Shown here: positions 1 through 64,000 of the stretch, one piece after another
How positions within the stretch are numbered: the stretch's first letter is position 1
How the letters are laid out: the number at the start of each line of letters is the position of its first letter
NCBI GenBank assembly: GCA_029060065.1
Contig: JAIDUT010000065.1
Span: 5,148 to 69,147, forward strand
Length of the DNA: 64,000 nt
Origin: Clostridia bacterium
GTDB lineage: Bacteria; Bacillota; Clostridia; Christensenellales; UBA3700
Reading direction: 5' to 3'
The notes under the pieces: generated by a model
Database searches by the model: none
Told to the model about the DNA's origin: nothing
What the model saw: the letters and a program-made list of their open reading frames with translations, nothing else
Program-made: the position numbers and the translations under genes

Positions 1-446
1 ATCGCTGACATATCCGTACCCATCCAAATGATGATGATCGGACCCAGCGCAATTTTAGGTAGCGCGTTGAGAACGACGATATAAGGCTCTAAGACCCTTC
101 TCACGCTCTCAAACCACCACAATATGATTGCTATAAGCGTACCCAAGATTGTCGCAAGGAAAAAGCTCACGACGGTTTCGAGTAGCGTTATTCCAACGTG
201 TTTGCCAAGGTCACCGCCTTTGACAAGTTCGGCGAAACAGTCCATCATTCTCGACGGACTTGACGAGATAAAACTGTCTATTATTTCGAACTTTGCAAGC
301 AGTTCCCACAGCAATAGAAAAATCAAGAGAAGTCCCACCCTTGACAGCGTAATTACTGCGTTGCGTTTGCGCAGATTTTTTACGTACGAGATATGCTCGG
401 GCGTGTACGCCACGGGGGAACTATTTTTGCGTGTCAGGTGTTTCAT
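1..446 (-). CDS. ABC transporter permease, NitT/TauT (nitrate/sulfonate/taurine) family; the C-terminus runs off the window
   Basis: Not in the ORF track because there is no stop in the window. My minus-strand translation from the ATG at 446-444 reads MKHLTRKNSSPVAYTPEHISYVKNLRKRNAVITLSRVGLLLIFLLLWELLAKF...VLNALPKIALGPIIIIWMG. It has hydrophobic TM segments and an SsuC/TauC-like pattern. It overlaps the upstream ATPase gene by 26 nt. Confidence 0.75.
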   Translation of the reverse strand, partial: MKHLTRKNSSPVAYTPEHISYVKNLRKRNAVITLSRVGLLLIFLLLWELLAKFEIIDSFISSSPSRMMDCFAELVKGGDLGKHVGITLLETVVSFFLATILGTLIAIILWWFESVRRVLEPYIVVLNALPKIALGPIIIIWMGTDMSA

Positions 447-1218
447 TACTTTTCTCCGAATGTGTTTGTAAGTTGCTCCATATCAAGTCGAAGTAGCTTC
501 CGAAACTTGAGCTTTCCCGTCGTTTTAGTGGAGTCAGTTCATTGAGCGGAGCGATATCGATTATCGCCTTAATTCGGCTTGGTCTTTGGGTGAGAACTAT
601 CACCCTGTCGCACAGCGATATGGCTTCGTTTATGTCATGCGTGACAAAGACGGCGCTCTTATGTTCGCTTTTAAGTATTGTATATACGTCCTCGACTACA
701 TTAAGGCGAGTCTGGAAGTCCAATGCGGAAAAAGGCTCGTCTAACAACATCAGTTGAGGCTCCATTACCAGCGTGCGTATCAAAGCAACTCTTTGCTTCA
801 TACCTCCCGAGAGTTGGTTGGGATAGAAGTCTTTGAAATCATATAGATTATATTTTTTGAGCAATTCTTTTGCAAATTCTACCTTTTGCGGAGTTTTTTG
901 CTTTTTGATTTCAAGCCCCAAAGTGACGTTGCTCAATATCGTTCTCCAAGGCATTAGTTCGTCTTTTTGCAACATATATCCCGTCAAACCTGAACGGGCA
1001 TTGGCTTTTTGCCCGTCTATCAGCACCTCACCCCGAGTAGGAGTGAGAATGCCGGACATTAGTGACAGGATGGTTGTTTTTCCGCATCCGCTGGGACCTA
1101 CGATACCAAGTAGTTCGCCTTCATAGCATTCAAAAGACAAGTCTTGAACTGCAAGCGTTTCGTTTTTGGGCGTATGGTACGTCAGATGGACGTTTTGCAT
1201 TTGTAAGATTGCTTTCAT
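421..1218 (-). CDS. ABC transporter ATP-binding protein (NitT/TauT family)
   Basis: Walker A GPSGCGKTT, signature LSGGMKQRV, Walker B LMLLDEPFSALD, H-loop VTHD. RBS AGAGGT lies upstream. Confidence 0.9.
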   Translation of the reverse strand: MKAILQMQNVHLTYHTPKNETLAVQDLSFECYEGELLGIVGPSGCGKTTILSLMSGILTPTRGEVLIDGQKANARSGLTGYMLQKDELMPWRTILSNVTLGLEIKKQKTPQKVEFAKELLKKYNLYDFKDFYPNQLSGGMKQRVALIRTLVMEPQLMLLDEPFSALDFQTRLNVVEDVYTILKSEHKSAVFVTHDINEAISLCDRVIVLTQRPSRIKAIIDIAPLNELTPLKRRESSSFGSYFDLIWSNLQTHSEKSNETPDTQK

Positions 1219-1226
1219 TTTTACCT

Positions 1227-2228
1227 CTATTCGTTGAGTATTTTTTGCGCAACGCTACCGTCGAATATTTTGGAGAACGCAACTTTTTCAGTCATGATTC
1301 CCGATCCGATTATAATGTCTTGCAATAAATTAAGATCTTCTTCTTTCATTATCGGCGTAGTGGAATAAGCGTCGATATCCTTATACGCCTGAATTGCAGT
1401 AGTAAGCGCTTCTTCGCTCGTGCCTACAAATGACGGAGCAAGCACTTTGGCTACTTCTTGCGCAGTATGGGTGTTGACGAAATCCATTGCTTTTATTAAA
1501 GCTCTGGTAAACTTCTCGACCTTGTCTGCGTGTTTTTTCATATAGCTACTAGTTGCCATAAAAGCGGTGAAAGGCATATCGCCGGCTTGTTCTCCGACGG
1601 AAGCAACGATGTAACCCTTTCCGGCGCTTTGCATAGCCGAAGCGGAAGGCTCGAACATAGTGCAGTAATCGCCTGTACCGCCCTCGAATGCGGCACCGAT
1701 AAGGTCATACTGTACGTCGAAATTTAAGGTATAATCCTTTCCGTCAACAAGTCCGGCTTTTTTTATAGCATATTCGAGCGCCATAGCAGGCACACCGCCT
1801 TTTCTACCGCCGATTACGTTTTTGCCGGCGAGGTCAGACCAAGAGAAGTTTGCGTTAGGCTTTCTAGCCATAAGGAAAGAGCCGTCTTTTTTGGTGAGTT
1901 GGGCAAAGATAACGGGGTAATCCTTTCTGCCTTCGTTAGCAATATATATTGCGGCTTCCGGGCCCATAAGACCAATATCCGACTGTCCTGCGATTATTGA
2001 CGTCATACATTTGTCTGCGCCACCGCCGTTGGAAAGTTGTATATTTATACCTTCCTCTTTGAAATATCCGCCGTCTATAGCTACGTATAGCGGAGCATAG
2101 AATACGGAATGAGTTACTTCAATAAGTTTGATTGTGTTGCCATCGTCTTGATTGCAACCTGCCATACAGCCAAGGCAAGCCACTAATATGACAGCCAAGG
2201 TAAGTACGATGCAAATAGTTTTTTTCAT
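1227..2228 (-). CDS. ABC transporter substrate-binding lipoprotein (NMT1/THI5-like, sulfonate/HMP-type); ligand unknown
   Basis: Signal peptide with a lipobox (LGCMAGC). The overall pattern resembles NMT1/SsuA-like binding proteins. RBS TAGGAGGT. First gene of a binding-protein / ATPase / permease operon. Confidence 0.75.
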   Translation of the reverse strand: MKKTICIVLTLAVILVACLGCMAGCNQDDGNTIKLIEVTHSVFYAPLYVAIDGGYFKEEGINIQLSNGGGADKCMTSIIAGQSDIGLMGPEAAIYIANEGRKDYPVIFAQLTKKDGSFLMARKPNANFSWSDLAGKNVIGGRKGGVPAMALEYAIKKAGLVDGKDYTLNFDVQYDLIGAAFEGGTGDYCTMFEPSASAMQSAGKGYIVASVGEQAGDMPFTAFMATSSYMKKHADKVEKFTRALIKAMDFVNTHTAQEVAKVLAPSFVGTSEEALTTAIQAYKDIDAYSTTPIMKEEDLNLLQDIIIGSGIMTEKVAFSKIFDGSVAQKILNE

Positions 2229-2420
2229 TTTTACCTCCTAAATTTTGTCACTACAATATATGTAGGTTATTGCTCCTTTGTTACGTCGCCGACTGTAAGC
2301 GTCGCTGTACTTTGAAAGTACGCTTCCGTCGGAAAATACTTGCTTTTCTTGTCTAGCTCTCTTCTAGCCGGCGAAACATAGTGAATAGAAATTAAATTTG
2401 TGAAAAAATTAAAAAAACTG

Positions 2421-2449
2421 TTGACAAATCATTAAGTATAGCGTAATAT
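2421..2449 (+). promoter_or_regulatory. sigma-A type promoter (TTGACA-17-TAATAT) for the T-box/trpB2 transcript
   Basis: TTGACA at 2421-2426, a 17-nt spacer, TAATAT at 2444-2449. Confidence 0.55.
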
Positions 2450-2456
2450 GTAAATA

Positions 2457-2694
2457 ACTTAATACAAACACAAACCGTTGAGAAAGAAGAGTACCTATCG
2501 GTAGAGAACTTTACAGAGAGTTGCAAATGGTGAGATGCAATGAGTTGTCGGATAGCGAATGGACTTTTGAGGGCAGAGTAATGTCTGACGGAATCCCCTC
2601 GTTAGTGGGAAGATGCGTGATGGCGCATTAGGGTGGCATAAAAACAAGATACTGCGGTCTTGTCCCAATTTATCGGGGCAAGGCTAATTTTTTT
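2457..2694 (+). promoter_or_regulatory. T-box riboswitch leader with a Trp (UGG) specifier and an intrinsic terminator
   Basis: Stem-I distal-loop-like GGTGAGA (2529-2535). Specifier-loop context GAA-TGG-A (TGG at 2560-2562). F-box-like CTCGTTA (2598-2604). T-box core TTAGGGTGGCA (2628-2638) with UGGC able to pair with a GCCA 3' end. A 10-bp terminator stem (2657-2666 / 2675-2684) is followed by T7 (2688-2694). Confidence 0.7.
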
Positions 2695-2720
2695 ACTAAG
2701 GTATATAGGAGGATGTTGAA

Positions 2721-4091
2721 ATGACAAAAATACCGCACAGATTTTATTTGACAGAGGAACAGATGCCAACGCAATGGTATAATCTTAGAGCAGATATGAA
2801 GGAGCAACCGGAACCAATGCTGAATCCGGCAACAGGCAAACCTATAGAGGAGAAAGATTTATATCCTATTTTCTGTGAAGAACTTGCTCATCAAGAAATG
2901 GACGCTACGACCAGATACGTTGATATACCGGAAGAAATTTTGGAAATGTACAAGATATATAGACCCTCTCCGCTTTGCAGAGCTTACAATCTTGAAAAAG
3001 CTCTCGGCACACCGGCAAAGATTTATTATAAGTTCGAGGGTAATAATACGTCGGGAAGTCACAAACTTAACTCGGCAATCGCTCAGGCATACTACGCCAA
3101 GAAGCAAGGAGTAACTTCGCTTACTACGGAGACCGGCGCCGGTCAATGGGGTACCGCTTTGTCTGAAGCGTGCGCCTATTTCGGACTACCGCTCGACATA
3201 TTTATGGTAAAAGTGTCTTACGAACAGAAACCGTTCCGTAAAGCTGTTATGCAGGTATTTGACGGCAACGTGGTTCCATCTCCGTCTACGACTACGCAGA
3301 TAGGTAAGAAGATTTTGTCAGAAAATCCCAACACCGGCGGTTCTTTGGGATGCGCTATCGCAGAAGCGGTAGAAAAAGCAGTGACTACTTCAAATTGCAG
3401 ATATGTGTTGGGTAGCGTGCTCAATCAAGTGCTTCTTCACCAATCAATCATAGGTTTAGAGAGTAAAAAGGCTATGGAAATGCTTGGCGAATATCCTGAC
3501 GTGGTAGTAGGTTGCGCAGGCGGTGGTTCCAACCTTGGAGGACTTATATCTCCGTTCATGCAAGATAAACTTCTTGGTAAGAAAAATACGAGATTTGTTG
3601 CGGTTGAGCCCGCGTCCTGCCCGTCGTTTACGAGAGGTAAGTACGCTTACGATTACTGCGATACCGGAAAGACTACGCCTCTTGCAAAGATGTATACGCT
3701 TGGTAGCGGTTTTATTCCCTCTGCCAATCACGCAGGCGGTTTGAGATACCACGGTATGTCGCCTATACTTTCCAAACTCTATCACGACGGTTATATGGAG
3801 GCGGTATCTTATGAGCAGACAAAGGTCTTTGAGTCGGCGGTGCTTTTTGCTAAGTGCGAAACGATATTGCCTGCTCCCGAGTCTTCTCACGCAATTAGAG
3901 GCGCTATAGACGAGGCTTTGAAGTGCAAGGAAAGCGGAGAAGCAAAGACTATTCTCTTTGGTTTGACAGGTACGGGATATTTTGATATGAAAGCATATTC
4001 TGAGTATCTCGAGGGCAAGATGACTGACTATATTCCAACCGACGAGGATTTGCAGAAAGGCTTTGCATCGTTGCCGTTTAGCGATAAGTAA
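2721..4091 (+). CDS. trpB: TrpB2-type tryptophan synthase beta-like PLP enzyme (stand-alone, no trpA nearby)
   Basis: 456 aa, the long TrpB2 form. PLP-lysine motif GSHKLN and glycine-rich GCAGGGSN. Strong RBS AGGAGG. Directly downstream of the Trp T-box. Confidence 0.85.
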   Translation: MTKIPHRFYLTEEQMPTQWYNLRADMKEQPEPMLNPATGKPIEEKDLYPIFCEELAHQEMDATTRYVDIPEEILEMYKIYRPSPLCRAYNLEKALGTPAKIYYKFEGNNTSGSHKLNSAIAQAYYAKKQGVTSLTTETGAGQWGTALSEACAYFGLPLDIFMVKVSYEQKPFRKAVMQVFDGNVVPSPSTTTQIGKKILSENPNTGGSLGCAIAEAVEKAVTTSNCRYVLGSVLNQVLLHQSIIGLESKKAMEMLGEYPDVVVGCAGGGSNLGGLISPFMQDKLLGKKNTRFVAVEPASCPSFTRGKYAYDYCDTGKTTPLAKMYTLGSGFIPSANHAGGLRYHGMSPILSKLYHDGYMEAVSYEQTKVFESAVLFAKCETILPAPESSHAIRGAIDEALKCKESGEAKTILFGLTGTGYFDMKAYSEYLEGKMTDYIPTDEDLQKGFASLPFSDK

Positions 4092-4145
4092 GAAGGTATA
4101 TATTTGCACGGCAATAACGCTTAAAATTCATAAAGGAGAGAGAAT

Positions 4146-4451
4146 ATGCAATATATGACACCGCCCAATCATATCGGCTTCAAAGCCGTCAAGCTCTTTG
4201 GCGAGAGCGGAAAGATTATCGACGGAGCGGTAGCGTACCTAGAGCCTAACGGTGGAGGACCTGTCGAAAAGCATACTCACTTTCATAATCACCTTTTTTC
4301 GGTGCTTGAGGGTGAGGCGAAGATAGTTGTTGGAGAACAATTCGTTATACTCAAACAAGGCGAGAGTTTTTTGGTTGACGGAACTATTCCTCATTCGGTA
4401 TGGAATAATTGCGAGAAACAGACTGTTATGTTAGGAATATCGGTACTTTAG
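4146..4451 (+). CDS. Small cupin-domain protein
   Basis: 101 aa. Cupin metal motifs HTHFHNH...G and a downstream P.H. RBS AAAGGAGAG. Co-transcribed with trpB2, with the terminator after it. Confidence 0.65.
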   Translation: MQYMTPPNHIGFKAVKLFGESGKIIDGAVAYLEPNGGGPVEKHTHFHNHLFSVLEGEAKIVVGEQFVILKQGESFLVDGTIPHSVWNNCEKQTVMLGISVL

Positions 4452-4475
4452 TTTTCGCCATACAAGCGTTATAAA

Positions 4476-4498
4476 GCGGGAGAATTTCTCCCGCTTTT
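4476..4498 (+). terminator. Rho-independent terminator
   Basis: GCGGGAGA-att-TCTCCCGC followed by TTTT. Confidence 0.7.
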
Positions 4499-4569
4499 AT
4501 TTATGGTAGACATAGTATTTATGAATTTAAGGCGCGAAAGTAAAATGTTGGCAAATATGCCGAGATAGG

Positions 4570-4599
4570 TTGACTGGGATAAAAATAATAGGTTATAAT
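4570..4599 (+). promoter_or_regulatory. sigma-A type promoter (TTGACT-18-TATAAT) that would give a near-leaderless mRNA
   Basis: TTGACT at 4570-4575 and TATAAT at 4594-4599. The in-frame ATG at 4612 is only 12 nt past the -10 box. The ORF-track TTG start coincides with the -35 hexamer. Confidence 0.5.
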
Positions 4600-4611
4600 A
4601 TACCAGAATGT

Positions 4612-5289
4612 ATGAGAAGTTATAAAATAATTTCTACACTGCCCTCTAAACGCAAAAAAGTATATAAGGTGGAAAGTCAAGGCGAAGTCTGTATACTCAA
4701 AGAATATGAAAAAGTTGAGGATGCAGAAAAAGAAATGCAAATTGCCAATCAGGTAGCTTTGACAGGTTATGCGCCAAAGGTATTAGACCACCAAGATAAT
4801 TTGGTGATGTACGAATATATTGAGGGTGAGAATTTTTGCGAAGCATTCCGCCTTGCAACAATGACTGACGACGTTGAGACGATGGAGCTTTTGGCAACTC
4901 GACTGTCAATATTTTTACAAATCATATATTCTTTTACCGAAAAAGCTATTAAAGAGGTTGACTTCAATAATTACGTTGTTAAGGACGGCAGAGTAGTGGG
5001 GGTAGACTTTTTGAAAGTAGACGAAGGTATGCCGTATGAGGACGTGGCAAGCGCAATAGCTTTTGCGCTCATGAACAGCGCGGGACAGTATTACGATAGT
5101 TATTACTTTGTATATAGGTTGCTTGCTTGTTTTAAGCTCGATATGATGGACGTCATAAATGAAGTTAAGGCGAGATTAAAACGGCGCGCCAGTCAAGCGG
5201 GCACAAAAGACTATATTGACATAGATTTGCTTATGGAAGGGCTTGTCAATTTTGACAAAAAAGGCGTAGATTGGCGCAAGCTAATCTAG
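4612..5289 (+). CDS. Small protein-kinase-like / phosphotransferase-fold protein, function unknown
   Basis: Kinase-like landmarks: VCILKEY (beta3 Lys), EKEMQIAN (alphaC Glu), hinge MYEYIEG, catalytic-loop-like VDFNNYVV, DFG-like VGVDF. Start moved from the track's TTG 4570 to ATG 4612 (see promoter). The fold assignment is tentative. Confidence 0.45.
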   Translation: MRSYKIISTLPSKRKKVYKVESQGEVCILKEYEKVEDAEKEMQIANQVALTGYAPKVLDHQDNLVMYEYIEGENFCEAFRLATMTDDVETMELLATRLSIFLQIIYSFTEKAIKEVDFNNYVVKDGRVVGVDFLKVDEGMPYEDVASAIAFALMNSAGQYYDSYYFVYRLLACFKLDMMDVINEVKARLKRRASQAGTKDYIDIDLLMEGLVNFDKKGVDWRKLI

Positions 5290-5324
5290 CATTTATAAAA
5301 AGGATTAGATTGGCGCAAGCTGAT
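5267..5324 (+). repeat. Direct repeat TAGATTGGCGCAAGCT(A/G)AT, two copies 39 bp apart
   Basis: An exact 16-mer occurs at 5267-5282 and 5306-5321. Copy 1 encodes the last residues (DWRKLI*) of the kinase-like ORF. Copy 2 is intergenic. Confidence 0.85.
5271..5299 (+). promoter_or_regulatory. Candidate promoter of the XRE gene (TTGGCG-17-TATAAA)
   Basis: The -35 box lies inside repeat copy 1. The predicted TSS (about 5306) falls at the start of repeat copy 2. Confidence 0.4.
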
Positions 5325-5353
5325 TTTGATTCTAAATTTAGGAGGTATGCATA

Positions 5354-5572
5354 ATGAAATTCGCAGAAAGATTAAAGGAACAAAGACTTATCAACGGTTA
5401 TAACCAAGAATATTTGGCTAAGTACATGCAAGTATCTCAAGTTTCTATCAGCAACTGGGAGAGAGGAGTAAAAGAACCAAGCTATCAAGCGTTGATAGAC
5501 CTTAGCAACTTATTTGGAAAGACGACGGATTATATGCTTGGTCTTAAGGACGACGACAGTAAGAGCATTTAG
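5354..5572 (+). CDS. XRE-family helix-turn-helix transcriptional regulator
   Basis: 72 aa with an HTH_3 pattern (QEYLAKYMQVSQVSISNWERG). RBS AGGAGG. Confidence 0.85.
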   Translation: MKFAERLKEQRLINGYNQEYLAKYMQVSQVSISNWERGVKEPSYQALIDLSNLFGKTTDYMLGLKDDDSKSI

Positions 5573-5603
5573 ATAGATTGATTATAAATGTATAAAAGAA
5601 ATA

Positions 5604-5639
5604 AAAAGGTATTAAGTAATGATTTGCTTAATACCTTTT
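5604..5639. terminator. Bidirectional hairpin terminator
   Basis: AAAAGGTATTAAG, a 10-nt loop, then CTTAATACCTTTT. A/T runs on both sides. Sits between convergent genes. Confidence 0.65.
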
Positions 5640-6353
5640 ATTATACAGTGCTTTAGCTTCGTCCGTCATATTACCGTCTTCTTCATAGACCACGAGTCTT
5701 TCTACGTCTAAAGAGTGCTTACCGCATTTTTTGCAAATAAGAACGAAGGTATCGGCTTTTTTGGATATTTTGGGGTATATCAGCGTTAAGGTCTTGGGTA
5801 TGAGTTTGTTTTGCGAGCAATACGTTATCACTTCAGCCATACGGCTTGTCTTGTGGATTATATAAAAAGCTCCGCCGAATTTAAGTATCTTTGACGCGCT
5901 AGCGATTATATCTTCAATAGTACATGCGCTTTCGTGTCTGGACAGCGCAATTTGAGGGCTTTCGCGTTTTTCACCGCTTTGGGCAGAGAAATACGGCGGA
6001 TTGCAGACCACGACTTGAACGCTTTCTTTGCCGAGTATATCGGGAGCGTTGGCTATATCGCCGTTGATAATTTCCACTTTATCTTGCAAGTTGTTGAGTT
6101 CGACGTTTTGCTTAGCAAGGTTTGCCACGTCGTTTTGCAACTCGATACCTATTACTTTTTTGCAAGGCGTCTTTGCGGTGAGAAGCAAAGATATTACGCC
6201 ACTGCCACAACCGAAATCGACTATAGTATCTCCGCTTTTACATCTTACGTTATTGGCAAGAAGCACGGCGTCGGAAGTAAAGCAATATCCGTCTGGGTCT
6301 TGAAGTATTTTAAGTCCGTTGCATTGCAAATCGTCAAGTCTTAGCTTTGTCAT
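5628..6353 (-). CDS. Class I SAM-dependent N6-adenine methyltransferase (tRNA m6A37 TrmN6/YfiC-like)
   Basis: SAM motif VDFGCGSG and catalytic NPPY (VVCNPPYF). 241 aa. Confidence 0.65.
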   Translation of the reverse strand: MTKLRLDDLQCNGLKILQDPDGYCFTSDAVLLANNVRCKSGDTIVDFGCGSGVISLLLTAKTPCKKVIGIELQNDVANLAKQNVELNNLQDKVEIINGDIANAPDILGKESVQVVVCNPPYFSAQSGEKRESPQIALSRHESACTIEDIIASASKILKFGGAFYIIHKTSRMAEVITYCSQNKLIPKTLTLIYPKISKKADTFVLICKKCGKHSLDVERLVVYEEDGNMTDEAKALYNKRY

Positions 6354-6407
6354 ATCTAAATAGTACTATAAAAATATACTATAAGTCAAAATAAAATCAA
6401 AAATGTA

Positions 6408-6436
6408 TTTACAAAAAGTAAATAATTGGATAGAAT
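6408..6436 (+). promoter_or_regulatory. Promoter (TTTACA-17-TAGAAT) for rubredoxin
   Basis: Hexamers at 6408-6413 and 6431-6436. Confidence 0.45.
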
Positions 6437-6465
6437 AATAATATAAACCAATAGGAGGTAGCGAT

Positions 6466-6621
6466 ATGAAATACGTTTGTAGCGTTTGCGGATGGGAATA
6501 TGATGAGGAAGTAGGAAGCGAAGAACTCGGCATAGCTCCAGGCACGAAGTGGGAAGATATCGAAGATGATTTTTCCTGTCCGTTATGCGGAGTAGGAAAA
6601 GACGATTTTTCGCAAGAATGA
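6466..6621 (+). CDS. Rubredoxin (51 aa)
   Basis: Below the ORF-track size cutoff. My translation is [51 protein letters not shown]. It carries the two rubredoxin CxxCG knuckles (CSVCG, CPLCG) and the conserved W/Y/F core. RBS AGGAGG at 6453-6458. Confidence 0.9.
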
Positions 6622-6658
6622 TTATTCCAAAGATAATTAAGTAATTGAAATCACAAAG

Positions 6659-6686
6659 ATACGGGCTTAAGAAGCTCGTATTTTTA
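6659..6686 (+). terminator. Rho-independent terminator after rubredoxin
   Basis: ATACGGGCTT-aag-AAGCTCGTAT (one G-U pair) followed by a T run. Confidence 0.6.
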
Positions 6687-6760
6687 TTTATTATGCTTCT
6701 TGACAATCAAAGGTCGCAAATGATAAACTTACATTATAAAGTATATTTCAAAGGAAAGAT

Positions 6761-9700
6761 ATGAAAGAAAAACTTGCAAAATTGACGGAGATGTTGCTAG
6801 ATACAGGCAAGCGCAACAATCTCATAAATTTCAGGGACAATAAAAGTAATACTTTAGAGGTGGTTTATCCCGATTTCAAAACGCTCTTTCACAAAGCTGA
6901 CGGCAACGTTGTCTTTGAAGTATTTGATCCTCAAATCGATGTGGACGAATTTGAGGACAGAATGAGCGAGGCAAAGCTCAAAGAGAAGTTAAAGGATAAG
7001 TCGCAGTACATAGATAATTACTGCAAGAAAATAAAAAAGGCAAATCAAATTCTTGTCTATAATAGGAACGTTACTCCGATCAAGGCAATGCGTAACGTTG
7101 AGAAGAGGGCAAAGACTGCCATTGAAGAAACTGGCGTAAACATTGCGTATATGGCGTTCGGCTTCATAACTTGGTATGAAGAACAATATCCCGATGTGAA
7201 ATACGATGCTCCGATATTGCTTGCTCCGATAAGTCTGTCCAAGTCGTCGAGCGTCGAACCGTATCGCGTAAAAGTTGCCGGCGACGATATTTTACTTAAT
7301 CCCACCTTTGCCTACAAGTTGCAAAGCGATTACAAGATAGACTTACCCGAATACGATGACGAGGGCATAGACGAATACTTGCAAAAAATCGAGGAAACGG
7401 TTAGCAAGCTCAAATGGCAAGTATCCAAGACGTGCAAGATAGGTCTTTTCTCTTTCTTGAAAATCAATATGTATATGGACCTAAAGGACAATGTCGACGC
7501 AGTATTGCAAAATACCAACGTCAGGTCTTTGTTGGGAGAGGGAAGAAACGCTACCTTTGAGCAGAAACTTCAAGAAGCGCAATTCAACGTAGTCGATGCC
7601 GACTCGTCGCAACTTCGCGCAATAGAAATGGCAAAGGCAGGCGAGAGTTTTGTTCTTCAAGGTCCTCCGGGGACAGGAAAGAGCCAAACTATTACCAATA
7701 TTATAGCCGAATGTATGGGCGACGGCAAAAAGGTGCTTTTCGTATCTGAGAAGCTCGCCGCACTCGACGTCGTATACAACAAACTTAAGCAAGCGGGACT
7801 TGAAGATTTTTGTTTGCAACTTCACTCGCATAAAGCAAATAAGCGAGATTTTATCCAAGAGCTATGCCGTACCATGCGCCTCAGCAAGAGCGGAGTATCT
7901 TCCAAGGCTAGCGAAGAGGAAGATAGATTAAATAAATCTCATATTATACTAGACAATTACGTAGACGTATTACACCGTCAAAACGACGTGATAGGCAAGT
8001 CGCTTTACGAACTTGTCGAAGAAGTTTGCGCGGACGAGGAAATGACAAGGCTGAATTTCTTTGTCGACGATATAGAAAATAAAGGCGAGAACTTTATTAA
8101 GTCCGCCGTTGATATGATAGATAGTTATGCGGAATACACTTCGTCAATAGGCTATGATTATAAGAACAATCCTTGGTACGGCTACATAAATGAAGATAAT
8201 TCGTATCAACAAAAATTCAAGACGCAATCGTCTTTGGAAAGCCTATCCAAAAAGATAGCGCAATGCAATACGTATGCGCAAAAACTCGCTAAAGAGTACG
8301 GCGTAGAGAATATCAAAACTTTGCAAGAACTCGGTTTGTACGCTAAACTGTTGGAGTTACTTGGAGCTTGTCAATATCTCACGGGAAATCTTCTTGACAA
8401 AAAGGCTTTGAGAAGCGTAATCGACAAGGTAATAAAATTACGTCCTATTGCCGACGAAATAAAGACTGTCGGGGATGCAATTAAGACAGACTACAACGAT
8501 GGAATATTCAAACTTGACGCTACGCAAGCAAGTAAAGTTTTGCAAAAGAACAGCGGTGCATTTGCAAGATTATTTTCAAAAGACTACAAGAGCCTTTTGA
8601 ACGAGATCAAAGCCGATAGCAAAAATGGCAAGGCAAGTTACAAAGACGCGTTGGTTTTGATAAAACTTTTGACGGAATATAACGACAAGATGTCGCAGTT
8701 TAGAAAGATAGAAGAGGGTGTCAAAGAAAAACTTTCGTCAAGCTACCACGGAGTAAATACCGACTGGCAGGAGCTTGACAAAGAACTTGCTACGCTGAGA
8801 GATTTGCTAGTCAAGATTGACGATTTCGGCAATCTTATCAATGCATTGGACGGAGAAGATTATTCTTACTACACAGAAGAATTTGCAAGTCTTGCAAAAG
8901 AAATGAGCGACTTACTCTCTAGCGTTGACGGCGAAGAAGTTGTCCAGTGTTTTGATAAAGACGTGTTCGATATTAATTCAACTCCATTTGAAGACGTTGA
9001 TAAAAAACTCAAAAGCTGTATACAGAACTTTGACACGCTTGATAGTTGGAGCGGATTTATTAGCGTATTGAGGTCCATGAACGAAAAGGACCTGACTAAG
9101 TATATTGACGTAGCGGTAAAGGAAGACGTTCTGCCTGCGGATATGTCGGCAGTATTCAAAAAGATATTCTACTCTCAATGGATAGACGTGATTATTCAAA
9201 GAGAAGAGTTTTTGCGCGTTCTGCCAAGAGTTGCGCACGACAAGACAGTGGGTATCTTTTGCGATAAGGATATACGCGGTTTTGAGATAAGCAAAGCCAA
9301 AGTAAGAGCTAAACTGTCGGCGTTGCGTCCCGACTTGAGCCTAGTTGCGCCGGGTAGCGCTGTAGCTAATCTTCTCAACGAGGGCGGTAAGAAGCGCAGA
9401 CAGAAGCCTATAAGGACTTTGATGTCGCAGATAAGAGAACTTGCGCAGAATCTTAAACCGTGCTTTTTGATGTCGCCTCTAAGCGTAAGCACGTTCTTGA
9501 CGCCCGACGTTAAGTTCGACGTAGTAGTATTCGACGAGGCTTCGCAGATATTCCCGCAAGACGCAATCGGCGCAATTTACAGAGGCAGACAGCTTATAGT
9601 CGTAGGCGACAGTAAGCAGATGCCACCTAGCAATTTCTTTACGTCGGTGGTAGAAGTTGACGACATGGAGGACGACGAGGACGTAAAGGACTTTGAATCC

Positions 9701-11329
9701 GTACTTGATTTGTGCTCCACCGTCATGCCTCAACTTAGGCTTAAATGGCACTATCGTAGCAGATACGAACAGCTTATAGAGTTTTCCAACAAGAATTTCT
9801 ATGAAGGCGACCTTGTTACTTTCCCTTCGTCCAAAATTGACAGAGAGGGCATAGGCGTAGATTTCAAGTATGTCGAGGGCGGTGTCTTTGACCATAAGAG
9901 CCGTACCAACAGAGCCGAGGCGGAGTATATTGTGGACTTAATCTTTGAGAATATAGAGAAGTATCCCGACAGAAGTCTTGGCGTAGTCGCGTTCAGTATA
10001 TCCCAACAAGACTTGATAGAACGGCTCTTGGCAAAGAGAAGATTGCAAGATAGCAAATACGAAGAGTTCTTTGCCGGCGACAAAGTCGAACCGTTCTTTA
10101 TCAAGAATTTGGAAACGGTGCAAGGCGACGAGAGAGACACCATTATTTTCAGCGTAGCATACGGTAAGGATAAAGACGGCAAGATGTCGCAAAACTTCGG
10201 ACCTATCAATAAAATGGGCGGAGAGCGCCGTCTTAACGTAGCTTTTACGAGAGCTAAGCTCAACGTTCAACTTGTAGCGTCGATTCACAGTTATGATATC
10301 AATCTCAAGAATTCCAACTCTTTGGGCGCAAGACTTCTAAGAGATTATATCGAGTTTGCGCAGAACGGTTCTACGGACTTTGTTCAAGATATGGCGGAAA
10401 GTGAAGATTGCCAAGCATTTGACTTTGAGATGCAAGTAGCCCAGTTCTTAAGGAGCAAGGGATACGAAGTCGACGTCAAGATAGGCGCATCGGCGGGAAG
10501 CGTGGATATAGGCGTCAAGGCGACGGGCGGTGACGACTACGTATTGGCGGTCGAGTGCGACGGCAGGTCATACAAGAGCGCAAAGAACACTCGCGACAGA
10601 GATAGACTTCGCGCAAGTATTTTGCAGAGAATGGGTTGGCATTATCACAGAGTATGGGCTATCGATTGGATAAAAAACAATAAGGACGAAAAGGACAGAC
10701 TTCTCAAAGCGCTGGAAGAAGCCTTGCAAGCTCCTGGTAACCACATCTCGCAGGAAGTTAATTCATTCGACGTTAATATCGACATGTTCGAGGAGGAGAA
10801 ACTGAGCGTAGACTTCAAATTCTCCGATTACGAAACAGCGGATATTCCGTCAGCCAAAAAGATAAGCAGGGGCGATTATCTCAAATACTTGCGATTGGTA
10901 CTGGAAAAGGAAGCTCCGCTATCCGAAGAACTCTTTTTGAAGAGGACGATACGCGACTTCGATAGAGAAAAACTTACCGACGCGGTATGGGAGAAATTCA
11001 ACAGACTTACTTCAAGATGCCAAAGCGAGGGTATATTCCGTAAGAGCGGATTTATGTATCTCAAAAACAGAGCAGTGGAGCTTCGCTTACCCGGCGGTAA
11101 CTTTGTCCGCGAAATAAAATATATCGCGCCTGAAGAACTTGCTGACGGAATGTATAAGGTTATTTGCAAGAATATCACTGTGGACAGAATGGGACTTTAT
11201 CGAATGCTTGCCAAGTTGCTCGGTTTTACCAAGTTGGGAGAGGCGATGATACGCAGGTTTGACGAAGCCTTGGCGCTCCTAAGAGGTAAAATAGATATAG
11301 AAGGCGAAGAACTTTCAATTCAGGGATAG
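6761..11329 (+). CDS. Large SF1 (Upf1-like) helicase: DUF4011-like N-terminus, split AAA_11/AAA_12 core, PD-(D/E)xK (DUF559/Vsr-like) nuclease domain and DUF3320-like C-terminus
   Basis: Walker A GPPGTGKSQT (about nt 7665). About 590 aa later come VVVFDEASQI, VVGDSKQMPP, TVQGDERDTIIFS and GERRLNVAFTRAK. Nuclease-like block VDIGV...LAVECDGRSYKSAKNTRDRDRLRASILQRMGWHYHRVWAIDW (about nt 10480-10680). Confidence 0.85.
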   Translation: MKEKLAKLTEMLLDTGKRNNLINFRDNKSNTLEVVYPDFKTLFHKADGNVVFEVFDPQIDVDEFEDRMSEAKLKEKLKDKSQYIDNYCKKIKKANQILVYNRNVTPIKAMRNVEKRAKTAIEETGVNIAYMAFGFITWYEEQYPDVKYDAPILLAPISLSKSSSVEPYRVKVAGDDILLNPTFAYKLQSDYKIDLPEYDDEGIDEYLQKIEETVSKLKWQVSKTCKIGLFSFLKINMYMDLKDNVDAVLQNTNVRSLLGEGRNATFEQKLQEAQFNVVDADSSQLRAIEMAKAGESFVLQGPPGTGKSQTITNIIAECMGDGKKVLFVSEKLAALDVVYNKLKQAGLEDFCLQLHSHKANKRDFIQELCRTMRLSKSGVSSKASEEEDRLNKSHIILDNYVDVLHRQNDVIGKSLYELVEEVCADEEMTRLNFFVDDIENKGENFIKSAVDMIDSYAEYTSSIGYDYKNNPWYGYINEDNSYQQKFKTQSSLESLSKKIAQCNTYAQKLAKEYGVENIKTLQELGLYAKLLELLGACQYLTGNLLDKKALRSVIDKVIKLRPIADEIKTVGDAIKTDYNDGIFKLDATQASKVLQKNSGAFARLFSKDYKSLLNEIKADSKNGKASYKDALVLIKLLTEYNDKMSQFRKIEEGVKEKLSSSYHGVNTDWQELDKELATLRDLLVKIDDFGNLINALDGEDYSYYTEEFASLAKEMSDLLSSVDGEEVVQCFDKDVFDINSTPFEDVDKKLKSCIQNFDTLDSWSGFISVLRSMNEKDLTKYIDVAVKEDVLPADMSAVFKKIFYSQWIDVIIQREEFLRVLPRVAHDKTVGIFCDKDIRGFEISKAKVRAKLSALRPDLSLVAPGSAVANLLNEGGKKRRQKPIRTLMSQIRELAQNLKPCFLMSPLSVSTFLTPDVKFDVVVFDEASQIFPQDAIGAIYRGRQLIVVGDSKQMPPSNFFTSVVEVDDMEDDEDVKDFESVLDLCSTVMPQLRLKWHYRSRYEQLIEFSNKNFYEGDLVTFPSSKIDREGIGVDFKYVEGGVFDHKSRTNRAEAEYIVDLIFENIEKYPDRSLGVVAFSISQQDLIERLLAKRRLQDSKYEEFFAGDKVEPFFIKNLETVQGDERDTIIFSVAYGKDKDGKMSQNFGPINKMGGERRLNVAFTRAKLNVQLVASIHSYDINLKNSNSLGARLLRDYIEFAQNGSTDFVQDMAESEDCQAFDFEMQVAQFLRSKGYEVDVKIGASAGSVDIGVKATGGDDYVLAVECDGRSYKSAKNTRDRDRLRASILQRMGWHYHRVWAIDWIKNNKDEKDRLLKALEEALQAPGNHISQEVNSFDVNIDMFEEEKLSVDFKFSDYETADIPSAKKISRGDYLKYLRLVLEKEAPLSEELFLKRTIRDFDREKLTDAVWEKFNRLTSRCQSEGIFRKSGFMYLKNRAVELRLPGGNFVREIKYIAPEELADGMYKVICKNITVDRMGLYRMLAKLLGFTKLGEAMIRRFDEALALLRGKIDIEGEELSIQG

Positions 11330-11357
11330 GAATAAGGTTTGCATAAAATTCACTTTT

Positions 11358-11375
11358 TGCGAATAAATATTCAAT
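11358..11375. promoter_or_regulatory. Candidate ARG box (ArgR/AhrC operator)
   Basis: TGCGAATAAATATTCAAT matches the 18-nt ARG-box consensus TNTGAATWWWWATTCANW at 17 of 18 positions. A weaker half-match (TGCATAAAATTCA) lies 5 nt upstream. Confidence 0.4.
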
Positions 11376-11493
11376 TATACGCTTGAAATTGCATAATATG
11401 CATAAATATACATATAAATGAAAATTTATGCAAAAATTATCGATATAAAGCATAAAAATAGCGAAAAAAACAAAAATTTGTGTATAAAAATAC

Positions 11494-11522
11494 TTGCATG
11501 CTTAACAAATCGGTGTTAGAAT
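11494..11522 (+). promoter_or_regulatory. Promoter (TTGCAT-17-TAGAAT) for the amino-acid ABC operon
   Basis: Hexamers at 11494-11499 and 11517-11522. Confidence 0.45.
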
Positions 11523-11555
11523 AAGAATACGATAAATTTATAAGAGGTTTATATT

Positions 11556-12440
11556 ATGAAAAAGAAAGTTTTAATAGCTCTTTTAGTAATTGCAATCGTA
11601 GGCGTAAGCTGTATGGCATTCGCAGGTTGCGACGGCAATGGAAAAGAGTTCGATAATCTTAACAAGAGTGAAATCAAAGTCGGATACCAGACCGGTACGA
11701 CAGGACAGTTCTACACAGAGGAGTATGATAATTTAACTCCTAAGGACTATACCAACGCAATGCTTGCCGTACAAGATATGGTCAACGGCAGAATAGATTA
11801 CGTCATAACCGATATTGCTCCCGCAAAGGCCATTGCTTCCACAAGAAGTATGAAAAAGAAAGTTAAAGTAATAGACATCGGATTGACTGAAGAAGAGTAC
11901 TGCTTTGCAATCAACCCCAACGATACTAAGGGTATTAAGGAGAAACTTAACAAGTTCTTAAGCGATAATGCCAATAAATTAAAAGAACTTCAAAATAAGT
12001 ATATCCAAGGTACCAATGAGAAAAAGATTATCTATTCGGCAAAGAATCCTACCAATCCTTTGACTGTCGCAACAAGCGCAGACTTCCCACCGTTTGAGAA
12101 CGTAAGCGGAGACGGCTATGAGGGATACGACCTTGAAGTTATGGCTATGTTCTGCGAAGCGTACGGATTTGATTTGGTAATCAACAATATGGAATTTGAG
12201 GCAATCGTACTGGACGTAAATCAAGGAAAGTCAGATATAGGCGCGGCAGCAATGACTTGGAATGAAGATAGAGCAAAAAGCGTAAAATTCTCTAATTCTT
12301 ATTATGACGCAACGCAAGTAATTATCTGCTTGAAAGGTGACACTACATTTGATAATTGCAAGACAAAAGATGACGTAGAGAAGATATTGAAAATTCTTGC
12401 TACGGGCGCAAAAAACGAAACTGTTAGCGGACAAGAATAA
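11556..12440 (+). CDS. Polar amino-acid ABC transporter substrate-binding lipoprotein (SBP_bac_3-like, with segments in permuted order)
   Basis: Lipobox FAGC. The lobe-2-like segment IKVGYQTGTTGQ...VNGRIDYVITD precedes the normally N-terminal segment LTVATSADFPPFE...GYDLEV...MTWNEDRAKSVKFSNSYY. Confidence 0.75.
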   Translation: MKKKVLIALLVIAIVGVSCMAFAGCDGNGKEFDNLNKSEIKVGYQTGTTGQFYTEEYDNLTPKDYTNAMLAVQDMVNGRIDYVITDIAPAKAIASTRSMKKKVKVIDIGLTEEEYCFAINPNDTKGIKEKLNKFLSDNANKLKELQNKYIQGTNEKKIIYSAKNPTNPLTVATSADFPPFENVSGDGYEGYDLEVMAMFCEAYGFDLVINNMEFEAIVLDVNQGKSDIGAAAMTWNEDRAKSVKFSNSYYDATQVIICLKGDTTFDNCKTKDDVEKILKILATGAKNETVSGQE

Positions 12441-13153
12441 TGTCGATAGATTTGAAAGAATCGTGGGAGATATTCCACACTGAATTCGTAGTTAATCGCG
12501 GATATACGAGGGTGTTGAGCGGATTGCAAAGCACCCTCATTATTGCCGTCTTGGGACTTATTATCGGTATAGTCTTGGGTACGGTACTTGCCGTCACAAA
12601 GGTTATACCGCAGAAGAGCAAAAGCGCAAAAGTTTTTTCTCACTTGACTGATATCTACGTTGGGCTATTCAGAGGCACGCCTATGGTAGTTCAATTACTT
12701 GTAATGTACTACGTACTGTTTCCGCTCATAGGACTTGCCAAAATTCCCGCGCTTACAGTGGCAATTATGGCTTTCGGTATGAACAGCGGTGCATACGTCT
12801 GCGAGATAATGCGTAGCGGTATACTATCCGTTGACAAAGGTCAAATGGAAGCCGGCAGAGCCTTGGGTATGAGTTACGGCAGAACTATGCTAAAAGTAGT
12901 TATACCTCAAGCCGTCAAGAATATACTTCCCACGCTTGGCAATGAATTTATATCCCTTGTCAAAGAAACGTCTGTGGTTTCTTTTATCACCGTAATCGAT
13001 TTGACAAAATCATTCCAGCAAATCGGCTCGGCTACATATGAGTACTTCATACCTTACATAGTGCTTGCGCTTTGTTATTTGGTAATAGTCTATATAATTA
13101 CGCTTGTCGTAAAATTGATTGAAAGGAGAATGAGAGCAAGTGACAGAAGATAA
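12440..13153 (+). CDS. Polar amino-acid ABC transporter permease (HisM/GlnP type)
   Basis: EAA-like loop [23 protein letters not shown], multiple TM segments, TAATG overlap with the binding-protein gene. Confidence 0.9.
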
Positions 13154-14195
13154 ACAAGTTATGCCTAAAGAACTTGTCTACGTGTCCGACGATATAGTCA
13201 ACGTGGGCATCGGCGTAGTAATAGACGTGCAGAATATCTACAAGTACTTTGGAGCTCTTAAGGTGCTCAACGGCATCTCCTGCTCAATCAAGAAGGGCGA
13301 GAAAGTGGCGATTATAGGTCCGTCGGGTAGCGGTAAGAGTACTTTGCTCAGATGTATGAACTTACTTGAAGAACCTACTTTCGGCGAGGTATGGCTTGAC
13401 GACAGTATAATTACTCCAGTTGACCCGTATCTTCATAAGAGTATACTTACAGCTTCCAATACGTATAAAAAGCTCATTGTCGAAGAGATTAAGAAGATAC
13501 TCAACAAGTCCGAAAAAGACAAGCTCAAATATGAGGAAGCAATCAAGAGCGTTGATAGAGATACCCTTGAAGAACTTTCCTACAAGGTCTTGGAGCAAAT
13601 TAAGTCGCAAGATATGCTCAAAAAACGCGAGGGCGTAGCATTTAACAAAGCTATCAAGGCTTATCGCGCTAGATACGGCGTGAATATCAACAAGGCAAGA
13701 CAGCGCGTTGGTATGGTATTCCAACACTTTAATCTTTTCAACAACCTAACGATATTGCAAAATATGATTCTCTCTCCGGTCGGGCTTAAACTCAAGAGTA
13801 AAGAAGAGGCTACGCAAAAAGCGTTGAAGCTATTGGAGAGAATAGGACTTCTTGACAAGAAAGACGAATACCCGTCCAAACTTTCCGGCGGTCAAAAGCA
13901 GAGAGTGGCTATTGCCAGAGCTCTCGTTATGGACCCCGAAGTAATGCTATTTGACGAACCTACTTCCGCGCTCGATCCCGAAATGGTCGGGGAAGTGCTT
14001 GCTCTTATCAAGGATTTGGCAAACGAAGGAATGACAATGGTTATCGTCACTCACGAAATGGGCTTTGCAAAAGAGGTCGCCAATAGAGTGCTTTTCCTCG
14101 ACGGCGGAAATATCGTAGAAGAGAATACCCCCGAAGAACTCTTTAACAATCCGCAGAACGAAAGACTTAAAGACTTTTTATCTAAAGTATTGTAA
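13140..14195 (+). CDS. Polar amino-acid ABC transporter ATP-binding protein with a roughly 85-aa insertion
   Basis: Walker [11 protein letters not shown]-loop [10 protein letters not shown], signature [15 protein letters not shown], Walker [12 protein letters not shown]-loop VTHEM. 351 aa against roughly 240-250 typical. The start is ambiguous (GTG 13140 or ATG 13161). Confidence 0.9.
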
Positions 14196-14210
14196 TCCTC
14201 AAACCACCTA

Positions 14211-14252
14211 TTCATTTCGACTGAAGTGTAGCGGAATGGAGAAATCTCAAAC
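14211..14252 (+). repeat. Dispersed small repeat, copy A (TTCATTTCGACTGAAGT...GAGAAATCTCAAAC)
   Basis: Shares TCATTTCGA..GAAGT and GAAATCTCAA blocks with the 49053-49084 copy. Begins 16 nt after a stop codon. Confidence 0.6.
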
Positions 14253-14343
14253 TTATTCTTATAATGATTGTTAATTTTTTATCAAATTTTAGCGTTATTT
14301 TTACAAATTTCCAAATTTTGGTGCAAGAAAATTAAAAATTACA

Positions 14344-14372
14344 TTGACAATACTAAGTTTTGTATGTTAAAT
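14344..14372 (+). promoter_or_regulatory. Promoter (TTGACA-17-TTAAAT) for the giant surface-protein operon
   Basis: Hexamers at 14344-14349 and 14367-14372 in an AT-rich region. Confidence 0.45.
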
Positions 14373-14429
14373 TAAGATTGTATAAATTTATTTATATTAG
14401 ATTTTCTCAAACATTCAGGAGGGGGATTT

Positions 14430-17400
14430 ATGAAATTAACTAAAGGACGCAAGGTTACAGCGTTTGTCACGTTGTCAATTATGCTCGTCGCAGTAGTTAC
14501 TACGGCATGCTTATTGGCGGTGCCTATTGGGGGGGTATCACCCAATAATACATATGAGGCACCGGATTTTGTAGCGCCGATAAGCACGGCAATCGGTGAT
14601 GATAATCTTAAAATTGCTAAGGCAAGTTATACTTCGTCTAACTCATCGATAGTTTATATAGATTTTTATAAACAAAGCGGTAATTTAATTAAAACTTATG
14701 ACTATGGTTATGCGAGAATGCTTATCCCCAATACCATCTATATAGATAAGTCGGAGAACTTGTCAGACGCGCAGTATTATATTGCTTACGATACTTACGC
14801 AAAGTCAAATAATCACGACGGAGATAGGGTAGAACTCTTTGATAACCTCTTTGGTCTTTTTACTGGTACAACAAAACCCGGTGAAAACGATGACGTAAAT
14901 ACTATGCATAGAATGTTTGACGGTTACGGAACAGGTATTAGAGAGGCTATATTTGGGTCGCCGGATTCGGTATTGTCGTGGACGGCTACAGGACCATCAG
15001 GAGTAAAAACTAACAATTCAGTAACCGAAATAGAAGCTAGAGATAAGCGCATTACCACTATAGTAACACTTAGCGGAAAACCGGCAGATAAGTATCAAGC
15101 AGGTGGCGCGGATGCCGATTATAGTACGACAGGTAAAACAGGCACCTTTAGACATGGAGATAATTCATATACCTTAGGTTTCACAAAATATAAGAATTTT
15201 GGTAGTTGGCCTACCGTCATGACTCAAGATTATTTCGGTGATTGGGAGCATAACGGTGGCGCTAAAGGCTCCGGCGCTTTTAACGGCGGTACATCTGCCT
15301 CTACGGGTATAGTCGTACCTTCTTTTGAAGATGACAATATGTACGTTAAGTATCCTGAAATTAACGTATGTATTTACGATAAGTCCGAGTTATTCGCTAC
15401 AATCAAAAAATTCGAAAATAAAGCTTTACTCTCCGAATTGAACGGAGGAAATAATTCCGCTTACGATAGAGCTCAAGCGTGGCTTATTGCTGAAGGTAAA
15501 AAAGCATTTGAGGATGCAAAGTCTGTTTTCACGACGAGAGAAGTTTCTCAAGAAGTTATAAACAGCGCTACTGCAAAACTCAATGAATATATATTTGAAC
15601 TTGAAAGAGTTCAAGAATCCGAGATTCAGAATATGTCAAAGATTTATGACGATAGTACAATCCGCGCAGAAGATATTAAGACTATTGAAGGCTGGGAAAG
15701 ATTTGATTCTAAGTATTTCAATATCAAATTTTTGTTCGTAGTTGAGAATGGAGATAGCACTACATATAACGAGGTAGAGTATATCAACAAAGTAGGCACT
15801 TACGTTATTCAAGTTTCTCCTAAGAAAGAAGCTATTATGATTAACGGTGCGCAGTGGAAATTCTGTTGGACCGGCGACGGCGATCAGTATGAGTATATTT
15901 CAATAGGCTCTTTGATGGTCGGCAATGTTAAGTTGGTCGTCTCTAACGTAATGGCTACTGTAGAATTGCCTTACAAGAATTCCAACTACAGTATTACTTT
16001 TGCATCGATAGCGCCGGACGTAAACTATAACGGTAGCGGAACTGCTTCCGGTGGCGAAAAAAATAAGTATTTCCCTAATTTGTATGATGGCAACGTAGCT
16101 AAAGTTAAGTTATCTTTAGACGGAACCAACTATAATAGTGAATTGGTTCAAATGCAAAACATAGGAGATACGATAGTATATTACGAAGTCTCTTCCGACC
16201 CTAACTACGATCCTGTTTACGGTCAATTTACCGTATCAATCAAGCCGGCTGAGTTGACTTTGTCTTTTAGCGAAGTTTCGCAGATTTACGGCGATGCCAA
16301 GATGGATGCCGGTGACATCGTTGCTACAGGCAAGGTTTCGTGCGAAGCCAACTCCACGGAAGATACTACTTGGGCAAACGCGCTACTTAGTCAAATCTTT
16401 ACTTTGCGTGTCGGCGCGTCAGGCACTGTTTATAATGGCAAAGAATACTTGGATGCCGGCAAATACGATATTCTCGCTGTTGTCAACACAGAATGGCAGA
16501 ATAGAGTATCGGCTACCGTAAAATACAAAGATGACAACAACATCGGCGCATATGTAGTAAATGCTAAACCTGTTCATATCACTTGGTCTAATACCTCGTC
16601 TTACTACGACGGTCAGACCGGTCATAGATCGGTTGCGAACGTCGCTACGAGCGAATTGGTGGCTAAAGACCAGGCAAACAACTTGACGCTTACGCCGACG
16701 GTAAGCCTCAAAGACGGCGGTTCGGTAGTTTCAGCCGGCACTTATGACGTAAAAGTAGATTTTCATAATAGTAATTATACTTGCACTGACGAAGAGCTTG
16801 CGAACGGCGCATTTACAATCAATCCTCGTCCTATCTCGGTGACTTTATTCGACCGCAATAGAACGTACGGAGAAGGCGATTCTGCAAGCGTAACTTGGAG
16901 TAATTATCTTAAAAATTTCGATTCTACTATCGACGTTGACGGAGTATTTTCAACTGTTTTAGCTAATGGTTTGAACGATGGCAAAGCTCCTCTCGTAGAC
17001 CTTGCGTCCTCTATATTTAAGTTGAGTATCGGTACTACTGCGGACGACTATACTTCGGGTGACAGCGCTGATCCGACATTTGTAGCCTCTGATAGATATT
17101 TCAAGGTTAACGAAAATACGGGTTATGTTTTGACCATAGAACTTATCGACAGTGACAACAGTAATTACGTATTGGTAAACAGCGTTAGCGCTAAACTCTA
17201 CGTTCATCCTGCTAAAATTCTATTTACAGAAACCAGCTTGGAGTCTAAGTCTTACAACGGCGCAGAGCAAACGATTGCCATCGACAATGATAAGTTGAAA
17301 GCGAGAATGAGCGGTTACGAAAAAGCCAACTATGACACGCTTTTTGCCAACGGCGCGATCAAGGCTGAGTACAAGGTAGACGCTCCGTCTGCTTATGCAA

Positions 17401-20400
17401 CAAGCGGATATACTACCGATTTGAAGTTAAAACAAGCTACTACTTATGAAATAAGCTATAAGATTACTGCTCCTAACCATGAGGTTAGAGAGGGTAGCGT
17501 TAGAATACAAATCAATGCCGTAGACGTCTATATTGATTTTACTCCTTATGACGGCGCTCGTTACGGCGATGCAATACCTGATTCCGATACGTTGAAGAGC
17601 TTACTCAAAGTCAAGTTCTATTCATCGGCTGATAAGGCAAGCGAATTTGCATTTGCTGACGAGATATCTGTCAGATTGCTCGGCGGTGGTGGCGGTGACG
17701 ACACGCTTTACGGCGACAAAGTAACACCGGGTTCTTACAGCGCGTCTTACGTTCGTGACGCAGTTGTTGAAAATTACAATGTTCGCTATACGAGCAGAAA
17801 TGGCGCGGACAGCAATATTAACGTATATACTATAAAGCAAAAGGAATTGCATATTATATGGAAACAAACAGGCGCAGGCTGGGAGAGCGACGGCTTGACA
17901 TTTACATACAACGGTCACGCGCTTTCGGTAGAACCTGTTGCTGATCCTGCAGATATAGTATCGGGAGATTCCATCACTCCTGCTGAACCTACTTGGGATA
18001 AATCGGGCGGTAATGTAGGAACTTATAAGGCTACGACTTCTCTGTCTACGCAACTTAACAGAGAAAAATATACTATAGTCAACCCAACGCAGGAATTTAC
18101 TATAATTCCAAGAACTATTAAAGTTCGAATCAAGAACCAAACGGCTACTTACGGCAATGCTAGCACTGTACCGTTGGGAACTTCCTTAATCAATCCTGAC
18201 AGCGCTGACGCGCTTTGGGGCTACGATAGCGGATCGCTTCAGTTTGTAAACGGTGAGTATACCAACTTCAAACTTACTTCCGACGCGCAAAATCCGACAG
18301 GCGAAGCAAAATACGTTGATGTAGGCGATTATGATATTATTGTTGAGGCTGTGACCAAAGGTAGCCAAGCAGATCAAAACTACACCTTTGAAATCGTAAA
18401 AGACGGCGTAGAGGGCGAGAGTGGTTTCAATGCTACGTTTAGCATTACTCGCGCTACTATTCACTACACCGGTAGACAGTTCAATATCAAATATGACTTC
18501 GCGGATACGTCTAATAATACTGAAAAAAATTACGTTACTCAAAATCAAGTAAGAGCAAGAATATCTACGACTGTAGGTACTCCTACAAGCGAATTTAATA
18601 TTGAGATGACTAATTTGGTTCCTTGGACCGCAGAACTTGATGGCGTGGACGGTACGTACGGTGATACTCTTGGTTGGAATGAAATTGAGGAGACAGCCCC
18701 TGCGACAGCCGTTGGTCTATATTATCTATTTGTTAAGATCACGCACGAAACCAACTATGAGACGTTCTACTCCAAGATAGAAGTAAATATCCAAACCGAT
18801 TGGGTATCCATTACTATCATTGGCGACGGTATCAAGGCTAGTTACGGTGAAACGACGCATTCTTCCTCTGCAATTTTCCAAGAGTTGAAGGAACAAATCA
18901 CTTATATTGGCGGAATTGTGAATACTGAAACAAATCAAGAAGCTGACCGTGACTACGCTTTGAAAAAACTCGAAGAATACGTAAACAACAATCAGATTGA
19001 GTTCTTCGTAGGTATGGGCGATACGATTACCCAAATGACGACCAATGGTGACTTTGGCGACTATTCAATCTTTATTAAAGTGTTGGATAGCAGTCTGAAT
19101 ACTTATTTCCGTTTCTTGGACGAGAAGAACGAGTCGGGTACTGATAAACCTACGACTAATATCAACAAATATCACGTTGGTAAGAGAGTCGTCCAAATGA
19201 ATTGGGGCAAGGACGGAAGCATGGACGAAGTTTACGGCGCTCACAGCGACTCGTTGACCGATCCAAGCGCAAGTCACATCTATAGCGTTAAAAATCCAAT
19301 GCCCGGAGATAACGTTCGTGTAACCGTAACGTATCTTAAGAAAGAAAATGGAGTATGGGTACCATTACCTCAAGGCGAGCACACGCTTGAAGTAGGCGAG
19401 TATCTTGCAAGAGTTACCGCAGTATCTCACGACAATTACGAGGTACCGACTGGAGACGGAAACTGGCTTGAGCAAAAGTTCGAAATAACCAAAAAGTCGT
19501 TGACTATTAAGTTAATGGATCGCAATGATTTGAGTTATGGTGCTCCAAATGCTACTAAAGACAATATAAATAATTTCCTCAATGTGCAAGTTGCAGGAAT
19601 CACGCGTTATAACATACTTAACGGTGATACCTTTGCATATGACGATACTGTTACAGACGTGTTTAGGTTCGCTCTCGACTTTACGCTAGAAAGCGGTTAT
19701 ACCTACTTGCACGCAGGCGATTATACAATTACCTACGATAAGAGCTTTGTCAATCCTAACTATGACATTACGTTCCAAGAGGGTACGTTTAAGATAAATA
19801 AAGCTTCGGCTGACAACGTGCACTACACTCAAGCTCAACTCAATAACGTGACGTACAACGGCAAGAACTTCTCGCTCATTCAAGATGATATTTTAGACCG
19901 TATAACGTTGATTGGCGACGGCGTTAAATTGCTCAACGCATATCAAGCAATTAAGTTCTATTGCAGATTGCAAGGCGATACGGACTTCACTGAGAACCTC
20001 AGCGTAAAGGACGCAAAGACTTACACAGTTGACATAAAGATAGAAGCTCCGGATCACGAAGTGCAAACCATTACTGGAATCAACTTCACGATTCAGCAAG
20101 CTGTCGTTAAAATTTCTATGACCCAAACCGATAAGACTTACGGCGATACCCTCGCTGATATGCTTAACAAGGCTGGTTTGAGTTCTACAAGCACTTTGAA
20201 CGATTGGCTGAAGAAGAAGTGTAATATCAAACTCAGCTACACAGGTACGATTGAAGGCATCAACGAAGACTTTGAATTCATAGTAATTGACAGCGCTGTC
20301 GATCCTGATAATCTTACAGGCGTGACCCAACTTGTGCCTGGTACTAGTCACAACGTTGGCACGTACAGAGTATATGTCAATATTGATAAGCTCAACGGCA

Positions 20401-22919
20401 ACTATTCATTCGACTTCGAGCAAAAGGCAGGCGCAACCTTTAAGTGTAACGCTAATGCTTATCGCATCGTTCCAAGAGACGCTCAAGTTACTTGGAAGTC
20501 GGACAGTGAGGTTGTTGTAAGTGGCAACTTTAAGCCGGAATACACAGGCGCGCCAATCGTGCTTGCTCCGTACGTAACGGATATTGCTGATAATCAAGAG
20601 AAACAACTTGACGCTACCGGTAGAAATACCAATGTTGGCGCAGGTACGGCAAAAGTATCGGTAGATAAGACTAATGCAGATAATTTGTGGATGAACAATT
20701 ACAACTTCATTGGTGATACGTTCAATTATGAAATCCTACCTAAGAGCGTTAAAGTTACAATCAATGACCTTAGCGTTGGCTATGGACAAGAAGAATCTAA
20801 GCGTAGTTTCTGGGTAGATTTGAACGACGTTAATAGATTTACTTCCGATACTCAATTAATAGGTTCGCCTATCAGATTGTTTGTCAACGCTTCGACCACT
20901 AAAGAGTATCTTGGCGCAACGACTTATACCATTCAAGGTAAATGTAACTCTGATAACTATAAAGTAGAGTTCACAACGGGAACGCTGACAATAACTCCCG
21001 CTGACATCAATAACAACAATGAGAAGTCGCACTCTCAACCTTACAACGGCGGTGACTTTGTTGCCAACGTTAAGCAACTTTTGATTGACGGCAACTATTA
21101 TACGCTTGCCGGAGATATGACTTGGAATGACGCAACAGTAACGTATAACGTTGCAGACGCGACCATACAGGGCATTGGCACTAAAGAAGTAGAATATACA
21201 ATTAAACTTGCCAACCACGTAGATATCAAAGGCACGATTGAGATTGCGGTAACGCAAGCATTACTTGTAGCCAATGTTACCAAGGGCGCAAGTAGCGTAT
21301 ATGGTAGCAAAGTGCTCTCGTCAGCTCAATTGTTCAAGTACGTAACTTTGGATACAGACAATTCGACTTTGACTACTGTCAAGCTTGATTCGATTATCAG
21401 ACTCTCTGTAAATGTTGACGATACTTACAGCGATAGGTTGCTTAACAGAGGTTCGTATTCTTTAACTTACGAGTGGTTAGATGAGAGTTACAAGGCTTTG
21501 TATAACATAAGATTAAACAACAATGTAATCGGCGTATACGAAGTAACTCCAAAAGCAATCTCGTTCGTATGGAATTATGATGAAAATACCAAGTTTGTAT
21601 ACAACGGCAGTGGACATCGCGTAGAAGCTGTATTCAATGGCGTTATCAGCGATGATGATGTTAAGATTGGCTACTACAATAATGCGTCGGCAGTTAATGC
21701 AGGTACTTATAAAGCTTCCGCTCAGGGACTTATCGGTGAGGACAGTAGCAACTACGAGCTAGACTCTACGTCGACGCTTGAATGGAGAATATGGCCAAAA
21801 GAGATAGACGTTGAGTGGACCGCAGGTGACTTTACCTACAACGGCGCTCCTCATACCAGCGCTATTCAAAAGATGGCTGCCGCTAAGACAAGCGATTTGG
21901 TTGCAGGTGACGTTTGCGGAATTAACGTCAACGTTGAGTGGGACGATAGAATCTATGCAGGTAAGCATATGGCTGAGGCTAGTAGCACTAATCCAAACTA
22001 TGTTGTAAAAAAAGCTACTGCTACCTTCGAGTTTGAAATCAAGAAGGCTATGATTTATATCACTTGGAGCGATGACGTATTGTATTACAATGGCGAGCTT
22101 CAAGCTCCAAAGGCTATGATAGAAGGCAATCAGCTTGTTGCAGGTGACGTTTGCAACATTACCGTAGAAGGCGCTCAAAGGAACGTTAAGACCAGCGGTA
22201 ATTACGTCGCTACGGCTACTATAGACAATCCTAACTATGCTGTCGTATCAAGTAGCGCTTCCACAGCGTTCAACATAGCTCCTAAGGCTATCACCTTCAA
22301 TTGGGATGGCACTAATACCAACCTTATATATATCGGCGCTCCTCAAGCTCCTAGACCCAATGCTATAGGCTTAGTTGCGGGAGATGAAGTCGAGTTTGCA
22401 TTCGACGGTATGCAAGAGAACGTCGGTAAAGATTATATTGCTACGGTGACCGGCATAAAGGGCAACGCTAACTACGTAATCGACTGGGATAGCCAGACCG
22501 CTGTTGCGACTGTTACGTTCTCAATCGGCAAGGGCGTCAACGGATTCAAGGAAGAAGGATTCAAACTTCCTGCAATTCTTGATAAATTGCCTTGGATAGA
22601 CAGCGCTCCTGAAGTTAAGTTCGGTCAAGATAACCTTGTTGTCAAGTACTATTCTGACAAGAATTTGACTAAAGAAGTAACGAATATTGATAAAGCTGGC
22701 GAAGGTAAATACTGGGTTACGGTATTCGTAGCAGGTACTGAAAACTATGACGACTTCTATCAAGTATTTGAAGTTGAAGTTCAAGGTAACTTGAATATAG
22801 CAATCATTATCTTGGCTTCTGTTGCATCGGTACTATTGCTCGCAGGCGCTTTGATAGTAGTTCTTACTACCAATAAGTCCGGCAAAAAGAATAAACAAGA
22901 AGAAGGAGGCGCTGAATAA
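14430..22919 (+). CDS. Giant (2,829 aa) cell-surface protein: N-terminal signal/anchor, a roughly 600-aa non-repeat head, about 20 MBG-type (YG.. / YNG / YDG) repeat modules and a C-terminal TM anchor
   Basis: Hydrophobic N-terminus VTAFVTLSIMLVAVVTTACLLAV. Recurrent modules such as I.P..L.(V/I)....(Y)YGD/YGE/YGN and ...YNG...(P) occur from about nt 16230 to 22500. C-terminal TM IAIIILASVASVLLLAGALIVVL plus a basic tail. No LPXTG motif seen. RBS AGGAGGGGG. Confidence 0.85.
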   Translation: MKLTKGRKVTAFVTLSIMLVAVVTTACLLAVPIGGVSPNNTYEAPDFVAPISTAIGDDNLKIAKASYTSSNSSIVYIDFYKQSGNLIKTYDYGYARMLIPNTIYIDKSENLSDAQYYIAYDTYAKSNNHDGDRVELFDNLFGLFTGTTKPGENDDVNTMHRMFDGYGTGIREAIFGSPDSVLSWTATGPSGVKTNNSVTEIEARDKRITTIVTLSGKPADKYQAGGADADYSTTGKTGTFRHGDNSYTLGFTKYKNFGSWPTVMTQDYFGDWEHNGGAKGSGAFNGGTSASTGIVVPSFEDDNMYVKYPEINVCIYDKSELFATIKKFENKALLSELNGGNNSAYDRAQAWLIAEGKKAFEDAKSVFTTREVSQEVINSATAKLNEYIFELERVQESEIQNMSKIYDDSTIRAEDIKTIEGWERFDSKYFNIKFLFVVENGDSTTYNEVEYINKVGTYVIQVSPKKEAIMINGAQWKFCWTGDGDQYEYISIGSLMVGNVKLVVSNVMATVELPYKNSNYSITFASIAPDVNYNGSGTASGGEKNKYFPNLYDGNVAKVKLSLDGTNYNSELVQMQNIGDTIVYYEVSSDPNYDPVYGQFTVSIKPAELTLSFSEVSQIYGDAKMDAGDIVATGKVSCEANSTEDTTWANALLSQIFTLRVGASGTVYNGKEYLDAGKYDILAVVNTEWQNRVSATVKYKDDNNIGAYVVNAKPVHITWSNTSSYYDGQTGHRSVANVATSELVAKDQANNLTLTPTVSLKDGGSVVSAGTYDVKVDFHNSNYTCTDEELANGAFTINPRPISVTLFDRNRTYGEGDSASVTWSNYLKNFDSTIDVDGVFSTVLANGLNDGKAPLVDLASSIFKLSIGTTADDYTSGDSADPTFVASDRYFKVNENTGYVLTIELIDSDNSNYVLVNSVSAKLYVHPAKILFTETSLESKSYNGAEQTIAIDNDKLKARMSGYEKANYDTLFANGAIKAEYKVDAPSAYATSGYTTDLKLKQATTYEISYKITAPNHEVREGSVRIQINAVDVYIDFTPYDGARYGDAIPDSDTLKSLLKVKFYSSADKASEFAFADEISVRLLGGGGGDDTLYGDKVTPGSYSASYVRDAVVENYNVRYTSRNGADSNINVYTIKQKELHIIWKQTGAGWESDGLTFTYNGHALSVEPVADPADIVSGDSITPAEPTWDKSGGNVGTYKATTSLSTQLNREKYTIVNPTQEFTIIPRTIKVRIKNQTATYGNASTVPLGTSLINPDSADALWGYDSGSLQFVNGEYTNFKLTSDAQNPTGEAKYVDVGDYDIIVEAVTKGSQADQNYTFEIVKDGVEGESGFNATFSITRATIHYTGRQFNIKYDFADTSNNTEKNYVTQNQVRARISTTVGTPTSEFNIEMTNLVPWTAELDGVDGTYGDTLGWNEIEETAPATAVGLYYLFVKITHETNYETFYSKIEVNIQTDWVSITIIGDGIKASYGETTHSSSAIFQELKEQITYIGGIVNTETNQEADRDYALKKLEEYVNNNQIEFFVGMGDTITQMTTNGDFGDYSIFIKVLDSSLNTYFRFLDEKNESGTDKPTTNINKYHVGKRVVQMNWGKDGSMDEVYGAHSDSLTDPSASHIYSVKNPMPGDNVRVTVTYLKKENGVWVPLPQGEHTLEVGEYLARVTAVSHDNYEVPTGDGNWLEQKFEITKKSLTIKLMDRNDLSYGAPNATKDNINNFLNVQVAGITRYNILNGDTFAYDDTVTDVFRFALDFTLESGYTYLHAGDYTITYDKSFVNPNYDITFQEGTFKINKASADNVHYTQAQLNNVTYNGKNFSLIQDDILDRITLIGDGVKLLNAYQAIKFYCRLQGDTDFTENLSVKDAKTYTVDIKIEAPDHEVQTITGINFTIQQAVVKISMTQTDKTYGDTLADMLNKAGLSSTSTLNDWLKKKCNIKLSYTGTIEGINEDFEFIVIDSAVDPDNLTGVTQLVPGTSHNVGTYRVYVNIDKLNGNYSFDFEQKAGATFKCNANAYRIVPRDAQVTWKSDSEVVVSGNFKPEYTGAPIVLAPYVTDIADNQEKQLDATGRNTNVGAGTAKVSVDKTNADNLWMNNYNFIGDTFNYEILPKSVKVTINDLSVGYGQEESKRSFWVDLNDVNRFTSDTQLIGSPIRLFVNASTTKEYLGATTYTIQGKCNSDNYKVEFTTGTLTITPADINNNNEKSHSQPYNGGDFVANVKQLLIDGNYYTLAGDMTWNDATVTYNVADATIQGIGTKEVEYTIKLANHVDIKGTIEIAVTQALLVANVTKGASSVYGSKVLSSAQLFKYVTLDTDNSTLTTVKLDSIIRLSVNVDDTYSDRLLNRGSYSLTYEWLDESYKALYNIRLNNNVIGVYEVTPKAISFVWNYDENTKFVYNGSGHRVEAVFNGVISDDDVKIGYYNNASAVNAGTYKASAQGLIGEDSSNYELDSTSTLEWRIWPKEIDVEWTAGDFTYNGAPHTSAIQKMAAAKTSDLVAGDVCGINVNVEWDDRIYAGKHMAEASSTNPNYVVKKATATFEFEIKKAMIYITWSDDVLYYNGELQAPKAMIEGNQLVAGDVCNITVEGAQRNVKTSGNYVATATIDNPNYAVVSSSASTAFNIAPKAITFNWDGTNTNLIYIGAPQAPRPNAIGLVAGDEVEFAFDGMQENVGKDYIATVTGIKGNANYVIDWDSQTAVATVTFSIGKGVNGFKEEGFKLPAILDKLPWIDSAPEVKFGQDNLVVKYYSDKNLTKEVTNIDKAGEGKYWVTVFVAGTENYDDFYQVFEVEVQGNLNIAIIILASVASVLLLAGALIVVLTTNKSGKKNKQEEGGAE

Positions 22920-24988
22920 TGATAACCTTGATAAGTGCGCTTAACCTTACGGCAAAAATCGGCATAAGCATTGCAGTTTTCGTAGTGCTTATCGCCGTAG
23001 AAGTGTTGGCATTGGTTATGCTTGTTAAATGGAAAAAGAATTATAAGCAAGCTCTCATTAAGAAAGCAAAGGAAGATAAGAGAGATGCAGAGTTGGCGAA
23101 TAGCAAGCCTGTGACGGCTATAGATTTGTCACAAGAGCATGCAGAAGTAAATACTGTCGAAAATACGGCAGTAGAAGCGTCCGAAGATAAGCAAGACGAA
23201 AAAGCTGAGGATAAAGCTGTAGCAAATGAAACTGAAAACCAAGTTGTATCTAAAGAGCAAGATAAGGTTGTTGAAGAAGAAACTTCGACAAATGAGAAAG
23301 AAAGCGAAGAAGTAGTCTCTGAAGAAAAGCAAGACAGCGTAGCTGACGCTACAAAGGCATTTGCTTTCGCTCCGCTTTTCATGTGGGGCGCAACCACAAC
23401 AGCTATGACTTTGAGAGGTTTCTTGTACGTATTGATAGGTATAGCGGTAGCGCTTGCAGTAGCTGTATTTGCTACGGCAGTAATATTCTCTCAAAATCTA
23501 AAGCATGGTTTAGACGAGCTTGAAGAGGACGTGCCGGCTAAAGACCCGACTATAGTTAAAAAGCCTGAAGAAGAGCCAATGAAAGAAACTGAAGAACCTG
23601 TAGCTGAAGAAAAAGTATCGCAAGAACCTGTAGTTGAGGAAAAACCTGTCGAAGAAGAAATCGCAGAAGAGGAACTCACCGCAGAAGCTGTTGAAGAAGT
23701 TCAAGAAGAGCAACCTGCAGAAGAAGAGGCTGTTGCTGAAGAAGAGCCGATAGTAGCGGAAGCAGAGCCGGCTGTTGCTGAAGAAGAGCCTGTTGTGGAA
23801 GAGCAACCTGTTGTTGAGGAGAAGCCTAAGCCCGCTCCTGTCAAGAGAGAGCCTAAACCAAGAGAGAGAGCTGTCGTTATTGACAATGTTTCATACATGA
23901 TGAAAGACGATAGATTCCTGTTCAATCCTACGGACGACGGTTGGTACATACTTCTCACCAAGACTTTTACGGCAAAACTTATTCAGTCTGACGAGTACGT
24001 CAAAGATTATTACACTGAGTTGAAGAATGAATTGCTTTCTTACAACAAAGTTCATGCAAGAATGAGCAAAAAGCGTGAGAGTTTCAACTTCGGTCGTACG
24101 TGCTTGGCGCGTCTGTCGATAAGAGGTAAGACGCTTAGATTACACCTTGCTCTCGACGCTAACGATTATGCAGAAACCAAGTATATAGTTGAAGATACAT
24201 CGCAGACCAAGTCGCTTGCAGATACTCCGCTTATGTATAGGATCAAGAATGATCGCCGTCTTAAGTATGCAAAAGAGTTGATTGCTACGCTCATGGAAAA
24301 AGTAGGAGCGGTAAAACAAGAGATTGAGCCTGTCAACTATACGGCAATGTATCCTTACGAAGAGACCGAGCCATTGATTGAAAGAGATCTTATCACTCGT
24401 AGATTTGTCAAGGGTAAGGTTCCGGAGGATAAGGGATTTGACTTTGCGCAAAAGACCTTTAAGGCAAAACTTATTCAGTCTGACGATGCTGTCAAAGAGT
24501 ACTATTCTAAGGTAAAGAATCACTTGCTTTCTTACAAGAAGATTCATGATAGATTGAGCAAAAAGCGCGAGACCTATCGCTTTGGTAGAGTTTGCGTTGC
24601 CCGCATGGCAATTAGAGGAAAGACCTTAAGACTGTACCTTGCGCTTAATCCGGCAGACTACGTAGATACTAAGTACATAGTAGAGGACTTCTCGCACGTT
24701 AAGTCAGTCGCAGACACTCCTCTTGCAATCAAGCTCAAAAACCCGCGCCGTCTAAAGTACGCAATGGAATTGATTGACGCGACTATGGTAAATATGGGCG
24801 TAGTTCATAAGCGTGATATTATTGATACCGACTATACGTCAGATTTGGCTTACGAGAGTACTGAGGAATTGATGGAGAAGGGACTTGTCACCAACGTACA
24901 CGTGAAGGGTAACTCTTTCGTAGCTCAACACTTCTCGTTCAAAGAAAAAGACGCTGAGGACGAAGTAGCTTCTGACGAGGATAAATAA
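22919..24988 (+). CDS. Membrane protein (689 aa) with acidic and PE-rich linkers and two tandem copies of an unrecognised, roughly 130-aa basic domain
   Basis: Start overlaps the upstream stop (TAATG). RBS GAAGGAGG. TM1 near aa 15-37 and a hydrophobic hairpin near aa 160-205. E/P/V-rich linker from about nt 23560 to 23880. Duplicated block F.AKLIQSD...YY..(L/V)KN.LLSY.K.H.R.SKKRE.(F/Y).FGR.C.AR..IRGKTLRL.LAL...DY..TKYIVED.S..KS.ADTPL..K.KN.RRLKYA.ELI. Confidence 0.7.
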   Translation: MITLISALNLTAKIGISIAVFVVLIAVEVLALVMLVKWKKNYKQALIKKAKEDKRDAELANSKPVTAIDLSQEHAEVNTVENTAVEASEDKQDEKAEDKAVANETENQVVSKEQDKVVEEETSTNEKESEEVVSEEKQDSVADATKAFAFAPLFMWGATTTAMTLRGFLYVLIGIAVALAVAVFATAVIFSQNLKHGLDELEEDVPAKDPTIVKKPEEEPMKETEEPVAEEKVSQEPVVEEKPVEEEIAEEELTAEAVEEVQEEQPAEEEAVAEEEPIVAEAEPAVAEEEPVVEEQPVVEEKPKPAPVKREPKPRERAVVIDNVSYMMKDDRFLFNPTDDGWYILLTKTFTAKLIQSDEYVKDYYTELKNELLSYNKVHARMSKKRESFNFGRTCLARLSIRGKTLRLHLALDANDYAETKYIVEDTSQTKSLADTPLMYRIKNDRRLKYAKELIATLMEKVGAVKQEIEPVNYTAMYPYEETEPLIERDLITRRFVKGKVPEDKGFDFAQKTFKAKLIQSDDAVKEYYSKVKNHLLSYKKIHDRLSKKRETYRFGRVCVARMAIRGKTLRLYLALNPADYVDTKYIVEDFSHVKSVADTPLAIKLKNPRRLKYAMELIDATMVNMGVVHKRDIIDTDYTSDLAYESTEELMEKGLVTNVHVKGNSFVAQHFSFKEKDAEDEVASDEDK

Positions 24989-25006
24989 TTATCCATTAAT
25001 AATCAT

Positions 25007-25036
25007 AAAAGACGGAGATTTCTCTCCGTCTTTTTT
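25007..25036 (+). terminator. Rho-independent terminator after the two-gene surface operon
   Basis: AAAAGACGGAGA-tttc-TCTCCGTC followed by T6. Confidence 0.75.
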
Positions 25037-25225
25037 ATTTTCAATAAGTTGTATTTTAAGCGAAGTCAAAGACTGTATTATTTATTTCTAAGTGATTTCT
25101 AACTTAGCCAAGTGCAGTTTTGAAATTTATATCGCTTAGTATTCGACAAAAATAGTCTATATTTTATTTTATACGCTAATTCTATCTAACGGTTTTACTT
25201 TATAATGCCATAGAAGGAGAGTTTT

Positions 25226-26014
25226 ATGGCAAGAAAAATAGTCGTTACGTCGGGTAAAGGCGGAGTAGGTAAGACGAGTGTGCTTGCAAGCCTTGGCATA
25301 TGCCTTGCCACGCGTGGCAAAAGTGTACTTATGATCGACGGCGACGTCGGACTTAACAATCTCGACGTTGTAATGGGTATGGAAAATCGCGTAGTATACG
25401 ATATGGCAGACGTTATCGACAATAAGTGCCATATTAATCAAGCGCTTTTGCAAGAAGAGGGAATGGGACTGTATTTGTTGCCGTCTGCGCACGCTTACAG
25501 TAGCGAGAAGCTGACTAGCGCAGTTTTTGGACAGTTAATTGCGCGTATCGAGAGTATGTTCGACTTTATTCTGATCGACTGTCCTGCGGGCATTGACGGC
25601 GGTTTTCACCGCGCCGTAAGCTGTTGTGACGAAGCCATTGCCGTGACGACTCCGCATATTCCCGCCATAAGAGATTGCGATAAGGTACTGGGACTTCTTC
25701 GCAGTTATAAGCTCAATTCTATCAGTCTTATCGTCAATAGGGTACGCGGTGACTTCGTCGTATCAGGCAAGATGATGAACGGCGGAGAAATATCCAAGCT
25801 ACTTAGATGTCCGCTTATCGGAGTAGTTCCCGAGGACGACGCTATTACCGTTTATTCTCAACTTGGCAGAATAGGTATGAATACGTCTTCCTCTCGCGAT
25901 GCAATTGATATGATTGCTTGCAACGTGCTTAATAATACTTTCAAATTATACGACGTTACGAAAGGCTATAGAGGAATAATTGGCAAATTAAAAAGACTGG
26001 TGTCGGGTAGGTAA
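25226..26014 (+). CDS. minD: Septum site-determining ATPase MinD
   Basis: Deviant Walker A SGKGGVGKTS. 262 aa with MinD-like organisation. RBS GAAGGAGAG. Confidence 0.9.
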   Translation: MARKIVVTSGKGGVGKTSVLASLGICLATRGKSVLMIDGDVGLNNLDVVMGMENRVVYDMADVIDNKCHINQALLQEEGMGLYLLPSAHAYSSEKLTSAVFGQLIARIESMFDFILIDCPAGIDGGFHRAVSCCDEAIAVTTPHIPAIRDCDKVLGLLRSYKLNSISLIVNRVRGDFVVSGKMMNGGEISKLLRCPLIGVVPEDDAITVYSQLGRIGMNTSSSRDAIDMIACNVLNNTFKLYDVTKGYRGIIGKLKRLVSGR

Positions 26015-26016
26015 AT

Positions 26017-26250
26017 ATGAACGAGAGCAAAATTATGGAAAGACGCCTAAAAAAAGTGCTTATGCAGGATAAAATCAACGCTTATGAGGGCTTAACGAGA
26101 GCGCTTGAGAGCGACCTTAGACTTTTGCTCGGATGTTATATGACGCTATGCGGTGACGTTAGTATCAATATAGATATAGTAGATAATGGAGAATACCAGA
26201 TTAACATTTCCGCCAAAGCTGACAACATCAATGCTCCAAATATTATCTGA
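26017..26250 (+). CDS. minE: Probable cell-division topological specificity factor MinE
   Basis: 77 aa, immediately after minD. Pattern RLKKVLMQDK...LESDLRLLLGCYM...INIDIV resembles MinE. Sequence-level support is modest. Confidence 0.55.
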   Translation: MNESKIMERRLKKVLMQDKINAYEGLTRALESDLRLLLGCYMTLCGDVSINIDIVDNGEYQINISAKADNINAPNII

Positions 26251-26323
26251 AAATTTTCAAATTTAAGTCATATTTTCCCTATAAGACAAATATGCTATAC
26301 TATCTTATGTATAGGAGTTTGTT

Positions 26324-26512
26324 ATGAAATACGACGATTACAAAATCACGGAGAGCGTAAGTATCCCCAACCAAAATATCACGCGTTCTAAGGCTATGCC
26401 AAAAAAGAAGAAAAAGGTCAACGTGCTGGACGTATTTATTGTTCAAGCTATCATTTGCGTTGGTATAAGTTGCGGAGTATTGATTTCGCGTATAATCGAA
26501 TTGGGTTTTTAG
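26324..26512 (+). CDS. Small single-pass membrane protein upstream of the M50 protease
   Basis: 62 aa with a lysine cluster (KKKKK) followed by one TM (VLDVFIVQAIICVGISCGVLI). RBS TAGGAG. Its stop lies 1 nt from the M50 gene start. Confidence 0.4.
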   Translation: MKYDDYKITESVSIPNQNITRSKAMPKKKKKVNVLDVFIVQAIICVGISCGVLISRIIELGF

Positions 26513-26515
26513 GGC

Positions 26516-27361
26516 GTGAAAATAAAACTGCATCCGCTATTTTGTCTGCTTGCGGGTGTATTCCTCGTATTGGGACAGTTTGAGCTGTTGTGCGGGTATC
26601 TCGTCAGTATCGTCGCGCATGAAGTCGCTCACAACCGTATGGCAAAGCTCAGAGGCTATGGCATGGGCGTTATTACGATAATGCCTTATGGCGGGTCGTT
26701 GGAATGCTCAGAAGATTATAATGACAGCGACAATATTCTTATCGCGCTATCAGCGCCACTGTTTAATCTAGCTGTTGCAACATTTATAGTGGCACTTTGG
26801 TGGCTCATGCCGGACGTGTATAATTATACTCGCGAGCTATGTTTTGCCAATCTCTCTTTGGGACTTATCAATCTTTTGCCACTTTATCCCCTCGACGGAA
26901 GCCGTGTAGTAATATCGCTTGTTAGAAATAAGATTAAGGCAGTCAATATTCTCAAATGGATTACTATTGTTGTCGGCGGACTTATGCTGATTGGCGGTAT
27001 AGTATTGATATTCTTTACTTTCAACGTAACGTTACCTGTGTTTGGATTATTTTTAATATTGAGCGGGATTTTTACAAGTAAAGGACAGAGTTATTATCAC
27101 TTAGCCAATTCCCGTCCTTTTGTCAAAGATTATACGCAAGGACTGAAGGAGGAAGTGGTGTATATCTCCGGAGATAGCCAACTTTTCAAGTTTTTGCGCT
27201 ACTTAGGCAGAGATAAGATTTGTAAGTTTATCGTCATCGACGGCAAAGGCGACAGAGTATGCGTTGTAGAAGAACGTACTTTAGAGAAGTTGTGTATGTC
27301 GCACGAGTTGAGCGTGAGTATATTTGAAGCTCTGAAAGACTTGAATTCTACGGCAGATTAA
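26516..27361 (+). CDS. Site-2 protease family zinc metalloprotease (peptidase M50, SpoIVFB-like)
   Basis: HExxH (VAHEVAHN) and NLLPLYPLDGSRV motifs inside TM segments. GTG start. Confidence 0.8.
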   Translation: MKIKLHPLFCLLAGVFLVLGQFELLCGYLVSIVAHEVAHNRMAKLRGYGMGVITIMPYGGSLECSEDYNDSDNILIALSAPLFNLAVATFIVALWWLMPDVYNYTRELCFANLSLGLINLLPLYPLDGSRVVISLVRNKIKAVNILKWITIVVGGLMLIGGIVLIFFTFNVTLPVFGLFLILSGIFTSKGQSYYHLANSRPFVKDYTQGLKEEVVYISGDSQLFKFLRYLGRDKICKFIVIDGKGDRVCVVEERTLEKLCMSHELSVSIFEALKDLNSTAD

Positions 27362-27402
27362 TGTTAAATTAAATAAATACGGCGTATTAATGCCATTTGT
27401 AC

Positions 27403-27431
27403 AAAATACCTTGCAAAATCAAGGTATTTTT
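27403..27431 (+). terminator. Rho-independent terminator
   Basis: AAAATACCTTG-caaaat-CAAGGTATTTT plus a T run. Confidence 0.7.
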
Positions 27432-27439
27432 GTTATAAT
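27411..27439 (+). promoter_or_regulatory. Promoter (TTGCAA-17-TATAAT) overlapping the preceding terminator hairpin
   Basis: Hexamers at 27411-27416 and 27434-27439. Upstream of glcK. Confidence 0.5.
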
Positions 27440-27512
27440 ATTTTGTGTAATTATGCTATTTGTGGCATTATGTAATTTTAAGGGGAACAAATAATTAATT
27501 ACAGAGGTTGAG

Positions 27513-28451
27513 ATGTATTACGCAGGTGTTGATATTGGCGGTAAAAATATTAAAATGGGCATTGTTGACGATTTCGGAAACGTGGTGTCATCTACGACAT
27601 ACAAGACTCAAAAAGAAAGAGGGTATGATGCCATTTTGCTTGAAATGATAAGTAATATCAATTCGCTATGCGAAGAGGCGGGGTTCGATATAAGCGAACT
27701 GTCAGGTATAGGTATTGGCGTCCCGGGAATTGTCAACTCGCGCGCAGGACTGGTAATGTCGTGCGCCAATCTAAATTGGAAGGGCGTAGACCTCGCGGGC
27801 GATGTCAAGAATTTGACCGGCAAAGAGTGTAAAGTCTGCAATGACGCAAACTGCGCGGCTCTTGGCGAACAACGTTTTGGAAGCGGAAAGAATTTCAAAA
27901 ATCTAGTTTTTATCACTCTCGGCACGGGAGTAGGCTCGGGAATAATCATTGACGGAAATCTTTTCGAGGGACTTGGTTGCGCCGGCGCAGAAGCGGGGCA
28001 CATGGGTATACAGGTAAACGGTGACAAGTGCAGTTGCGGAAACAAAGGCTGTTGGGAAGAATTTATTTCTGCAAAGGCTTTAATAGAGCAGACAAAGCAC
28101 GCTATTGAGAATAATCCTGAAAGTTTGCTTGTCGAGATTTGTAAAGACGGTATCAGCGGTAAGTCGGCGTTTATAGGCGCAAGAGAGGGCGATAGCGTAG
28201 CCAAAGACGTAGTAGAAAAATATATCAATTACCTAACTTACGGCTTGATAGGTTTGACGAATATACTGCACCCGCAAGCATTTGTACTTGGTGGCGGTAT
28301 TGCCAATGAGGGCGTAGACCTTATTTTGCCTGTCAAGCATTTGCTCAACGAGTATATAGACAACAACGGTTTTTATCCTTACGTCGACGTTGTGGGCGCA
28401 AGCCTTGGCAATGACGCGGGATATATGGGCGCGGCGGCGCTAGTGATGTAA
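27513..28451 (+). CDS. glcK: ROK-family glucokinase
   Basis: ROK signatures GIGVPG, CNDANCAALGE and GTGVGSG, plus the zinc motif HMGIQVNGDKCSCGNKGCWE. Confidence 0.8.
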   Translation: MYYAGVDIGGKNIKMGIVDDFGNVVSSTTYKTQKERGYDAILLEMISNINSLCEEAGFDISELSGIGIGVPGIVNSRAGLVMSCANLNWKGVDLAGDVKNLTGKECKVCNDANCAALGEQRFGSGKNFKNLVFITLGTGVGSGIIIDGNLFEGLGCAGAEAGHMGIQVNGDKCSCGNKGCWEEFISAKALIEQTKHAIENNPESLLVEICKDGISGKSAFIGAREGDSVAKDVVEKYINYLTYGLIGLTNILHPQAFVLGGGIANEGVDLILPVKHLLNEYIDNNGFYPYVDVVGASLGNDAGYMGAAALVM

Positions 28452-28452
28452 T

Positions 28453-30198
28453 ATGTGGGATAAGTTAAAGGATATCTTATTACAAGTGCAAAAGCCCGCG
28501 CGGTATGTGGGTGGAGAATATAATTTGCCTGATATGGACAAGCCCTGTAAGGAGCGCGTCTTATTGTGCTTTAGCGACAAATACGAAGTGGGCATGAGTA
28601 ATATAGGTACGAGAATACTCTACCATATGCTCAACGATATGCCCGATATAGTATGCGAGCGTTGTTACGCGCCTGATTTAGATATGGCGGACCTCTTGAG
28701 AAAGAACAATCTTCCTTTATTTTCAATCGAAACTAAACGCGATGCAAAAGCCTTTGATCTTATAGGTTTTTCCGTTCAATTTGAATTACAATTTACTAAT
28801 ATCGTATACATGCTTGATTTAATGGGCATTCCTTACTTTGCAAGCGAGAGGGGCGAGGAATATCCTCCTATCGTTGCGGGAGGTCCGTGCGTAGTCAATC
28901 CTATGCCATTTGCGCCATTTTTTGACGCGGTGCTAATAGGTGAAGGCGAGAAGAATCTCAAAGAACTCACTCTTTTGCATATGCAGTGCAAAGAAGAGGG
29001 GGTATCAAAGCGAGAGTTTTTACAAAGGGCAAGCAAACTCGACGGAGTATATGTCCCTGCTCTCCACAATCCGACTAAGAGAGCCGTAGTCAAGGATTTG
29101 GACGAAGCGTACTATCCCACTAAGATATTAGTGCCGAATTGCGATATTGTGCACGATAGATCGTCAATAGAGTTGTTCAGAGGTTGCGCTAACGGATGCA
29201 GATTTTGTCAAGCGGGTTTTTATTATCGCCCCATTAGAGAGCGTTCGGTTGATACATTGGTAACTCAAGCATGTCAGCTAATGGACAACACAGGTTATGA
29301 TGAACTCGGACTTTTGAGTTTGAGTACCAGCGACTATTCGGGACTTAAAGAGCTTGTTGATAGAATAAAAGTTGAAGCGGATAAACGCAAGGTAAAAGTT
29401 GCTTTACCGTCGCTAAGACTTGATAGTTTCGAGGCGGAAATATATGAAGAGATTCAAGGCGCGTCATTAACGTTTGCGCCCGAAGCGGGTACGCAGAGAT
29501 TGCGTGACGTAATCAATAAGAATATCAACGAAAAGGATATACTTTCATCTCTGACTACAGCCATGAAGTATGGAGTAAAGAACGTCAAATTATACTTCAT
29601 TATGGGATTGCCCACAGAGCAAGAAGAGGATTTGCAGGGTATCGTGGACATAGTGCGCCTTATCAAAAAGTTGCACGCAGAGTACGGTACTTCCAAATTG
29701 CTCAATATCACGGTTTCAACTTCTATATTCATTCCCAAACCGCTTACGCCATTCCAATGGGAACGTCAGATTTCTATGCAAGAGATGCTGGATAAACAAG
29801 CGTTTATGAGAGAAAACTTGCGTATGAAAAACGTCAAGTATTCTTGGCACGGCGCTGAATCGTCTATTATCGAGGCGATATTTGCAAGGGGAGATAAGTC
29901 GCTTGCAAAGGCAATCGTCAAAGCGTATGAGCTTGGTTGTGTATTTGATTCTTGGAGCGAGAACTTCGACTACGATAAGTGGCTTAAGGCTTTTGAACTC
30001 AGCGGTGTGAATTATCAGAAGTTCCTTGACGGATTTTCCGAGGACGAGGAATTGCCTTGGGATATTATAGACAACGGCGTAACGAAGGCGTATCTTCTTA
30101 AAGAAAGACATAAGGCATATGAAGGCAAATGTACTCCCAACTGCCTTAAGAAATGCAACGGTTGCGGAGCTAATAGACTTGAGAGGTGTCGTATATGA
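28453..30198 (+). CDS. B12-binding-domain radical SAM protein (TIGR03960-like family)
   Basis: CANGCRFCQAG (Cx3Cx2C) cluster motif. 581 aa. Has the conserved partnership with the following DUF2344-like gene. Confidence 0.85.
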   Translation: MWDKLKDILLQVQKPARYVGGEYNLPDMDKPCKERVLLCFSDKYEVGMSNIGTRILYHMLNDMPDIVCERCYAPDLDMADLLRKNNLPLFSIETKRDAKAFDLIGFSVQFELQFTNIVYMLDLMGIPYFASERGEEYPPIVAGGPCVVNPMPFAPFFDAVLIGEGEKNLKELTLLHMQCKEEGVSKREFLQRASKLDGVYVPALHNPTKRAVVKDLDEAYYPTKILVPNCDIVHDRSSIELFRGCANGCRFCQAGFYYRPIRERSVDTLVTQACQLMDNTGYDELGLLSLSTSDYSGLKELVDRIKVEADKRKVKVALPSLRLDSFEAEIYEEIQGASLTFAPEAGTQRLRDVINKNINEKDILSSLTTAMKYGVKNVKLYFIMGLPTEQEEDLQGIVDIVRLIKKLHAEYGTSKLLNITVSTSIFIPKPLTPFQWERQISMQEMLDKQAFMRENLRMKNVKYSWHGAESSIIEAIFARGDKSLAKAIVKAYELGCVFDSWSENFDYDKWLKAFELSGVNYQKFLDGFSEDEELPWDIIDNGVTKAYLLKERHKAYEGKCTPNCLKKCNGCGANRLERCRI

Positions 30199-30845
30199 TA
30201 ATACTCAAGCATTACAAAGTCGACGACGTGAGTTACGTGTCGCATAAAGATATTTTGAGAGTATTACAAAGAGGACTTAAAAGAGCGGGTGTTGACGTCA
30301 AGTATTCGCAAGGCTACGTTCCTCATATGCTGACGTATACAACTACTCCCGTACCGCTTGGAGTACAGTCTACAGCCGAGTATTTCGCTTTTGAGCTTAA
30401 CGGAGAAGTGGACAAAGTTGAAATGCTTGTAAGATACAACCAATCTATGCCTTTCGGTATGCGCGCTGTCGCAAGTTTTTACAAAAATAAAAATCCTAAT
30501 CTTGCCGGTATTGTTACCGCGAGCGATTATGTAGCTAAGAGCGCGGACGTTTTGCCAAAAGAGATTGAACGTATAGCAGATTGTCAAAACTACGTAATAC
30601 CGACAAGTAAAAAAGGCGAAGTCGTGGAGAAAGACATTGCGTCTTTGATATACGCATTGCGAGTAGACGGCAATCACCTGTTTATGCGACTTGCAAGCGG
30701 TAACGCTAATTTGCGCGCTGACAGTTTTGTCAATCATATCAATGAAAAGTTCGGCTTGAATATCAAAATCAACGATATATGTCGCGTAGCTCAGTTAGTC
30801 GGAGTAGACGGAAAATTTATCGACGTGGAGGAATTGCTCAAATGA
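30186..30845 (+). CDS. Radical SAM-associated protein (DUF2344 / TIGR03936-like)
   Basis: 219 aa. Overlaps the radical SAM gene by 13 nt. Start pattern ...RFLSHKD-like (VSYVSHKDILRVLQRGLKRAG). Confidence 0.65.
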   Translation: MSYMIILKHYKVDDVSYVSHKDILRVLQRGLKRAGVDVKYSQGYVPHMLTYTTTPVPLGVQSTAEYFAFELNGEVDKVEMLVRYNQSMPFGMRAVASFYKNKNPNLAGIVTASDYVAKSADVLPKEIERIADCQNYVIPTSKKGEVVEKDIASLIYALRVDGNHLFMRLASGNANLRADSFVNHINEKFGLNIKINDICRVAQLVGVDGKFIDVEELLK

Positions 30846-32332
30846 AAGACATATTGATCAGCGTAAATCCCAGCGATACGCAGGTGAGTATCGTATCTGA
30901 CGGCGAGCTTGTCGAGTTTTGGGTCGAGCGGAAAAATATAACGAGATTGGTAGGCAATATCTACAAGGGTAAGGTGCAGAACGTGCTCAACGGTATGCAA
31001 GCCGCTTTTGTCAATATAGGCTTGGAGCGCAATGCTTTCTTATATGCCGGTGATACTCTTGAATACGGTGAGATACTTAAAGACGTAACGGAGAAAAAAC
31101 TTAATCTAAAGGCGGGAGATAATATTCTTTGTCAAGTTACCAAAGAGCAGTTTGGTTCAAAAGGCGCAAGAATAACTATGAACGTTACGCTACCGGGTAG
31201 GTCCGTCGTACTTATGCCTCAGATAGATTACGTCGGCGTGAGCCGTAAGATTACCGACGAGAAAGTCAAGCAAGAACTTGTAGACTTTGTAAATTCTATC
31301 AAGCCTAACGGTTACGGCATTATTCTTCGCACTCAATCGGTGGACTGTAGTAAAGAGGAGATTCAGGAAGAAATTCAAGAACTTGTAGCTCGGTGGCAGA
31401 AAATAAAAGAAGCTAATATGACAAAGCCGGCAGGTTCTCTAATTTATAAAGAAGAGGGCGTAGCCATTCGCGCAGTGCGAGATATGCTTCGCGACGACGT
31501 AGACCATATAATAATCAACGACAGGAAATTACTTGAAGAATTCAAAATTGCCTTTTCAGCGCTCAATGAGAAAAAACCCGATTTATTTGTGCTTTACGAG
31601 GGCAAGGAGAGTATGCAAAAGAATTTTGGCTTGACAAAACAAGTAGAGGACCTTTTGCAACGTAAAGTAGTACTCGCCAACGGCGCTTATCTAATAATTG
31701 ACCGCACAGAAGCATTGACAGTCATAGACGTAAACACAGGTAAATATGTGGGCGAGAAAAATTTGGAGCAGACTGTATTTGAAACCAACTGCATTGCCGC
31801 TAAAGAGATTGCCCGTCAACTTCGCGTTCGCAATATAGGCGGTATAGTCGTAATTGACTTCATAGATATGGATAATCCGGAGCATAATCAAAAGGTGCTT
31901 GAAGTTTTGCAAGAGGCGCTTGCTTTGGACAGGACGAAGACTTCGCTCGTAGGTATGACGCCTTTGGGGCTAGTAGAATTAACACGCAAAAAGACGAGAA
32001 GTATGCTTGAAAGCGTTATGTTGCAGACTTGTCCTTACTGTAACGGTAATGCTTACGTCTTATCAGACGAAGTTATGGCGAGCCATATAAAAAACAAACT
32101 TAACGATGTCTTTGCATGCGAAGATAACAAGTCGGTGCTGGTTACGGTTGCGCCAAGCGTATTTCACAAGATATTCTCGTATAGACTTTTAGAAAAGGAA
32201 TGCGCAGTAGAGTGGCGCGATAAAAGAATTTATCTAAACCCGGACGATAGAATGCATATTGAGAAGATAGATATTAAAGTTTTGCACGGCGCAATACTGG
32301 ATTTGCCGGATAAAGCAAAGATGCTTTATTGA
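30842..32332 (+). CDS. rng: Rne/Rng-family ribonuclease (RNase G-like)
   Basis: S1 domain GNIYKGKVQNVLNGMQAAFVNIG, catalytic-region VIDVNTGKY...IGGIVVIDFIDM, and a CPYC zinc link. Start set at ATG 30842 (ATGA overlap, RBS GGAGGA) instead of the track's 30779. Confidence 0.85.
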   Translation: MKDILISVNPSDTQVSIVSDGELVEFWVERKNITRLVGNIYKGKVQNVLNGMQAAFVNIGLERNAFLYAGDTLEYGEILKDVTEKKLNLKAGDNILCQVTKEQFGSKGARITMNVTLPGRSVVLMPQIDYVGVSRKITDEKVKQELVDFVNSIKPNGYGIILRTQSVDCSKEEIQEEIQELVARWQKIKEANMTKPAGSLIYKEEGVAIRAVRDMLRDDVDHIIINDRKLLEEFKIAFSALNEKKPDLFVLYEGKESMQKNFGLTKQVEDLLQRKVVLANGAYLIIDRTEALTVIDVNTGKYVGEKNLEQTVFETNCIAAKEIARQLRVRNIGGIVVIDFIDMDNPEHNQKVLEVLQEALALDRTKTSLVGMTPLGLVELTRKKTRSMLESVMLQTCPYCNGNAYVLSDEVMASHIKNKLNDVFACEDNKSVLVTVAPSVFHKIFSYRLLEKECAVEWRDKRIYLNPDDRMHIEKIDIKVLHGAILDLPDKAKMLY

Positions 32333-32382
32333 TGCGTTTAGCCAGAGTAAGGCTAGGCAAATGGGAAAAATAATCTAAAAAA

Positions 32383-32410
32383 ATACGCTACTCTTTATTG
32401 AGTAGCGTAT
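32383..32410. terminator. Bidirectional terminator between convergent rng and rpmA
   Basis: ATACGCTACTC-tttatt-GAGTAGCGTAT flanked by an A run and a T run. Confidence 0.7.
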
Positions 32411-32428
32411 AAATTTTTGCGTTGATTT

Positions 32429-32710
32429 TTACACTTCTTTTGCGTAAACGCTAACTTGCTTTTTATCTTTGCCTTTGCGCTCGAACTTAACTACGCCATC
32501 GATAAGCGCATAGAGAGTGTCGTCCTTGCCGATACCAACGTTGTTGCCTACGTGGAACTTGGTACCTCTTTGTCTAACCAAGATATTTCCGGCCAAAACG
32601 AATTGACCGTCAGATCTCTTTGGTCCAAGACGCTTTGATTCGGAATCTCTACCGTTTCTGGAGCTACCTACACCTTTCTTGTGAGCGAAGAGCTGAATAT
32701 TTATAAACAT
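32429..32710 (-). CDS. rpmA: 50S ribosomal protein L27, with an N-terminal propeptide
   Basis: [29 protein letters not shown]. The Firmicute-type extension is the one cleaved by Prp. Confidence 0.95.
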
Positions 32711-32711
32711 A

Positions 32712-33041
32712 TTATTTTACCTCCAATTCTATAAAATCAGAAAAGCCTTCGTGCAAATCTGCAATTCCCAACATCATCGTATTGAGTATTACGTCGCAGT
32801 CATGCCTTGTCGCTTTGTCGAGGTCTTGGGGGAGAGTGGCTTTGAGATAACCTCTTTTATCGTCAGTCTTGTAATCTACATTGACGCCTGCCACGCTAAA
32901 CAGTCCCAAAATTGCCGTCTGAACTATTGACGATAGGGCGGAGCAAACTATATCTTCTCCTTGCACTCCGTAACCGGTGTGTCCCTCGCATTCTATCTCA
33001 ACAATGCTATTGTTTTGTCTTGTTACGAATATTTTGGTCAT
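32712..33041 (-). CDS. prp: Ribosomal-processing cysteine protease Prp (YsxB)
   Basis: GHTGY...VCSALS motif. Located between rplU and rpmA. Confidence 0.85.
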
Positions 33042-33346
33042 TATGCCTTGATTTCTGCTATCTTCAAAGCAGTAAACGGTTGTCTATGACCTTGACGCTT
33101 GCGCTCATTTTTCTTGGACTTATACTTGAAAACAACGATTTTCTTAGCCTTGTCCTGAGCAACCACTTCAGCAACTACCTTGGAATTTGCTACTTCCTTG
33201 CCACAAGCGATTTTACCGTCATTGTTAAGCATAACAACGTCAAGTTCTACCTTAGCGCCGATCTCTTTGTCGATTTTCTCGACTTTGATGATTTCGTCCT
33301 TGGCTACCTTGTATTGTTTGCCACCTGTCAAAACTATTGCGTACAT
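33041..33346 (-). CDS. rplU: 50S ribosomal protein L21
   Basis: MYAIVLTGGKQYKV... Start set at ATG 33346 (RBS AAGAGGAGG). The track's 33394 start extends into the leader. Confidence 0.95.
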   Translation of the reverse strand: MYAIVLTGGKQYKVAKDEIIKVEKIDKEIGAKVELDVVMLNNDGKIACGKEVANSKVVAEVVAQDKAKKIVVFKYKSKKNERKRQGHRQPFTALKIAEIKA

Positions 33347-33419
33347 TTGATACCTCCTCTTACCAGTCTCGCTGAAACGGGTGGTCTTAGACACTTTGCG
33401 ACCCTACTCATGCGGCTCA
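33347..33419 (-). promoter_or_regulatory. Candidate L21 ribosomal-protein leader (autoregulatory 5' UTR)
   Basis: Structured, roughly 73-nt 5' UTR with stems GGUC...GACC and CAG-CGAGA-CUG. It lies downstream of a TTGACA-17-TAACAT promoter (33454-33426, minus strand). A cis-regulatory leader is known upstream of Firmicute rplU, but identity is not verified here. Confidence 0.4.
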
Positions 33420-33496
33420 ACAAGTATGTTACCATAATTATAATTTATTGTCAACCAAAAAACTTATAATATAATTAAAATATTAAGAAGGTAGAT

Positions 33497-34135
33497 TTAC
33501 TTCAGATTCTTGATTTTATCCAAGTCACCGCTACACAAAGCGTCTAAACTATCAAAAATTTTTTCTTTTGACCAATCCCACCACTTTAGTTTCAACAAAT
33601 ACTCAATAGTAGCATCGTCAAAGCGTTTGCGAATTACTTTTATGGGATTGCCGGCAACTATATGGTATGGCTCTACATCTTTTGCCACTACCGAATTAGC
33701 TCCTATGATTGCTCCGTCGCCTATATGTACGCCCGGCAAAATCGTCACGTTTTGACCTATCCAAACGTCGTTGCCAATGACGGTATCACCTTTGAGTGGC
33801 AAGTCGTCCATTGTCGGAGTAGCTTTTTCCCAACCGTGTCCCATTATGTTAAATGGGTAAGTAGTGAGAGAACACATACGGTGGTTCGCGCCGTTCATAA
33901 TAAATTCCACGCCTTTTGCAATGGCGCAAAACTTGCCGATAATGAGTTTATCACCGTTGAACTCATAGTGATGAGTGACATGCTTCTCAAAATTTTCCGC
34001 GCCGTCCGGGTCATCGTAATAGGTATAATCTCCTACTATAATATTAGGTCGGGTAATGACGTTTTTGATATAGCAAAGACTGGGGATTTTTTCATTTGGA
34101 AACTTAGCGTTTGGATTTGGACCGAATTCTTTCAA
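33497..34135 (-). CDS. vat: Vat-family streptogramin A / xenobiotic O-acetyltransferase (hexapeptide repeat)
   Basis: [101 protein letters not shown] start with RBS AAGGAGAG. Confidence 0.8.
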
Positions 34136-34371
34136 AATTAACTCTCCTTATTATAGTATAATTATACAATTTTAATTGAGTTATGTCAACTTTGATACCG
34201 ATAGATAAGCTAATGACATATTTTCCAATTATATAATTATTGGATATAACAATTGCTCAAAAGACTTTATAATGTCATTTTACATTCGTATTCGGGTTGT
34301 TAAATCAAAAAGTATTGATAAGTTTGCTAAATTATGATAAAATTAGACAAAACGATTCAAAAGGTGCAAAA

Positions 34372-35196
34372 ATGCTTATACAAAAGAATAATATAATAAT
34401 AACTGAACTTAAAGACTTTGATATCAGGCATATACTTGATTGCGGTCAGATTTTCAGATATGAAAAATTGAACGAAGGACAGTATAGAGTATACTCAAAA
34501 GACAAAACTTGCTTGGTCACGCAAAGCGACGCCAAAGCCGTTATCGAGAGTGACGACGTAGAGTACTTCGTCAAGTATTTCGACTTGCAAAGGGATTACG
34601 GGGAGATAAAGCAAAAACTTAAGGGCAAGCCGTTTATGGACGAGGCCATAGAATACGGCCACGGCATAAGGATACTCAACCAAGACAAGTGGGAGATGCT
34701 CATTAGTTTTATTATCTCTGCCAACAATCATATTCCGCGTATCAAGGGCATTATAAGCAGACTGTGCGCAAATCTAGGCAAATTTATGGGAGATTATTAC
34801 GCTTTCCCTACGCCCGAGGCTATGGCTAGCAAGGACGAAGATTTTTATAAGGCGATTGGCGCAGGGTATAGGGCAAAGTATCTGGCTGTTACTTCAAGAC
34901 AAGTCGCCGACGGCTTTGACCTCAACGCCATAGAGAGTATGGACGGTAATTCGGCTAATAAGAAGTTGTGTGCGCTTATGGGAGTGGGTAGCAAAGTCGC
35001 AGATTGCATATTGCTCTTTGGTTATCATAAGCAAGACGTGTTTCCCGTCGATACGTGGATAAAGAAAGTTTATAAGGACGTTGTTGGCGACGGCATAGAC
35101 AATAATAATATTATTAGGCGGAAATTGATTGATATCTACGGAGATTATTCCGGATACGCTCAACAGTATCTGTTTTTTAACAAAAGAGAAAATTAA
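34372..35196 (+). CDS. ogg: 8-oxoguanine DNA glycosylase / AP lyase (Ogg, HhH-GPD family)
   Basis: HhH-GPD block LMGVGSKVADCILLFGYHKQDVFPVDTWIKK. Start set at ATG 34372, downstream of a TTGATA-17-TAAAAT promoter at 34315-34343. Confidence 0.75.
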   Translation: MLIQKNNIIITELKDFDIRHILDCGQIFRYEKLNEGQYRVYSKDKTCLVTQSDAKAVIESDDVEYFVKYFDLQRDYGEIKQKLKGKPFMDEAIEYGHGIRILNQDKWEMLISFIISANNHIPRIKGIISRLCANLGKFMGDYYAFPTPEAMASKDEDFYKAIGAGYRAKYLAVTSRQVADGFDLNAIESMDGNSANKKLCALMGVGSKVADCILLFGYHKQDVFPVDTWIKKVYKDVVGDGIDNNNIIRRKLIDIYGDYSGYAQQYLFFNKREN

Positions 35197-35272
35197 GTAA
35201 TTGCGTAACCTAAAGAGGAATTTTTATCTACTAAAGCTAAGAATTTTTTGATAGTGAATAGGAATAGATAAA

Positions 35273-35905
35273 ATGAATTATGCAATTTTAGTGGACCTCA
35301 ACAGTATGAGACTTTCTTACGAAAGTTTTGCCAAAGCAATAGCAAGCATTGACGGCAAGATAGCCTATGCGAAACTTTACGGATATAACAATAAGCGAAA
35401 TAACGATTTCAATGCTTTTATCAAAACTTATGGAGTAGAAGTCGCTTTGCCGGTGAGCAACCGTAAAAAGGTAAGAATAGATATAAGACAAGTAATAGAC
35501 GCTGTGACGATAGCTTGTACGCGAGTTAACGTCGACGCATTCTTTATTATTTGCAGTGAGCTTGACTCCATAGCGATGATAAATGCGCTAAAAAAACTTG
35601 GCAAGCGAGTAATTATGGGAATAGAATCGCCGAGTTTTGTAGCAGAGCAGTGCGACGGTTACGTAATGCTTGAGAGAGCTTTGCCGGACGAGGAGAATAA
35701 AAGACCTGCACCAATTAAATCAGAAGAGCGCAACGAGGAGTTCTTACCGTATAGCGGAGTAGAGCAAGAAAAGCCCGTCGATGAAATGGACAGGATAAAG
35801 CAAGAGCTTAAAGAACTTTTAGATAGCAAACGCCGTCAAAAGAGCGAAATAGAAATGGGACAGAATGTACTTCAACTCGATGAATTACTAAAGAAATACT
35901 TCTGA
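35273..35905 (+). CDS. NYN-domain (LabA/DUF88-like) protein with a charged C-terminal tail
   Basis: N-terminal YAILVDLNS..., an FFIICSELDS acidic motif and a KKLGKRVI pattern. The assignment is tentative. Confidence 0.45.
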   Translation: MNYAILVDLNSMRLSYESFAKAIASIDGKIAYAKLYGYNNKRNNDFNAFIKTYGVEVALPVSNRKKVRIDIRQVIDAVTIACTRVNVDAFFIICSELDSIAMINALKKLGKRVIMGIESPSFVAEQCDGYVMLERALPDEENKRPAPIKSEERNEEFLPYSGVEQEKPVDEMDRIKQELKELLDSKRRQKSEIEMGQNVLQLDELLKKYF

Positions 35906-35922
35906 GAATATTGTTAATAAAA

Positions 35923-35955
35923 AACCGAGTAATCTTTTTGATACTCGGTTTATTT
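35923..35955. terminator. Bidirectional terminator
   Basis: AACCGAGTA, a 10-nt loop, then TACTCGGTT, with T-rich and A-rich flanks. Sits between convergent genes. Confidence 0.6.
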
Positions 35956-35962
35956 ATTTGCA

Positions 35963-37513
35963 TTATTGTTTATTATCTGGATTGTCAATCGATTTGGTAA
36001 ATTCGCTAGCATGCTCCGGAAGTTTTTTGGTTTTTCTGCGTTGTTTATTCTCTTGTTCTTTGACGCGGAACTTTTCTATAAACGCCATCTCTTTCTGTAC
36101 GATTTTATCGCCCCAAGGGGTAGAGTAATTATAAGGCGTTACAAATCCGCTGAAATCGTCTTGCGTGCGTTCTAGTAGCAACGTCATTGTAATTACTAAT
36201 GCCATGCAAGGAAATGCGACGAATGTGCCCGTATTTATAAGCGAATAACCTTCAAAACCTATAAATACAGCCAAACAAAATAGATTGAAAGAATTTTTGA
36301 TATTTTTGAAAAGAATTTTAAGACGTACGGCATAGAAATAGATATACGCCACAAGTCCCATAATGCCCATGCAGGCAATGACTTGGAAGAATGTGGAGTG
36401 GAACCAATAGATTCCTATTTCGCTTGTCGGTGTTAAATCTCCCTTATATCCTTTGCCTACTCCAAATAGCGGATGAGATTTGAAAAGTTCCCATGCTTCT
36501 TTATATAGATTGTTACGGTTAGAAGTGCCAAAACCTCTGTCTACAAGGGACGCAAGCATAGTATTGATTTCCTTCATAAGGCAAAGATACAGTATCAATA
36601 CTACAATCACTGTTACGCTAATATATAATAGATGCAATTTTTTATTTGGAGCCTTTATTATTGAAAATATAAGCGCAACGACTCCGCTTATTCCGCCGAA
36701 TATAATACCGCCTCTACTAAAAGTCATGACAAGGCATACGTATTGGAATATGCTTAGACCAAGAAAAATCCAGCCTTGACGGTAGCGAGTGGAAAGATAC
36801 ATAGTCATACCCGCAGTAAAAATCAAATAAGTAGCAAGTCCGTTTCTGTTTGCCCAACCTACGTTCCATACTATTTCATGCCATTGATGAAGAGGTTTGT
36901 CTTTTTGAATAATTACTATTATAAGCTGTGCGCACATGACTAAACCGATATACATCATAGTTTTGGCGAAATACATCGGAACGTCGCGTTGTTTATCGCG
37001 CTTTAGAAAATGATTGTAAAGCAAATATATAGCCGGAACGCCCAAACCTAACATTATTGAGTCGGGTAGCGCTCTGATAAAATCTTCTTTAATTAGAGTA
37101 CCTACGCCACCCAAGAACAAAGCGTATGCCACGGCAAGTAATGGGAAAAACATCTTGCCGAGCGTAAACTTATGTCTGCCGTTTTTAATAATAAAAAATA
37201 TAAGACAAATACCTAGCGGAAAAGCCAGTGGCCACATTTTAGTGTAATCCGAGAATTCGTAAGAATATACAAGTAGAACTGTACTGAAAATATTGACCGT
37301 GAACGGAAGAATATCATCCGCGCCTATCAAAGCCAAGCATGCCAAAATCACTGCGCCCGTTATGCCTAAAGGCGCGCACTTAGTAACCCAACCGAGAAAT
37401 ACTACAAAACACACTAACGCAAGATAAAAGTCCGTATATACGAATTTTTTTATAAAACTCTGGTATTTATCGTAACCAGTTTTTAGTTTTTCTAGAGTTA
37501 TTGTATTTGACAT
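35963..37513 (-). CDS. Polytopic membrane protein, O-antigen ligase/polymerase-like (Wzy_C-like)
   Basis: About 12 predicted TM segments and a TFSRGGIIFGGISG motif. Start set at ATG 37513, because a TTGCTC-17-TATAAT promoter (37551-37523, minus strand) lies inside the track's TTG-initiated extension. Confidence 0.55.
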   Translation of the reverse strand: MSNTITLEKLKTGYDKYQSFIKKFVYTDFYLALVCFVVFLGWVTKCAPLGITGAVILACLALIGADDILPFTVNIFSTVLLVYSYEFSDYTKMWPLAFPLGICLIFFIIKNGRHKFTLGKMFFPLLAVAYALFLGGVGTLIKEDFIRALPDSIMLGLGVPAIYLLYNHFLKRDKQRDVPMYFAKTMMYIGLVMCAQLIIVIIQKDKPLHQWHEIVWNVGWANRNGLATYLIFTAGMTMYLSTRYRQGWIFLGLSIFQYVCLVMTFSRGGIIFGGISGVVALIFSIIKAPNKKLHLLYISVTVIVVLILYLCLMKEINTMLASLVDRGFGTSNRNNLYKEAWELFKSHPLFGVGKGYKGDLTPTSEIGIYWFHSTFFQVIACMGIMGLVAYIYFYAVRLKILFKNIKNSFNLFCLAVFIGFEGYSLINTGTFVAFPCMALVITMTLLLERTQDDFSGFVTPYNYSTPWGDKIVQKEMAFIEKFRVKEQENKQRRKTKKLPEHASEFTKSIDNPDNKQ

Positions 37514-37627
37514 ATTTATTACATTATAAAGTATTTGTAACAAAAGAGCAAACAAAAGAGAGATAAAATTGAAAGTTAATGAAATAAATATTGACTTTGG
37601 CTGTATTTCGAAGATAAAATTATAAAT

Positions 37628-38524
37628 ATGAAGAGATTAATCAATAAAAAGGCTCTGATATTATTAAATGGTTATGCCCAACTACCGGCATTTACATATC
37701 AAGCAAATAGACTTAAAGAAGAATTGGGAAAACTAGGTGTAGTTACTGATATTAAGCGCAATGACGAATTTTACGCTTATGTAGATAATGACGGTCAGCT
37801 TAAAAGCAAGATAAGCGATTACGATTGTTGCATATATCTTGACAAGGACAAGTATATGTCGCTAATGTTGGAGAAGCGCGGTTTAAGACTTTTTAACTCG
37901 CACGAGGCTATTCAAGCGTGCGACGATAAGATGATTACCGCAATACTACTTGCAAACAACGGCGTCCCAATGCCAAAGACTTTGGCTGGACTGTTATGCT
38001 ATAATTTAGAAGAACCTGTCAAAAGCGATAGCCTTGATATAGTAGAAAGTCGGCTCGGCTATCCTCTTATAGTCAAGACGTGCTACGGTTCGCTTGGCAA
38101 AGGAGTATTCAAGGTCGACGGCAGAGAAGAGTTGGAAAAGATAGCAGAGCAGGTCAAGGGAGTTCCGCATTTATTTCAAGAATATATTTCGTCAAGTCGA
38201 GGAAAGGATATAAGGGTTATAGTAATTGGCGGAAAGGCGGTTGTAGGTATGCTTCGCAAATCGCAAGGCGACTTTCGCTCTAATATTGAACTTGGCGGAG
38301 TAGGAGAGAAAATTGAGCTTACTGACGACGTCGTAAAATTGACGCAAAATGTAGCCAAGATTCTTAAGTTAGATTATTGCGGAGTAGACGTATTGATTGG
38401 AGAGGATGGATATTATATCTGCGAGGTCAATTCCAATGCCTTTTTCGGAGGGATAGAGAGCGTTACCGACTTCAACGTAGCCAAATCGTACGCAGAATAC
38501 ATCTGCGAAACAATGCGCTTATAA
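37628..38524 (+). CDS. rimK: RimK-family ATP-grasp alpha-L-glutamate ligase
   Basis: ATP-grasp motifs GYPLIVKTCYGSLGKGVF, FQEYI...GKDIRVIVIGG, FRSNIELGG, CGVDVL...ICEVNSN. Confidence 0.75.
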   Translation: MKRLINKKALILLNGYAQLPAFTYQANRLKEELGKLGVVTDIKRNDEFYAYVDNDGQLKSKISDYDCCIYLDKDKYMSLMLEKRGLRLFNSHEAIQACDDKMITAILLANNGVPMPKTLAGLLCYNLEEPVKSDSLDIVESRLGYPLIVKTCYGSLGKGVFKVDGREELEKIAEQVKGVPHLFQEYISSSRGKDIRVIVIGGKAVVGMLRKSQGDFRSNIELGGVGEKIELTDDVVKLTQNVAKILKLDYCGVDVLIGEDGYYICEVNSNAFFGGIESVTDFNVAKSYAEYICETMRL

Positions 38525-38587
38525 CTCTAAAACGCAAAGTATAGTGCAATACTTTCATTTGTGAATATACTTTAGTATGATAGCAAA

Positions 38588-38615
38588 AACGAGCGTGCAA
38601 TTAAGTACGCTCGTT
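38588..38615. terminator. Hairpin between convergent rimK and ilvN
   Basis: AACGAGCGT, a 10-nt loop, then ACGCTCGTT. Confidence 0.5.
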
Positions 38616-38638
38616 TCGATATTACTCTTATTAGTTGC

Positions 38639-39139
38639 TTACACGCCTCTTTCAATCGCGGTGATGCCGGTACGGCAAACTTTGGAAATCTTAAAGCCTT
38701 TGTCTTTTTGGTTATCGGACAGGGTAGCCATAAAATTATCGATTTTGTCTGAAGTGCCGGTGAGTTCTATTATCATAGACTTTTCCGTCACGTCTACTAC
38801 GATTGCGCCGAAAATATCGCATTGTTCGATTACGAATTTGTCAAAGAATTTATTATCGACCGTGAGTATCTTTACAAGAGAGAGCTCGCGATATACGCTC
38901 TTGTTTTCCTCCAGAGCCTGTACGCTAATGACCTCTTGCAATTTCTTTGTTTGATTGATAATTTGCGCAAGACCGCTCTCGTCGCTTTGAGCGACTACGG
39001 TAATTCTCGATATATGCGGGTCATCCGTTGCGCTTACGGAGAGAGAATCGATATTAAATCCTCTTCTGCCGAAAAGGGAAGAAATCCTTGCGAGTACGCT
39101 CGAATTATTCTTTACTACTATCGATATGACGTTTTTCAT
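38639..39139 (-). CDS. ilvN: Acetolactate synthase small (regulatory) subunit, ACT domain; orphan with no large subunit adjacent
   Basis: ISIVVKNNSSVLARISSLFGRRGFNIDSLSVSATDDPHISRITVV is a typical IlvH/IlvN N-terminus. Own TTGATT-17-TATAAT promoter and RBS GAGGTG. Confidence 0.8.
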   Translation of the reverse strand: MKNVISIVVKNNSSVLARISSLFGRRGFNIDSLSVSATDDPHISRITVVAQSDESGLAQIINQTKKLQEVISVQALEENKSVYRELSLVKILTVDNKFFDKFVIEQCDIFGAIVVDVTEKSMIIELTGTSDKIDNFMATLSDNQKDKGFKISKVCRTGITAIERGV

Positions 39140-39197
39140 ATTTCACCTCACAGTTTATATTATCTATTATACCTACTAATTCTCAAAAAATCAACTG

Positions 39198-40955
39198 TTA
39201 AGAGGCGTTAGAGCCTACAAATTGAGAATTATACAATTCAAAGTAGAAACCGCGCTTAGCAAGTAATTCTTCATGATTGCCTTGTTCTATTATATTGCCG
39301 TCTTTCATTACGAGAATTACGTCGCAACTTCTTATGGTCGAAAGTCTGTGCGCGACGATAAACGACGTTCTGCCTTGCATTATGCGGTAGAAAGCCTCTT
39401 GGATTTTCATTTCGGTACGCGTATCTATAGACGACGTTGCTTCGTCTAGAATGAGCATAGGCGGGTGCGTCAGCATTATACGGGCAATACAGAGAAGCTG
39501 TCTTTGACCTTGTGAAATATTGTCGCCGTTTTCCGTAAGAAGGGTATCGTACTTATCGGGAAACTTTTCGATAAAGTCGTCTGCACCTGCAAGTTTTGAC
39601 GCCTGTATTATCTCTTCTAACGTCGCGTCTTGTTTTCCGTAGGCAATATTATCTCTAATACTTCCTGCAAAAAGCCAGCTCTCTTGCAATACCATTCCGT
39701 AGCTATCTCTAAGACTGGTTCTGGTGATTTTTCGTATATCCTTGCCGGACATAGATATGCTTCCGCTATTGACGTCGTAGAATCTCATAAGCAAGTTGAT
39801 AAGGGTAGTTTTACCGCAACCTGTAGGACCTACGATTGCAATCTTTTGACCTTGTTTTACGTGTAGATTCAAGCCTTGAATGAGAGGCTTTTCAGGTACG
39901 TAGCTAAAGTATACGTTGTCAATATTCAAAGTGCCGTCGCATTTTTCAAGTACTTCATTTTGAGCGTCGCTCTCTTCGACGTCTTGGTCGAGTAGGTCGA
40001 ATATTCTTCTTGAAGCCGCCACTGCAGACTGAATTTCCGTAATGACGCTGGTTATCTCGTTGAAAGGTTTGGTATATTGGTTAGCGTACGATAGACAAGT
40101 TGAAAGCAGTCCGACTTTAAGTTCCATAGAGCCTGCTTTGAGAGCTAAGAATGCTCCCACTACGCCGACGCTTGCGTAAACCAAGTTGTTTACAAAACGC
40201 GTGCACGGATTTATCAATGCGCCGTAGAATTGCGACTTAAATCCGCAATCGTACAGTTCTTTATTGAGTTTTTCAAAGTCCTCTTGGCATATATCTTCTT
40301 GGCAGAACGCTTGAATAAGATTGCGTCCCGTAAATATTTCTTCGACGTATCCGCTGACTTCTCCGCGTTTTACCGCTTGAGCGGAAAACGTCTTGTGCGA
40401 GCGCTTTGTGATAAATGACGCGACGAAGAGCGAAAGGGGAGTAAGCACCAATACTACTAGCGCGATTATCCAATTAAGATAGAAAAGTATTCCAAGCGTA
40501 GCGCATATCGTAAGTACACCGCTAAAGAGTTGAGTAAAGCCTTGCAAAAGTCCTTCGGATACTTGGTCGATATCGCTTGATATTCGGGCAATGATATCTC
40601 CTTGACGTTGAGTATCTATATACTTCAAAGGCAAATTGTTGATATGCTCGAATAGTTGGTTGCGGATATTGCGTACGCTCTTGCAAGTAAGCGAGTTTAC
40701 GCTTGCAGACAGCGTCCATTGCGCAATAGCGCCGACGGCTATCATACCTACGATAATATAGATATAATCAAAGACTTTGTCGAAATTGACTGCGCCTTCA
40801 ATCATGTTATCAATAGCGTAACCCGTCATAAGAGGTATGAGTATAGATACAGCTACGGACAAAATCGAAGATATAAAGGAGATTATGATAAGCGGAGCGT
40901 ACGGCTTGGTATAGCCAATCAATCTAAATAACGTGCGTTGCTTTTTAGTTTTCAT
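39198..40955 (-). CDS. ABC exporter permease/ATPase fusion, consensus-site half of a heterodimer
   Basis: Six-TM domain plus an NBD. Walker A GPTGCGKTT, Walker B LILDEATSSID, H-loop VAHRLS, but a degenerate signature ISQGQRQ. Confidence 0.9.
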   Translation of the reverse strand: MKTKKQRTLFRLIGYTKPYAPLIIISFISSILSVAVSILIPLMTGYAIDNMIEGAVNFDKVFDYIYIIVGMIAVGAIAQWTLSASVNSLTCKSVRNIRNQLFEHINNLPLKYIDTQRQGDIIARISSDIDQVSEGLLQGFTQLFSGVLTICATLGILFYLNWIIALVVLVLTPLSLFVASFITKRSHKTFSAQAVKRGEVSGYVEEIFTGRNLIQAFCQEDICQEDFEKLNKELYDCGFKSQFYGALINPCTRFVNNLVYASVGVVGAFLALKAGSMELKVGLLSTCLSYANQYTKPFNEITSVITEIQSAVAASRRIFDLLDQDVEESDAQNEVLEKCDGTLNIDNVYFSYVPEKPLIQGLNLHVKQGQKIAIVGPTGCGKTTLINLLMRFYDVNSGSISMSGKDIRKITRTSLRDSYGMVLQESWLFAGSIRDNIAYGKQDATLEEIIQASKLAGADDFIEKFPDKYDTLLTENGDNISQGQRQLLCIARIMLTHPPMLILDEATSSIDTRTEMKIQEAFYRIMQGRTSFIVAHRLSTIRSCDVILVMKDGNIIEQGNHEELLAKRGFYFELYNSQFVGSNAS

Positions 40956-42705
40956 CTTTCAATACCTCCTCAGAAGCAGTTTCGCTTGGAGCCTTTTGTT
41001 GCGAGTCGTAAATTTCGCGGTAGATATCACAGGTCTGCAACAGATTGTCGTGAGTATCTATTCCCACTACGTCGCCCTTGTCAAGCACGATGATTTTATC
41101 GGCGTATTTGATAGATGTTGCGCGTTGAGAAATAATAATTTTGGTAGTGTCCTTTGGCAAGTTCTCGTTTAGCGCTTTTCTTAAAGCAAGGTCAGTAGCA
41201 AAGTCAAGCGCGCTCATACTGTCGTCGAGTATTATGATTTGCGGATTGCCCACAAGCGCTCTTGCTATGGACAATCTTTGGCGTTGACCTCCGGAGAAGT
41301 TCTTGCCCTTTTGCTGTACGGGAGCGTCTACGCCTTCGCTTTTTTGCATAACGAAGTCGTATGCTTGCGCGGTTTTTAAGGCTGTGATTATCTCTTCTTC
41401 GCTTGCGTCTTTTTTCTTCCATTGCATATTGGAGCGAATTGTTCCGCTGAAAAGCATTGCTTGCTGAGGTACAAGACCTATCTTACTTCTTAGTTGTTTC
41501 AGCGGATATTTTTTAATGTCCACGCCGTCGATTTCAAGTGTTCCTTGCGATACGTCGTAGAACCTTGGCAAGAGGTTTATAAGGGTAGATTTACCGCTAC
41601 CGGTACCGCCGATTATACCTATAGTTTCGCCCTTTTTAATATCGATAGAAAGTCCTTTGAGAGCGGGAGAACCGTTGCCGTATGCAAAAGATACGTCCTT
41701 AAATGATATGGCGGGCGCGCCTTCGACAGCCGTTACTTCTTCGTTGCCTTCGTCGGTAATCGCAGGCTTAGTCGCAAGCAATTCGCTTACGCGTTTAGCC
41801 GACGCCCACGACTTGGAGAATAAAACCATTACGTTGGCAAGCACTACTAAAGCCAAGGATATTTGCGTCATATAGTTGATAAACGCTATTAGTTCGCCTT
41901 GAGTGAGATTGCCGGTGTTTATCTTATTTCCGCCAACGTATAGAAGACCGACGATTGCCACGTTTATAATAACGAAAGAGAGGGGATTGAGAAGCGCGGA
42001 AACGCGACCTATGGCAATTACGCTCTTGGAGTATGCTTGCGTAGAATCCTCAAAGCGTTTTTGTTCTCTTTCCTGTTCCGTAAATGCTCTGACGACTCTC
42101 ATTCCGTTGAGGTCCTCTCTGGCGATTGCAGTAATCTTGTCGAGTTTCTTTTGATTTTTGGTGTATACCGGCAATGTCTTTGACATAATAAGCCACAGTA
42201 CCAAAGCTACCAAAGGAGCGGTAACAAGGAATATCCAACACATTGACGGCTTGAGTATGATAGCCGATACGGTTGCTCCGATTACTAGGAAAGGCGCGCG
42301 GATAGCAAGACGTATCAACATCGCTACGCCAAGTTGTACTTGGTTGATATCGCTGTTAAAACGCGTAACCATAGAGGATACGCCGTATTCATCGCTGTTG
42401 CTCATAGATAGGTTGTTGATATGATAAAATAATACGTTGCGAAGTTCCGTACCGAAGCCTTGCGAACATCTTGAAGCTACGTATTGACAAAACAGAGCTG
42501 AGCCCAAGCCTACTACGGCAAGCAATACCAATACACCGCCCATTTGCCAAATATAAGTTTTGTTATTACCGTTGATTCCATTGTCGATAAGTTGCGCCAT
42601 TACTATGGGAACGATAAGCTCGAATATAGCTTCCAACAGCTTAAATATAGGTCCCAATATCAAATGCTTTTTATATTTCTTTAAGTACGGATAAAGATTT
42701 GACAT
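40945..42705 (-). CDS. ABC exporter permease/ATPase fusion, degenerate-site half of a heterodimer
   Basis: Walker A GGTGSGKST and canonical signature FSGGQRQR. Walker B is IILDDSMSALD (Asp replaces the catalytic Glu). The H-loop His is replaced (IISQRAT). Overlaps the partner gene by 11 nt. Confidence 0.9.
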   Translation of the reverse strand: MSNLYPYLKKYKKHLILGPIFKLLEAIFELIVPIVMAQLIDNGINGNNKTYIWQMGGVLVLLAVVGLGSALFCQYVASRCSQGFGTELRNVLFYHINNLSMSNSDEYGVSSMVTRFNSDINQVQLGVAMLIRLAIRAPFLVIGATVSAIILKPSMCWIFLVTAPLVALVLWLIMSKTLPVYTKNQKKLDKITAIAREDLNGMRVVRAFTEQEREQKRFEDSTQAYSKSVIAIGRVSALLNPLSFVIINVAIVGLLYVGGNKINTGNLTQGELIAFINYMTQISLALVVLANVMVLFSKSWASAKRVSELLATKPAITDEGNEEVTAVEGAPAISFKDVSFAYGNGSPALKGLSIDIKKGETIGIIGGTGSGKSTLINLLPRFYDVSQGTLEIDGVDIKKYPLKQLRSKIGLVPQQAMLFSGTIRSNMQWKKKDASEEEIITALKTAQAYDFVMQKSEGVDAPVQQKGKNFSGGQRQRLSIARALVGNPQIIILDDSMSALDFATDLALRKALNENLPKDTTKIIISQRATSIKYADKIIVLDKGDVVGIDTHDNLLQTCDIYREIYDSQQKAPSETASEEVLKDEN

Positions 42706-42810
42706 AAATTACCATTCCTTTATTGACTATCAATTAAAATTATTATAAAATATTATATAATGTAAAAGATAATAATGCAACAAAATATAAGATAATTTAA
42801 CGAGGTTAGG

Positions 42811-44715
42811 ATGAAAGACGGCTTTATAAAATGCGGATCGGCGTCAATAGACGTGACGGTAGGAGATTGCGAGCAAAATGCAAAAAATATAGTTAAGGCT
42901 ATACTCGACGCGGACAAGCTGGGTATTAAACTTTTGGCGTTGCCGGAAATGTGCGTATGCGGTTATACGTGCGGTGATCTTCTTTTGCACGACACTCTTT
43001 TGGACGGGGTTGAAAAAGCAATAGAGAAAATATTGAAGTCTACCGCAAAGGCTGATGTCGTGGCAGTTGTAGGCGCTCCGCTTAGGAACGGCGGTAAACT
43101 CTTTAACTGCTCAGTTGTAATTTACAAGGGAGAAATTATGGGAGTAGTTCCCAAACAAAATATACCAAATTACGGCGAGTTCTACGAAGCGAGATATTTC
43201 ACAAGCGGAAAGTTTTCCGACTTTGATAAAATAACGGTAGCAGGCAGAAATTGCGAATTCGGACAGAGAGTATTTCGCAATGAGAATCTAAAAGACTTTT
43301 CTTTCGGAGTGGAAATCTGCGAAGATATGTGGGTGGCAAATTCGCCGTCTGTTGCATTGACGGAAAACGGAGCTAATATTATAGTCAACCTCTCCGCAAG
43401 CGACGAAGTTGTAGGAAAAACCGAGTATAGACGCGGACTTATTACTGCGCAATCGGGCAAACTCAATTGCGGATATATCTACGCAAGCGCCGGCGAGGGC
43501 GAGTCGACGACAGATATGGTATTTGCAGGTCATAACGTAATTGCAGAATGCGGAAACGTACTTGAGGAGAGCGATTTATTTGAAAACTCTCTTATATATT
43601 CCGATATAGACGTCAAGCGTATCGCGTATGAAAAAAGACGTATCAATACCTTAAAGTTGAAGAACGATATAAAAGAAGTAGTTATCTCTCAAGCACTGTC
43701 AGTTAATAAATTGACAAGGAATTTTTCTCCTATGCCTTTTGTTCCTAGCGATGAGAATAGTCGCAACGAAAGATGCGAACTCATACTCAAAATGCAGGCT
43801 ATGGGATTGAAAAAACGATTGTCACACACCGGCTCGAAAAAAGTCGTAGTGGGATTGTCGGGCGGACTTGACAGCGCGCTTGCCTTGCTTGTAATCGTAA
43901 AGGCGATAGACGCTCTTAAAATGGATAGAAAGAGCATATTAGCGGTAACAATGCCGTGTTTCGGCACGACGAGTCGTACTAAGTCTAACGCCGAAGTTTT
44001 AGCAAACGGCTTGGGCGTAGACTTCGCAAGCGTGAATATCTCCAAATCGGTGGAAAGCCACTTTGTAGATATCGGACAGTCAAAAGATACTCTTGACATC
44101 ACGTTTGAAAACGCGCAGGCGAGAGAGCGTACGCAAGTGCTTATGGATATTGCAAATAAAGAGGGCGGACTTGTAGTAGGTACGGGCGATTTGTCGGAAC
44201 TTGCTTTAGGGTGGGCGACCTACAACGGCGACCATATGTCCATGTACGGCGTCAACGGCTCTATTCCCAAAACCTTGGTGAGATATCTCGTCAAGTACTA
44301 CGCCGACACTTGCGATAATGAGGACGTGCGCAAAGCTCTACTCGATATTCTTGACACTCCCGTAAGTCCTGAACTATTGCCGTCTAAGGGCGAGGAAATA
44401 GCTCAACAGACAGAGAGTATCGTAGGACCTTACGAGTTGCACGACTTTTTCTTATACTATATAATTCGTTGGGGATATTCTCCAAAGAAAGTGTATAGAA
44501 TTGCAATAAATACTTTTGAGGGGAGATATGATAAGGAAGTCATACTAAAATGGCTTAAGAATTTCTATAAGAGATTCTTTGCTCAGCAATTCAAGCGCTC
44601 CTGCTTACCCGACGGACCGAAAGTGGGTAGCGTAACGCTCTCGCCGAGAGGGGACTGGAGAATGCCTAGCGACGCAAGCGCTAAATTGTGGCTTGAGGAG
44701 TTGGAAACGCTGTAA
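42811..44715 (+). CDS. nadE: Glutamine-dependent NAD+ synthetase (long form, CN-hydrolase + synthetase domains)
   Basis: N-terminal nitrilase-like domain (LALPEMCVCGYTCGDL, EICEDMW). PP-loop GLSGGLDS. 634 aa. Confidence 0.9.
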   Translation: MKDGFIKCGSASIDVTVGDCEQNAKNIVKAILDADKLGIKLLALPEMCVCGYTCGDLLLHDTLLDGVEKAIEKILKSTAKADVVAVVGAPLRNGGKLFNCSVVIYKGEIMGVVPKQNIPNYGEFYEARYFTSGKFSDFDKITVAGRNCEFGQRVFRNENLKDFSFGVEICEDMWVANSPSVALTENGANIIVNLSASDEVVGKTEYRRGLITAQSGKLNCGYIYASAGEGESTTDMVFAGHNVIAECGNVLEESDLFENSLIYSDIDVKRIAYEKRRINTLKLKNDIKEVVISQALSVNKLTRNFSPMPFVPSDENSRNERCELILKMQAMGLKKRLSHTGSKKVVVGLSGGLDSALALLVIVKAIDALKMDRKSILAVTMPCFGTTSRTKSNAEVLANGLGVDFASVNISKSVESHFVDIGQSKDTLDITFENAQARERTQVLMDIANKEGGLVVGTGDLSELALGWATYNGDHMSMYGVNGSIPKTLVRYLVKYYADTCDNEDVRKALLDILDTPVSPELLPSKGEEIAQQTESIVGPYELHDFFLYYIIRWGYSPKKVYRIAINTFEGRYDKEVILKWLKNFYKRFFAQQFKRSCLPDGPKVGSVTLSPRGDWRMPSDASAKLWLEELETL

Positions 44716-44744
44716 ACTCAACTGAAGAGGATTTATATTATAAC

Positions 44745-44769
44745 GTCATTTCACCGTAGAGGAGAAAGC
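44745..44769 (+). repeat. Possible degenerate copy of the dispersed small repeat
   Basis: GTCATTTCACCGTAGAGGAGAAAGC shares the GTCATTTC start and a GGAGAAA block with copy A. Lies 30 nt after the nadE stop. Confidence 0.3.
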
Positions 44770-44781
44770 TTAAGTAAAATA

Positions 44782-44811
44782 AAAAGAGTGTACTTGATAG
44801 TACACTCTTTT
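44782..44811. terminator. Bidirectional terminator
   Basis: AAAAGAGTGTACT-tgat-AGTACACTCTTTT. Confidence 0.75.
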
Positions 44812-44830
44812 AAGTTTTCAGTTATTTCGA

Positions 44831-45862
44831 TTATTTGATACCTGCTTTAATTGAAGCCGTAACGGAATCATCTTGGTCAGCCATAGAGTAGCTGAATACT
44901 ATCTTGGATACGCTTTGAGCCGAACCCTTGTAGACGGATTGGATAGTACCGCTCCAGCTCTCGTTTACATAGTATTGCTTAGCAAGACCGCACTCCCAAA
45001 TTTGAACTACTAGATCGCAGTATTCGTATTTCATGCCTTTTCCGCCGTTGTCATTCTCTAGCATTCCAATCGTCGAATTTTCCGTCTTCTTGTCATCAAA
45101 GGATGCATTGTCAGCGTTAGCTTTTGCTACGTCGATGGAGAATGTCAACTCGTAATACTTGTTGCCGTTGTCGTCGGTTTTGCTTTCGATTTTAGCGCCT
45201 TCGCTCTTTACGATGCCTTCGACTTTCCAATTGATGCAAGTCTTTCTTGCTTCGGCATAACTTCTCGAATCCTTTGCGTTTTCATCTCGATTCCAGTTGG
45301 AGGACTTTTGCTTCTTCCATGTTTCAACCTCTAAAAGACCTGTCTTTTCGTTGTAAACTATATCCGACTTGTTGCTCATTCTATAATACTTACCGCCGGT
45401 AACGTATCTAATATCGGCGCTTGTAACGAACATTGCTTCAGCAATAAAATTATGATTAACCGGAAGTTTGAGGGTCCAGTCGTCTTTGATTTTATCGCTT
45501 TGTCTTCTCAATCTTTGGTAAACTAATTGACCGTGATTGTTATTAAGTTTGGTTTCGCCGACTCTATCGATAAAGTAAGCGAAGTATTCGCAGTCAATTT
45601 CGTTATAGATAGACCTATACATTGCCGAAGCAATCTTCTCTGAATCGCTCAAAGAATCGTCGGCCAATATTTCAGCCACGTTTCTTGATATTGAGTTCAT
45701 TGAAGCAACATTAGTAGCGTCGGGGTATTTAAGATAGTCTGCAAGTACCGTTGAATAGTCGATTTCAACGATTTTAACGTTTTGACCATTACAAGCGACA
45801 AAACTAAAACATAACGTCAAAGCTAGCGCCAAAATTAAAGTTACAGATAAAAATTTTTTCAT
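44831..45862 (-). CDS. Lipoprotein of unknown function
   Basis: Signal peptide plus a lipobox (SFVAC). 343 aa with no recognisable catalytic motif. RBS AAGGGAGA. Confidence 0.6.
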   Translation of the reverse strand: MKKFLSVTLILALALTLCFSFVACNGQNVKIVEIDYSTVLADYLKYPDATNVASMNSISRNVAEILADDSLSDSEKIASAMYRSIYNEIDCEYFAYFIDRVGETKLNNNHGQLVYQRLRRQSDKIKDDWTLKLPVNHNFIAEAMFVTSADIRYVTGGKYYRMSNKSDIVYNEKTGLLEVETWKKQKSSNWNRDENAKDSRSYAEARKTCINWKVEGIVKSEGAKIESKTDDNGNKYYELTFSIDVAKANADNASFDDKKTENSTIGMLENDNGGKGMKYEYCDLVVQIWECGLAKQYYVNESWSGTIQSVYKGSAQSVSKIVFSYSMADQDDSVTASIKAGIK

Positions 45863-45992
45863 AAAATTCTCCCTTTATTCGATAAAATCGAAGTTACTCA
45901 TATAAATAGTATAAATTCTCTATTTATAAAAGTCAATATATTTTTTGACGAAATTATGGACAAAGTGGGGAGTGAAAGGCTTAAATTTACTA

Positions 45993-46021
45993 TTGACACT
46001 CACTTAAAAAATAGTTATAAT
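45993..46021 (+). promoter_or_regulatory. Promoter (TTGACA-17-TATAAT) for the GH38 gene
   Basis: Consensus hexamers at 45993-45998 and 46016-46021. Confidence 0.55.
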
Positions 46022-46072
46022 TATTATATAAATATTTTATCAGTATAATAAATAAAAACTAACAGGTGTTCT

Positions 46073-49033
46073 ATGGTAGAAAGAATTGCGCTTTATCCTC
46101 AACACGTTGCAAGGCTTCTTGCAATAAGAAGCAAGATATATACAGTCGTAGGTCATATGACGTGCGAGGCGTCTTTGAGCAAAGAGCCTATTCCCAAAAA
46201 TATGCTTGACAAAGCTAGTTTTACTCCTTTCAATACGGGGACAATATGGGGCAGTGATTTTGACTGCGCTTGGTTTAAGTTCAAAGGACAAGTACCCCAA
46301 GATTGCAAAGGCAAAAAGGTAGTTGCGCTCATCAACGTACAGGGCGAAGGCTTGGTATATATAGACGGAGAGCCTAAGCAGGGTATTACGCAAGTGCTAG
46401 ACGGCATAGACCTCGTTCAGTCAGCCAAGGGTAAGCAAGTCGTAGATTTGTTCGATTCCGCAGAGGGCGGAGAAAACGTCGAACTTCTCGTAGATTGCGG
46501 TTTCAACGGAAAACGCAATAAAAGCGGGGTTAAGGTAAAACTTGCTCGCAAGGACTTGGCTATATGCAATGACGAAGTTAAGACGTATTATTACGATTAT
46601 CTTCAACTTCTTATGGTAATGCTCACCTATGGCAAAAATAAGCATTTGAGCGAAGAGAGATTAAAAGAGATAGACAAGGCGCTAAATCAGTCTTATAAAC
46701 TTGCCAAGAACAGTATGACAAAAGCGCACGAATATTTGGCGAAGATTATTACGACTCCTGTTGACGCTAAGGTCACGGAGTACACCGCTATCGGACACGC
46801 TCACATAGATTTAGCTTGGCTTTGGCCTGTGAGAGAAACAAAACGCAAGGGTACGCGCACGTTCGCGACTGCGCTCAACAATATAGATAAATATCCCAAT
46901 TATATATTTGGAGCATCGCAAGCCCAACTGTTTGATTGGATAAAACAAGAAGAGCCGATTTTGTTCGAGAGAGTAAAAAAGGCGGTTGCCGACGGCAGAA
47001 TAGAATTGCAGGGCGGAATGTGGACGGAAAACGATTGCAATATACCTAACGGCGAAAGTATTATCAGACAGTTTTTATACGGCGAAAAGTTCTTCAAAGA
47101 CGAGTTTGGCAAAACTTGCAAAATGGTATGGCTTCCCGACGTGTTCGGCTATCCTGCGTCGCTTCCGCAGATTATGCGCAAATGCGGAAGAGATTATTTT
47201 ATGACTATCAAATTGTCTTGGAATAACGTCAACAAATTCCCGTACAAGACTTTTATGTGGAAGGGTATCGACGGGACGGAGATATTGTCGCACTTAGCTC
47301 CGCAAGGCAATTACAATTCTACGGCGTCGCCGATGGCGATAACCAAGTCGGACAACGGAAATACTCAAGCCGAGGAAATCGACAAGGCTTTGCTTATCTA
47401 CGGTATAGGCGACGGAGGTGGCGGTCCCGGCGAAGCGCATCTTGAAATGCTTGAGAGAGAAGTCAACGAAAATGGAATGTGCAAAGTCGTACGTCGTCCT
47501 GCTCAGCAACTTTTTGACGATTTGAAGAGTGAATACTGCGAGGTTATGCCATCTTATGACGGCGAGTTATATCTTGAGAAGCACCAAGGCACTTACACCT
47601 CGCAAGCAAATAACAAACTATACAATAGACGCATGGAAGAGGCTTTGCATACTTTGGAATGGCTTATGGCTGTCGCAAAGGTCAAAGGCGTAGAATACGA
47701 CTGTCCGCTTCTTGAGGAAATATGGAAAGAAACTTTGTTATATCAATTTCATGACATTATTCCGGGTTCGTCTATCAACAGAGTATACGTTGAGTCGGTG
47801 GCTAGATATAAGGAGATGTATAAGCAAGTTAATGAGTATATCGACAACATCTTGCAGTCTTTGACGGCAAACGGAGTTTTGGGCGCGGTCAACACAATAG
47901 GTTTTGACAGACAAGAATACGTCAAGGCTAACAACGTATGGTACAAAACGGACGTCAAAGCATACTCTTCGGCATCACTTAACTTTATCGACAGCGAGGA
48001 TACGGCAGGCTTAGTCAGAGGCAGGGATTTTATTCAAAATGACAAAGTCAAAGTTTATTTTGCCAAAGACGGCAGTATTAATTCTCTTGTTGATTTGACG
48101 AATAATAAAGAACTTTGCGGAGAATATCTCAATAGACTTACGGTATATTCCGACCCTAAATTGTATTACAATGCATGGGATATAAATATGAAGTATACCA
48201 ATATGCGCAAGTGGCAATTCAAGCTCATAAAACATAAATCGTATATCGACGGCGTAAAGGTCGTAATGGAAAATACCTACACCTTCAAAGACAGCGCGAT
48301 TATCCAAAGGGTTATTTTGACAAAGGGAAGTTCCGCGGTAGTTTTTGACTCCAAAGTAGATTGGAAAGAGGCTTACAAGATGTTGCGCGCAGATTTCCGA
48401 CCGAGCGTATATTCCGACACTGTAAATTGCGATATTCAATTCGGCAATTTCGATAGGTCTACGCTAGAGGATACTTCTGTGAGAAAAGCGCAATTTGAGA
48501 TATGCGCGCATAAGTTTGTCAACGTGGACGACGGCGACTACGGCGTTGCTCTTCTAAATAATTGCAAGTACGGTTATAGGGTTAAGAACGGACTTATATC
48601 TCTCAACCTCTTGCGTTCGCCAAAAAATCCTGACCCTAAGTGCGATATGGGCGAGCATAATTTTACATACGTCTTCTATCCGCACGAAGGCAAGTGGCAG
48701 GAATGCGACGTAGTCAAATACGGTTACGCTCTCAACAATCCGTTAATTGTCAAAGAACAAGCGCCAGAGCTTGACAACCTCTTTGAGATAGTCGGCGACG
48801 TGATATTGGAAACGGTTAAAGTTAGCGAGGACGGCAAGGGTATAGTCGCAAGAATATACGAAAGATACGGTAAAGATTGCAACGTGACTATAAATCCGAG
48901 ATTTGACTGCAAAAAGGTCTACGAGAGCAATATGATAGAAGACGACTTGCGCGAAGTTCAAAGCAATGAATTTAACTTTGGAAAGTACGAAGTTAAGACG
49001 TTGAAGTTCGAGTTTGACGAGAAGCGAGGCTAG
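46073..49033 (+). CDS. Glycoside hydrolase family 38 alpha-mannosidase
   Basis: GHAHIDLAWLWP motif, WLPDVFGY and QFHDIIPGSS blocks. 986 aa. Confidence 0.85.
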   Translation: MVERIALYPQHVARLLAIRSKIYTVVGHMTCEASLSKEPIPKNMLDKASFTPFNTGTIWGSDFDCAWFKFKGQVPQDCKGKKVVALINVQGEGLVYIDGEPKQGITQVLDGIDLVQSAKGKQVVDLFDSAEGGENVELLVDCGFNGKRNKSGVKVKLARKDLAICNDEVKTYYYDYLQLLMVMLTYGKNKHLSEERLKEIDKALNQSYKLAKNSMTKAHEYLAKIITTPVDAKVTEYTAIGHAHIDLAWLWPVRETKRKGTRTFATALNNIDKYPNYIFGASQAQLFDWIKQEEPILFERVKKAVADGRIELQGGMWTENDCNIPNGESIIRQFLYGEKFFKDEFGKTCKMVWLPDVFGYPASLPQIMRKCGRDYFMTIKLSWNNVNKFPYKTFMWKGIDGTEILSHLAPQGNYNSTASPMAITKSDNGNTQAEEIDKALLIYGIGDGGGGPGEAHLEMLEREVNENGMCKVVRRPAQQLFDDLKSEYCEVMPSYDGELYLEKHQGTYTSQANNKLYNRRMEEALHTLEWLMAVAKVKGVEYDCPLLEEIWKETLLYQFHDIIPGSSINRVYVESVARYKEMYKQVNEYIDNILQSLTANGVLGAVNTIGFDRQEYVKANNVWYKTDVKAYSSASLNFIDSEDTAGLVRGRDFIQNDKVKVYFAKDGSINSLVDLTNNKELCGEYLNRLTVYSDPKLYYNAWDINMKYTNMRKWQFKLIKHKSYIDGVKVVMENTYTFKDSAIIQRVILTKGSSAVVFDSKVDWKEAYKMLRADFRPSVYSDTVNCDIQFGNFDRSTLEDTSVRKAQFEICAHKFVNVDDGDYGVALLNNCKYGYRVKNGLISLNLLRSPKNPDPKCDMGEHNFTYVFYPHEGKWQECDVVKYGYALNNPLIVKEQAPELDNLFEIVGDVILETVKVSEDGKGIVARIYERYGKDCNVTINPRFDCKKVYESNMIEDDLREVQSNEFNFGKYEVKTLKFEFDEKRG

Positions 49034-49052
49034 GATTAAAGACAATTCTAAT

Positions 49053-49084
49053 GTCATTTCGAGCGAAGTCTGAAATCTCAACCG
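49053..49084 (+). repeat. Dispersed small repeat, copy B (GTCATTTCGAGCGAAGTCTGAAATCTCAACCG)
   Basis: Begins 20 nt after the GH38 stop. Internal complementarity ATTTC/GAAAT. Matches copy A, and copy D in reverse. Confidence 0.6.
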
Positions 49085-49103
49085 TATAAAAATAAACGAC
49101 GAA

Positions 49104-49129
49104 AAAAAGGAGCTGTTCGCTCCTTTTTT
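49104..49129. terminator. Bidirectional terminator
   Basis: AAAAAGGAGC-tgttc-GCTCCTTTTTT. Confidence 0.65.
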
Positions 49130-49148
49130 ACTTTTGATTTGATTTGTT

Positions 49149-49484
49149 TTACAGTGCCCAAATACCGAGTGCGACTGCCAATATAATATAGATAATTATG
49201 CAAACGTATACGGTAATTCTAAACCATTTCACTCTGCGTCTTGCGAAATAGTAAGCGCTTAAACAAACTGCGACACTCAAAGCAATAGTTTGAATAAGAT
49301 TGAAAACACCGGCAAGGCTAACGTTTCCTACAGTTATATCCACGTGCTTAAAGATAGCACTGAGAATGGTTATAATTACTGATATTATGATAGCTACGCA
49401 AGAGCAGAAGCCGATAAGGTCGTTCATATTAGCTCTAACAGATTTGTTTTCAACTTTTTGAGCAGTTGATTTCTTTTTTGCCAT
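49149..49484 (-). CDS. Small three-TM membrane protein, unknown function
   Basis: 111 aa. Basic N-terminus followed by three hydrophobic segments. RBS AAAGGAGGA. Confidence 0.5.
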   Translation of the reverse strand: MAKKKSTAQKVENKSVRANMNDLIGFCSCVAIIISVIITILSAIFKHVDITVGNVSLAGVFNLIQTIALSVAVCLSAYYFARRRVKWFRITVYVCIIIYIILAVALGIWAL

Positions 49485-49569
49485 ATCTAAATCCTCCTTT
49501 GGTTTTGTAGTATTGTATCATATATCTATGATAATTTCAACAAATTTGACTATGTTTTTCTAAAAGTAA

Positions 49570-50337
49570 TTAGTCTTCTTCGTTATAGTTGCTGTTTTTA
49601 GGTTCGCCGATATACTCTTTTGGCGATACACCGACAAACTTTTTGAATACTCTTGAAAAGTATAATTGGTCGTTGAAACCGCAACGCTCTGCTATCTCGT
49701 ATATTTTGAGGTTGTTTATATTGCGAGAGAGTAACAACTTTTGCGCGGAATTAATACGCGTTTGGTTGAGGAACTGGAGCGGTGACACGCCCTTTTCCTT
49801 GATAAACTGCCTTCTAATGTAGTCTTTCGACAAGTCGAATTGGCTGTATACGTTGTCGATAGAGAAATTTGCGTCGTAGAAATTCTCTATAATAGCGTTG
49901 GCGATAAGTTCTATATGCTGACTTGTCTGCGACGAGCCGTCGAATTGAGTGATAAACCCTAAAATCAAGTCGGTAAACGACATGATTATATTTGAAGAAC
50001 ATCCCGACATGGCAGAGAAGTGTCTATAGCACATGTCCATTGTGGTATAGAGGTCCTTATGTTGGTTGTCTTTTACAACGATAGCGTTCTTGAAACTCGG
50101 AGTCCAGCCTGCGACGGTCATGTGCACATTTTTGAACCCTGTTTGGGAAGTATTGCTATGCAGTGTGTTGGGCGGAATTACTACTATTTCGTTCACATTG
50201 TATTCGAGCGGTTTAGAATTCTCAAAAGTTATAGTTCCGCTTCCTCCCGTGCAGTAAATCAATTCCCAATAGCTATGTTTGTGTTGTTTTACGTCAAAAG
50301 TCTTGAGATTTTTTCCAATATAGTTGATTGCCGGCAT
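49570..50337 (-). CDS. AraC-family transcriptional regulator (cupin sensor + HTH_18)
   Basis: C-terminal AraC HTH (IAERCGFNDQLYFSRVFKKFVGVSPKEY). Start set at ATG 50337 (RBS AGAGAGGAAAA). The track's upstream ATG sits within a TATAAT box. Divergent from the eda operon. Confidence 0.85.
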   Translation of the reverse strand: MPAINYIGKNLKTFDVKQHKHSYWELIYCTGGSGTITFENSKPLEYNVNEIVVIPPNTLHSNTSQTGFKNVHMTVAGWTPSFKNAIVVKDNQHKDLYTTMDMCYRHFSAMSGCSSNIIMSFTDLILGFITQFDGSSQTSQHIELIANAIIENFYDANFSIDNVYSQFDLSKDYIRRQFIKEKGVSPLQFLNQTRINSAQKLLLSRNINNLKIYEIAERCGFNDQLYFSRVFKKFVGVSPKEYIGEPKNSNYNEED

Positions 50338-50515
50338 TAAGATTTTCCTCTCTAGTCGTATTATATTAAATTCATTATACACTTAAAAACCTATTTTGTC
50401 CATAATTTTGATGTAAAAAGAGTATTGTTTTTTTATTATCCGTAGATTATAATATATTTATAATTGGCAAAATAATGGGATTGCTTAAAAAATCAATCTT
50501 TTTATGAGGTGATAT

Positions 50516-51166
50516 ATGCAAAAATATAACGTGTACAGTGCAATAAAGGAGCAAGGCGTAGTAGTCGTCATCAGAGGTAATGATTTGCAAGAGGCAATCA
50601 AGACCGTCGAGGCTTGCTACAAGGGCGGAATTAAGATAATCGAAGTTACTTTTACCGTTCCCAGAGCAGACGAACTTATTAAGAAGCTCGTTGAGAAATA
50701 TGCAGGTAGCGATATGCTCGTAGGTGCGGGTACAGTGCTTGACCCCGAGACGGCAAGAGTAGCTATGCTTGCAGGAGCTAAGTTTATAGTTTCTCCTTCG
50801 CTCAATATAGACACGATAAAAATGTGTAATAGATACGGCGTACCTGTAATGAGCGGAGTAATGACGCCTTCAGAAGCGCAGACGGCTATGGAATACGGCG
50901 TAGATATACTTAAGCTGTTCCCCGGGGATATTGCAAAGCCGGCAGGACTTAAGGCTCTCAAAGGACCTTTCCCGCACGCTAATATTATGCCAACCGGAGG
51001 CGTAAGCCAAGACAACGTTGAAGAATGGTTCAAGGCGGGCGCGTATGCGGTCGGCGCAGGTTCTTTCCTTACAAAGGACGCTAAGACGGGTGACTTTGAT
51101 AAGGTAGAAAAGACTTGCAGAACTTTCGTTGAGAAAGTGCAATCGATTATCGGAGGTAGAAAGTAA
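50516..51166 (+). CDS. eda: 2-dehydro-3-deoxyphosphogluconate (KDPG) / KHG aldolase
   Basis: GG(I/V)K..EVT, GAGTVL and KLFPG motifs. 216 aa. Confidence 0.9.
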   Translation: MQKYNVYSAIKEQGVVVVIRGNDLQEAIKTVEACYKGGIKIIEVTFTVPRADELIKKLVEKYAGSDMLVGAGTVLDPETARVAMLAGAKFIVSPSLNIDTIKMCNRYGVPVMSGVMTPSEAQTAMEYGVDILKLFPGDIAKPAGLKALKGPFPHANIMPTGGVSQDNVEEWFKAGAYAVGAGSFLTKDAKTGDFDKVEKTCRTFVEKVQSIIGGRK

Positions 51167-52191
51167 TGGCAAAGATAATTACTCTCGGCGAAATAATGAT
51201 GAGATTGCAACCTCAAGGATATCAGCGTATCATGCAAGCTAATTCTTTTGATATAGTATTCGGCGGTGGCGAGGCAAACGTTGCCGTATCCTTGGCTCAA
51301 TACGGCGAAGACGTTGCGTTTGTCACCAAACTTCCCGCAAACGTACTTGGAGATAAGTGTGTAAGAGAACTCAAGGGCTGGGGAGTCGATACTTCCAAAA
51401 TAGTCCGCGGTGGAAATAGAATAGGTATATATTTCTGCGAAAAAGGTTGTTCGCAAAGAAGTAGTAACGTGATTTACGACAGAGCAGGAAGTGCTATCGC
51501 CGAAGTAAGCGAAAATGATTTTGATATAGAAAAAATGCTTGACGGCGCAAAATGGTTGCATTGGACTGGCATTACTCCTGCGATTTCCGACAATATGGCT
51601 GAAGTGACGGCTAAGATACTTAAAGTCGCAAAGCAAAAGGGAATTACTGTATCTTGCGACCTCAATTATCGCAAGAAACTTTGGAGCAAGCAAAAGGCAA
51701 ATCAAGTAATGAGCGAACTTGTCAAATACGTTGACGTACTGATTTCTAACGAGGAGGACAGTAAGGACGTATTCGGCATAGAGGCAGACGGCACGAATAT
51801 AAATGCAGGCGTTATTTCTGCCAAGGGATACGAGAGCATAGGCAAACAGCTTATGGCAAAGTTCCCAAATATTAAGTACGTGGCGTTTACTCTCAGAGAA
51901 TCAATTTCGGCGTCTTGCAACGGCTGGTCGGCAATACTTATGGATGCAAAGCAAGTCTACGCGTCCAAAAAATATATGATTGACATAGTAGACAGAGTAG
52001 GCGGTGGCGACAGTTTCGGCGCAGGTCTTATTTATGGACTTATCAATAATATGGGCGGACAGGAGAGCATAGAGTTTGCTGTATCAGCGTCTTGTCTTAA
52101 GCACACGGTAGAGGGCGATTTCAATATCGCGAGCGTAGACGAAGTCAAAAAACTTGCCGGAGGTGACGGAAGTGGCAGAGTTCAAAGATAG
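51166..52191 (+). CDS. kdgK: 2-dehydro-3-deoxygluconokinase (PfkB family)
   Basis: N-terminal ITLGEIMMRL...GGGEANVAVSLA and C-terminal GGGDSFGAG. TAATG overlap with eda. Confidence 0.9.
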   Translation: MAKIITLGEIMMRLQPQGYQRIMQANSFDIVFGGGEANVAVSLAQYGEDVAFVTKLPANVLGDKCVRELKGWGVDTSKIVRGGNRIGIYFCEKGCSQRSSNVIYDRAGSAIAEVSENDFDIEKMLDGAKWLHWTGITPAISDNMAEVTAKILKVAKQKGITVSCDLNYRKKLWSKQKANQVMSELVKYVDVLISNEEDSKDVFGIEADGTNINAGVISAKGYESIGKQLMAKFPNIKYVAFTLRESISASCNGWSAILMDAKQVYASKKYMIDIVDRVGGGDSFGAGLIYGLINNMGGQESIEFAVSASCLKHTVEGDFNIASVDEVKKLAGGDGSGRVQR

Positions 52192-53560
52192 ACAAGTAAA
52201 TTTGTTATATAGCAAATACGCAAAAAAGTTATACGCAGAAGTAAAAGATTTGCCCATTATCGATTATCACTGTCATCTCTCCCCAAAGGAGATTTACGAG
52301 GATAAGCCTTTTGAAAATATAGGCATTATGTGGCTCGCAGGCGACCATTATAAATGGCGACTGATGAGATGCGCAGGCGTAGACGAGAAGTATATCACAG
52401 GCGACGCGGATTGGTGGGAAAAGTTCTATCAGTTTGCCAAAGTAGCAGGTACGGCGTACGGCAATCCTATTAAGGATTGGTGCGCTTTGGAACTTAATTT
52501 TTTCTTTGGTATCAAGACCCCGCTTAACGAAGCTACGGCTAAGGAGATTTGGGATAAGGCTAACAAAGTTATTTCTTCTCACAAACTCTCGCCTAGAAAA
52601 CTTATTCGTATGTCCAACGTCGAGTATATTGCTACGACCGACGACCCGTGCGACAGCTTGGAATATCACGACTTGATTGCTAAGGAAGGTAAGATAAATG
52701 CAAAAGTCGTTCCGTCGTTTAGAGTGGACAATATCGTGCTTGCAAGGTCGAGCGGATACAGCGAATACATATCCAAACTCGGCAAAGTAAGCGAAGTAAA
52801 TATATGCGATATTTCCTCTCTTAAAGAAGCTATAGTCAAGAGAATGGACTATTTTGTATCTAAAGGTTGCAAGTTCTCGGACGTAGGCGTCGAGGGATTC
52901 CCAACGCGCGTAGCCGACGATAGAGAAGCAGACGATACTTTCAAGAAGTTGATAGCTTACGAAGAAGTGGACGACGAGGCGTACAACGGCTTTTGGGGAT
53001 ATATGTATATATTCTTGGCAAAAGCGTATAAAGACCGCGGAATGGTACAGCAATGGCATCTTGCCGTTACGAGAAACTCCAACTCACTCATGTTTGAGAA
53101 GTTGGGAAGAGATATGGGCTTCGATTGCGTAGGCGACGCATTTGACGTTAAGTACGTAAAAAATATTATTGATATTGCCAATGCTAACAACGCTTTGCCT
53201 AAGACGATAATATATACGCTCAATCCGACGATGTATTATCCGCTTGCAACCATGTGCGGAGCATTTAGAGACGTTGTGCTTGGCATTAGCTGGTGGTTCT
53301 GCGACCATAAGCGCGGTATGTACGAAACTTTGCAGACTTTGACGGAGCTGGGACATATATCGGCGCTAGTTGGAATGTTGACGGACAGCAGGAGTTTCTT
53401 ATCTTATACCCGTCACGATTATTACAGACAGATAGTATGCGATTTCTTAGGTTCTCTTATGGCGGACGAAGACGACGTGTACGCTATAGAAGTAGCAAAA
53501 GATTTATGCTACGGCAATGCAAAAAAACTTGTGGAGGGGAATGATAGCAATGAGTTTTAA
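52172..53560 (+). CDS. uxaC: Glucuronate isomerase
   Basis: [14 protein letters not shown] and the overall UxaC pattern. Start placed at GTG 52172 (RBS GGAGGTG 6 nt upstream). The track's TTG 52154 is also possible. Confidence 0.9.
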
Positions 53561-54599
53561 GATGACTTTCCGTTGGTACGGAAACGACGACAAGATTACA
53601 CTTGACAAGATAAGACAGATACCTTGTATGACGGGTATCGTGTCTGCAATCTACGACACGCCGGTAGGTGAAGTGTGGAGCAATGAGTCGATACTTGCGA
53701 TGAAAAAGCAAATCGAGGACGCGGGACTTGAATTTGAAGTTGTGGAGAGCGTGCCTGTTCACGAGGACATAAAGCTCGGCAACGCCAATGCAAAACGCCT
53801 TATCGAGAATTATAAAGAGAACGTAAGACGACTTGGAAAAGCGGGAGTAAAGTGTATATGCTACAACTTTATGCCGGTATTCGACTGGTTGAGAAGCAAT
53901 CTAGCCAAACCGCTAGCCGACGGCTCAAATGCTTTGGCTTACGACCACGAAACGGTATTGAATCTCAATCCTTTGACAAGCGAGTTGTCACTGCCGGGTT
54001 GGGACGCAAGCTATACAAAAGAAGGACTAAAAGAACTGCTCAATCAGTACAAGGATATTGACGAAGAAAAACTTTGGGAGAATATGAGCGTATTCCTTAA
54101 AGAAGTAATACCCGTCGCAGAGGAGAGTGGCGTTAAAATGGCAATTCACCCCGACGACCCACCATGGGGAATATTCGGTTTGCCGAGAGTAATCACTTGC
54201 GAGAAAAATCTTAAGAGATTTTTATCTATCGTAGATTCTCCGTCCAACGGCGTGACGTTCTGTACCGGCTCTTTGGGCGTAGCGCCTAGCAACGACTTGG
54301 TGAGCATGATTCACACTTGCAAGGGCAGAATACCTTTCGTACATTTGAGAAATATCAAAATTACCGGCGACCATTGCTTTGAAGAGAGCGGACACCTCTC
54401 TAGCGAGGGAAGTCTTGATATGCACGCTATAATCAAAGCGTTGTACGAAGACGGCTTTGACGGTTACGTCAGACCTGACCATGGCAGAATGATTTGGGGC
54501 GAAACTGGCAGAGGCGGTTACGGACTCTACGACAGAGCACTCGGCGCAATGTATCTACAAGGCATAATCGAAGCCGTAGAAAAAGAAAACAAAAAATAA
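53550..54599 (+). CDS. uxuA: Mannonate dehydratase
   Basis: M(SFK)MTFRWYG..D...L..IRQIP and HPDDPPW motifs. Start set at ATG 53550 (RBS GGAGGGG). Confidence 0.9.
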
Positions 54600-54640
54600 T
54601 GATAATATATTGATAAATATAATTATAAAGAGAGGAAAGT

Positions 54641-55465
54641 ATGAAAGATAAAGTTGTTGTTATTACCGGAGCGGGCGGAGTGCTTTGCTCTACAATTGCA
54701 AAAGGCTATGCTAAAGAGGGCGCAAAAGTTGCTCTTCTTGACCTAAAGTTGGAAAGCGCGCAAGCCGTCGCTGACGAAATCGTCAAGGCAGGCGGTGTCG
54801 CTAAGGCTTACGCTGTCAACTGTTTGGAGAAGGCCACTATGGAAGAAGCAAGAGCGCAGATTAAAAAAGATCTTGGCGGTTGCGATATTCTTGTCAATGG
54901 CGCAGGCGGTAACCACCCAAAGGGTACTACTACGAGCGAATATTTTAACCAAGCCGACATTGACGACGAGAGTAAGATTTCTTTCTTCGACCTTGACGAA
55001 AAGGGCGTTGACTTCGTATTCAAACTCAACTTTTTGGCTACGTTCCTCACCACGCAGGTATTTGCAAAAGATATGCTTGGCAAAGGCGGAATAATAATAA
55101 ATATATCGAGTATGAACGCGTTTAGACCGCTCACAAAGATACCTGCATACTCCGGCGCAAAAGCAAGCGTATCCAACTTTACTCAATGGCTTGCGGTTCA
55201 CTTTGCTGGCGAGGGCATAAGAGTAAACGCTATTGCTCCAGGGTTCTTTGTGACGAATCAAAACAGAGCTTTGCTCTTTGACGCGAACGGTAATCCTACG
55301 CCGAGAACCAAGAAGATACTTGCCGGTACTCCGATGAACAGATTTGGCGAAGCAGAAGAGCTTTTGGGTACGGTTATGTGGTTGTCCGACAATGATAAGT
55401 CGGGGTTCGTTACCGGTATTGTCGTGCCTATTGACGGTGGCTTCTCGGCTTACTCTGGGGTTTAG
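54641..55465 (+). CDS. uxuB: SDR-family oxidoreductase, probable D-mannonate/fructuronate oxidoreductase
   Basis: TGAGGVLC Rossmann motif, NGAGG, and a YSGAK catalytic Tyr-x3-Lys. Its position after uxaC-uxuA mirrors SDR-type UxuB of Bacillus. Confidence 0.65.
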   Translation: MKDKVVVITGAGGVLCSTIAKGYAKEGAKVALLDLKLESAQAVADEIVKAGGVAKAYAVNCLEKATMEEARAQIKKDLGGCDILVNGAGGNHPKGTTTSEYFNQADIDDESKISFFDLDEKGVDFVFKLNFLATFLTTQVFAKDMLGKGGIIINISSMNAFRPLTKIPAYSGAKASVSNFTQWLAVHFAGEGIRVNAIAPGFFVTNQNRALLFDANGNPTPRTKKILAGTPMNRFGEAEELLGTVMWLSDNDKSGFVTGIVVPIDGGFSAYSGV

Positions 55466-55473
55466 CCCACAGT

Positions 55474-55496
55474 CGAGAGTTACGCTCGAAATGACA
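55474..55496 (-). repeat. Dispersed small repeat, copy D (inverted orientation)
   Basis: The reverse complement GTCATTTCGAGCGTAACTCTCG shares GTCATTTCGAGCG with copy B. Begins 9 nt after the uxuB stop, inside an intra-operon gap. Confidence 0.5.
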
Positions 55497-55527
55497 AAAA
55501 AACTAAACGTAAAAAGAGGGAAAAATT

Positions 55528-56817
55528 ATGTTGAAAATTGCAGTAATAGGATTAGGTAGCAGAGGTAAAAATTACGGCACGCACTTTGCAAAGCGTGACG
55601 ACGTGCAAATCGTTGCTATCTGCGACAAGTATCAAGCTAAGATTGACAAGGTTAAGACCTTGTGGAAAGTGCCTGACAATATGTGTTTTACTAATGAAGA
55701 TGACTTCTTTGCGCTTGGCAAAGTAGCCGACTGTATGCTCGTCGCTACGCAAGACAGAGATCACTACTCACACGCGATGAAGGCGCTTGAATTGGGATAC
55801 GACTTGCTTGTCGAAAAACCGTTAAGCCCAAATATTAACGAATGCTTAGAGATAGAGGAGTACGCCAGAACTCATGGCAGAAAAGTACTCGTTTGTCACG
55901 TATTGAGATATGCGGGATATTATAGACGTATCAAAGAGATGATTGACACCGGAGTTCTTGGAGAAATTCAGCTTATCAAGCACGACGAGAATATATCATA
56001 TTGGCACTTCTGCCACTCTTACGTAAGAGGAAATTGGAGAAGCGAGGAAGAAACTTCGCCGATGCTACTTGCCAAGTGCTGTCACGACATGGACCTTATG
56101 TATTGGTTCACGGGTAGTAAGTGCAAGAGCCTAAATTCTTACGGCGGACTTAGCTTTTTTAATAAGGAGCATAAGCCTGAGGGCGCGACTAACAACTGTT
56201 TTGACTGTCCGCACAGAATGACCTGTAATTTTGAGGTAGAACATCAATACCTAGGGAGAAAGAAAGGACTTGTCAGAGGTAAAAAGAAATTCCTTTGGGG
56301 TACGTACGCATTCTGTACTTCTTCAAAGAAAAAAGACGTACTTAACGCGTTAAAGACTGACGAAAGAGCTAAGCAGTGGGCTAGATGCGTATTTGCTTGC
56401 GACAACGACGTGGTTGACTGTCAGACTGTCAATATGGAAATGGAAAACGGTATTAAGGTAGTTATGACCGCCAACGCTTTTAATGAGCAAGACCACCGTC
56501 ACACCGAAATTCGCGGAAGCAAGGGCGTACTTATCGCCGATGACAGAGGTAGCGTAATAGTTCTTAAACTCTTTGGTAAAAAACAAAAGAAGATTGTCGT
56601 AAATATCATACCGGTAATTAAAGGACATTATGGCGGAGACCAAGGAATCGTCAAGGCTACGGTAGGCATGTTGACGGGCAATTCCGACCCCAATATGCAA
56701 TACACTTGGATAGAAGATACTATCGAAAGCCATAGAATCGTTACTGCTGCAGAGCTGTCGAGGCATGAGGGCGGTAGGACGGTCAATATGTCTGAGATAC
56801 CGGACATTAGGAAATAA
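55528..56817 (+). CDS. Gfo/Idh/MocA-family oxidoreductase (long, 429-aa form with a Cys-rich insert)
   Basis: N-terminal Rossmann KIAVIGLGSRG, an EKP motif (LLVEKPLS) and the insert CFDCPHRMTC. Confidence 0.8.
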   Translation: MLKIAVIGLGSRGKNYGTHFAKRDDVQIVAICDKYQAKIDKVKTLWKVPDNMCFTNEDDFFALGKVADCMLVATQDRDHYSHAMKALELGYDLLVEKPLSPNINECLEIEEYARTHGRKVLVCHVLRYAGYYRRIKEMIDTGVLGEIQLIKHDENISYWHFCHSYVRGNWRSEEETSPMLLAKCCHDMDLMYWFTGSKCKSLNSYGGLSFFNKEHKPEGATNNCFDCPHRMTCNFEVEHQYLGRKKGLVRGKKKFLWGTYAFCTSSKKKDVLNALKTDERAKQWARCVFACDNDVVDCQTVNMEMENGIKVVMTANAFNEQDHRHTEIRGSKGVLIADDRGSVIVLKLFGKKQKKIVVNIIPVIKGHYGGDQGIVKATVGMLTGNSDPNMQYTWIEDTIESHRIVTAAELSRHEGGRTVNMSEIPDIRK

Positions 56818-56827
56818 GGTAAAAAAT

Positions 56828-56896
56828 AATAGATAAGAGATAAGAAATATTGATAATTTTTATTTATTATCTATTCTATATTATCTTTTATCTATT
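56828..56896. promoter_or_regulatory. AT-rich inverted repeat AATAGATAAGAGATAA / TTATCTTTTATCTATT, plus an extra TTATCTATT copy
   Basis: The arms at 56828-56843 and 56881-56896 are complementary at 15 of 16 positions. A third TTATCTATT sits at 56868-56876. This is the only long gap (106 nt) within the co-directional cluster. Confidence 0.4.
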
Positions 56897-56923
56897 CACA
56901 TTTATTTACTCATATGGAGCCGT

Positions 56924-58411
56924 ATGGAGATATTTACTACCCAACTTCATATTTTGCCAAAGGACGATAAGACGCATGTTCAAGTGAGTTTTGATGTTCC
57001 CGACGGGCTGAAATGTATTACCGTACGCACAGCATACGCGCCTAAATACGAGTACGACGAGTCGTCTTGCATAGAGCTTATTGACAAAGGTCTTGCTACG
57101 CAAGATATTGCGCAAACTTTGACGTATGAGGACAAAAGGCGTTGCGTACCGCTTGCAAATCATATAGCTTGGTCTTTGCATGACGGCGAGAAAAATTTAG
57201 GCACCGAGCATAGGCACGCGCCCGACCAAACGCATATAATAAGTCAAACTTACGCTTCCAATGGATTTGCGTCTACGCCAATCAGGCAAGGTAAGTGGAC
57301 TTTGACGGCAAGTATTAACGGAATTGTCACAAAGTATATAGATATACTTGTAGAAGTCAACGGTTATGAAGAGGATTTAGAATATCCCACTTTTGACGGC
57401 TACGGCGAAGAGTATACGGCTAATGACAGCAAAGACGGGCGTCGCTCTTGGCAGAGAGTAGAAATGCATTGTCATACCGTTGCTTCAGACGGGGATATGC
57501 AACCCAAAGAACTTGTGCAGAACGCCATCAAGCGCGGATATAAAGCCATATGTCTTACCGACCACAACACGACTAGCAACGTTAGCGCGGTTAAGAAATA
57601 CGGAGAGGAGTACGGACTTGTCGTTGCAGGCGGAATAGAGTGGACGACATTTTGGGGACATCTGACGGTGATTGGCGGTAATAGCGACGTGGATTGGAAG
57701 AGCATTACGCCGACAAATATCAATGCAAATATTATAAGAGCTAGACAACTTGGCGACGTGGTAACTCTGGCGCATCCAAAGAGAATAGGTTCTCCGCTGT
57801 GTATGGGATGTCACAACAGATTTAAGATTACTAATTGGGACTATATGACTTCTTACGAGGTGTGGTCGCACTATAATCCCAACGTGTCGCCGGCAAATAA
57901 ATACGCAAAGCAAGAGTGGATAAGTTTGCTTGACAAGGGATATAAGATTTGCGCTTTATACGGCTACGACTGGCACGCGCCTGATGAAGGCGGACCCAGT
58001 TACGCATATACTTATCTCGGTATTGACGGCAAATTGTCGCAAGATAGTATTTGCTCTGCGGTGGAATGCGGTAGAAGCTATATCACAATGGGATATGAAG
58101 TGAATATTAGCCTAACCGACGGCGAGAAAACGTACGGGATAGGCGACGAAGTAAACGTAGGCAGATATACGCTTTGTATAAATGCAAAAAAGTGCAAAGA
58201 TTATCCTTACGACGCAATACTTGAAAAGATAGTTGTCACAGGCAACGTCTGCGAGGAAAAAACGTTCGACTTTAGGGGCAGTGAAATAAAACAGGAAATT
58301 TTTGTAGGGGATAACGGTTATTTGCGAGTGGAAGGAGTAGGCAAAACTCAAGGCGAGTCTGCCGACGTCTTTATTGCAAGTCCGATATATGTCAAGGAGG
58401 TTATGATATGA
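56924..58411 (+). CDS. PHP-domain metallohydrolase (CehA/McbA-like) with a roughly 170-aa N-terminal extra domain
   Basis: HCHTVASDGDM (HxH...D) and LTDHNT, followed by further conserved His and Asp residues. 495 aa. Confidence 0.65.
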   Translation: MEIFTTQLHILPKDDKTHVQVSFDVPDGLKCITVRTAYAPKYEYDESSCIELIDKGLATQDIAQTLTYEDKRRCVPLANHIAWSLHDGEKNLGTEHRHAPDQTHIISQTYASNGFASTPIRQGKWTLTASINGIVTKYIDILVEVNGYEEDLEYPTFDGYGEEYTANDSKDGRRSWQRVEMHCHTVASDGDMQPKELVQNAIKRGYKAICLTDHNTTSNVSAVKKYGEEYGLVVAGGIEWTTFWGHLTVIGGNSDVDWKSITPTNINANIIRARQLGDVVTLAHPKRIGSPLCMGCHNRFKITNWDYMTSYEVWSHYNPNVSPANKYAKQEWISLLDKGYKICALYGYDWHAPDEGGPSYAYTYLGIDGKLSQDSICSAVECGRSYITMGYEVNISLTDGEKTYGIGDEVNVGRYTLCINAKKCKDYPYDAILEKIVVTGNVCEEKTFDFRGSEIKQEIFVGDNGYLRVEGVGKTQGESADVFIASPIYVKEVMI

Positions 58412-59031
58412 TTATTACGGCGCACGGAGGAGCTTTGGGCACGGGAAGGAATACCAAAGCGTATTTTAACAATATTGATAAATACGGCGCGGACGCATTG
58501 GAAGTCGATATATATAAAAGCGGAGATTTGCTATATCTGTCGCATTGGCCGTCGTTTTTCCCCAAGAGGAAATTGACGCTTAGATACGCCTTTGAACATG
58601 TGAAAAAAACCGGAATGTTGATAAATTGCGACCTCAAAATGAAAGGCATTATTCAAGACGTCATAGCGCTTGCTAAAGAAGTGGGAGTACAGGACCAACT
58701 TATATTTACCGGATGCGTAAATATAAACGATAGCGATATCATCGACTGCGGTCAGGCATGGTTTAACTCGGTTGGAATCGAATATACTAAGAACAACGTT
58801 AAGGCAATTAAAGAGAAAATCGATAGTTATAATAACCCGCATTTTGCCGGTCTAAACGTAAATTTTAAGAAAATAGACTTAGATTTTGTGGCAGAATGTA
58901 AAAAATATCAATTAAAATTGAGTGTTTTTCGCATAGATGGTGGAAAAGCGCTTGCAATGTATGGTAAAATAATAGACGGCAATATCACGACTAACCAGCC
59001 CGTCAAGGTAAGGCGATACGTAGAGGGGTGA
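58408..59031 (+). CDS. Glycerophosphodiester phosphodiesterase-like (GDPD-family) protein, atypical
   Basis: ITAHGGALG...RNT...GADALEVDI...LYLSH resembles GDPD motifs HRG...PENT...E.D...H, but the HR is replaced by HG. ATGA overlap with the PHP gene. Confidence 0.5.
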   Translation: MIITAHGGALGTGRNTKAYFNNIDKYGADALEVDIYKSGDLLYLSHWPSFFPKRKLTLRYAFEHVKKTGMLINCDLKMKGIIQDVIALAKEVGVQDQLIFTGCVNINDSDIIDCGQAWFNSVGIEYTKNNVKAIKEKIDSYNNPHFAGLNVNFKKIDLDFVAECKKYQLKLSVFRIDGGKALAMYGKIIDGNITTNQPVKVRRYVEG

Positions 59032-59047
59032 GGTAAAAGGGGGATTT

Positions 59048-60187
59048 ATGAAAAGACTCGCCGTTGTTGGAATAGGTAGAATGGGCGGTAGACACGCTCG
59101 CAATATCGCGAAGGGCGTCGTAAAGGGCGCAAGGCTTGTGGCGGTATGCGACGTCGACGCGCAAAAGCTAAAAGACTTTGGCGATAAGTTCAAAGTTGCG
59201 ACGTACGCTGACTTGGAAGATATGATTGCCAAAGAGAATTTGGACGGCGTTATTATCGCAACTCCGCACTACTCGCACGTCGAGTTGGCTAAGATTTGCG
59301 TTAACAAAGGCGTAGCCGTACTTGTAGAAAAACCCATTAGCGTGACTGTCAAAGAGGCGAAGGAACTTGTAGATACGCTTGAACAAAATCCTAGAGTGAT
59401 AGGCGCTATGATGTTCAATCAACGCACTAATAAAATGTATCGCAAGGCAAAACAGCTGATTGACAGCGGAGCTATAGGCAATATCCAAAGAGTCAACTTT
59501 ATCGTTACTGACTGGTATCGCACTCAGTTTTATTATGACATGGGCGGTTGGAGAGCAAGTTGGTCGGGCGAAGGCGGTGGAACGCTAATCAATCAATGCG
59601 TACATCAGTTGGACGTGTTGCAATGGCTTGTAGGTATGCCCAAAAGCGTGTTGGCTTACTGCTCGACAAAGAATAGAAATATATCTACGGAAAACGACGT
59701 GACGGCAGTATTGAGATATGATAATTTTGATTGCTCATTTACCGCATCTACGCACGAGGTACCGGGGACGAACAGACTTGAGATTGCCGGAGATAAGGGC
59801 AAAATCGTCGTGGAGAAGTTCAAGATGAATTACTTCCTCAACGAAAAGTGCGAGAGTCAAATCAACGAGTTGTCTAAGAGAGATTATGGCAACAAATGTG
59901 ATAAAAAGAGCAAAAAGCATAAGCTGAGCTACGGTTTGTCGCGAATGATATACGACGGAATCTATGGTCAACAAGCCAGGATAATTTCCAACTTCGTCAA
60001 AGCTTTGGAGAGCGGAAAAAAAGAGGATTTGATTGCAAGGGCGGAAGAGGGATTGAATTGTTTGGAACTTATCAACTCTATCAATCAATCGTCTTGGCTT
60101 GGCAAAGAAGTTAGTTTGCCTTTGGACGGCGAAGAGTATGCGGACTTGCTTGCTCGGAAGATAGAAGAAGAAAAAACTAAAAGTTGA
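59048..60187 (+). CDS. Gfo/Idh/MocA-family oxidoreductase (paralog 1)
   Basis: Rossmann LAVVGIGRMGG, EKP (VLVEKPIS), and GGWRASWSGEGGGTLINQCVHQLD. Confidence 0.85.
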   Translation: MKRLAVVGIGRMGGRHARNIAKGVVKGARLVAVCDVDAQKLKDFGDKFKVATYADLEDMIAKENLDGVIIATPHYSHVELAKICVNKGVAVLVEKPISVTVKEAKELVDTLEQNPRVIGAMMFNQRTNKMYRKAKQLIDSGAIGNIQRVNFIVTDWYRTQFYYDMGGWRASWSGEGGGTLINQCVHQLDVLQWLVGMPKSVLAYCSTKNRNISTENDVTAVLRYDNFDCSFTASTHEVPGTNRLEIAGDKGKIVVEKFKMNYFLNEKCESQINELSKRDYGNKCDKKSKKHKLSYGLSRMIYDGIYGQQARIISNFVKALESGKKEDLIARAEEGLNCLELINSINQSSWLGKEVSLPLDGEEYADLLARKIEEEKTKS

Positions 60188-60245
60188 AATAACGAAATAG
60201 TTACGCAGGTAGCGTTATAAATATATTTAAGCGGAGGAATACATT

Positions 60246-61190
60246 ATGTCAAACATCAAGATTTCAGGTTTTTACGATGAAGTAAGTTCCGATCTTAAGA
60301 CGCAGTTGGACACTATCAAAGAATACGGGGAGAGTTATCTCTGTCCAAGAAAAATCAACGGCAAGAATATTGCAGATTATACTCTTGAAGAGTTCCAAAA
60401 AGACGTCAAGCCAATGCTGGACGAGTACGGTGTAAAATTCTCGTCTATAGGTTCGCCGATAGGCAAAATGCCTTTGAACGACGAAGAAAAGTATAAGGCT
60501 CAATGCAAAAAACTCGAGGAACTTGTCAAGATATGTCAACTTATGGATTGCAAGTATATCCGTATGTTTTCATTTAGAGGTTTAAGCGGGAATTACGAAA
60601 AGGATTTCCCGATAGTAGTCAAAAAGATAAGAGGCTTTTTGGATATAGTCAAGGGAACGGGCGTAATACTTCTTCACGAGAACGAAAAGAGAATATGGGC
60701 AGATACGCCGGAGAGAGTTTTAAGACTTTACAACGAAATCAACGACCCGCAATTCCAGCTTTGCTTTGACGCGTCCAACTACGTTCAATGCGGAGTAGAC
60801 GTGCCTAGCGCGTACCAACAGCTTAAGGACGTGACGGTATATTATCATATCAAAGACTGCGCAAAAGAGAGAGTTGAAGTACCTGTAGGTATGGGCATAG
60901 GCGACTATGAGAATATGATAAAGGACCTTGTGGCAAGAGGTTACGACGGCTTCATGACGTTGGAACCGCACACAGGAAAGTACGCCGACAACAAGGCGCT
61001 CTTCCACAGAATAGGTTGGCTGTTCTTCGGCATAACCTTTGAGCATATCAACAAATGGCGCAAGATTTTCCACGACATTGACAAGGCAAAGGGTATGGGA
61101 CATACTCAAAAGGTTTCAAGACGTCAAATGATGGATTGGCAGTACTACGGACTTAAAGAATTGATAGAAAAGGCAGAAAAGGAGGCTTAA
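60246..61190 (+). CDS. Sugar phosphate isomerase/epimerase family protein (xylose-isomerase-like TIM barrel)
   Basis: LLHENE, CFDASNY, HIKD and TLEPH metal-ligand pattern of the AP_endonuc_2 fold, plus a C-terminal extension of about 70 aa. Confidence 0.8.
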   Translation: MSNIKISGFYDEVSSDLKTQLDTIKEYGESYLCPRKINGKNIADYTLEEFQKDVKPMLDEYGVKFSSIGSPIGKMPLNDEEKYKAQCKKLEELVKICQLMDCKYIRMFSFRGLSGNYEKDFPIVVKKIRGFLDIVKGTGVILLHENEKRIWADTPERVLRLYNEINDPQFQLCFDASNYVQCGVDVPSAYQQLKDVTVYYHIKDCAKERVEVPVGMGIGDYENMIKDLVARGYDGFMTLEPHTGKYADNKALFHRIGWLFFGITFEHINKWRKIFHDIDKAKGMGHTQKVSRRQMMDWQYYGLKELIEKAEKEA

Positions 61191-61192
61191 TT

Positions 61193-62383
61193 ATGGCAAA
61201 GGAAAATAAAGTTAGATACGGAATTATAGGTATAGGTAAGCAAGGTAGCAGATACGCAGGACAGCTCTTTGCGGGCATGGACAAGAACGGCGTTTTGACG
61301 GCAGTATGCGATATCGCCGAGGATAGAAGAGCTTGGGCAGTAGAGAAGTTTGGAGATAAAGTTAAGGTATTCGACAACTATGAAGCCTTGCTGGATAGCA
61401 AACTCGTAGACGTCGTAATAATCGACACTCCGCACTACGCTCATCCGGTGATTGCAAAATCAGCTTTGGAGAGAGATATCAACGTACTCAGCGACAAGCC
61501 GGCGGGCGTATACACCAAGGCTGTAAGAGAGGTAGCCGAGTATGCTAAAGAAAACAAACCTAATCTTAAGTTCGGTCTTTTGTATAACCAAAGGACAAGC
61601 AAGATTTACAAGTCCGCTAAGGCTCTTATCGACGCAGGTGAACTTGGCAATCTTAAGAGAATAGTTTGGATAATCACCAATTGGTACAGACCTCAGGCGT
61701 ATTATTCCCAAGGCGGTTGGAGAGGCACTTGGGCAGGTGAAGGCGGTGGCGTACTTATCAATCAAGACCCGCATCAACTTGACTTGTTCACTTGGCTTGC
61801 AGGTAGCAAGATTACCAGTGTGAACGCAATCGCAAGAACGGTCGGCAGACAAATCAACGTAGAAAACGACGTTACGGCTACTTGTACTTTCGAGAACGGC
61901 GCAACGGGCGTGTTTATCACTTCCACGCACGAAGCTCCCGGAACCAACAGATTGGAGATTTCGGGCGACGGCGGAAAGATGGTGATTTCGGGTAGCAACG
62001 ACTTTAATATGAAACTTGAATTTACAAAGCTCGATACATTAGAGCCTGAATTTTCCAAGACCAACACTGTATTTATGGGCAAGCCTAAGAATAGCAAAAA
62101 GACCGTTAAGTTTATGCCTCACGAGGTATTGAAAGGACTGCTTGCCGACAAAGGTCAGCATATCAACGTAATTCGCAATTTTTCTAACGTAATGCTCGGT
62201 AAAGAAAATAAACTAATCGGCAACTACGAAGAAGGTCTAAACGGTTTGACTTTCTCCAATGCAATTCATCTTTCGGCTTGGCTTGGCAGAACAGTAAGTC
62301 CTCAAGAAGAGGGATTTGAAGATATTTACTACGAAGAACTTCAAAAGAGAATCGAAGAAGAAAAGACAAACAGCGTGAAGTAA
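61193..62383 (+). CDS. Gfo/Idh/MocA-family oxidoreductase (paralog 2)
   Basis: Rossmann YGIIGIGKQGS, DKP (VLSDKPAG), and GGWRGTWAGEGGGVLINQDPHQLD. Clearly paralogous to 59048-60187. Confidence 0.85.
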   Translation: MAKENKVRYGIIGIGKQGSRYAGQLFAGMDKNGVLTAVCDIAEDRRAWAVEKFGDKVKVFDNYEALLDSKLVDVVIIDTPHYAHPVIAKSALERDINVLSDKPAGVYTKAVREVAEYAKENKPNLKFGLLYNQRTSKIYKSAKALIDAGELGNLKRIVWIITNWYRPQAYYSQGGWRGTWAGEGGGVLINQDPHQLDLFTWLAGSKITSVNAIARTVGRQINVENDVTATCTFENGATGVFITSTHEAPGTNRLEISGDGGKMVISGSNDFNMKLEFTKLDTLEPEFSKTNTVFMGKPKNSKKTVKFMPHEVLKGLLADKGQHINVIRNFSNVMLGKENKLIGNYEEGLNGLTFSNAIHLSAWLGRTVSPQEEGFEDIYYEELQKRIEEEKTNSVK

Positions 62384-62406
62384 TAACAAATTTTAGGGAG
62401 CAAATT

Positions 62407-64000
62407 ATGGCATTGAATTATTCGGAAAAAGGCGAGATTATCGTCAAAGAGCAATTTCATAAAAAGGTATGTTTCGACGTAGCCAACAATCGTATTTCTG
62501 CGCAATTCGACGGCAGGGGCGGTATTTCAAAGTACGCCGTAATGAATAAGTATTCGGTATTTTCGGCGTTCTATACGCTATTAACGATCAACGGAAAACC
62601 GCTTGAATATATGTCCGACAAAGAAGTTAAAATGCTTGGCAAAAAGCAGATTACTTCTTTTAGCGAAAAGGGCGCGGATATAGTTATCACGCAATTCCTT
62701 GACAGAGTAAACAACTGCGTTTATGTAGAGAACAAAGTAACTGCAAATGAAGATTTGGTATTCAAAAACGTAACCAATTTCGGTATTGATTTCGGTTCTT
62801 ACGTTCAACAACTTCTTGCCAACAGATTGAACGCAGGAAATATTTCCAAGATAATAGGCGGACTTTTGAAGAAAAATAAAAAGGGCGTTCAAGAGCTTGA
62901 CGGCATGACTTATATCAAAGGCGAAGTCATGGGCGACTTCTATTTGGATATTGCTGTCAATGGCAAAGCCGTAGGTTTGGAGAGCGAGAGAGGATTTTAC
63001 AATCAATTCTCCTATGGCGGTGAGATTAAAGCAGGCGAAACAAAGACGTTCAGATACGTCATCAGCGCGGGTACTAGGAGCGACTTTACGGGGTGCGACG
63101 TCAAGACAGCGCTTAAAAATTTCGATAAAGCATTGGCGGAATGCGACGCATACGCCGACGAGCTCAACTGTCCTAAGCCGTTAGAGGGCAACTTTATGCA
63201 GGCTTACTACAAATCGCTTCTCAACGCTTCGCTTTCAAATTATAAAGAACTGGGCAAGTTCAAAGGCTTTTTGGCAGGTATTGTCTATCAGTATCCTGCA
63301 AGAACGTATTACAGAGACGCTTATTGGACGGTACTCAGTGTACTTCCCGTCAAGCCGGAACTGGTTCGCAACGAGATTATCACGCTTGCAAACGGCATAA
63401 GCAAAAAGGGCGAATGTCCGTCGGCAGTAAAGTTTAATTTTAAGAATTATTGGGGCGACCACTACGACTCGCCGTCATTCTTCGTGCTTATGCTCTACGA
63501 TTATTTGGTACATACAAAGGACTTTGCTATTTTGGATGAAAAGGTCAAGGCGGGCAAAGTAATCGACAGCGCAAATCTAGTACTCAAGAGATTGATGAAA
63601 GAAACCGACGAAACGGGACTTTTAGTCAAAGGCGGAGAATACAACCGTCGCGATTGGTGCGACAACGTATTTAGGTCGACTTACGTAACTTACGACGAGG
63701 CATTATATGCGAGAGCGCTCTTTGCTATGAGCGAAATATACAAGGTATGCTACGGCGACGAGGTCAAGTCAAAGGACTACGCAGACAAGTACGACAAGGT
63801 AGTCAAGGCTATCAACGACTTGCTTTGGGACGAAGAAAAGGGGTGGTACGTCAATTACAAGAGCGATAAATTCGTCGAAGACAATCTATCGATAGATACC
63901 GTCGTAATGGTACTCTTCGGTTTGGCAAGCGAGGAAAGAGCGGACAGAATGCTCAAGAATATGCAAGAGCTTTTGGAGAGCAAAAACAATAAAGAACAGG
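62407..64000 (+). CDS. Probable (alpha/alpha)6-barrel glycoside-hydrolase-like protein (GDE_C / GH63-like); the 3' end lies beyond the window
   Basis: Not in the ORF track because there is no stop. The frame is open from ATG 62407 (RBS TAGGGAG) to the window end. My translation is MALNYSEKGEIIVKEQF...YPARTYYRDAYWTVLSVLP...SPSFFVLMLYDYL...YNRRDWCDNV...YDEALYARALFAM. These aromatic/acidic motifs are typical of six-hairpin glycosidases. The family is not resolved. Confidence 0.5.
   Translation, partial: MALNYSEKGEIIVKEQFHKKVCFDVANNRISAQFDGRGGISKYAVMNKYSVFSAFYTLLTINGKPLEYMSDKEVKMLGKKQITSFSEKGADIVITQFLDRVNNCVYVENKVTANEDLVFKNVTNFGIDFGSYVQQLLANRLNAGNISKIIGGLLKKNKKGVQELDGMTYIKGEVMGDFYLDIAVNGKAVGLESERGFYNQFSYGGEIKAGETKTFRYVISAGTRSDFTGCDVKTALKNFDKALAECDAYADELNCPKPLEGNFMQAYYKSLLNASLSNYKELGKFKGFLAGIVYQYPARTYYRDAYWTVLSVLPVKPELVRNEIITLANGISKKGECPSAVKFNFKNYWGDHYDSPSFFVLMLYDYLVHTKDFAILDEKVKAGKVIDSANLVLKRLMKETDETGLLVKGGEYNRRDWCDNVFRSTYVTYDEALYARALFAMSEIYKVCYGDEVKSKDYADKYDKVVKAINDLLWDEEKGWYVNYKSDKFVEDNLSIDTVVMVLFGLASEERADRMLKNMQELLESKNNKEQ

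What the first reader, a model, noticed from the sequence alone, without database searches (positions are those of the whole stretch)
6761..11329. Stand-alone 1,522-aa helicase-nuclease fusion (DUF4011-like N-terminus, Upf1-like SF1 helicase, PD-(D/E)xK DUF559/Vsr-like domain, DUF3320-like tail): candidate single-gene defence module
- **Isolation:** the gene has its own promoter-like element (TTGACA at about 6700) and follows the rubredoxin terminator. Its neighbours are functionally unrelated (rubredoxin, amino-acid ABC importer).
- **Helicase:** the motifs are intact (GPPGTGKSQT, DEASQ, GDSKQMPP, QGDERD, VAFTRAK). A roughly 590-aa, largely helical insertion separates Walker A from Walker B.
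- **Nuclease:** the block LAVECDG...RDRDR...GW...RVW is also intact.
- **Precedent:** a helicase plus Vsr-like endonuclease in one polypeptide is the composition I recall for the single-gene anti-phage system named Hhe. I cannot verify homology without a search.
- **Open question:** the family is widespread but mechanistically uncharacterised.
Basis: partly seen in the sequence, partly recalled or inferred. Interest (0 to 1): 0.55.

Follow-up and report, generated by a model that had tools for sequence, protein, structure and literature searches.

The report
Chromosomal helicase-nuclease, candidate phage defence gene
This intact 1,522-residue helicase-nuclease fusion belongs to a very large known family whose relatives block phages, but in this gut Clostridia lineage it behaves like an inherited chromosomal gene and not like a mobile defence-island gene, so it is an ordinary, untested member of that family.

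Summary
**Observation.** It is correct. ORF 6761-11329 (+) encodes 1,522 aa with every quoted motif. Pfam finds DUF4011, an AAA_11/AAA_12 Upf1-like helicase and the MTES_1575 nuclease. The gene has a promoter-like site and follows the rubredoxin terminator.

**Family.**
- PADLOC's candidate model PDC-S37 matches end to end (1,339 bits).
- The validated families fail their curated cut-offs: Hhe 820 of 2,000 bits and ProA 1,200 of 1,500 bits.
- It is therefore an Hhe relative, not Hhe. NCBI already holds this exact protein as "DUF4011 domain-containing protein".

**Genomic behaviour.**
- The organism is a Christensenellales gut bacterium.
- The gene stays beside the same amino-acid ABC operon in relatives down to 61% identity, and behind rubredoxin down to 66%.
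- I found no empty site, and composition is native.
- dN/dS is about 0.08.
- No defence system appears in 11 contexts, and IMG/VR holds no relatives.

**Models.** The nuclease has a Vsr/DUF559-like fold and the tail is a tandem winged helix. The DUF4011 module has no solved structural relative.

**Verdict.** It is an ATP-driven translocase-nuclease. Defence is plausible by homology (about 50%), and housekeeping genome maintenance is a live rival. It is a new member of a known kind, of low-to-moderate interest.

The parts
6655..6685 (+). Terminator-like hairpin plus T-run that ends the rubredoxin gene (6466-6621)
   Evidence: 14-pair stem, then a T-run; sequence; rubredoxin matches Pfam PF00301 at 76 bits.
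6700..6729 (+). Promoter-like site: TTGACA, 18 nt, TAAACT with a TG extension; a ribosome-binding site AAAGGAAAG precedes the ATG at 6761
   Evidence: 10 of 12 consensus matches. This is a consensus match only; transcription was not shown.
6761..11329 (+). Whole gene: 1,522-aa DUF4011 / SF1B helicase / Vsr-like nuclease / winged-helix protein, identical to NCBI MDE6472284.1
   Evidence: It is 100% identical to P0121. dN/dS is 0.074-0.082.
6761..7600 (+). N-terminal module (aa 1-280): DUF4011 (12-187) plus a linker; invariant D14, G16, K17, N19, E53, E123, G125, W138, D240, D279
   Evidence: Pfam 130 bits. Invariant residues come from 120 sequences. The AF2 model has pLDDT 86.6 and pTM 0.81. 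Foldseek finds no PDB match (best E 0.018, TM 0.10). dN/dS is 0.02-0.04.
7601..8185 (+). Helicase domain 1A, first part (aa 281-475), with Walker A GPPGTGKSQT at 301-310
   Evidence: AAA_11 and AAA_19. PDB sequence matches are IGHMBP2, ZNFX1 and others. Walker A is invariant.
8186..9460 (+). Family-specific insertion (aa 476-900) inside domain 1A; it is the fastest-evolving part
   Evidence: No Pfam family. It is 34% identical across the family, against 73-80% for the helicase core. dN/dS is 0.14-0.16. No structural model was made.
9461..10300 (+). Rest of helicase domain 1A and domain 2A (aa 901-1180): DEASQ 925, GDSKQMPP 949, QGDERD 1121, TRAK 1163
   Evidence: AAA_12. PDB sequence matches are Upf1, Sen1, Nam7 and DNA2. 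The motifs are invariant.
10424..10720 (+). PD-(D/E)xK nuclease of the Vsr/DUF559 type (aa 1222-1320): E1265, D1267, Y1271, R1278-D-R-D-R1282; the consensus His at 1272 is Lys here
   Evidence: MTES_1575 at 99.8 bits. The model resembles I-Bth0305I (3r3p, TM 0.75) and NGO0050 (3hrl, TM 0.71). Column counts are. dN/dS is 0.006-0.07.
10721..11326 (+). C-terminal tail (aa 1321-1522): tandem winged-helix domains, the DUF3320-equivalent region
   Evidence: The model is confident (pLDDT 93-98 in 10-residue blocks over aa 1351-1520). Foldseek finds winged-helix proteins such as Rpc5 tWHD2, MukE, cullin WHB and E2F-DP. The tail has no Pfam hit of its own, but homologs hit PF11784. Anantharaman 2013 describes DUF3320 as two wHTH domains.

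Best explanation
**What it is**
- The gene encodes an intact, expressed-looking, single-polypeptide nucleic-acid surveillance enzyme.
- It belongs to the DUF4011 / Upf1-like SF1B helicase / Vsr-like PD-(D/E)xK nuclease / tandem winged-helix family.
- PADLOC lists this family as candidate PDC-S37. It is sister to the validated anti-phage proteins Hhe and ProA.

**Likely mechanism (inferred, not shown)**
1. The winged-helix tail and the DUF4011 module engage DNA.
2. The SF1B motor hydrolyses ATP and translocates 5'->3' along one strand.
3. The Vsr-like domain cuts the tracked or displaced DNA.
4. The fast-evolving 425-aa insertion is the best candidate for target discrimination or autoinhibition.

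**Likely role**
- The most likely role is restriction of invading DNA (phage or plasmid), as in Hhe.
- In this Christensenellales lineage the gene is a vertically inherited, constitutive chromosomal gene, not a mobile defence-island cargo.
For: **Architecture and active sites (shown)**
- All helicase and nuclease motifs are invariant in 120 full-length homologs.
- PDB sequence matches are restricted to Upf1, IGHMBP2, Sen1, DNA2 and ZNFX1 cores.
- The nuclease model superposes on I-Bth0305I and NGO0050, and the tail on winged-helix proteins.

**Family placement (shown)**
- PDC-S37 matches full length at 1,338.7 bits.
- Hhe and ProA are the next best hits.

**Selection and defence precedent**
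- dN/dS is 0.074-0.082, with the nuclease at 0.006-0.07.
- Hhe protects E. coli, and its nuclease glutamate is required.
- A phage gene counteracts Hhe.
- Distant family members sit on 560 plasmid records.

**Hints that the gene is dispensable**
- Truncated or split alleles occur in a related species cluster.
- The helicase diverges faster than its flanks, for example 61% against 76-86% in L007.
Against: - No experiment exists for this subfamily. PDC-S37 is only a candidate, and I found no paper on it or on ProA.
- Curated cut-offs for Hhe and ProA are not met.
- Synteny is conserved: next to the same ABC operon down to 61% identity, and after rubredoxin down to 66%.
- All 10 contigs with the identical rubredoxin carry the gene.
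- Composition is native: GC 0.434 against 0.429 +/- 0.021 for window genes.
- Flanks in 11 contexts are housekeeping or transport genes. PADLOC hits there are generic only: ABC ATPases, one NPPY methyltransferase, an XRE regulator and one kinase.
- IMG/VR holds no relatives, and phage records hold almost none.
- The family's consensus His after Y1271 is Lys in this protein.
Confidence: 0.55

Rival explanations
1. Housekeeping genome maintenance. The protein is a lineage-core helicase-nuclease, working like Dna2, Sen1 or AddAB. It would process the cell's own DNA (stalled forks, R-loops, breaks or incoming transforming DNA) and would not act as an immune gene.
For: - Vertical inheritance with conserved synteny across 61-100% identity.
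- Housekeeping neighbourhoods in every sampled context, for example TsaE/TsaD/Ddl/Obg, RecR/YbaB/EF-G and SbcC.
- Native composition.
- Purifying selection comparable to the flanks.
- Thousands of same-length homologs in gut Clostridia.
- In P. aeruginosa a large DUF4011 gene is a core gene (PMC10250203).
- The nearest solved helicase cores are Upf1, Sen1, DNA2 and IGHMBP2.
Against: - The only members with a tested or curated function are anti-phage: Hhe by experiment, ProA by its NCBIfam name only.
- Distant members are common on plasmids.
- Truncated or split alleles occur in a related species, suggesting the gene is dispensable.
- Deep synteny is absent: contexts differ completely at about 50% identity, and the gene is not next to the orthologous ABC operon at 77-78% permease identity.
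- It evolves faster than its flanks.
Confidence: 0.3
2. Restriction-modification-like pair. The divergently transcribed NPPY methyltransferase (5628-6353, minus strand) would modify host DNA, and the helicase-nuclease would restrict unmodified DNA.
For: - The methyltransferase is kept two genes upstream in the window and in L001-L006 and L011-L014.
- It carries NPPY.
- It hits PADLOC mad2 (85 bits) and several Type II methyltransferase models.
Against: - It is only 241 aa, with no target-recognition domain.
- It aligns over its full length to tRNA TrmN (74 bits) and equally well to PrmC/HemK protein methyltransferases (75 bits). All are below their cut-offs.
- The mad2 match covers only the catalytic core.
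- It is separated from the helicase by the rubredoxin gene and a terminator.
- It is absent next to the helicase in L007/L008 and in all homologs of about 50% identity.
Confidence: 0.05
3. Recently acquired mobile or prophage-borne cargo gene, as in a classic defence island.
For: - Distant relatives occur on conjugative and mobilisable plasmids.
- The Aristaeella plasmid copy sits beside kinase, FHA, phosphatase and WYL genes.
Against: - No integrase, transposase, tRNA or repeat boundary flanks the gene.
- Composition is native.
- Synteny is shared by at least six diverged lineages.
- IMG/VR holds no relatives.
Confidence: 0.03

Closest known systems
PADLOC candidate system PDC-S37 (PDLC05009, PADLOC-DB v2.0.0)
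   Same: - The match is a single end-to-end stretch: aa 2-1511 against profile 7-1538 of 1550, at 1,338.7 bits.
- The length class is the same (about 1,500-1,650 aa), and so is the domain order.
- Homologs of 49% and 61% identity score alike, at 1,411 and 1,323 bits.
   Different: - There is no sequence-level difference of note.
- PDC-S37 is a computational candidate only, with no paper found.
- Its model is broad: 1,227-1,485 bits for five diverse members, including an archaeal plasmid protein. Membership therefore says little about function.
Hhe (HheA), the single-gene anti-phage helicase plus Vsr endonuclease of E. coli
   Same: - Both have DUF4011 at the N-terminus, an SF1 helicase, an MTES_1575/Vsr-like nuclease with the catalytic ExDG glutamate, and a DUF3320-type tail. 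Both are single genes.
- Hhe is active against lambda, T3, T7 and PhiV-1, and a nuclease point mutant is dead.
   Different: - Hhe profiles are 1,797-1,911 positions long, about 300-400 aa longer than this protein.
- The NCBIfam score is 820 against a 2,000-bit cut-off. The PADLOC Hhe model aligns well only over aa 750-1320.
- The insertion region is not shared.
- E. coli Hhe is an accessory gene found in only some E. coli genomes. This gene is syntenic and vertically inherited.
Anti-phage protein ProA (NCBIfam NF058533.1)
   Same: It is the best NCBIfam hit: 1,200 bits, with aa 2-1490 aligned to profile positions 357-1902 of 1903.
   Different: - The score is below the 1,500-bit cut-off.
- The first 356 or so profile positions have no counterpart in this protein.
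- Five other diverse family members also score 1,015-1,192 bits, so the score reflects superfamily membership and not ProA identity.
- I could not find the ProA publication.
Eukaryotic Upf1-like SF1B helicases and helicase-nucleases (Upf1, IGHMBP2, Sen1, DNA2, ZNFX1)
   Same: - The motor core is the same superfamily, with motifs I, II, III, V and VI conserved. These are the only solved relatives by sequence.
- DNA2 also couples a PD-(D/E)xK nuclease to the motor.
   Different: - The similarity is weak (E 2e-9 to 3e-4) and limited to the RecA-like domains.
- DUF4011, the 425-aa insertion, the Vsr-type nuclease and the winged-helix tail have no counterpart there.

Membership tests
PDC-S37 (PADLOC candidate) | Full-length match to HMM PDLC05009, as a single-gene system | tested here: met
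   1,338.7 bits, E = 0, aa 2-1511 against profile 7-1538 of 1550. PADLOC's own E-value and coverage thresholds were not available to me, but coverage is about 99% on both sides.
PDC-S37 (PADLOC candidate) | Association with defence islands, which I recall (not checked here) is the basis for a PADLOC phage-defence-candidate listing | tested here: not met
   The 107 neighbouring ORFs from 11 close-subfamily contexts gave only generic PADLOC hits: ABC ATPases to mad3/AriA, an NPPY methyltransferase to mad2, an XRE regulator, and one Ser/Thr kinase. Pfam-named flanks are housekeeping or transport genes. The test is qualitative and had no matched control.
Hhe | Score at or above the curated NCBIfam equivalog cut-off (NF042953.1, 2,000 bits) | tested here: not met
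   819.9 bits in three stretches; the best stretch is aa 728-1363.
Hhe | Domain order: DUF4011, SF1 helicase, Vsr-like nuclease, DUF3320 | tested here: met
   Pfam finds DUF4011, AAA_11/AAA_12 and MTES_1575. The tail is DUF3320-equivalent through homologs and by fold.
Hhe | Catalytic glutamate of the nuclease (E1731 in E. coli Hhe) is present | tested here: inconclusive
   E1265 in the ECDG motif is invariant in 120 of 120 sequences. I did not align an E. coli Hhe sequence, so equivalence to E1731 is inferred from the motif. The neighbouring consensus His (91 of 120) is Lys here.
Hhe | Protection against phage when expressed | not testable with these tools
   This needs plaque assays.
ProA (NCBIfam NF058533.1) | Score at or above the curated equivalog cut-off (1,500 bits), with coverage of the whole profile | tested here: not met
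   1,200 bits. Profile positions 1-356 are unmatched. Other diverse family members score the same. NCBI's own annotation of the identical protein is 'DUF4011 domain-containing protein'.
Upf1-like SF1B helicases | Conserved motifs I, II, III, V and VI in two RecA-like domains (AAA_11 plus AAA_12) | tested here: met
   The 5'->3' polarity is inferred from the superfamily and was not tested.
Vsr/DUF559-like PD-(D/E)xK nucleases | Fold and ExDG...RDRxR signature | tested here: met
   MTES_1575 scores 99.8 bits against a 38.2-bit cut-off. Foldseek gives probability 1.00, TM 0.75 to 3r3p and TM 0.71 to 3hrl. The E-values are weak (about 0.01) because the query model is multi-domain.
DUF3320 (PF11784) | Pfam gathering score of 25 bits | tested here: not met
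   The protein's own tail has no hit at E <= 0.1. Homologs P0012 and P0054 pass at 27.8 and 25.4 bits, and P0045 is just below at 24.8 bits. The fold is a tandem winged helix, as DUF3320 was described.

The most novel reading that the evidence does not exclude
**Reading.** In Christensenellales and related gut Clostridia, this subfamily has been domesticated as a constitutive, vertically inherited 'core' nucleic-acid surveillance enzyme. It would act either as always-on innate immunity outside any defence island, or as a housekeeping genome-maintenance factor derived from an immune ancestor.

**Sensor.** Its DUF4011 N-terminal module would serve as the sensor. The model is confident and has no solved structural relative, and its acidic and basic residues are invariant.
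Probability: 0.25. Interest if true: 0.55.

Novelty: new member of a known kind. Interest (0 to 1): 0.28.

Why it matters
**Why it could matter**
- The DUF4011 helicase-nuclease family is very large. The N-terminal module alone finds 3,362 clusters (at 50% identity) with E <= 1e-10.
- Two branches are named as anti-phage: Hhe by experiment, ProA only by its NCBIfam name.
- I found no mechanistic or structural work on the family in the library searched.
- A branch that is stably chromosomal and syntenic in abundant gut commensals would be a convenient place to ask two questions:
  - Do such enzymes act as constitutive immunity or as genome-maintenance factors?
  - What does the DUF4011 fold do?

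**Why this locus adds little**
- The gene is a typical family member and is already deposited and annotated.
- Nothing in its sequence departs from the family pattern.

Tried and rejected
1. **Exact look-ups.** The helicase and the adjacent binding protein returned nothing, although an identical protein (P0121) is in the collection. The 51-aa rubredoxin worked instead.
2. **Literature.** Searches for ProA and PDC-S37 found nothing relevant. Only six papers mention DUF4011.
3. **Empty-site test.** I scanned species-representative genomes with the flanking permease. Only one representative (L021) belongs to the syntenic clade. The next orthologs (77-78% identity) lack all other flanks too, so this is not a clean presence/absence test.
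4. **Restriction-modification idea.** I rejected pairing with the neighbouring NPPY methyltransferase.
5. **Apparent MADS/Mokosh/PD-T4-6 neighbours.** These resolved into ABC transporter ATPases, the methyltransferase core and one kinase.
6. **Apparent 1,371-aa 'truncated alleles' in the P0011 cluster.** These are an unrelated neighbouring protein, so a clustering artefact.
7. **Viral collections.** Both scans found no relatives. The BFVD fold search gave one weak hit to an 'AAA domain protein'.
8. **RNA and downstream gene remnants.** Rfam found nothing in the region, and the window holds no remnant of the GNAT gene.

Full report

Yes.

- ORF 6761-11329 on the + strand is the only long ORF there. 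It translates to 1,522 residues without interruption.
- The rubredoxin gene (6466-6621; Pfam Rubredoxin 76 bits) is followed by a 14-pair hairpin with a T-run at 6655-6685. A promoter-like site follows at 6700-6729: TTGACA, 18 nt, TAAACT, with a TG extension.
- Pfam confirms four of the five proposed domains: DUF4011 at 12-187 (130 bits), AAA_11 at 281-475, AAA_12 at 990-1174 and MTES_1575 at 1222-1318 (99.8 bits).
- The fifth domain, DUF3320, is not found in this protein's own tail, even at E 0.1.
  - Three homologs of about 50% identity hit PF11784 at 24.8-27.8 bits at the equivalent position.
- Walker A and Walker B are 614 residues apart. About 425 of these residues (476-900) match no family.

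**2. Structure and conservation**

*N-terminal module (aa 1-280).*
- An AlphaFold2 model built on 120 sequences is confident (pLDDT 86.6, pTM 0.81).
- It has no meaningful match among solved structures (best Foldseek E 0.018, TM 0.10).
- Among predicted viral structures there is only one weak hit.

*C-terminal region (aa 1181-1522).*
- The model has pLDDT 86.8.
- The nuclease superposes on the I-Bth0305I catalytic domain (3r3p, TM 0.75) and on the DUF559-type protein NGO0050 (3hrl, TM 0.71).
- The tail matches tandem winged-helix proteins such as Rpc5 tWHD2, MukE, cullin WHB and E2F-DP.
- This fits the description of DUF3320 as two wHTH domains (PMC3710099).

*Sequence-level relatives in the PDB.*
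- Only Upf1-like motor cores match: IGHMBP2, Sen1, Upf1/Nam7, DNA2 and ZNFX1.

*Conservation across 119 full-length homologs.*
- 317 positions are at least 99% conserved. They include all helicase motifs, the DTGKRN loop of DUF4011, and the nuclease residues E1265, D1267, Y1271 and the RDRDR block.
- One departure: the consensus His after Y1271 (91 of 120 sequences) is Lys in this protein and its closest relatives.
- The insertion (34% identity) and the tail (40%) vary most. The motor is 73-80% identical.

**3. Which family?**

- PADLOC's candidate model PDC-S37 matches end to end at 1,338.7 bits. PADLOC's Hhe model matches only in part (564 bits, best stretch aa 750-1320).
- NCBIfam's curated models for validated systems both fail.
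  - ProA scores 1,200 bits against a 1,500-bit cut-off, and its first 356 or so profile positions are unmatched.
  - Hhe scores 820 bits against a 2,000-bit cut-off.
- Controls show that these sub-threshold scores are generic to the superfamily.
  - Five diverse relatives score 1,015-1,192 bits on ProA.
  - Five diverse relatives score 1,227-1,485 bits on PDC-S37, including a Haloferax plasmid protein only 30% identical to this one.
- The protein is therefore a typical member of the broad PDC-S37 family. It is a relative of Hhe and ProA, not a member of either.
- NCBI holds the identical protein as MDE6472284.1, 'DUF4011 domain-containing protein [Clostridia bacterium]'.
- The family is very large.
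  - 7,918 of the 8,000 scored candidates have E <= 1e-10. All but one of the top 120 are full-length proteins of 1,514-1,570 aa; the exception, P0002, is a 1,275-aa partial.
  - The DUF4011 module alone finds 3,362 50%-identity clusters at E <= 1e-10. In most listed hits it sits at or near the N-terminus, with full-length proteins clustering near 1,500-1,650 and 1,820-2,200 aa.

**4. Genomic behaviour**

*Organism.*
- It is a Christensenellales gut bacterium. The closest species representative is an uncultured Christensenella sp..

*Synteny.*
- The order is methyltransferase (minus strand), rubredoxin, helicase-nuclease, then the SBP_bac_3/permease/ATPase operon.
- This order holds in the window, L001 (helicase 87% identical), L002-L005 and L021 (79%), and L011 (80%). 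L012 (79%) shows the upstream part but ends before the ABC operon. L006 (66%) keeps the order with a flavodoxin gene inserted.
- L007/L008 (61%) keep the downstream half only.

*Presence or absence.*
- All 10 contigs that encode the identical rubredoxin carry the helicase gene directly after it. I found no empty site.

*Composition and selection.*
- GC is 0.434 against 0.429 +/- 0.021 for window genes. GC3 is 0.498 against 0.455 +/- 0.034.
- dN/dS is 0.074-0.082, within the range of the flanks (0.02-0.12).
- By domain, the nuclease is at 0.006-0.07, DUF4011 at 0.02-0.04 and the insertion at 0.14-0.16.
- dS is near saturation, so these values are rough.
- The helicase does diverge faster than its flanks. 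Against L007 it is 61% identical, while the flanking proteins are 76-86% identical.

*More distant contexts.*
- At about 50% identity the contexts are unrelated to each other, but all are housekeeping:
  - TsaE, TsaD, a Mur ligase, Ddl and Obg;
  - SbcC, MatE and a TetR/ABC set;
  - EF-G, GpsA, RecR and YbaB;
  - polysaccharide synthesis genes, BacA, GalK and the CCA-adding enzyme.

*Defence neighbours.*
- A PADLOC scan of 107 neighbouring ORFs from 11 contexts gave only generic hits.
- I traced these to ABC transporter ATPases (mad3, AriA), the NPPY methyltransferase core (mad2), an XRE regulator and one Ser/Thr kinase.

*Mobility.*
- IMG/VR holds no relatives, and GenBank phage records hold four weak ones.
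- Distant relatives (36% identity or less) occur on 560 plasmid records.
- Relatives are found in metagenomes of all biomes.

*Dispensability.*
- In a related species cluster there are truncated or split alleles: a 575-aa form on 14 contigs, and a 1,344 + 166 aa pair on one contig.
- This hints that the gene is dispensable, but I did not check it against reads.

**5. Interpretation**

*Shown.*
- The gene is intact and under purifying selection in every domain.
- It has the architecture DUF4011, Upf1-like SF1B motor, Vsr-like nuclease, tandem winged helix.

*Inferred.*
- ATP-driven 5'->3' translocation is coupled to DNA cleavage.
- The variable insertion and tail provide recognition or regulation.

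*Role.*
- By homology to Hhe, and to ProA as named by NCBIfam, restriction of invading DNA is the most likely role.
- Core placement does not exclude immunity. P. aeruginosa's large DUF4011 gene is also a core gene, and it flanks a defence hotspot.
- I therefore give defence about 0.55 and a housekeeping genome-maintenance role about 0.3.
- An R-M-like pairing with the neighbouring methyltransferase is unlikely. That protein is 241 aa, resembles TrmN/PrmC over its full length, is separated by rubredoxin and a terminator, and is absent in more distant relatives.

**6. Novelty and verdict**

- The family is known as a candidate, and NCBI already holds this exact protein.
- It is an unremarkable member, except for its core-like behaviour in gut Clostridia and for the fact, true of the whole family, that DUF4011 has no solved structural relative.
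- Classification: new member of a known kind. Interest: 0.28.

Noticed in passing
window 14430-22919 and 22919-24988: Two consecutive giant ORFs (2,829 and 689 aa) match no Pfam or NCBIfam family (the 2,829-aa one was checked against Pfam only, the 689-aa one against NCBIfam only). The first diverges very fast between relatives: 61% identity to L001 and 33% to L002, where flanking genes are 87-97% identical. It is probably a variable surface protein.
   Followed up: partly
L002:13444-13935, L006:14566-15072, L007:14591-15085 (absent after window 11329): In most relatives a GNAT acetyltransferase gene starts 3-19 nt after the helicase-nuclease stop codon, which looks like an operon. The window, L001 and L011 lack it, and the window holds no remnant.
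   Followed up: partly
window 5628-6353 (minus strand): This 241-aa NPPY methyltransferase is kept two genes upstream of the helicase in the close relatives whose contigs reach that far (L001-L006, L011-L014, L021). It resembles TrmN and PrmC (74-75 bits, below their cut-offs). It also hits the catalytic core of PADLOC mad2 (85 bits). I judged it a tRNA/protein methyltransferase, not an R-M partner.
   Followed up: yes
window 4570-5289 and 5354-5572: A 239-aa ORF has no family hit here, but its homologs carry a weak RIO1 kinase hit and it has kinase-like motifs. It is followed by a 72-aa XRE/RstR-like HTH regulator. Both are conserved in synteny upstream of the locus.
   Followed up: no
window 11330-11555: The AT-rich intergenic region between the helicase gene and the ABC operon holds repeated TTGCATAA/TTATGCAA boxes and an inverted repeat (11399-11413 / 11418-11432). 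These are conserved in L001 and L011. It is probably an operator for the amino-acid ABC operon. The scan found no terminator after the helicase gene.
   Followed up: partly
L101:14389-16152; L117:16423-17496; two further loci of set B: Ser/Thr protein kinases lie next to or near DUF4011 helicase-nuclease genes in 4 of 27 sampled contexts. On the Aristaeella lactis plasmid the kinase gene overlaps the helicase stop and is followed by FHA, AAA ATPase and phosphatase genes. This may be a multi-gene variant of the family.
   Followed up: partly
proteins P0152, P0159, P0160 (cluster of P0033, Anaerocaecibacter muris-like): Truncated (575 aa, on 14 contigs) and split (1,344 + 166 aa on one contig) alleles of a 49%-identical homolog coexist with full-length alleles. 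They are either real inactivation or assembly frameshifts.
   Followed up: partly
window aa 1272 (nt 10574-10576): The family's consensus His in ECDGxxYH (91 of 120 sequences) is Lys in this protein and in 10 other sequences, and Arg in 16. The effect on catalysis is unknown.
   Followed up: partly
tool behaviour: The exact-sequence look-up reported the window protein as absent, although an identical sequence (P0121, MDE6472284.1, on a 79.8-kb contig) is in the same collection. The P0011 cluster also lists unrelated 1,371-aa proteins as members.
   Followed up: yes

Follow-up and report, generated by a model that had tools for sequence, protein, structure and literature searches.

A run of seven G residues (G7) near the 5' end of a gene encoding a giant exported protein (positions 14529–14535, + strand) is probably an incidental or very recent, lineage-specific weak slippage hotspot, and not an evolved and conserved switch. 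The window in which it was found, the whole stretch of Clostridia bacterium DNA that we analyzed, is 64,000 nucleotides long. The initial annotation had presented the tract as a candidate slipped-strand phase-variation switch, and its location invites that reading: the gene codes for a surface protein with a fast-diverging head, and a place right after the export signal is a classical one for translational phase variation. Runs of 7 bases do, moreover, undergo slipped-strand mispairing. We considered the tract in its gene, in the orthologous genes and against the codon usage of its surroundings.

The G7 tract within the giant gene

The giant gene encodes a protein of 2829 aa and extends from an ATG at 14430 to a TAA ending at 22919 (14430–22919, + strand). 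Upstream, a consensus scan predicted a sigma-70-type promoter (TTGACA-18 nt-TAAATT with a TG upstream; 14344–14373, + strand), which is kept in the orthologues. A Shine-Dalgarno sequence read directly from the DNA, CAGGAGGGGG (14416–14425, + strand), ends 4 nt before the ATG, and its GGAGGG is likewise kept in the alignment of the orthologues. The first codons (14430–14525, + strand) encode a conserved putative N-terminal export signal, MKLTKGRKVTAFVTLSIMLVAVVTTACLLAVP, in which a basic n-region is followed by a hydrophobic core of ~23 residues, the product starting with MKLTKGRK-VTAFVTLSIMLVAVVTTACLLAV-P. This signal is identical at 26 of 29 residues to that of L002/L004, and a similar N-terminus is found in all family members. 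A lipoprotein signal was considered, as TTAC resembles a lipobox, and is unlikely since Cys27 is replaced in P0006, P0010 and P0027.

Beyond the export signal, the giant protein consists of a hypervariable head (~residues 33–700), a long stalk made up of weak MBG-like repeats, a C-terminal transmembrane helix and a Lys-rich tail. Searched as a whole, it has no match in Pfam (E ≤ 0.01), NCBIfam or PDB sequences. When it was divided into 500-aa pieces, one of them matched MBG_2 with 28.9 bits against a cut-off of 25, and the scores for YDG (21.3 bits) and MBG_3 (18.7 bits) both stayed under the cut-off of 25; no MBG match was obtained in the orthologues P0005, P0007 and P0010. An AlphaFold model of the head, based on a 2-sequence alignment, was unusable (mean pLDDT 36). 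The layout and the domain scores point to a repeat-rich exported protein with divergent MBG-like repeats; the name "adhesin", which the initial annotation had given it, expresses an assumption about its role. The genes around it are ordinary chromosomal ones and include those for ABC transporters, a DUF4011/MTES_1575 helicase, a ParA-like ATPase and RNase E/G. No Rfam family was found in the window.

G7 lies in the local context ...GCG GTG CCT ATT GGG GGG GTA TCA CCC AAT..., in which codons 34–36 of the giant ORF read GGG GGG GTA and encode Gly-Gly-Val. Counting runs and translating the ORF bore out both the position of the tract at residues 34–36 and its rank as the longest G/C run in the window: it is the sole run of at least 6, with none of exactly 6 and seven others of 5, among them the G5 runs at 4998–5002, 28998–29002 and 32828–32832. 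Two details of the earlier description need qualification. The window had been called AT-rich, which is correct in direction but only mildly so in degree, the G+C content being 42%. The tract had also been assigned to a signal-anchor coding region; it does lie just 3' of the hydrophobic core (residues 9–31), but the anchor label is not established.

The consequences of slippage were as originally proposed, with a TAG 13 codons on after the loss of one G and a TAA 4 codons on after the gain of one. Translation of the shortened tract reads ...PIGG-YHPIIHMRHRIL-TAG, with a stop at codon 48 and a 47-residue product, and that of the lengthened tract reads ...PIGGG-ITQ-TAA, with a stop at codon 40 and a 39-residue product. 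The homopolymer thus lies within the reading frame and among the early codons of a gene for a giant exported protein, and a one-unit change in its length is enough to switch the frame and to end translation fast in either direction, as in a slipped-strand phase-variable gene. This canonical frame and position, with early stops after either shift, speak for a true contingency locus, in which selection would maintain G7 and the giant protein would be ON at G7 and OFF at G6 or G8, switching at a useful rate. The gene downstream may then switch too via polarity, and the population may thereby evade phage, antibodies or other pressures on its surface in the gut. Weighing these points against those that follow from the orthologues, codon usage and tract length, we consider a contingency locus unlikely; the switch is a legitimate candidate, but one to which the comparative data lend no support.

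Two other mechanisms were set aside. Programmed frameshifting or transcriptional slippage at G7 was rejected by inference, as the alternative frames end within 4–13 codons and encode nothing conserved. An invertible promoter was rejected as well: the sole inverted repeat nearby is AT-rich, spans 25 nt and is 72% complementary, and no recombinase was seen among the seven ORFs at 6761–26014 or the twenty others at 421–6353 and 26516–50382.

The length of the tract itself could in principle be an error of sequencing or assembly, the true length not being seven. Homopolymers are error-prone and the two assemblies with G7 may share the same reads. However, the 2829-codon frame is open just with G7 (or G7 plus or minus 3), this frame matches the orthologues on both sides of the tract, and the same length was obtained by two assemblers, which makes an error extremely improbable.

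Orthologues and the border of the hypervariable head

By genome scanning and exhaustive searching with HMMER, we recovered seven distinct orthologous genes, encoding proteins of ~2800–2950 aa (L003, L004/L002, L006/L007, L008, L009, L010 and L011). Several of these loci also have the window's neighbor genes, and one of them comes from an 'uncultured Christensenella sp.' MAG. Within the first 400 nt, none of the seven displays a G/C run of at least 6 or an A/T run of at least 8. A tract equivalent to G7 thus recurs in 0/7 of the homologous genes; the sole long run among them, a G8, belongs to the L009 gene, at nt 6801. The closest relative (L006/L007; 41% identity) retains Pro-Ile-Gly at this place and writes it CCT ATC GGT TCT. 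In the alignments, L002, L003 and L004 are without the whole 21-nt (7-codon) segment ATT GGG GGG GTA TCA CCC AAT that carries the tract (14526–14546, + strand). No frameshifted allele was found in the giant-gene family as sampled. One apparent truncated homologue (P0001, 371 aa) was discarded, its stop arising from the inverted chimeric contig end in L002, an assembly artefact.

We then compared the window with the syntenic locus L004. In blastn, the nucleotide identity is 84.7% from 8467 to 14525 and collapses there, 4 nt before the tract. At the protein level, the three upstream transporter proteins are 92–97% identical, the head (residues 33 to ~700) aligns with many gaps at 12–48% identity, and identity rises again to ~80% in the stalk. 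G7 sits at the transition from the conserved part (flank, promoter and signal peptide) to the hypervariable head. Because homology to L004 breaks at 14525 and the head is only 12–48% identical, the tract belongs to an indel-rich, fast-diverging segment; because no orthologue has it, it is specific to the window's lineage. G7 thus appears to be a by-feature of the indel-rich border of the hypervariable head domain.

A head that diverges far faster than its flanks is what would be seen for a target of diversifying selection, and in this respect the comparison also favors a contingency locus. Against such a locus stands the absence of the tract from all seven orthologues, none of which has gained one elsewhere near the 5' end. 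In the initial annotation, orthologues lacking the tract while keeping identical flanks, with no frameshifted alleles, were named as an outcome that would refute switching. What we found corresponds to this outcome in part: the upstream flank is kept, the tract is absent from 7/7 and there is no frameshifted allele, but the downstream flank is not conserved. The comparison therefore shows that the tract is young and lineage-specific, not that it is stable.

The exact giant protein is deposited as MDE6472288.1 ('Clostridia bacterium' MAG) and is also encoded on an identical Logan contig from SRR14411251, so that the 5' end of the gene is known from one sequence version, that of the window MAG and of this contig (L001). 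The contig of a second strain, GCA_029051665.1, is 99% identical and begins at codon 402, downstream of the tract region; over the 2428 codons shared with the window, it shows 39 differences that are synonymous, 20 that are non-synonymous and none that disrupts the gene. The near-full-length product of an OFF allele would fall in the 90% identity cluster of the protein, and among the two members of this cluster there is no truncated or alternative-start product. Scanning the JGI metagenomes with peptide and DNA patterns returned no related sequence. A word-index protein search gave a single distant match and missed P0003 despite a 99-residue overlap with the query, and its negatives are therefore weak. 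Overall, no other tract length and no frameshifted allele were found in the reachable public data, which hold one version of the 5' end; read with that scope, this too weighs against a contingency locus.

Chance expectation and codon usage

Is a G7 tract unexpected in this DNA? In the window sequence, G runs become rarer by a factor of ~0.12–0.15 with each extra G. Markov models of order 1 to 4 predict 0.8 to 0.15 G runs of at least 7 per 64 kb, for one observed, and 0.23 such runs are expected when synonymous codons are permuted gene by gene over 38 likely genes. Given these expectations, a single G7 in the window is not significant, and a genome of a few megabases would contain several such runs by chance, 5–10 being expected per 2.5 Mb.

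The codons of the tract are nevertheless unusual ones for their gene. GGG is the rarest Gly codon, accounting for 3.7% of the Gly codons of the window and for 3 of the 215 in the giant gene, and the tract contains two of these three side by side. In the window's genes, just 1 of 102 Gly-Gly dipeptides is written GGGGGG, GGC GGT being used 42 times. More generally, these genes show strong avoidance of G/C runs of at least 5: 4 are observed where synonymous shuffling predicts 15, making them four-fold rarer. When the giant gene was recoded with the codon usage of the window, 1.3% of trials produced a run of at least 7 at some place in the gene (P 0.013), and 0.14% produced one within the first 300 nt (P 0.0014). 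Note that this test was framed after the tract had been seen, and its result is therefore suggestive at most. The over-representation of G7 thus differs by scale, from unremarkable in the window to the post hoc values of 0.013 for the gene and 0.0014 for its 5' 300 nt. Rare GGG GGG codons in a place where G runs are otherwise avoided, and codon-aware probabilities of this order, argue for a contingency locus; the anomaly is, however, post hoc and is gone at the scale of the window.

The same two codons could also have been kept for coding or for fold, as a Gly-Gly hinge after Pro-Ile that would break a helix directly outside the membrane segment, or as an RNA hairpin (AUUGGG...CCCAAU) that may influence how the signal sequence is translated. 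All through the family Pro32 is kept, and Pro-Ile-Gly is shared by the closest relative; in addition, the 21-nt segment reads as an imperfect palindrome in which ATTGGG pairs with CCCAAT, as it also does in the predicted fold. However, Gly-Gly could be encoded by common codons, as the frequent GGC GGT illustrates, it is absent at this place in most orthologues, and the predicted 5' fold is not significantly stabler than shuffled sequence (z = −1.8). We therefore regard maintenance for coding or fold as very unlikely.

Operon partner, slippage rate and known systems

The gene downstream (22919–24988, + strand), whose start overlaps the stop of the giant gene, encodes a membrane protein of 689 aa that has two repeated domains in its C-terminal part and an acidic linker rich in Glu/Pro. 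It is followed by a hairpin and T-run, AAAAGACGGAGATTTCTCTCCGTCTTTTTT (25009–25036, + strand), which was read directly from the sequence and is the probable intrinsic terminator of the two-gene operon. The start/stop coupling described initially was confirmed: the partner's ATG takes its A from the end of the giant gene's TAA (TAATG), an overlap of one base. The claim built on it, that an OFF state could silence the downstream gene, is weakened. The partner gene has its own AAGGAGG 8 nt upstream of its start, and AAGGAGG or GGAGG is present 6–9 nt before the partner ATG in every orthologue. In L010, the giant gene ends upstream of the partner Shine-Dalgarno, leaving a 15-nt gap before the partner start and no overlap. 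The partner follows the giant gene in every orthologue that reaches that far, with a length of 705–784 aa where it is complete (L006, L007 and L009), the other partner genes running off the locus or contig end. Judged from these signals, the partner is probably able to initiate translation alone. As its Shine-Dalgarno is conserved, co-silencing is not built in, which also counts against a contingency locus; an OFF state could silence the partner only through transcriptional polarity or through decay of an mRNA left untranslated for 8.4 kb, neither of which follows from the overlap. That G7 is a recently evolved, working switch of this two-gene surface operon in a Christensenella-like gut commensal seems to us decidedly unlikely.

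The incidental hotspot that we favor would operate as follows. In the host, an uncultured member of the gut Clostridia and a relative of Christensenella, G7 is a young homopolymer at the junction of export signal and head. The gain or loss of one base as the tract is replicated would leave a product of 39 or 47 residues, and slippage in the opposite direction would restore the full protein. Assuming that mismatch repair is present, we infer a slippage rate of ~10−8 to 10−6 per generation, which would be well over the base-substitution rate and under the ~10−5 or more of classical contingency loci; without MutS/MutL, the tract would be much less stable. G7 can thus yield rare reversible null mutants, presumably with no selection for switching.

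If G7 switches, simple-repeat phase variation of surface proteins reaches an abundant uncultured lineage of gut Clostridia, the locus offers a handle on when display of the giant protein is costly, and a contingency locus would have been caught at birth, at the border of a hypervariable head. If it does not, which is more likely, the case is one for caution: a lone homopolymer of minimal length, with neither conservation nor length polymorphism, is not evidence of a contingency locus. The boundary at codon 32 is more informative than the tract, as it separates a conserved promoter and export signal from a head at ~25–30% identity, the neighbor proteins being at 92–97%. The phase switching known from gut commensals occurs mostly by DNA inversion, and we know of no description of repeat-driven phase variation in the Christensenella-like group. 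The mechanism at G7, if present, would then be of a known kind in a new host.

Among known systems, the giant protein itself resembles the giant MBG-repeat proteins of Firmicutes (MBG_2 PF18676, YDG PF18657, MBG_3 PF18887) in being very long and repeat-rich with an N-terminal export signal and in having one segment over the MBG_2 cut-off. It differs from them in that it has a C-terminal transmembrane helix instead of an LPXTG or S-layer-homology anchor, a head without recognizable family, no family match when scanned whole, and other repeats that stay under the cut-off.

As to the tract, the poly-G/C tracts of Campylobacter jejuni and Neisseria (PhasomeIt; PMC6321876, PMC5953494) are alike in being intragenic G/C homopolymers in surface-related genes, with ON/OFF control by frameshift. 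In contrast to G7, the proven tracts are mostly G8–G13, recur from strain to strain in homologous genes and vary in length within and between isolates. Seven bases is as short as functional tracts get: G7 is the lowest cut-off used for Campylobacter, where such tracts may mutate at <10−5 (PMC6321876), and the cut-off in the Neisseria analysis is G9, with a G7 tract in meningococcal siaD noted as switching (PMC5953494). That G7/C7 tracts switch in other species (siaD, PMC5953494; the Campylobacter cut-off, PMC6321876) is in favor of a contingency locus, and their place at the lower limit is against it, as is the rate of at most 10−6 at which a 7-base tract shifts in a mismatch-repair-proficient Firmicute (PMC2831843).

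This last value comes from the 5' tract of inlA in L. monocytogenes, where A7 shifts to A6 at ~4 × 10−8 and A6 to A7 at 5.5 × 10−7 (Orsi, Bowen and Wiedmann 2010, PMC2831843). The A7 allele is in frame and the A6 allele is truncated at 8 aa, and both occur in natural isolates (PMC2831843). Like the giant gene, inlA is a large surface-protein gene of a Firmicute with a 7-base homopolymer in its early codons; losing one base leads to premature termination and a null allele, a change that is in principle reversible, and some lineages are without the tract (inlA then reads AAGAAAA, and the orthologues studied here have none). The two differ in that the inlA tract is poly(A), lies in codons 3–5 and has documented alleles and rates, whereas the one described here is poly(G), follows the export signal and is known from sequence alone. 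Of these systems, inlA is the closest precedent for G7, and it shows that a tract shifting at a low rate can still matter at the population level.

Divergence of the giant-protein head

Comparison of the giant surface-protein gene with its syntenic orthologue at locus L004 (positions 14196-16500 of the window against 5733-8000 of L004) reveals an abrupt drop in identity at codon 32. The proteins encoded by the flanking genes are 92-97% identical between the two loci; for the giant gene itself, nucleotide identity is ~85-90% over its promoter, its 5' UTR and the part encoding the signal peptide. Beyond this point, the N-terminal head of the protein (residues 33 to ~700) displays just 12-48% identity and numerous indels, before identity rises again to ~80% in the stalk. 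This cliff suggests that the exposed head could be subject to diversifying selection or, alternatively, could have been replaced by recombination.

Apart from the G7 run at codons 34-36 in the window, the sole long G/C run in the giant-gene family is a G8 run, in frame, at position 6801 of the giant gene of orthologous locus L009 (~7024-7031 of the locus; protein P0007, Logan SRR31732369), i.e. ~80% along that gene.

Assembly and search effects on the orthologue set

The segment 2179-2297 of locus L002, at the end of contig CAPMFT010000158.1, corresponds to an inverted copy of sequence located ~115 nt further downstream in L004 and is an assembly artefact. The inverted contig end creates a false stop codon and, with it, the spurious 371-aa protein P0001.

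A word-index homology search with residues 1-500 of the giant protein missed P0003, the protein of a second strain, despite 100% identity over residues 402-500, as well as family members later recovered by an exhaustive HMMER search. The absence of matches in the word-index search therefore counts as weak evidence.

Neighbouring genes and the partner membrane protein

Upstream, positions 6761-11329 encode a 1522-aa protein that carries DUF4011 together with helicase domains of superfamily 1 (AAA_11/AAA_12) and, at its C-terminus, the restriction-endonuclease-like domain MTES_1575. This protein may have a role in defence; its gene is also found upstream of orthologous locus L006. A short conserved intergenic element lies at ~14225-14250, after the ABC-transporter ATPase gene and before the promoter of the giant gene, and reads GTAGCGGAATGGAGAAATCTC in the window and TCATTCTGAGCGGAGCGTAGCGAAGTCGAAGAATCT upstream in L002-L004.

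On the 3' side, a membrane-protein gene (22919-24988 in the window) directly follows the giant gene in all orthologues that reach that far (L005-L011). Its product, assigned by family searches to no recognised family, comprises 689 aa in the window and 705-784 aa in the other loci where it is complete, with an acidic linker rich in Glu, Pro and Val and a domain of ~150-190 aa present in two copies (FTAKLIQSD...GKTLRLYLAL...RRLKYA). In the window and L005-L011, the start of this partner gene mostly overlaps the stop of the giant gene (TAATG or ATGA).
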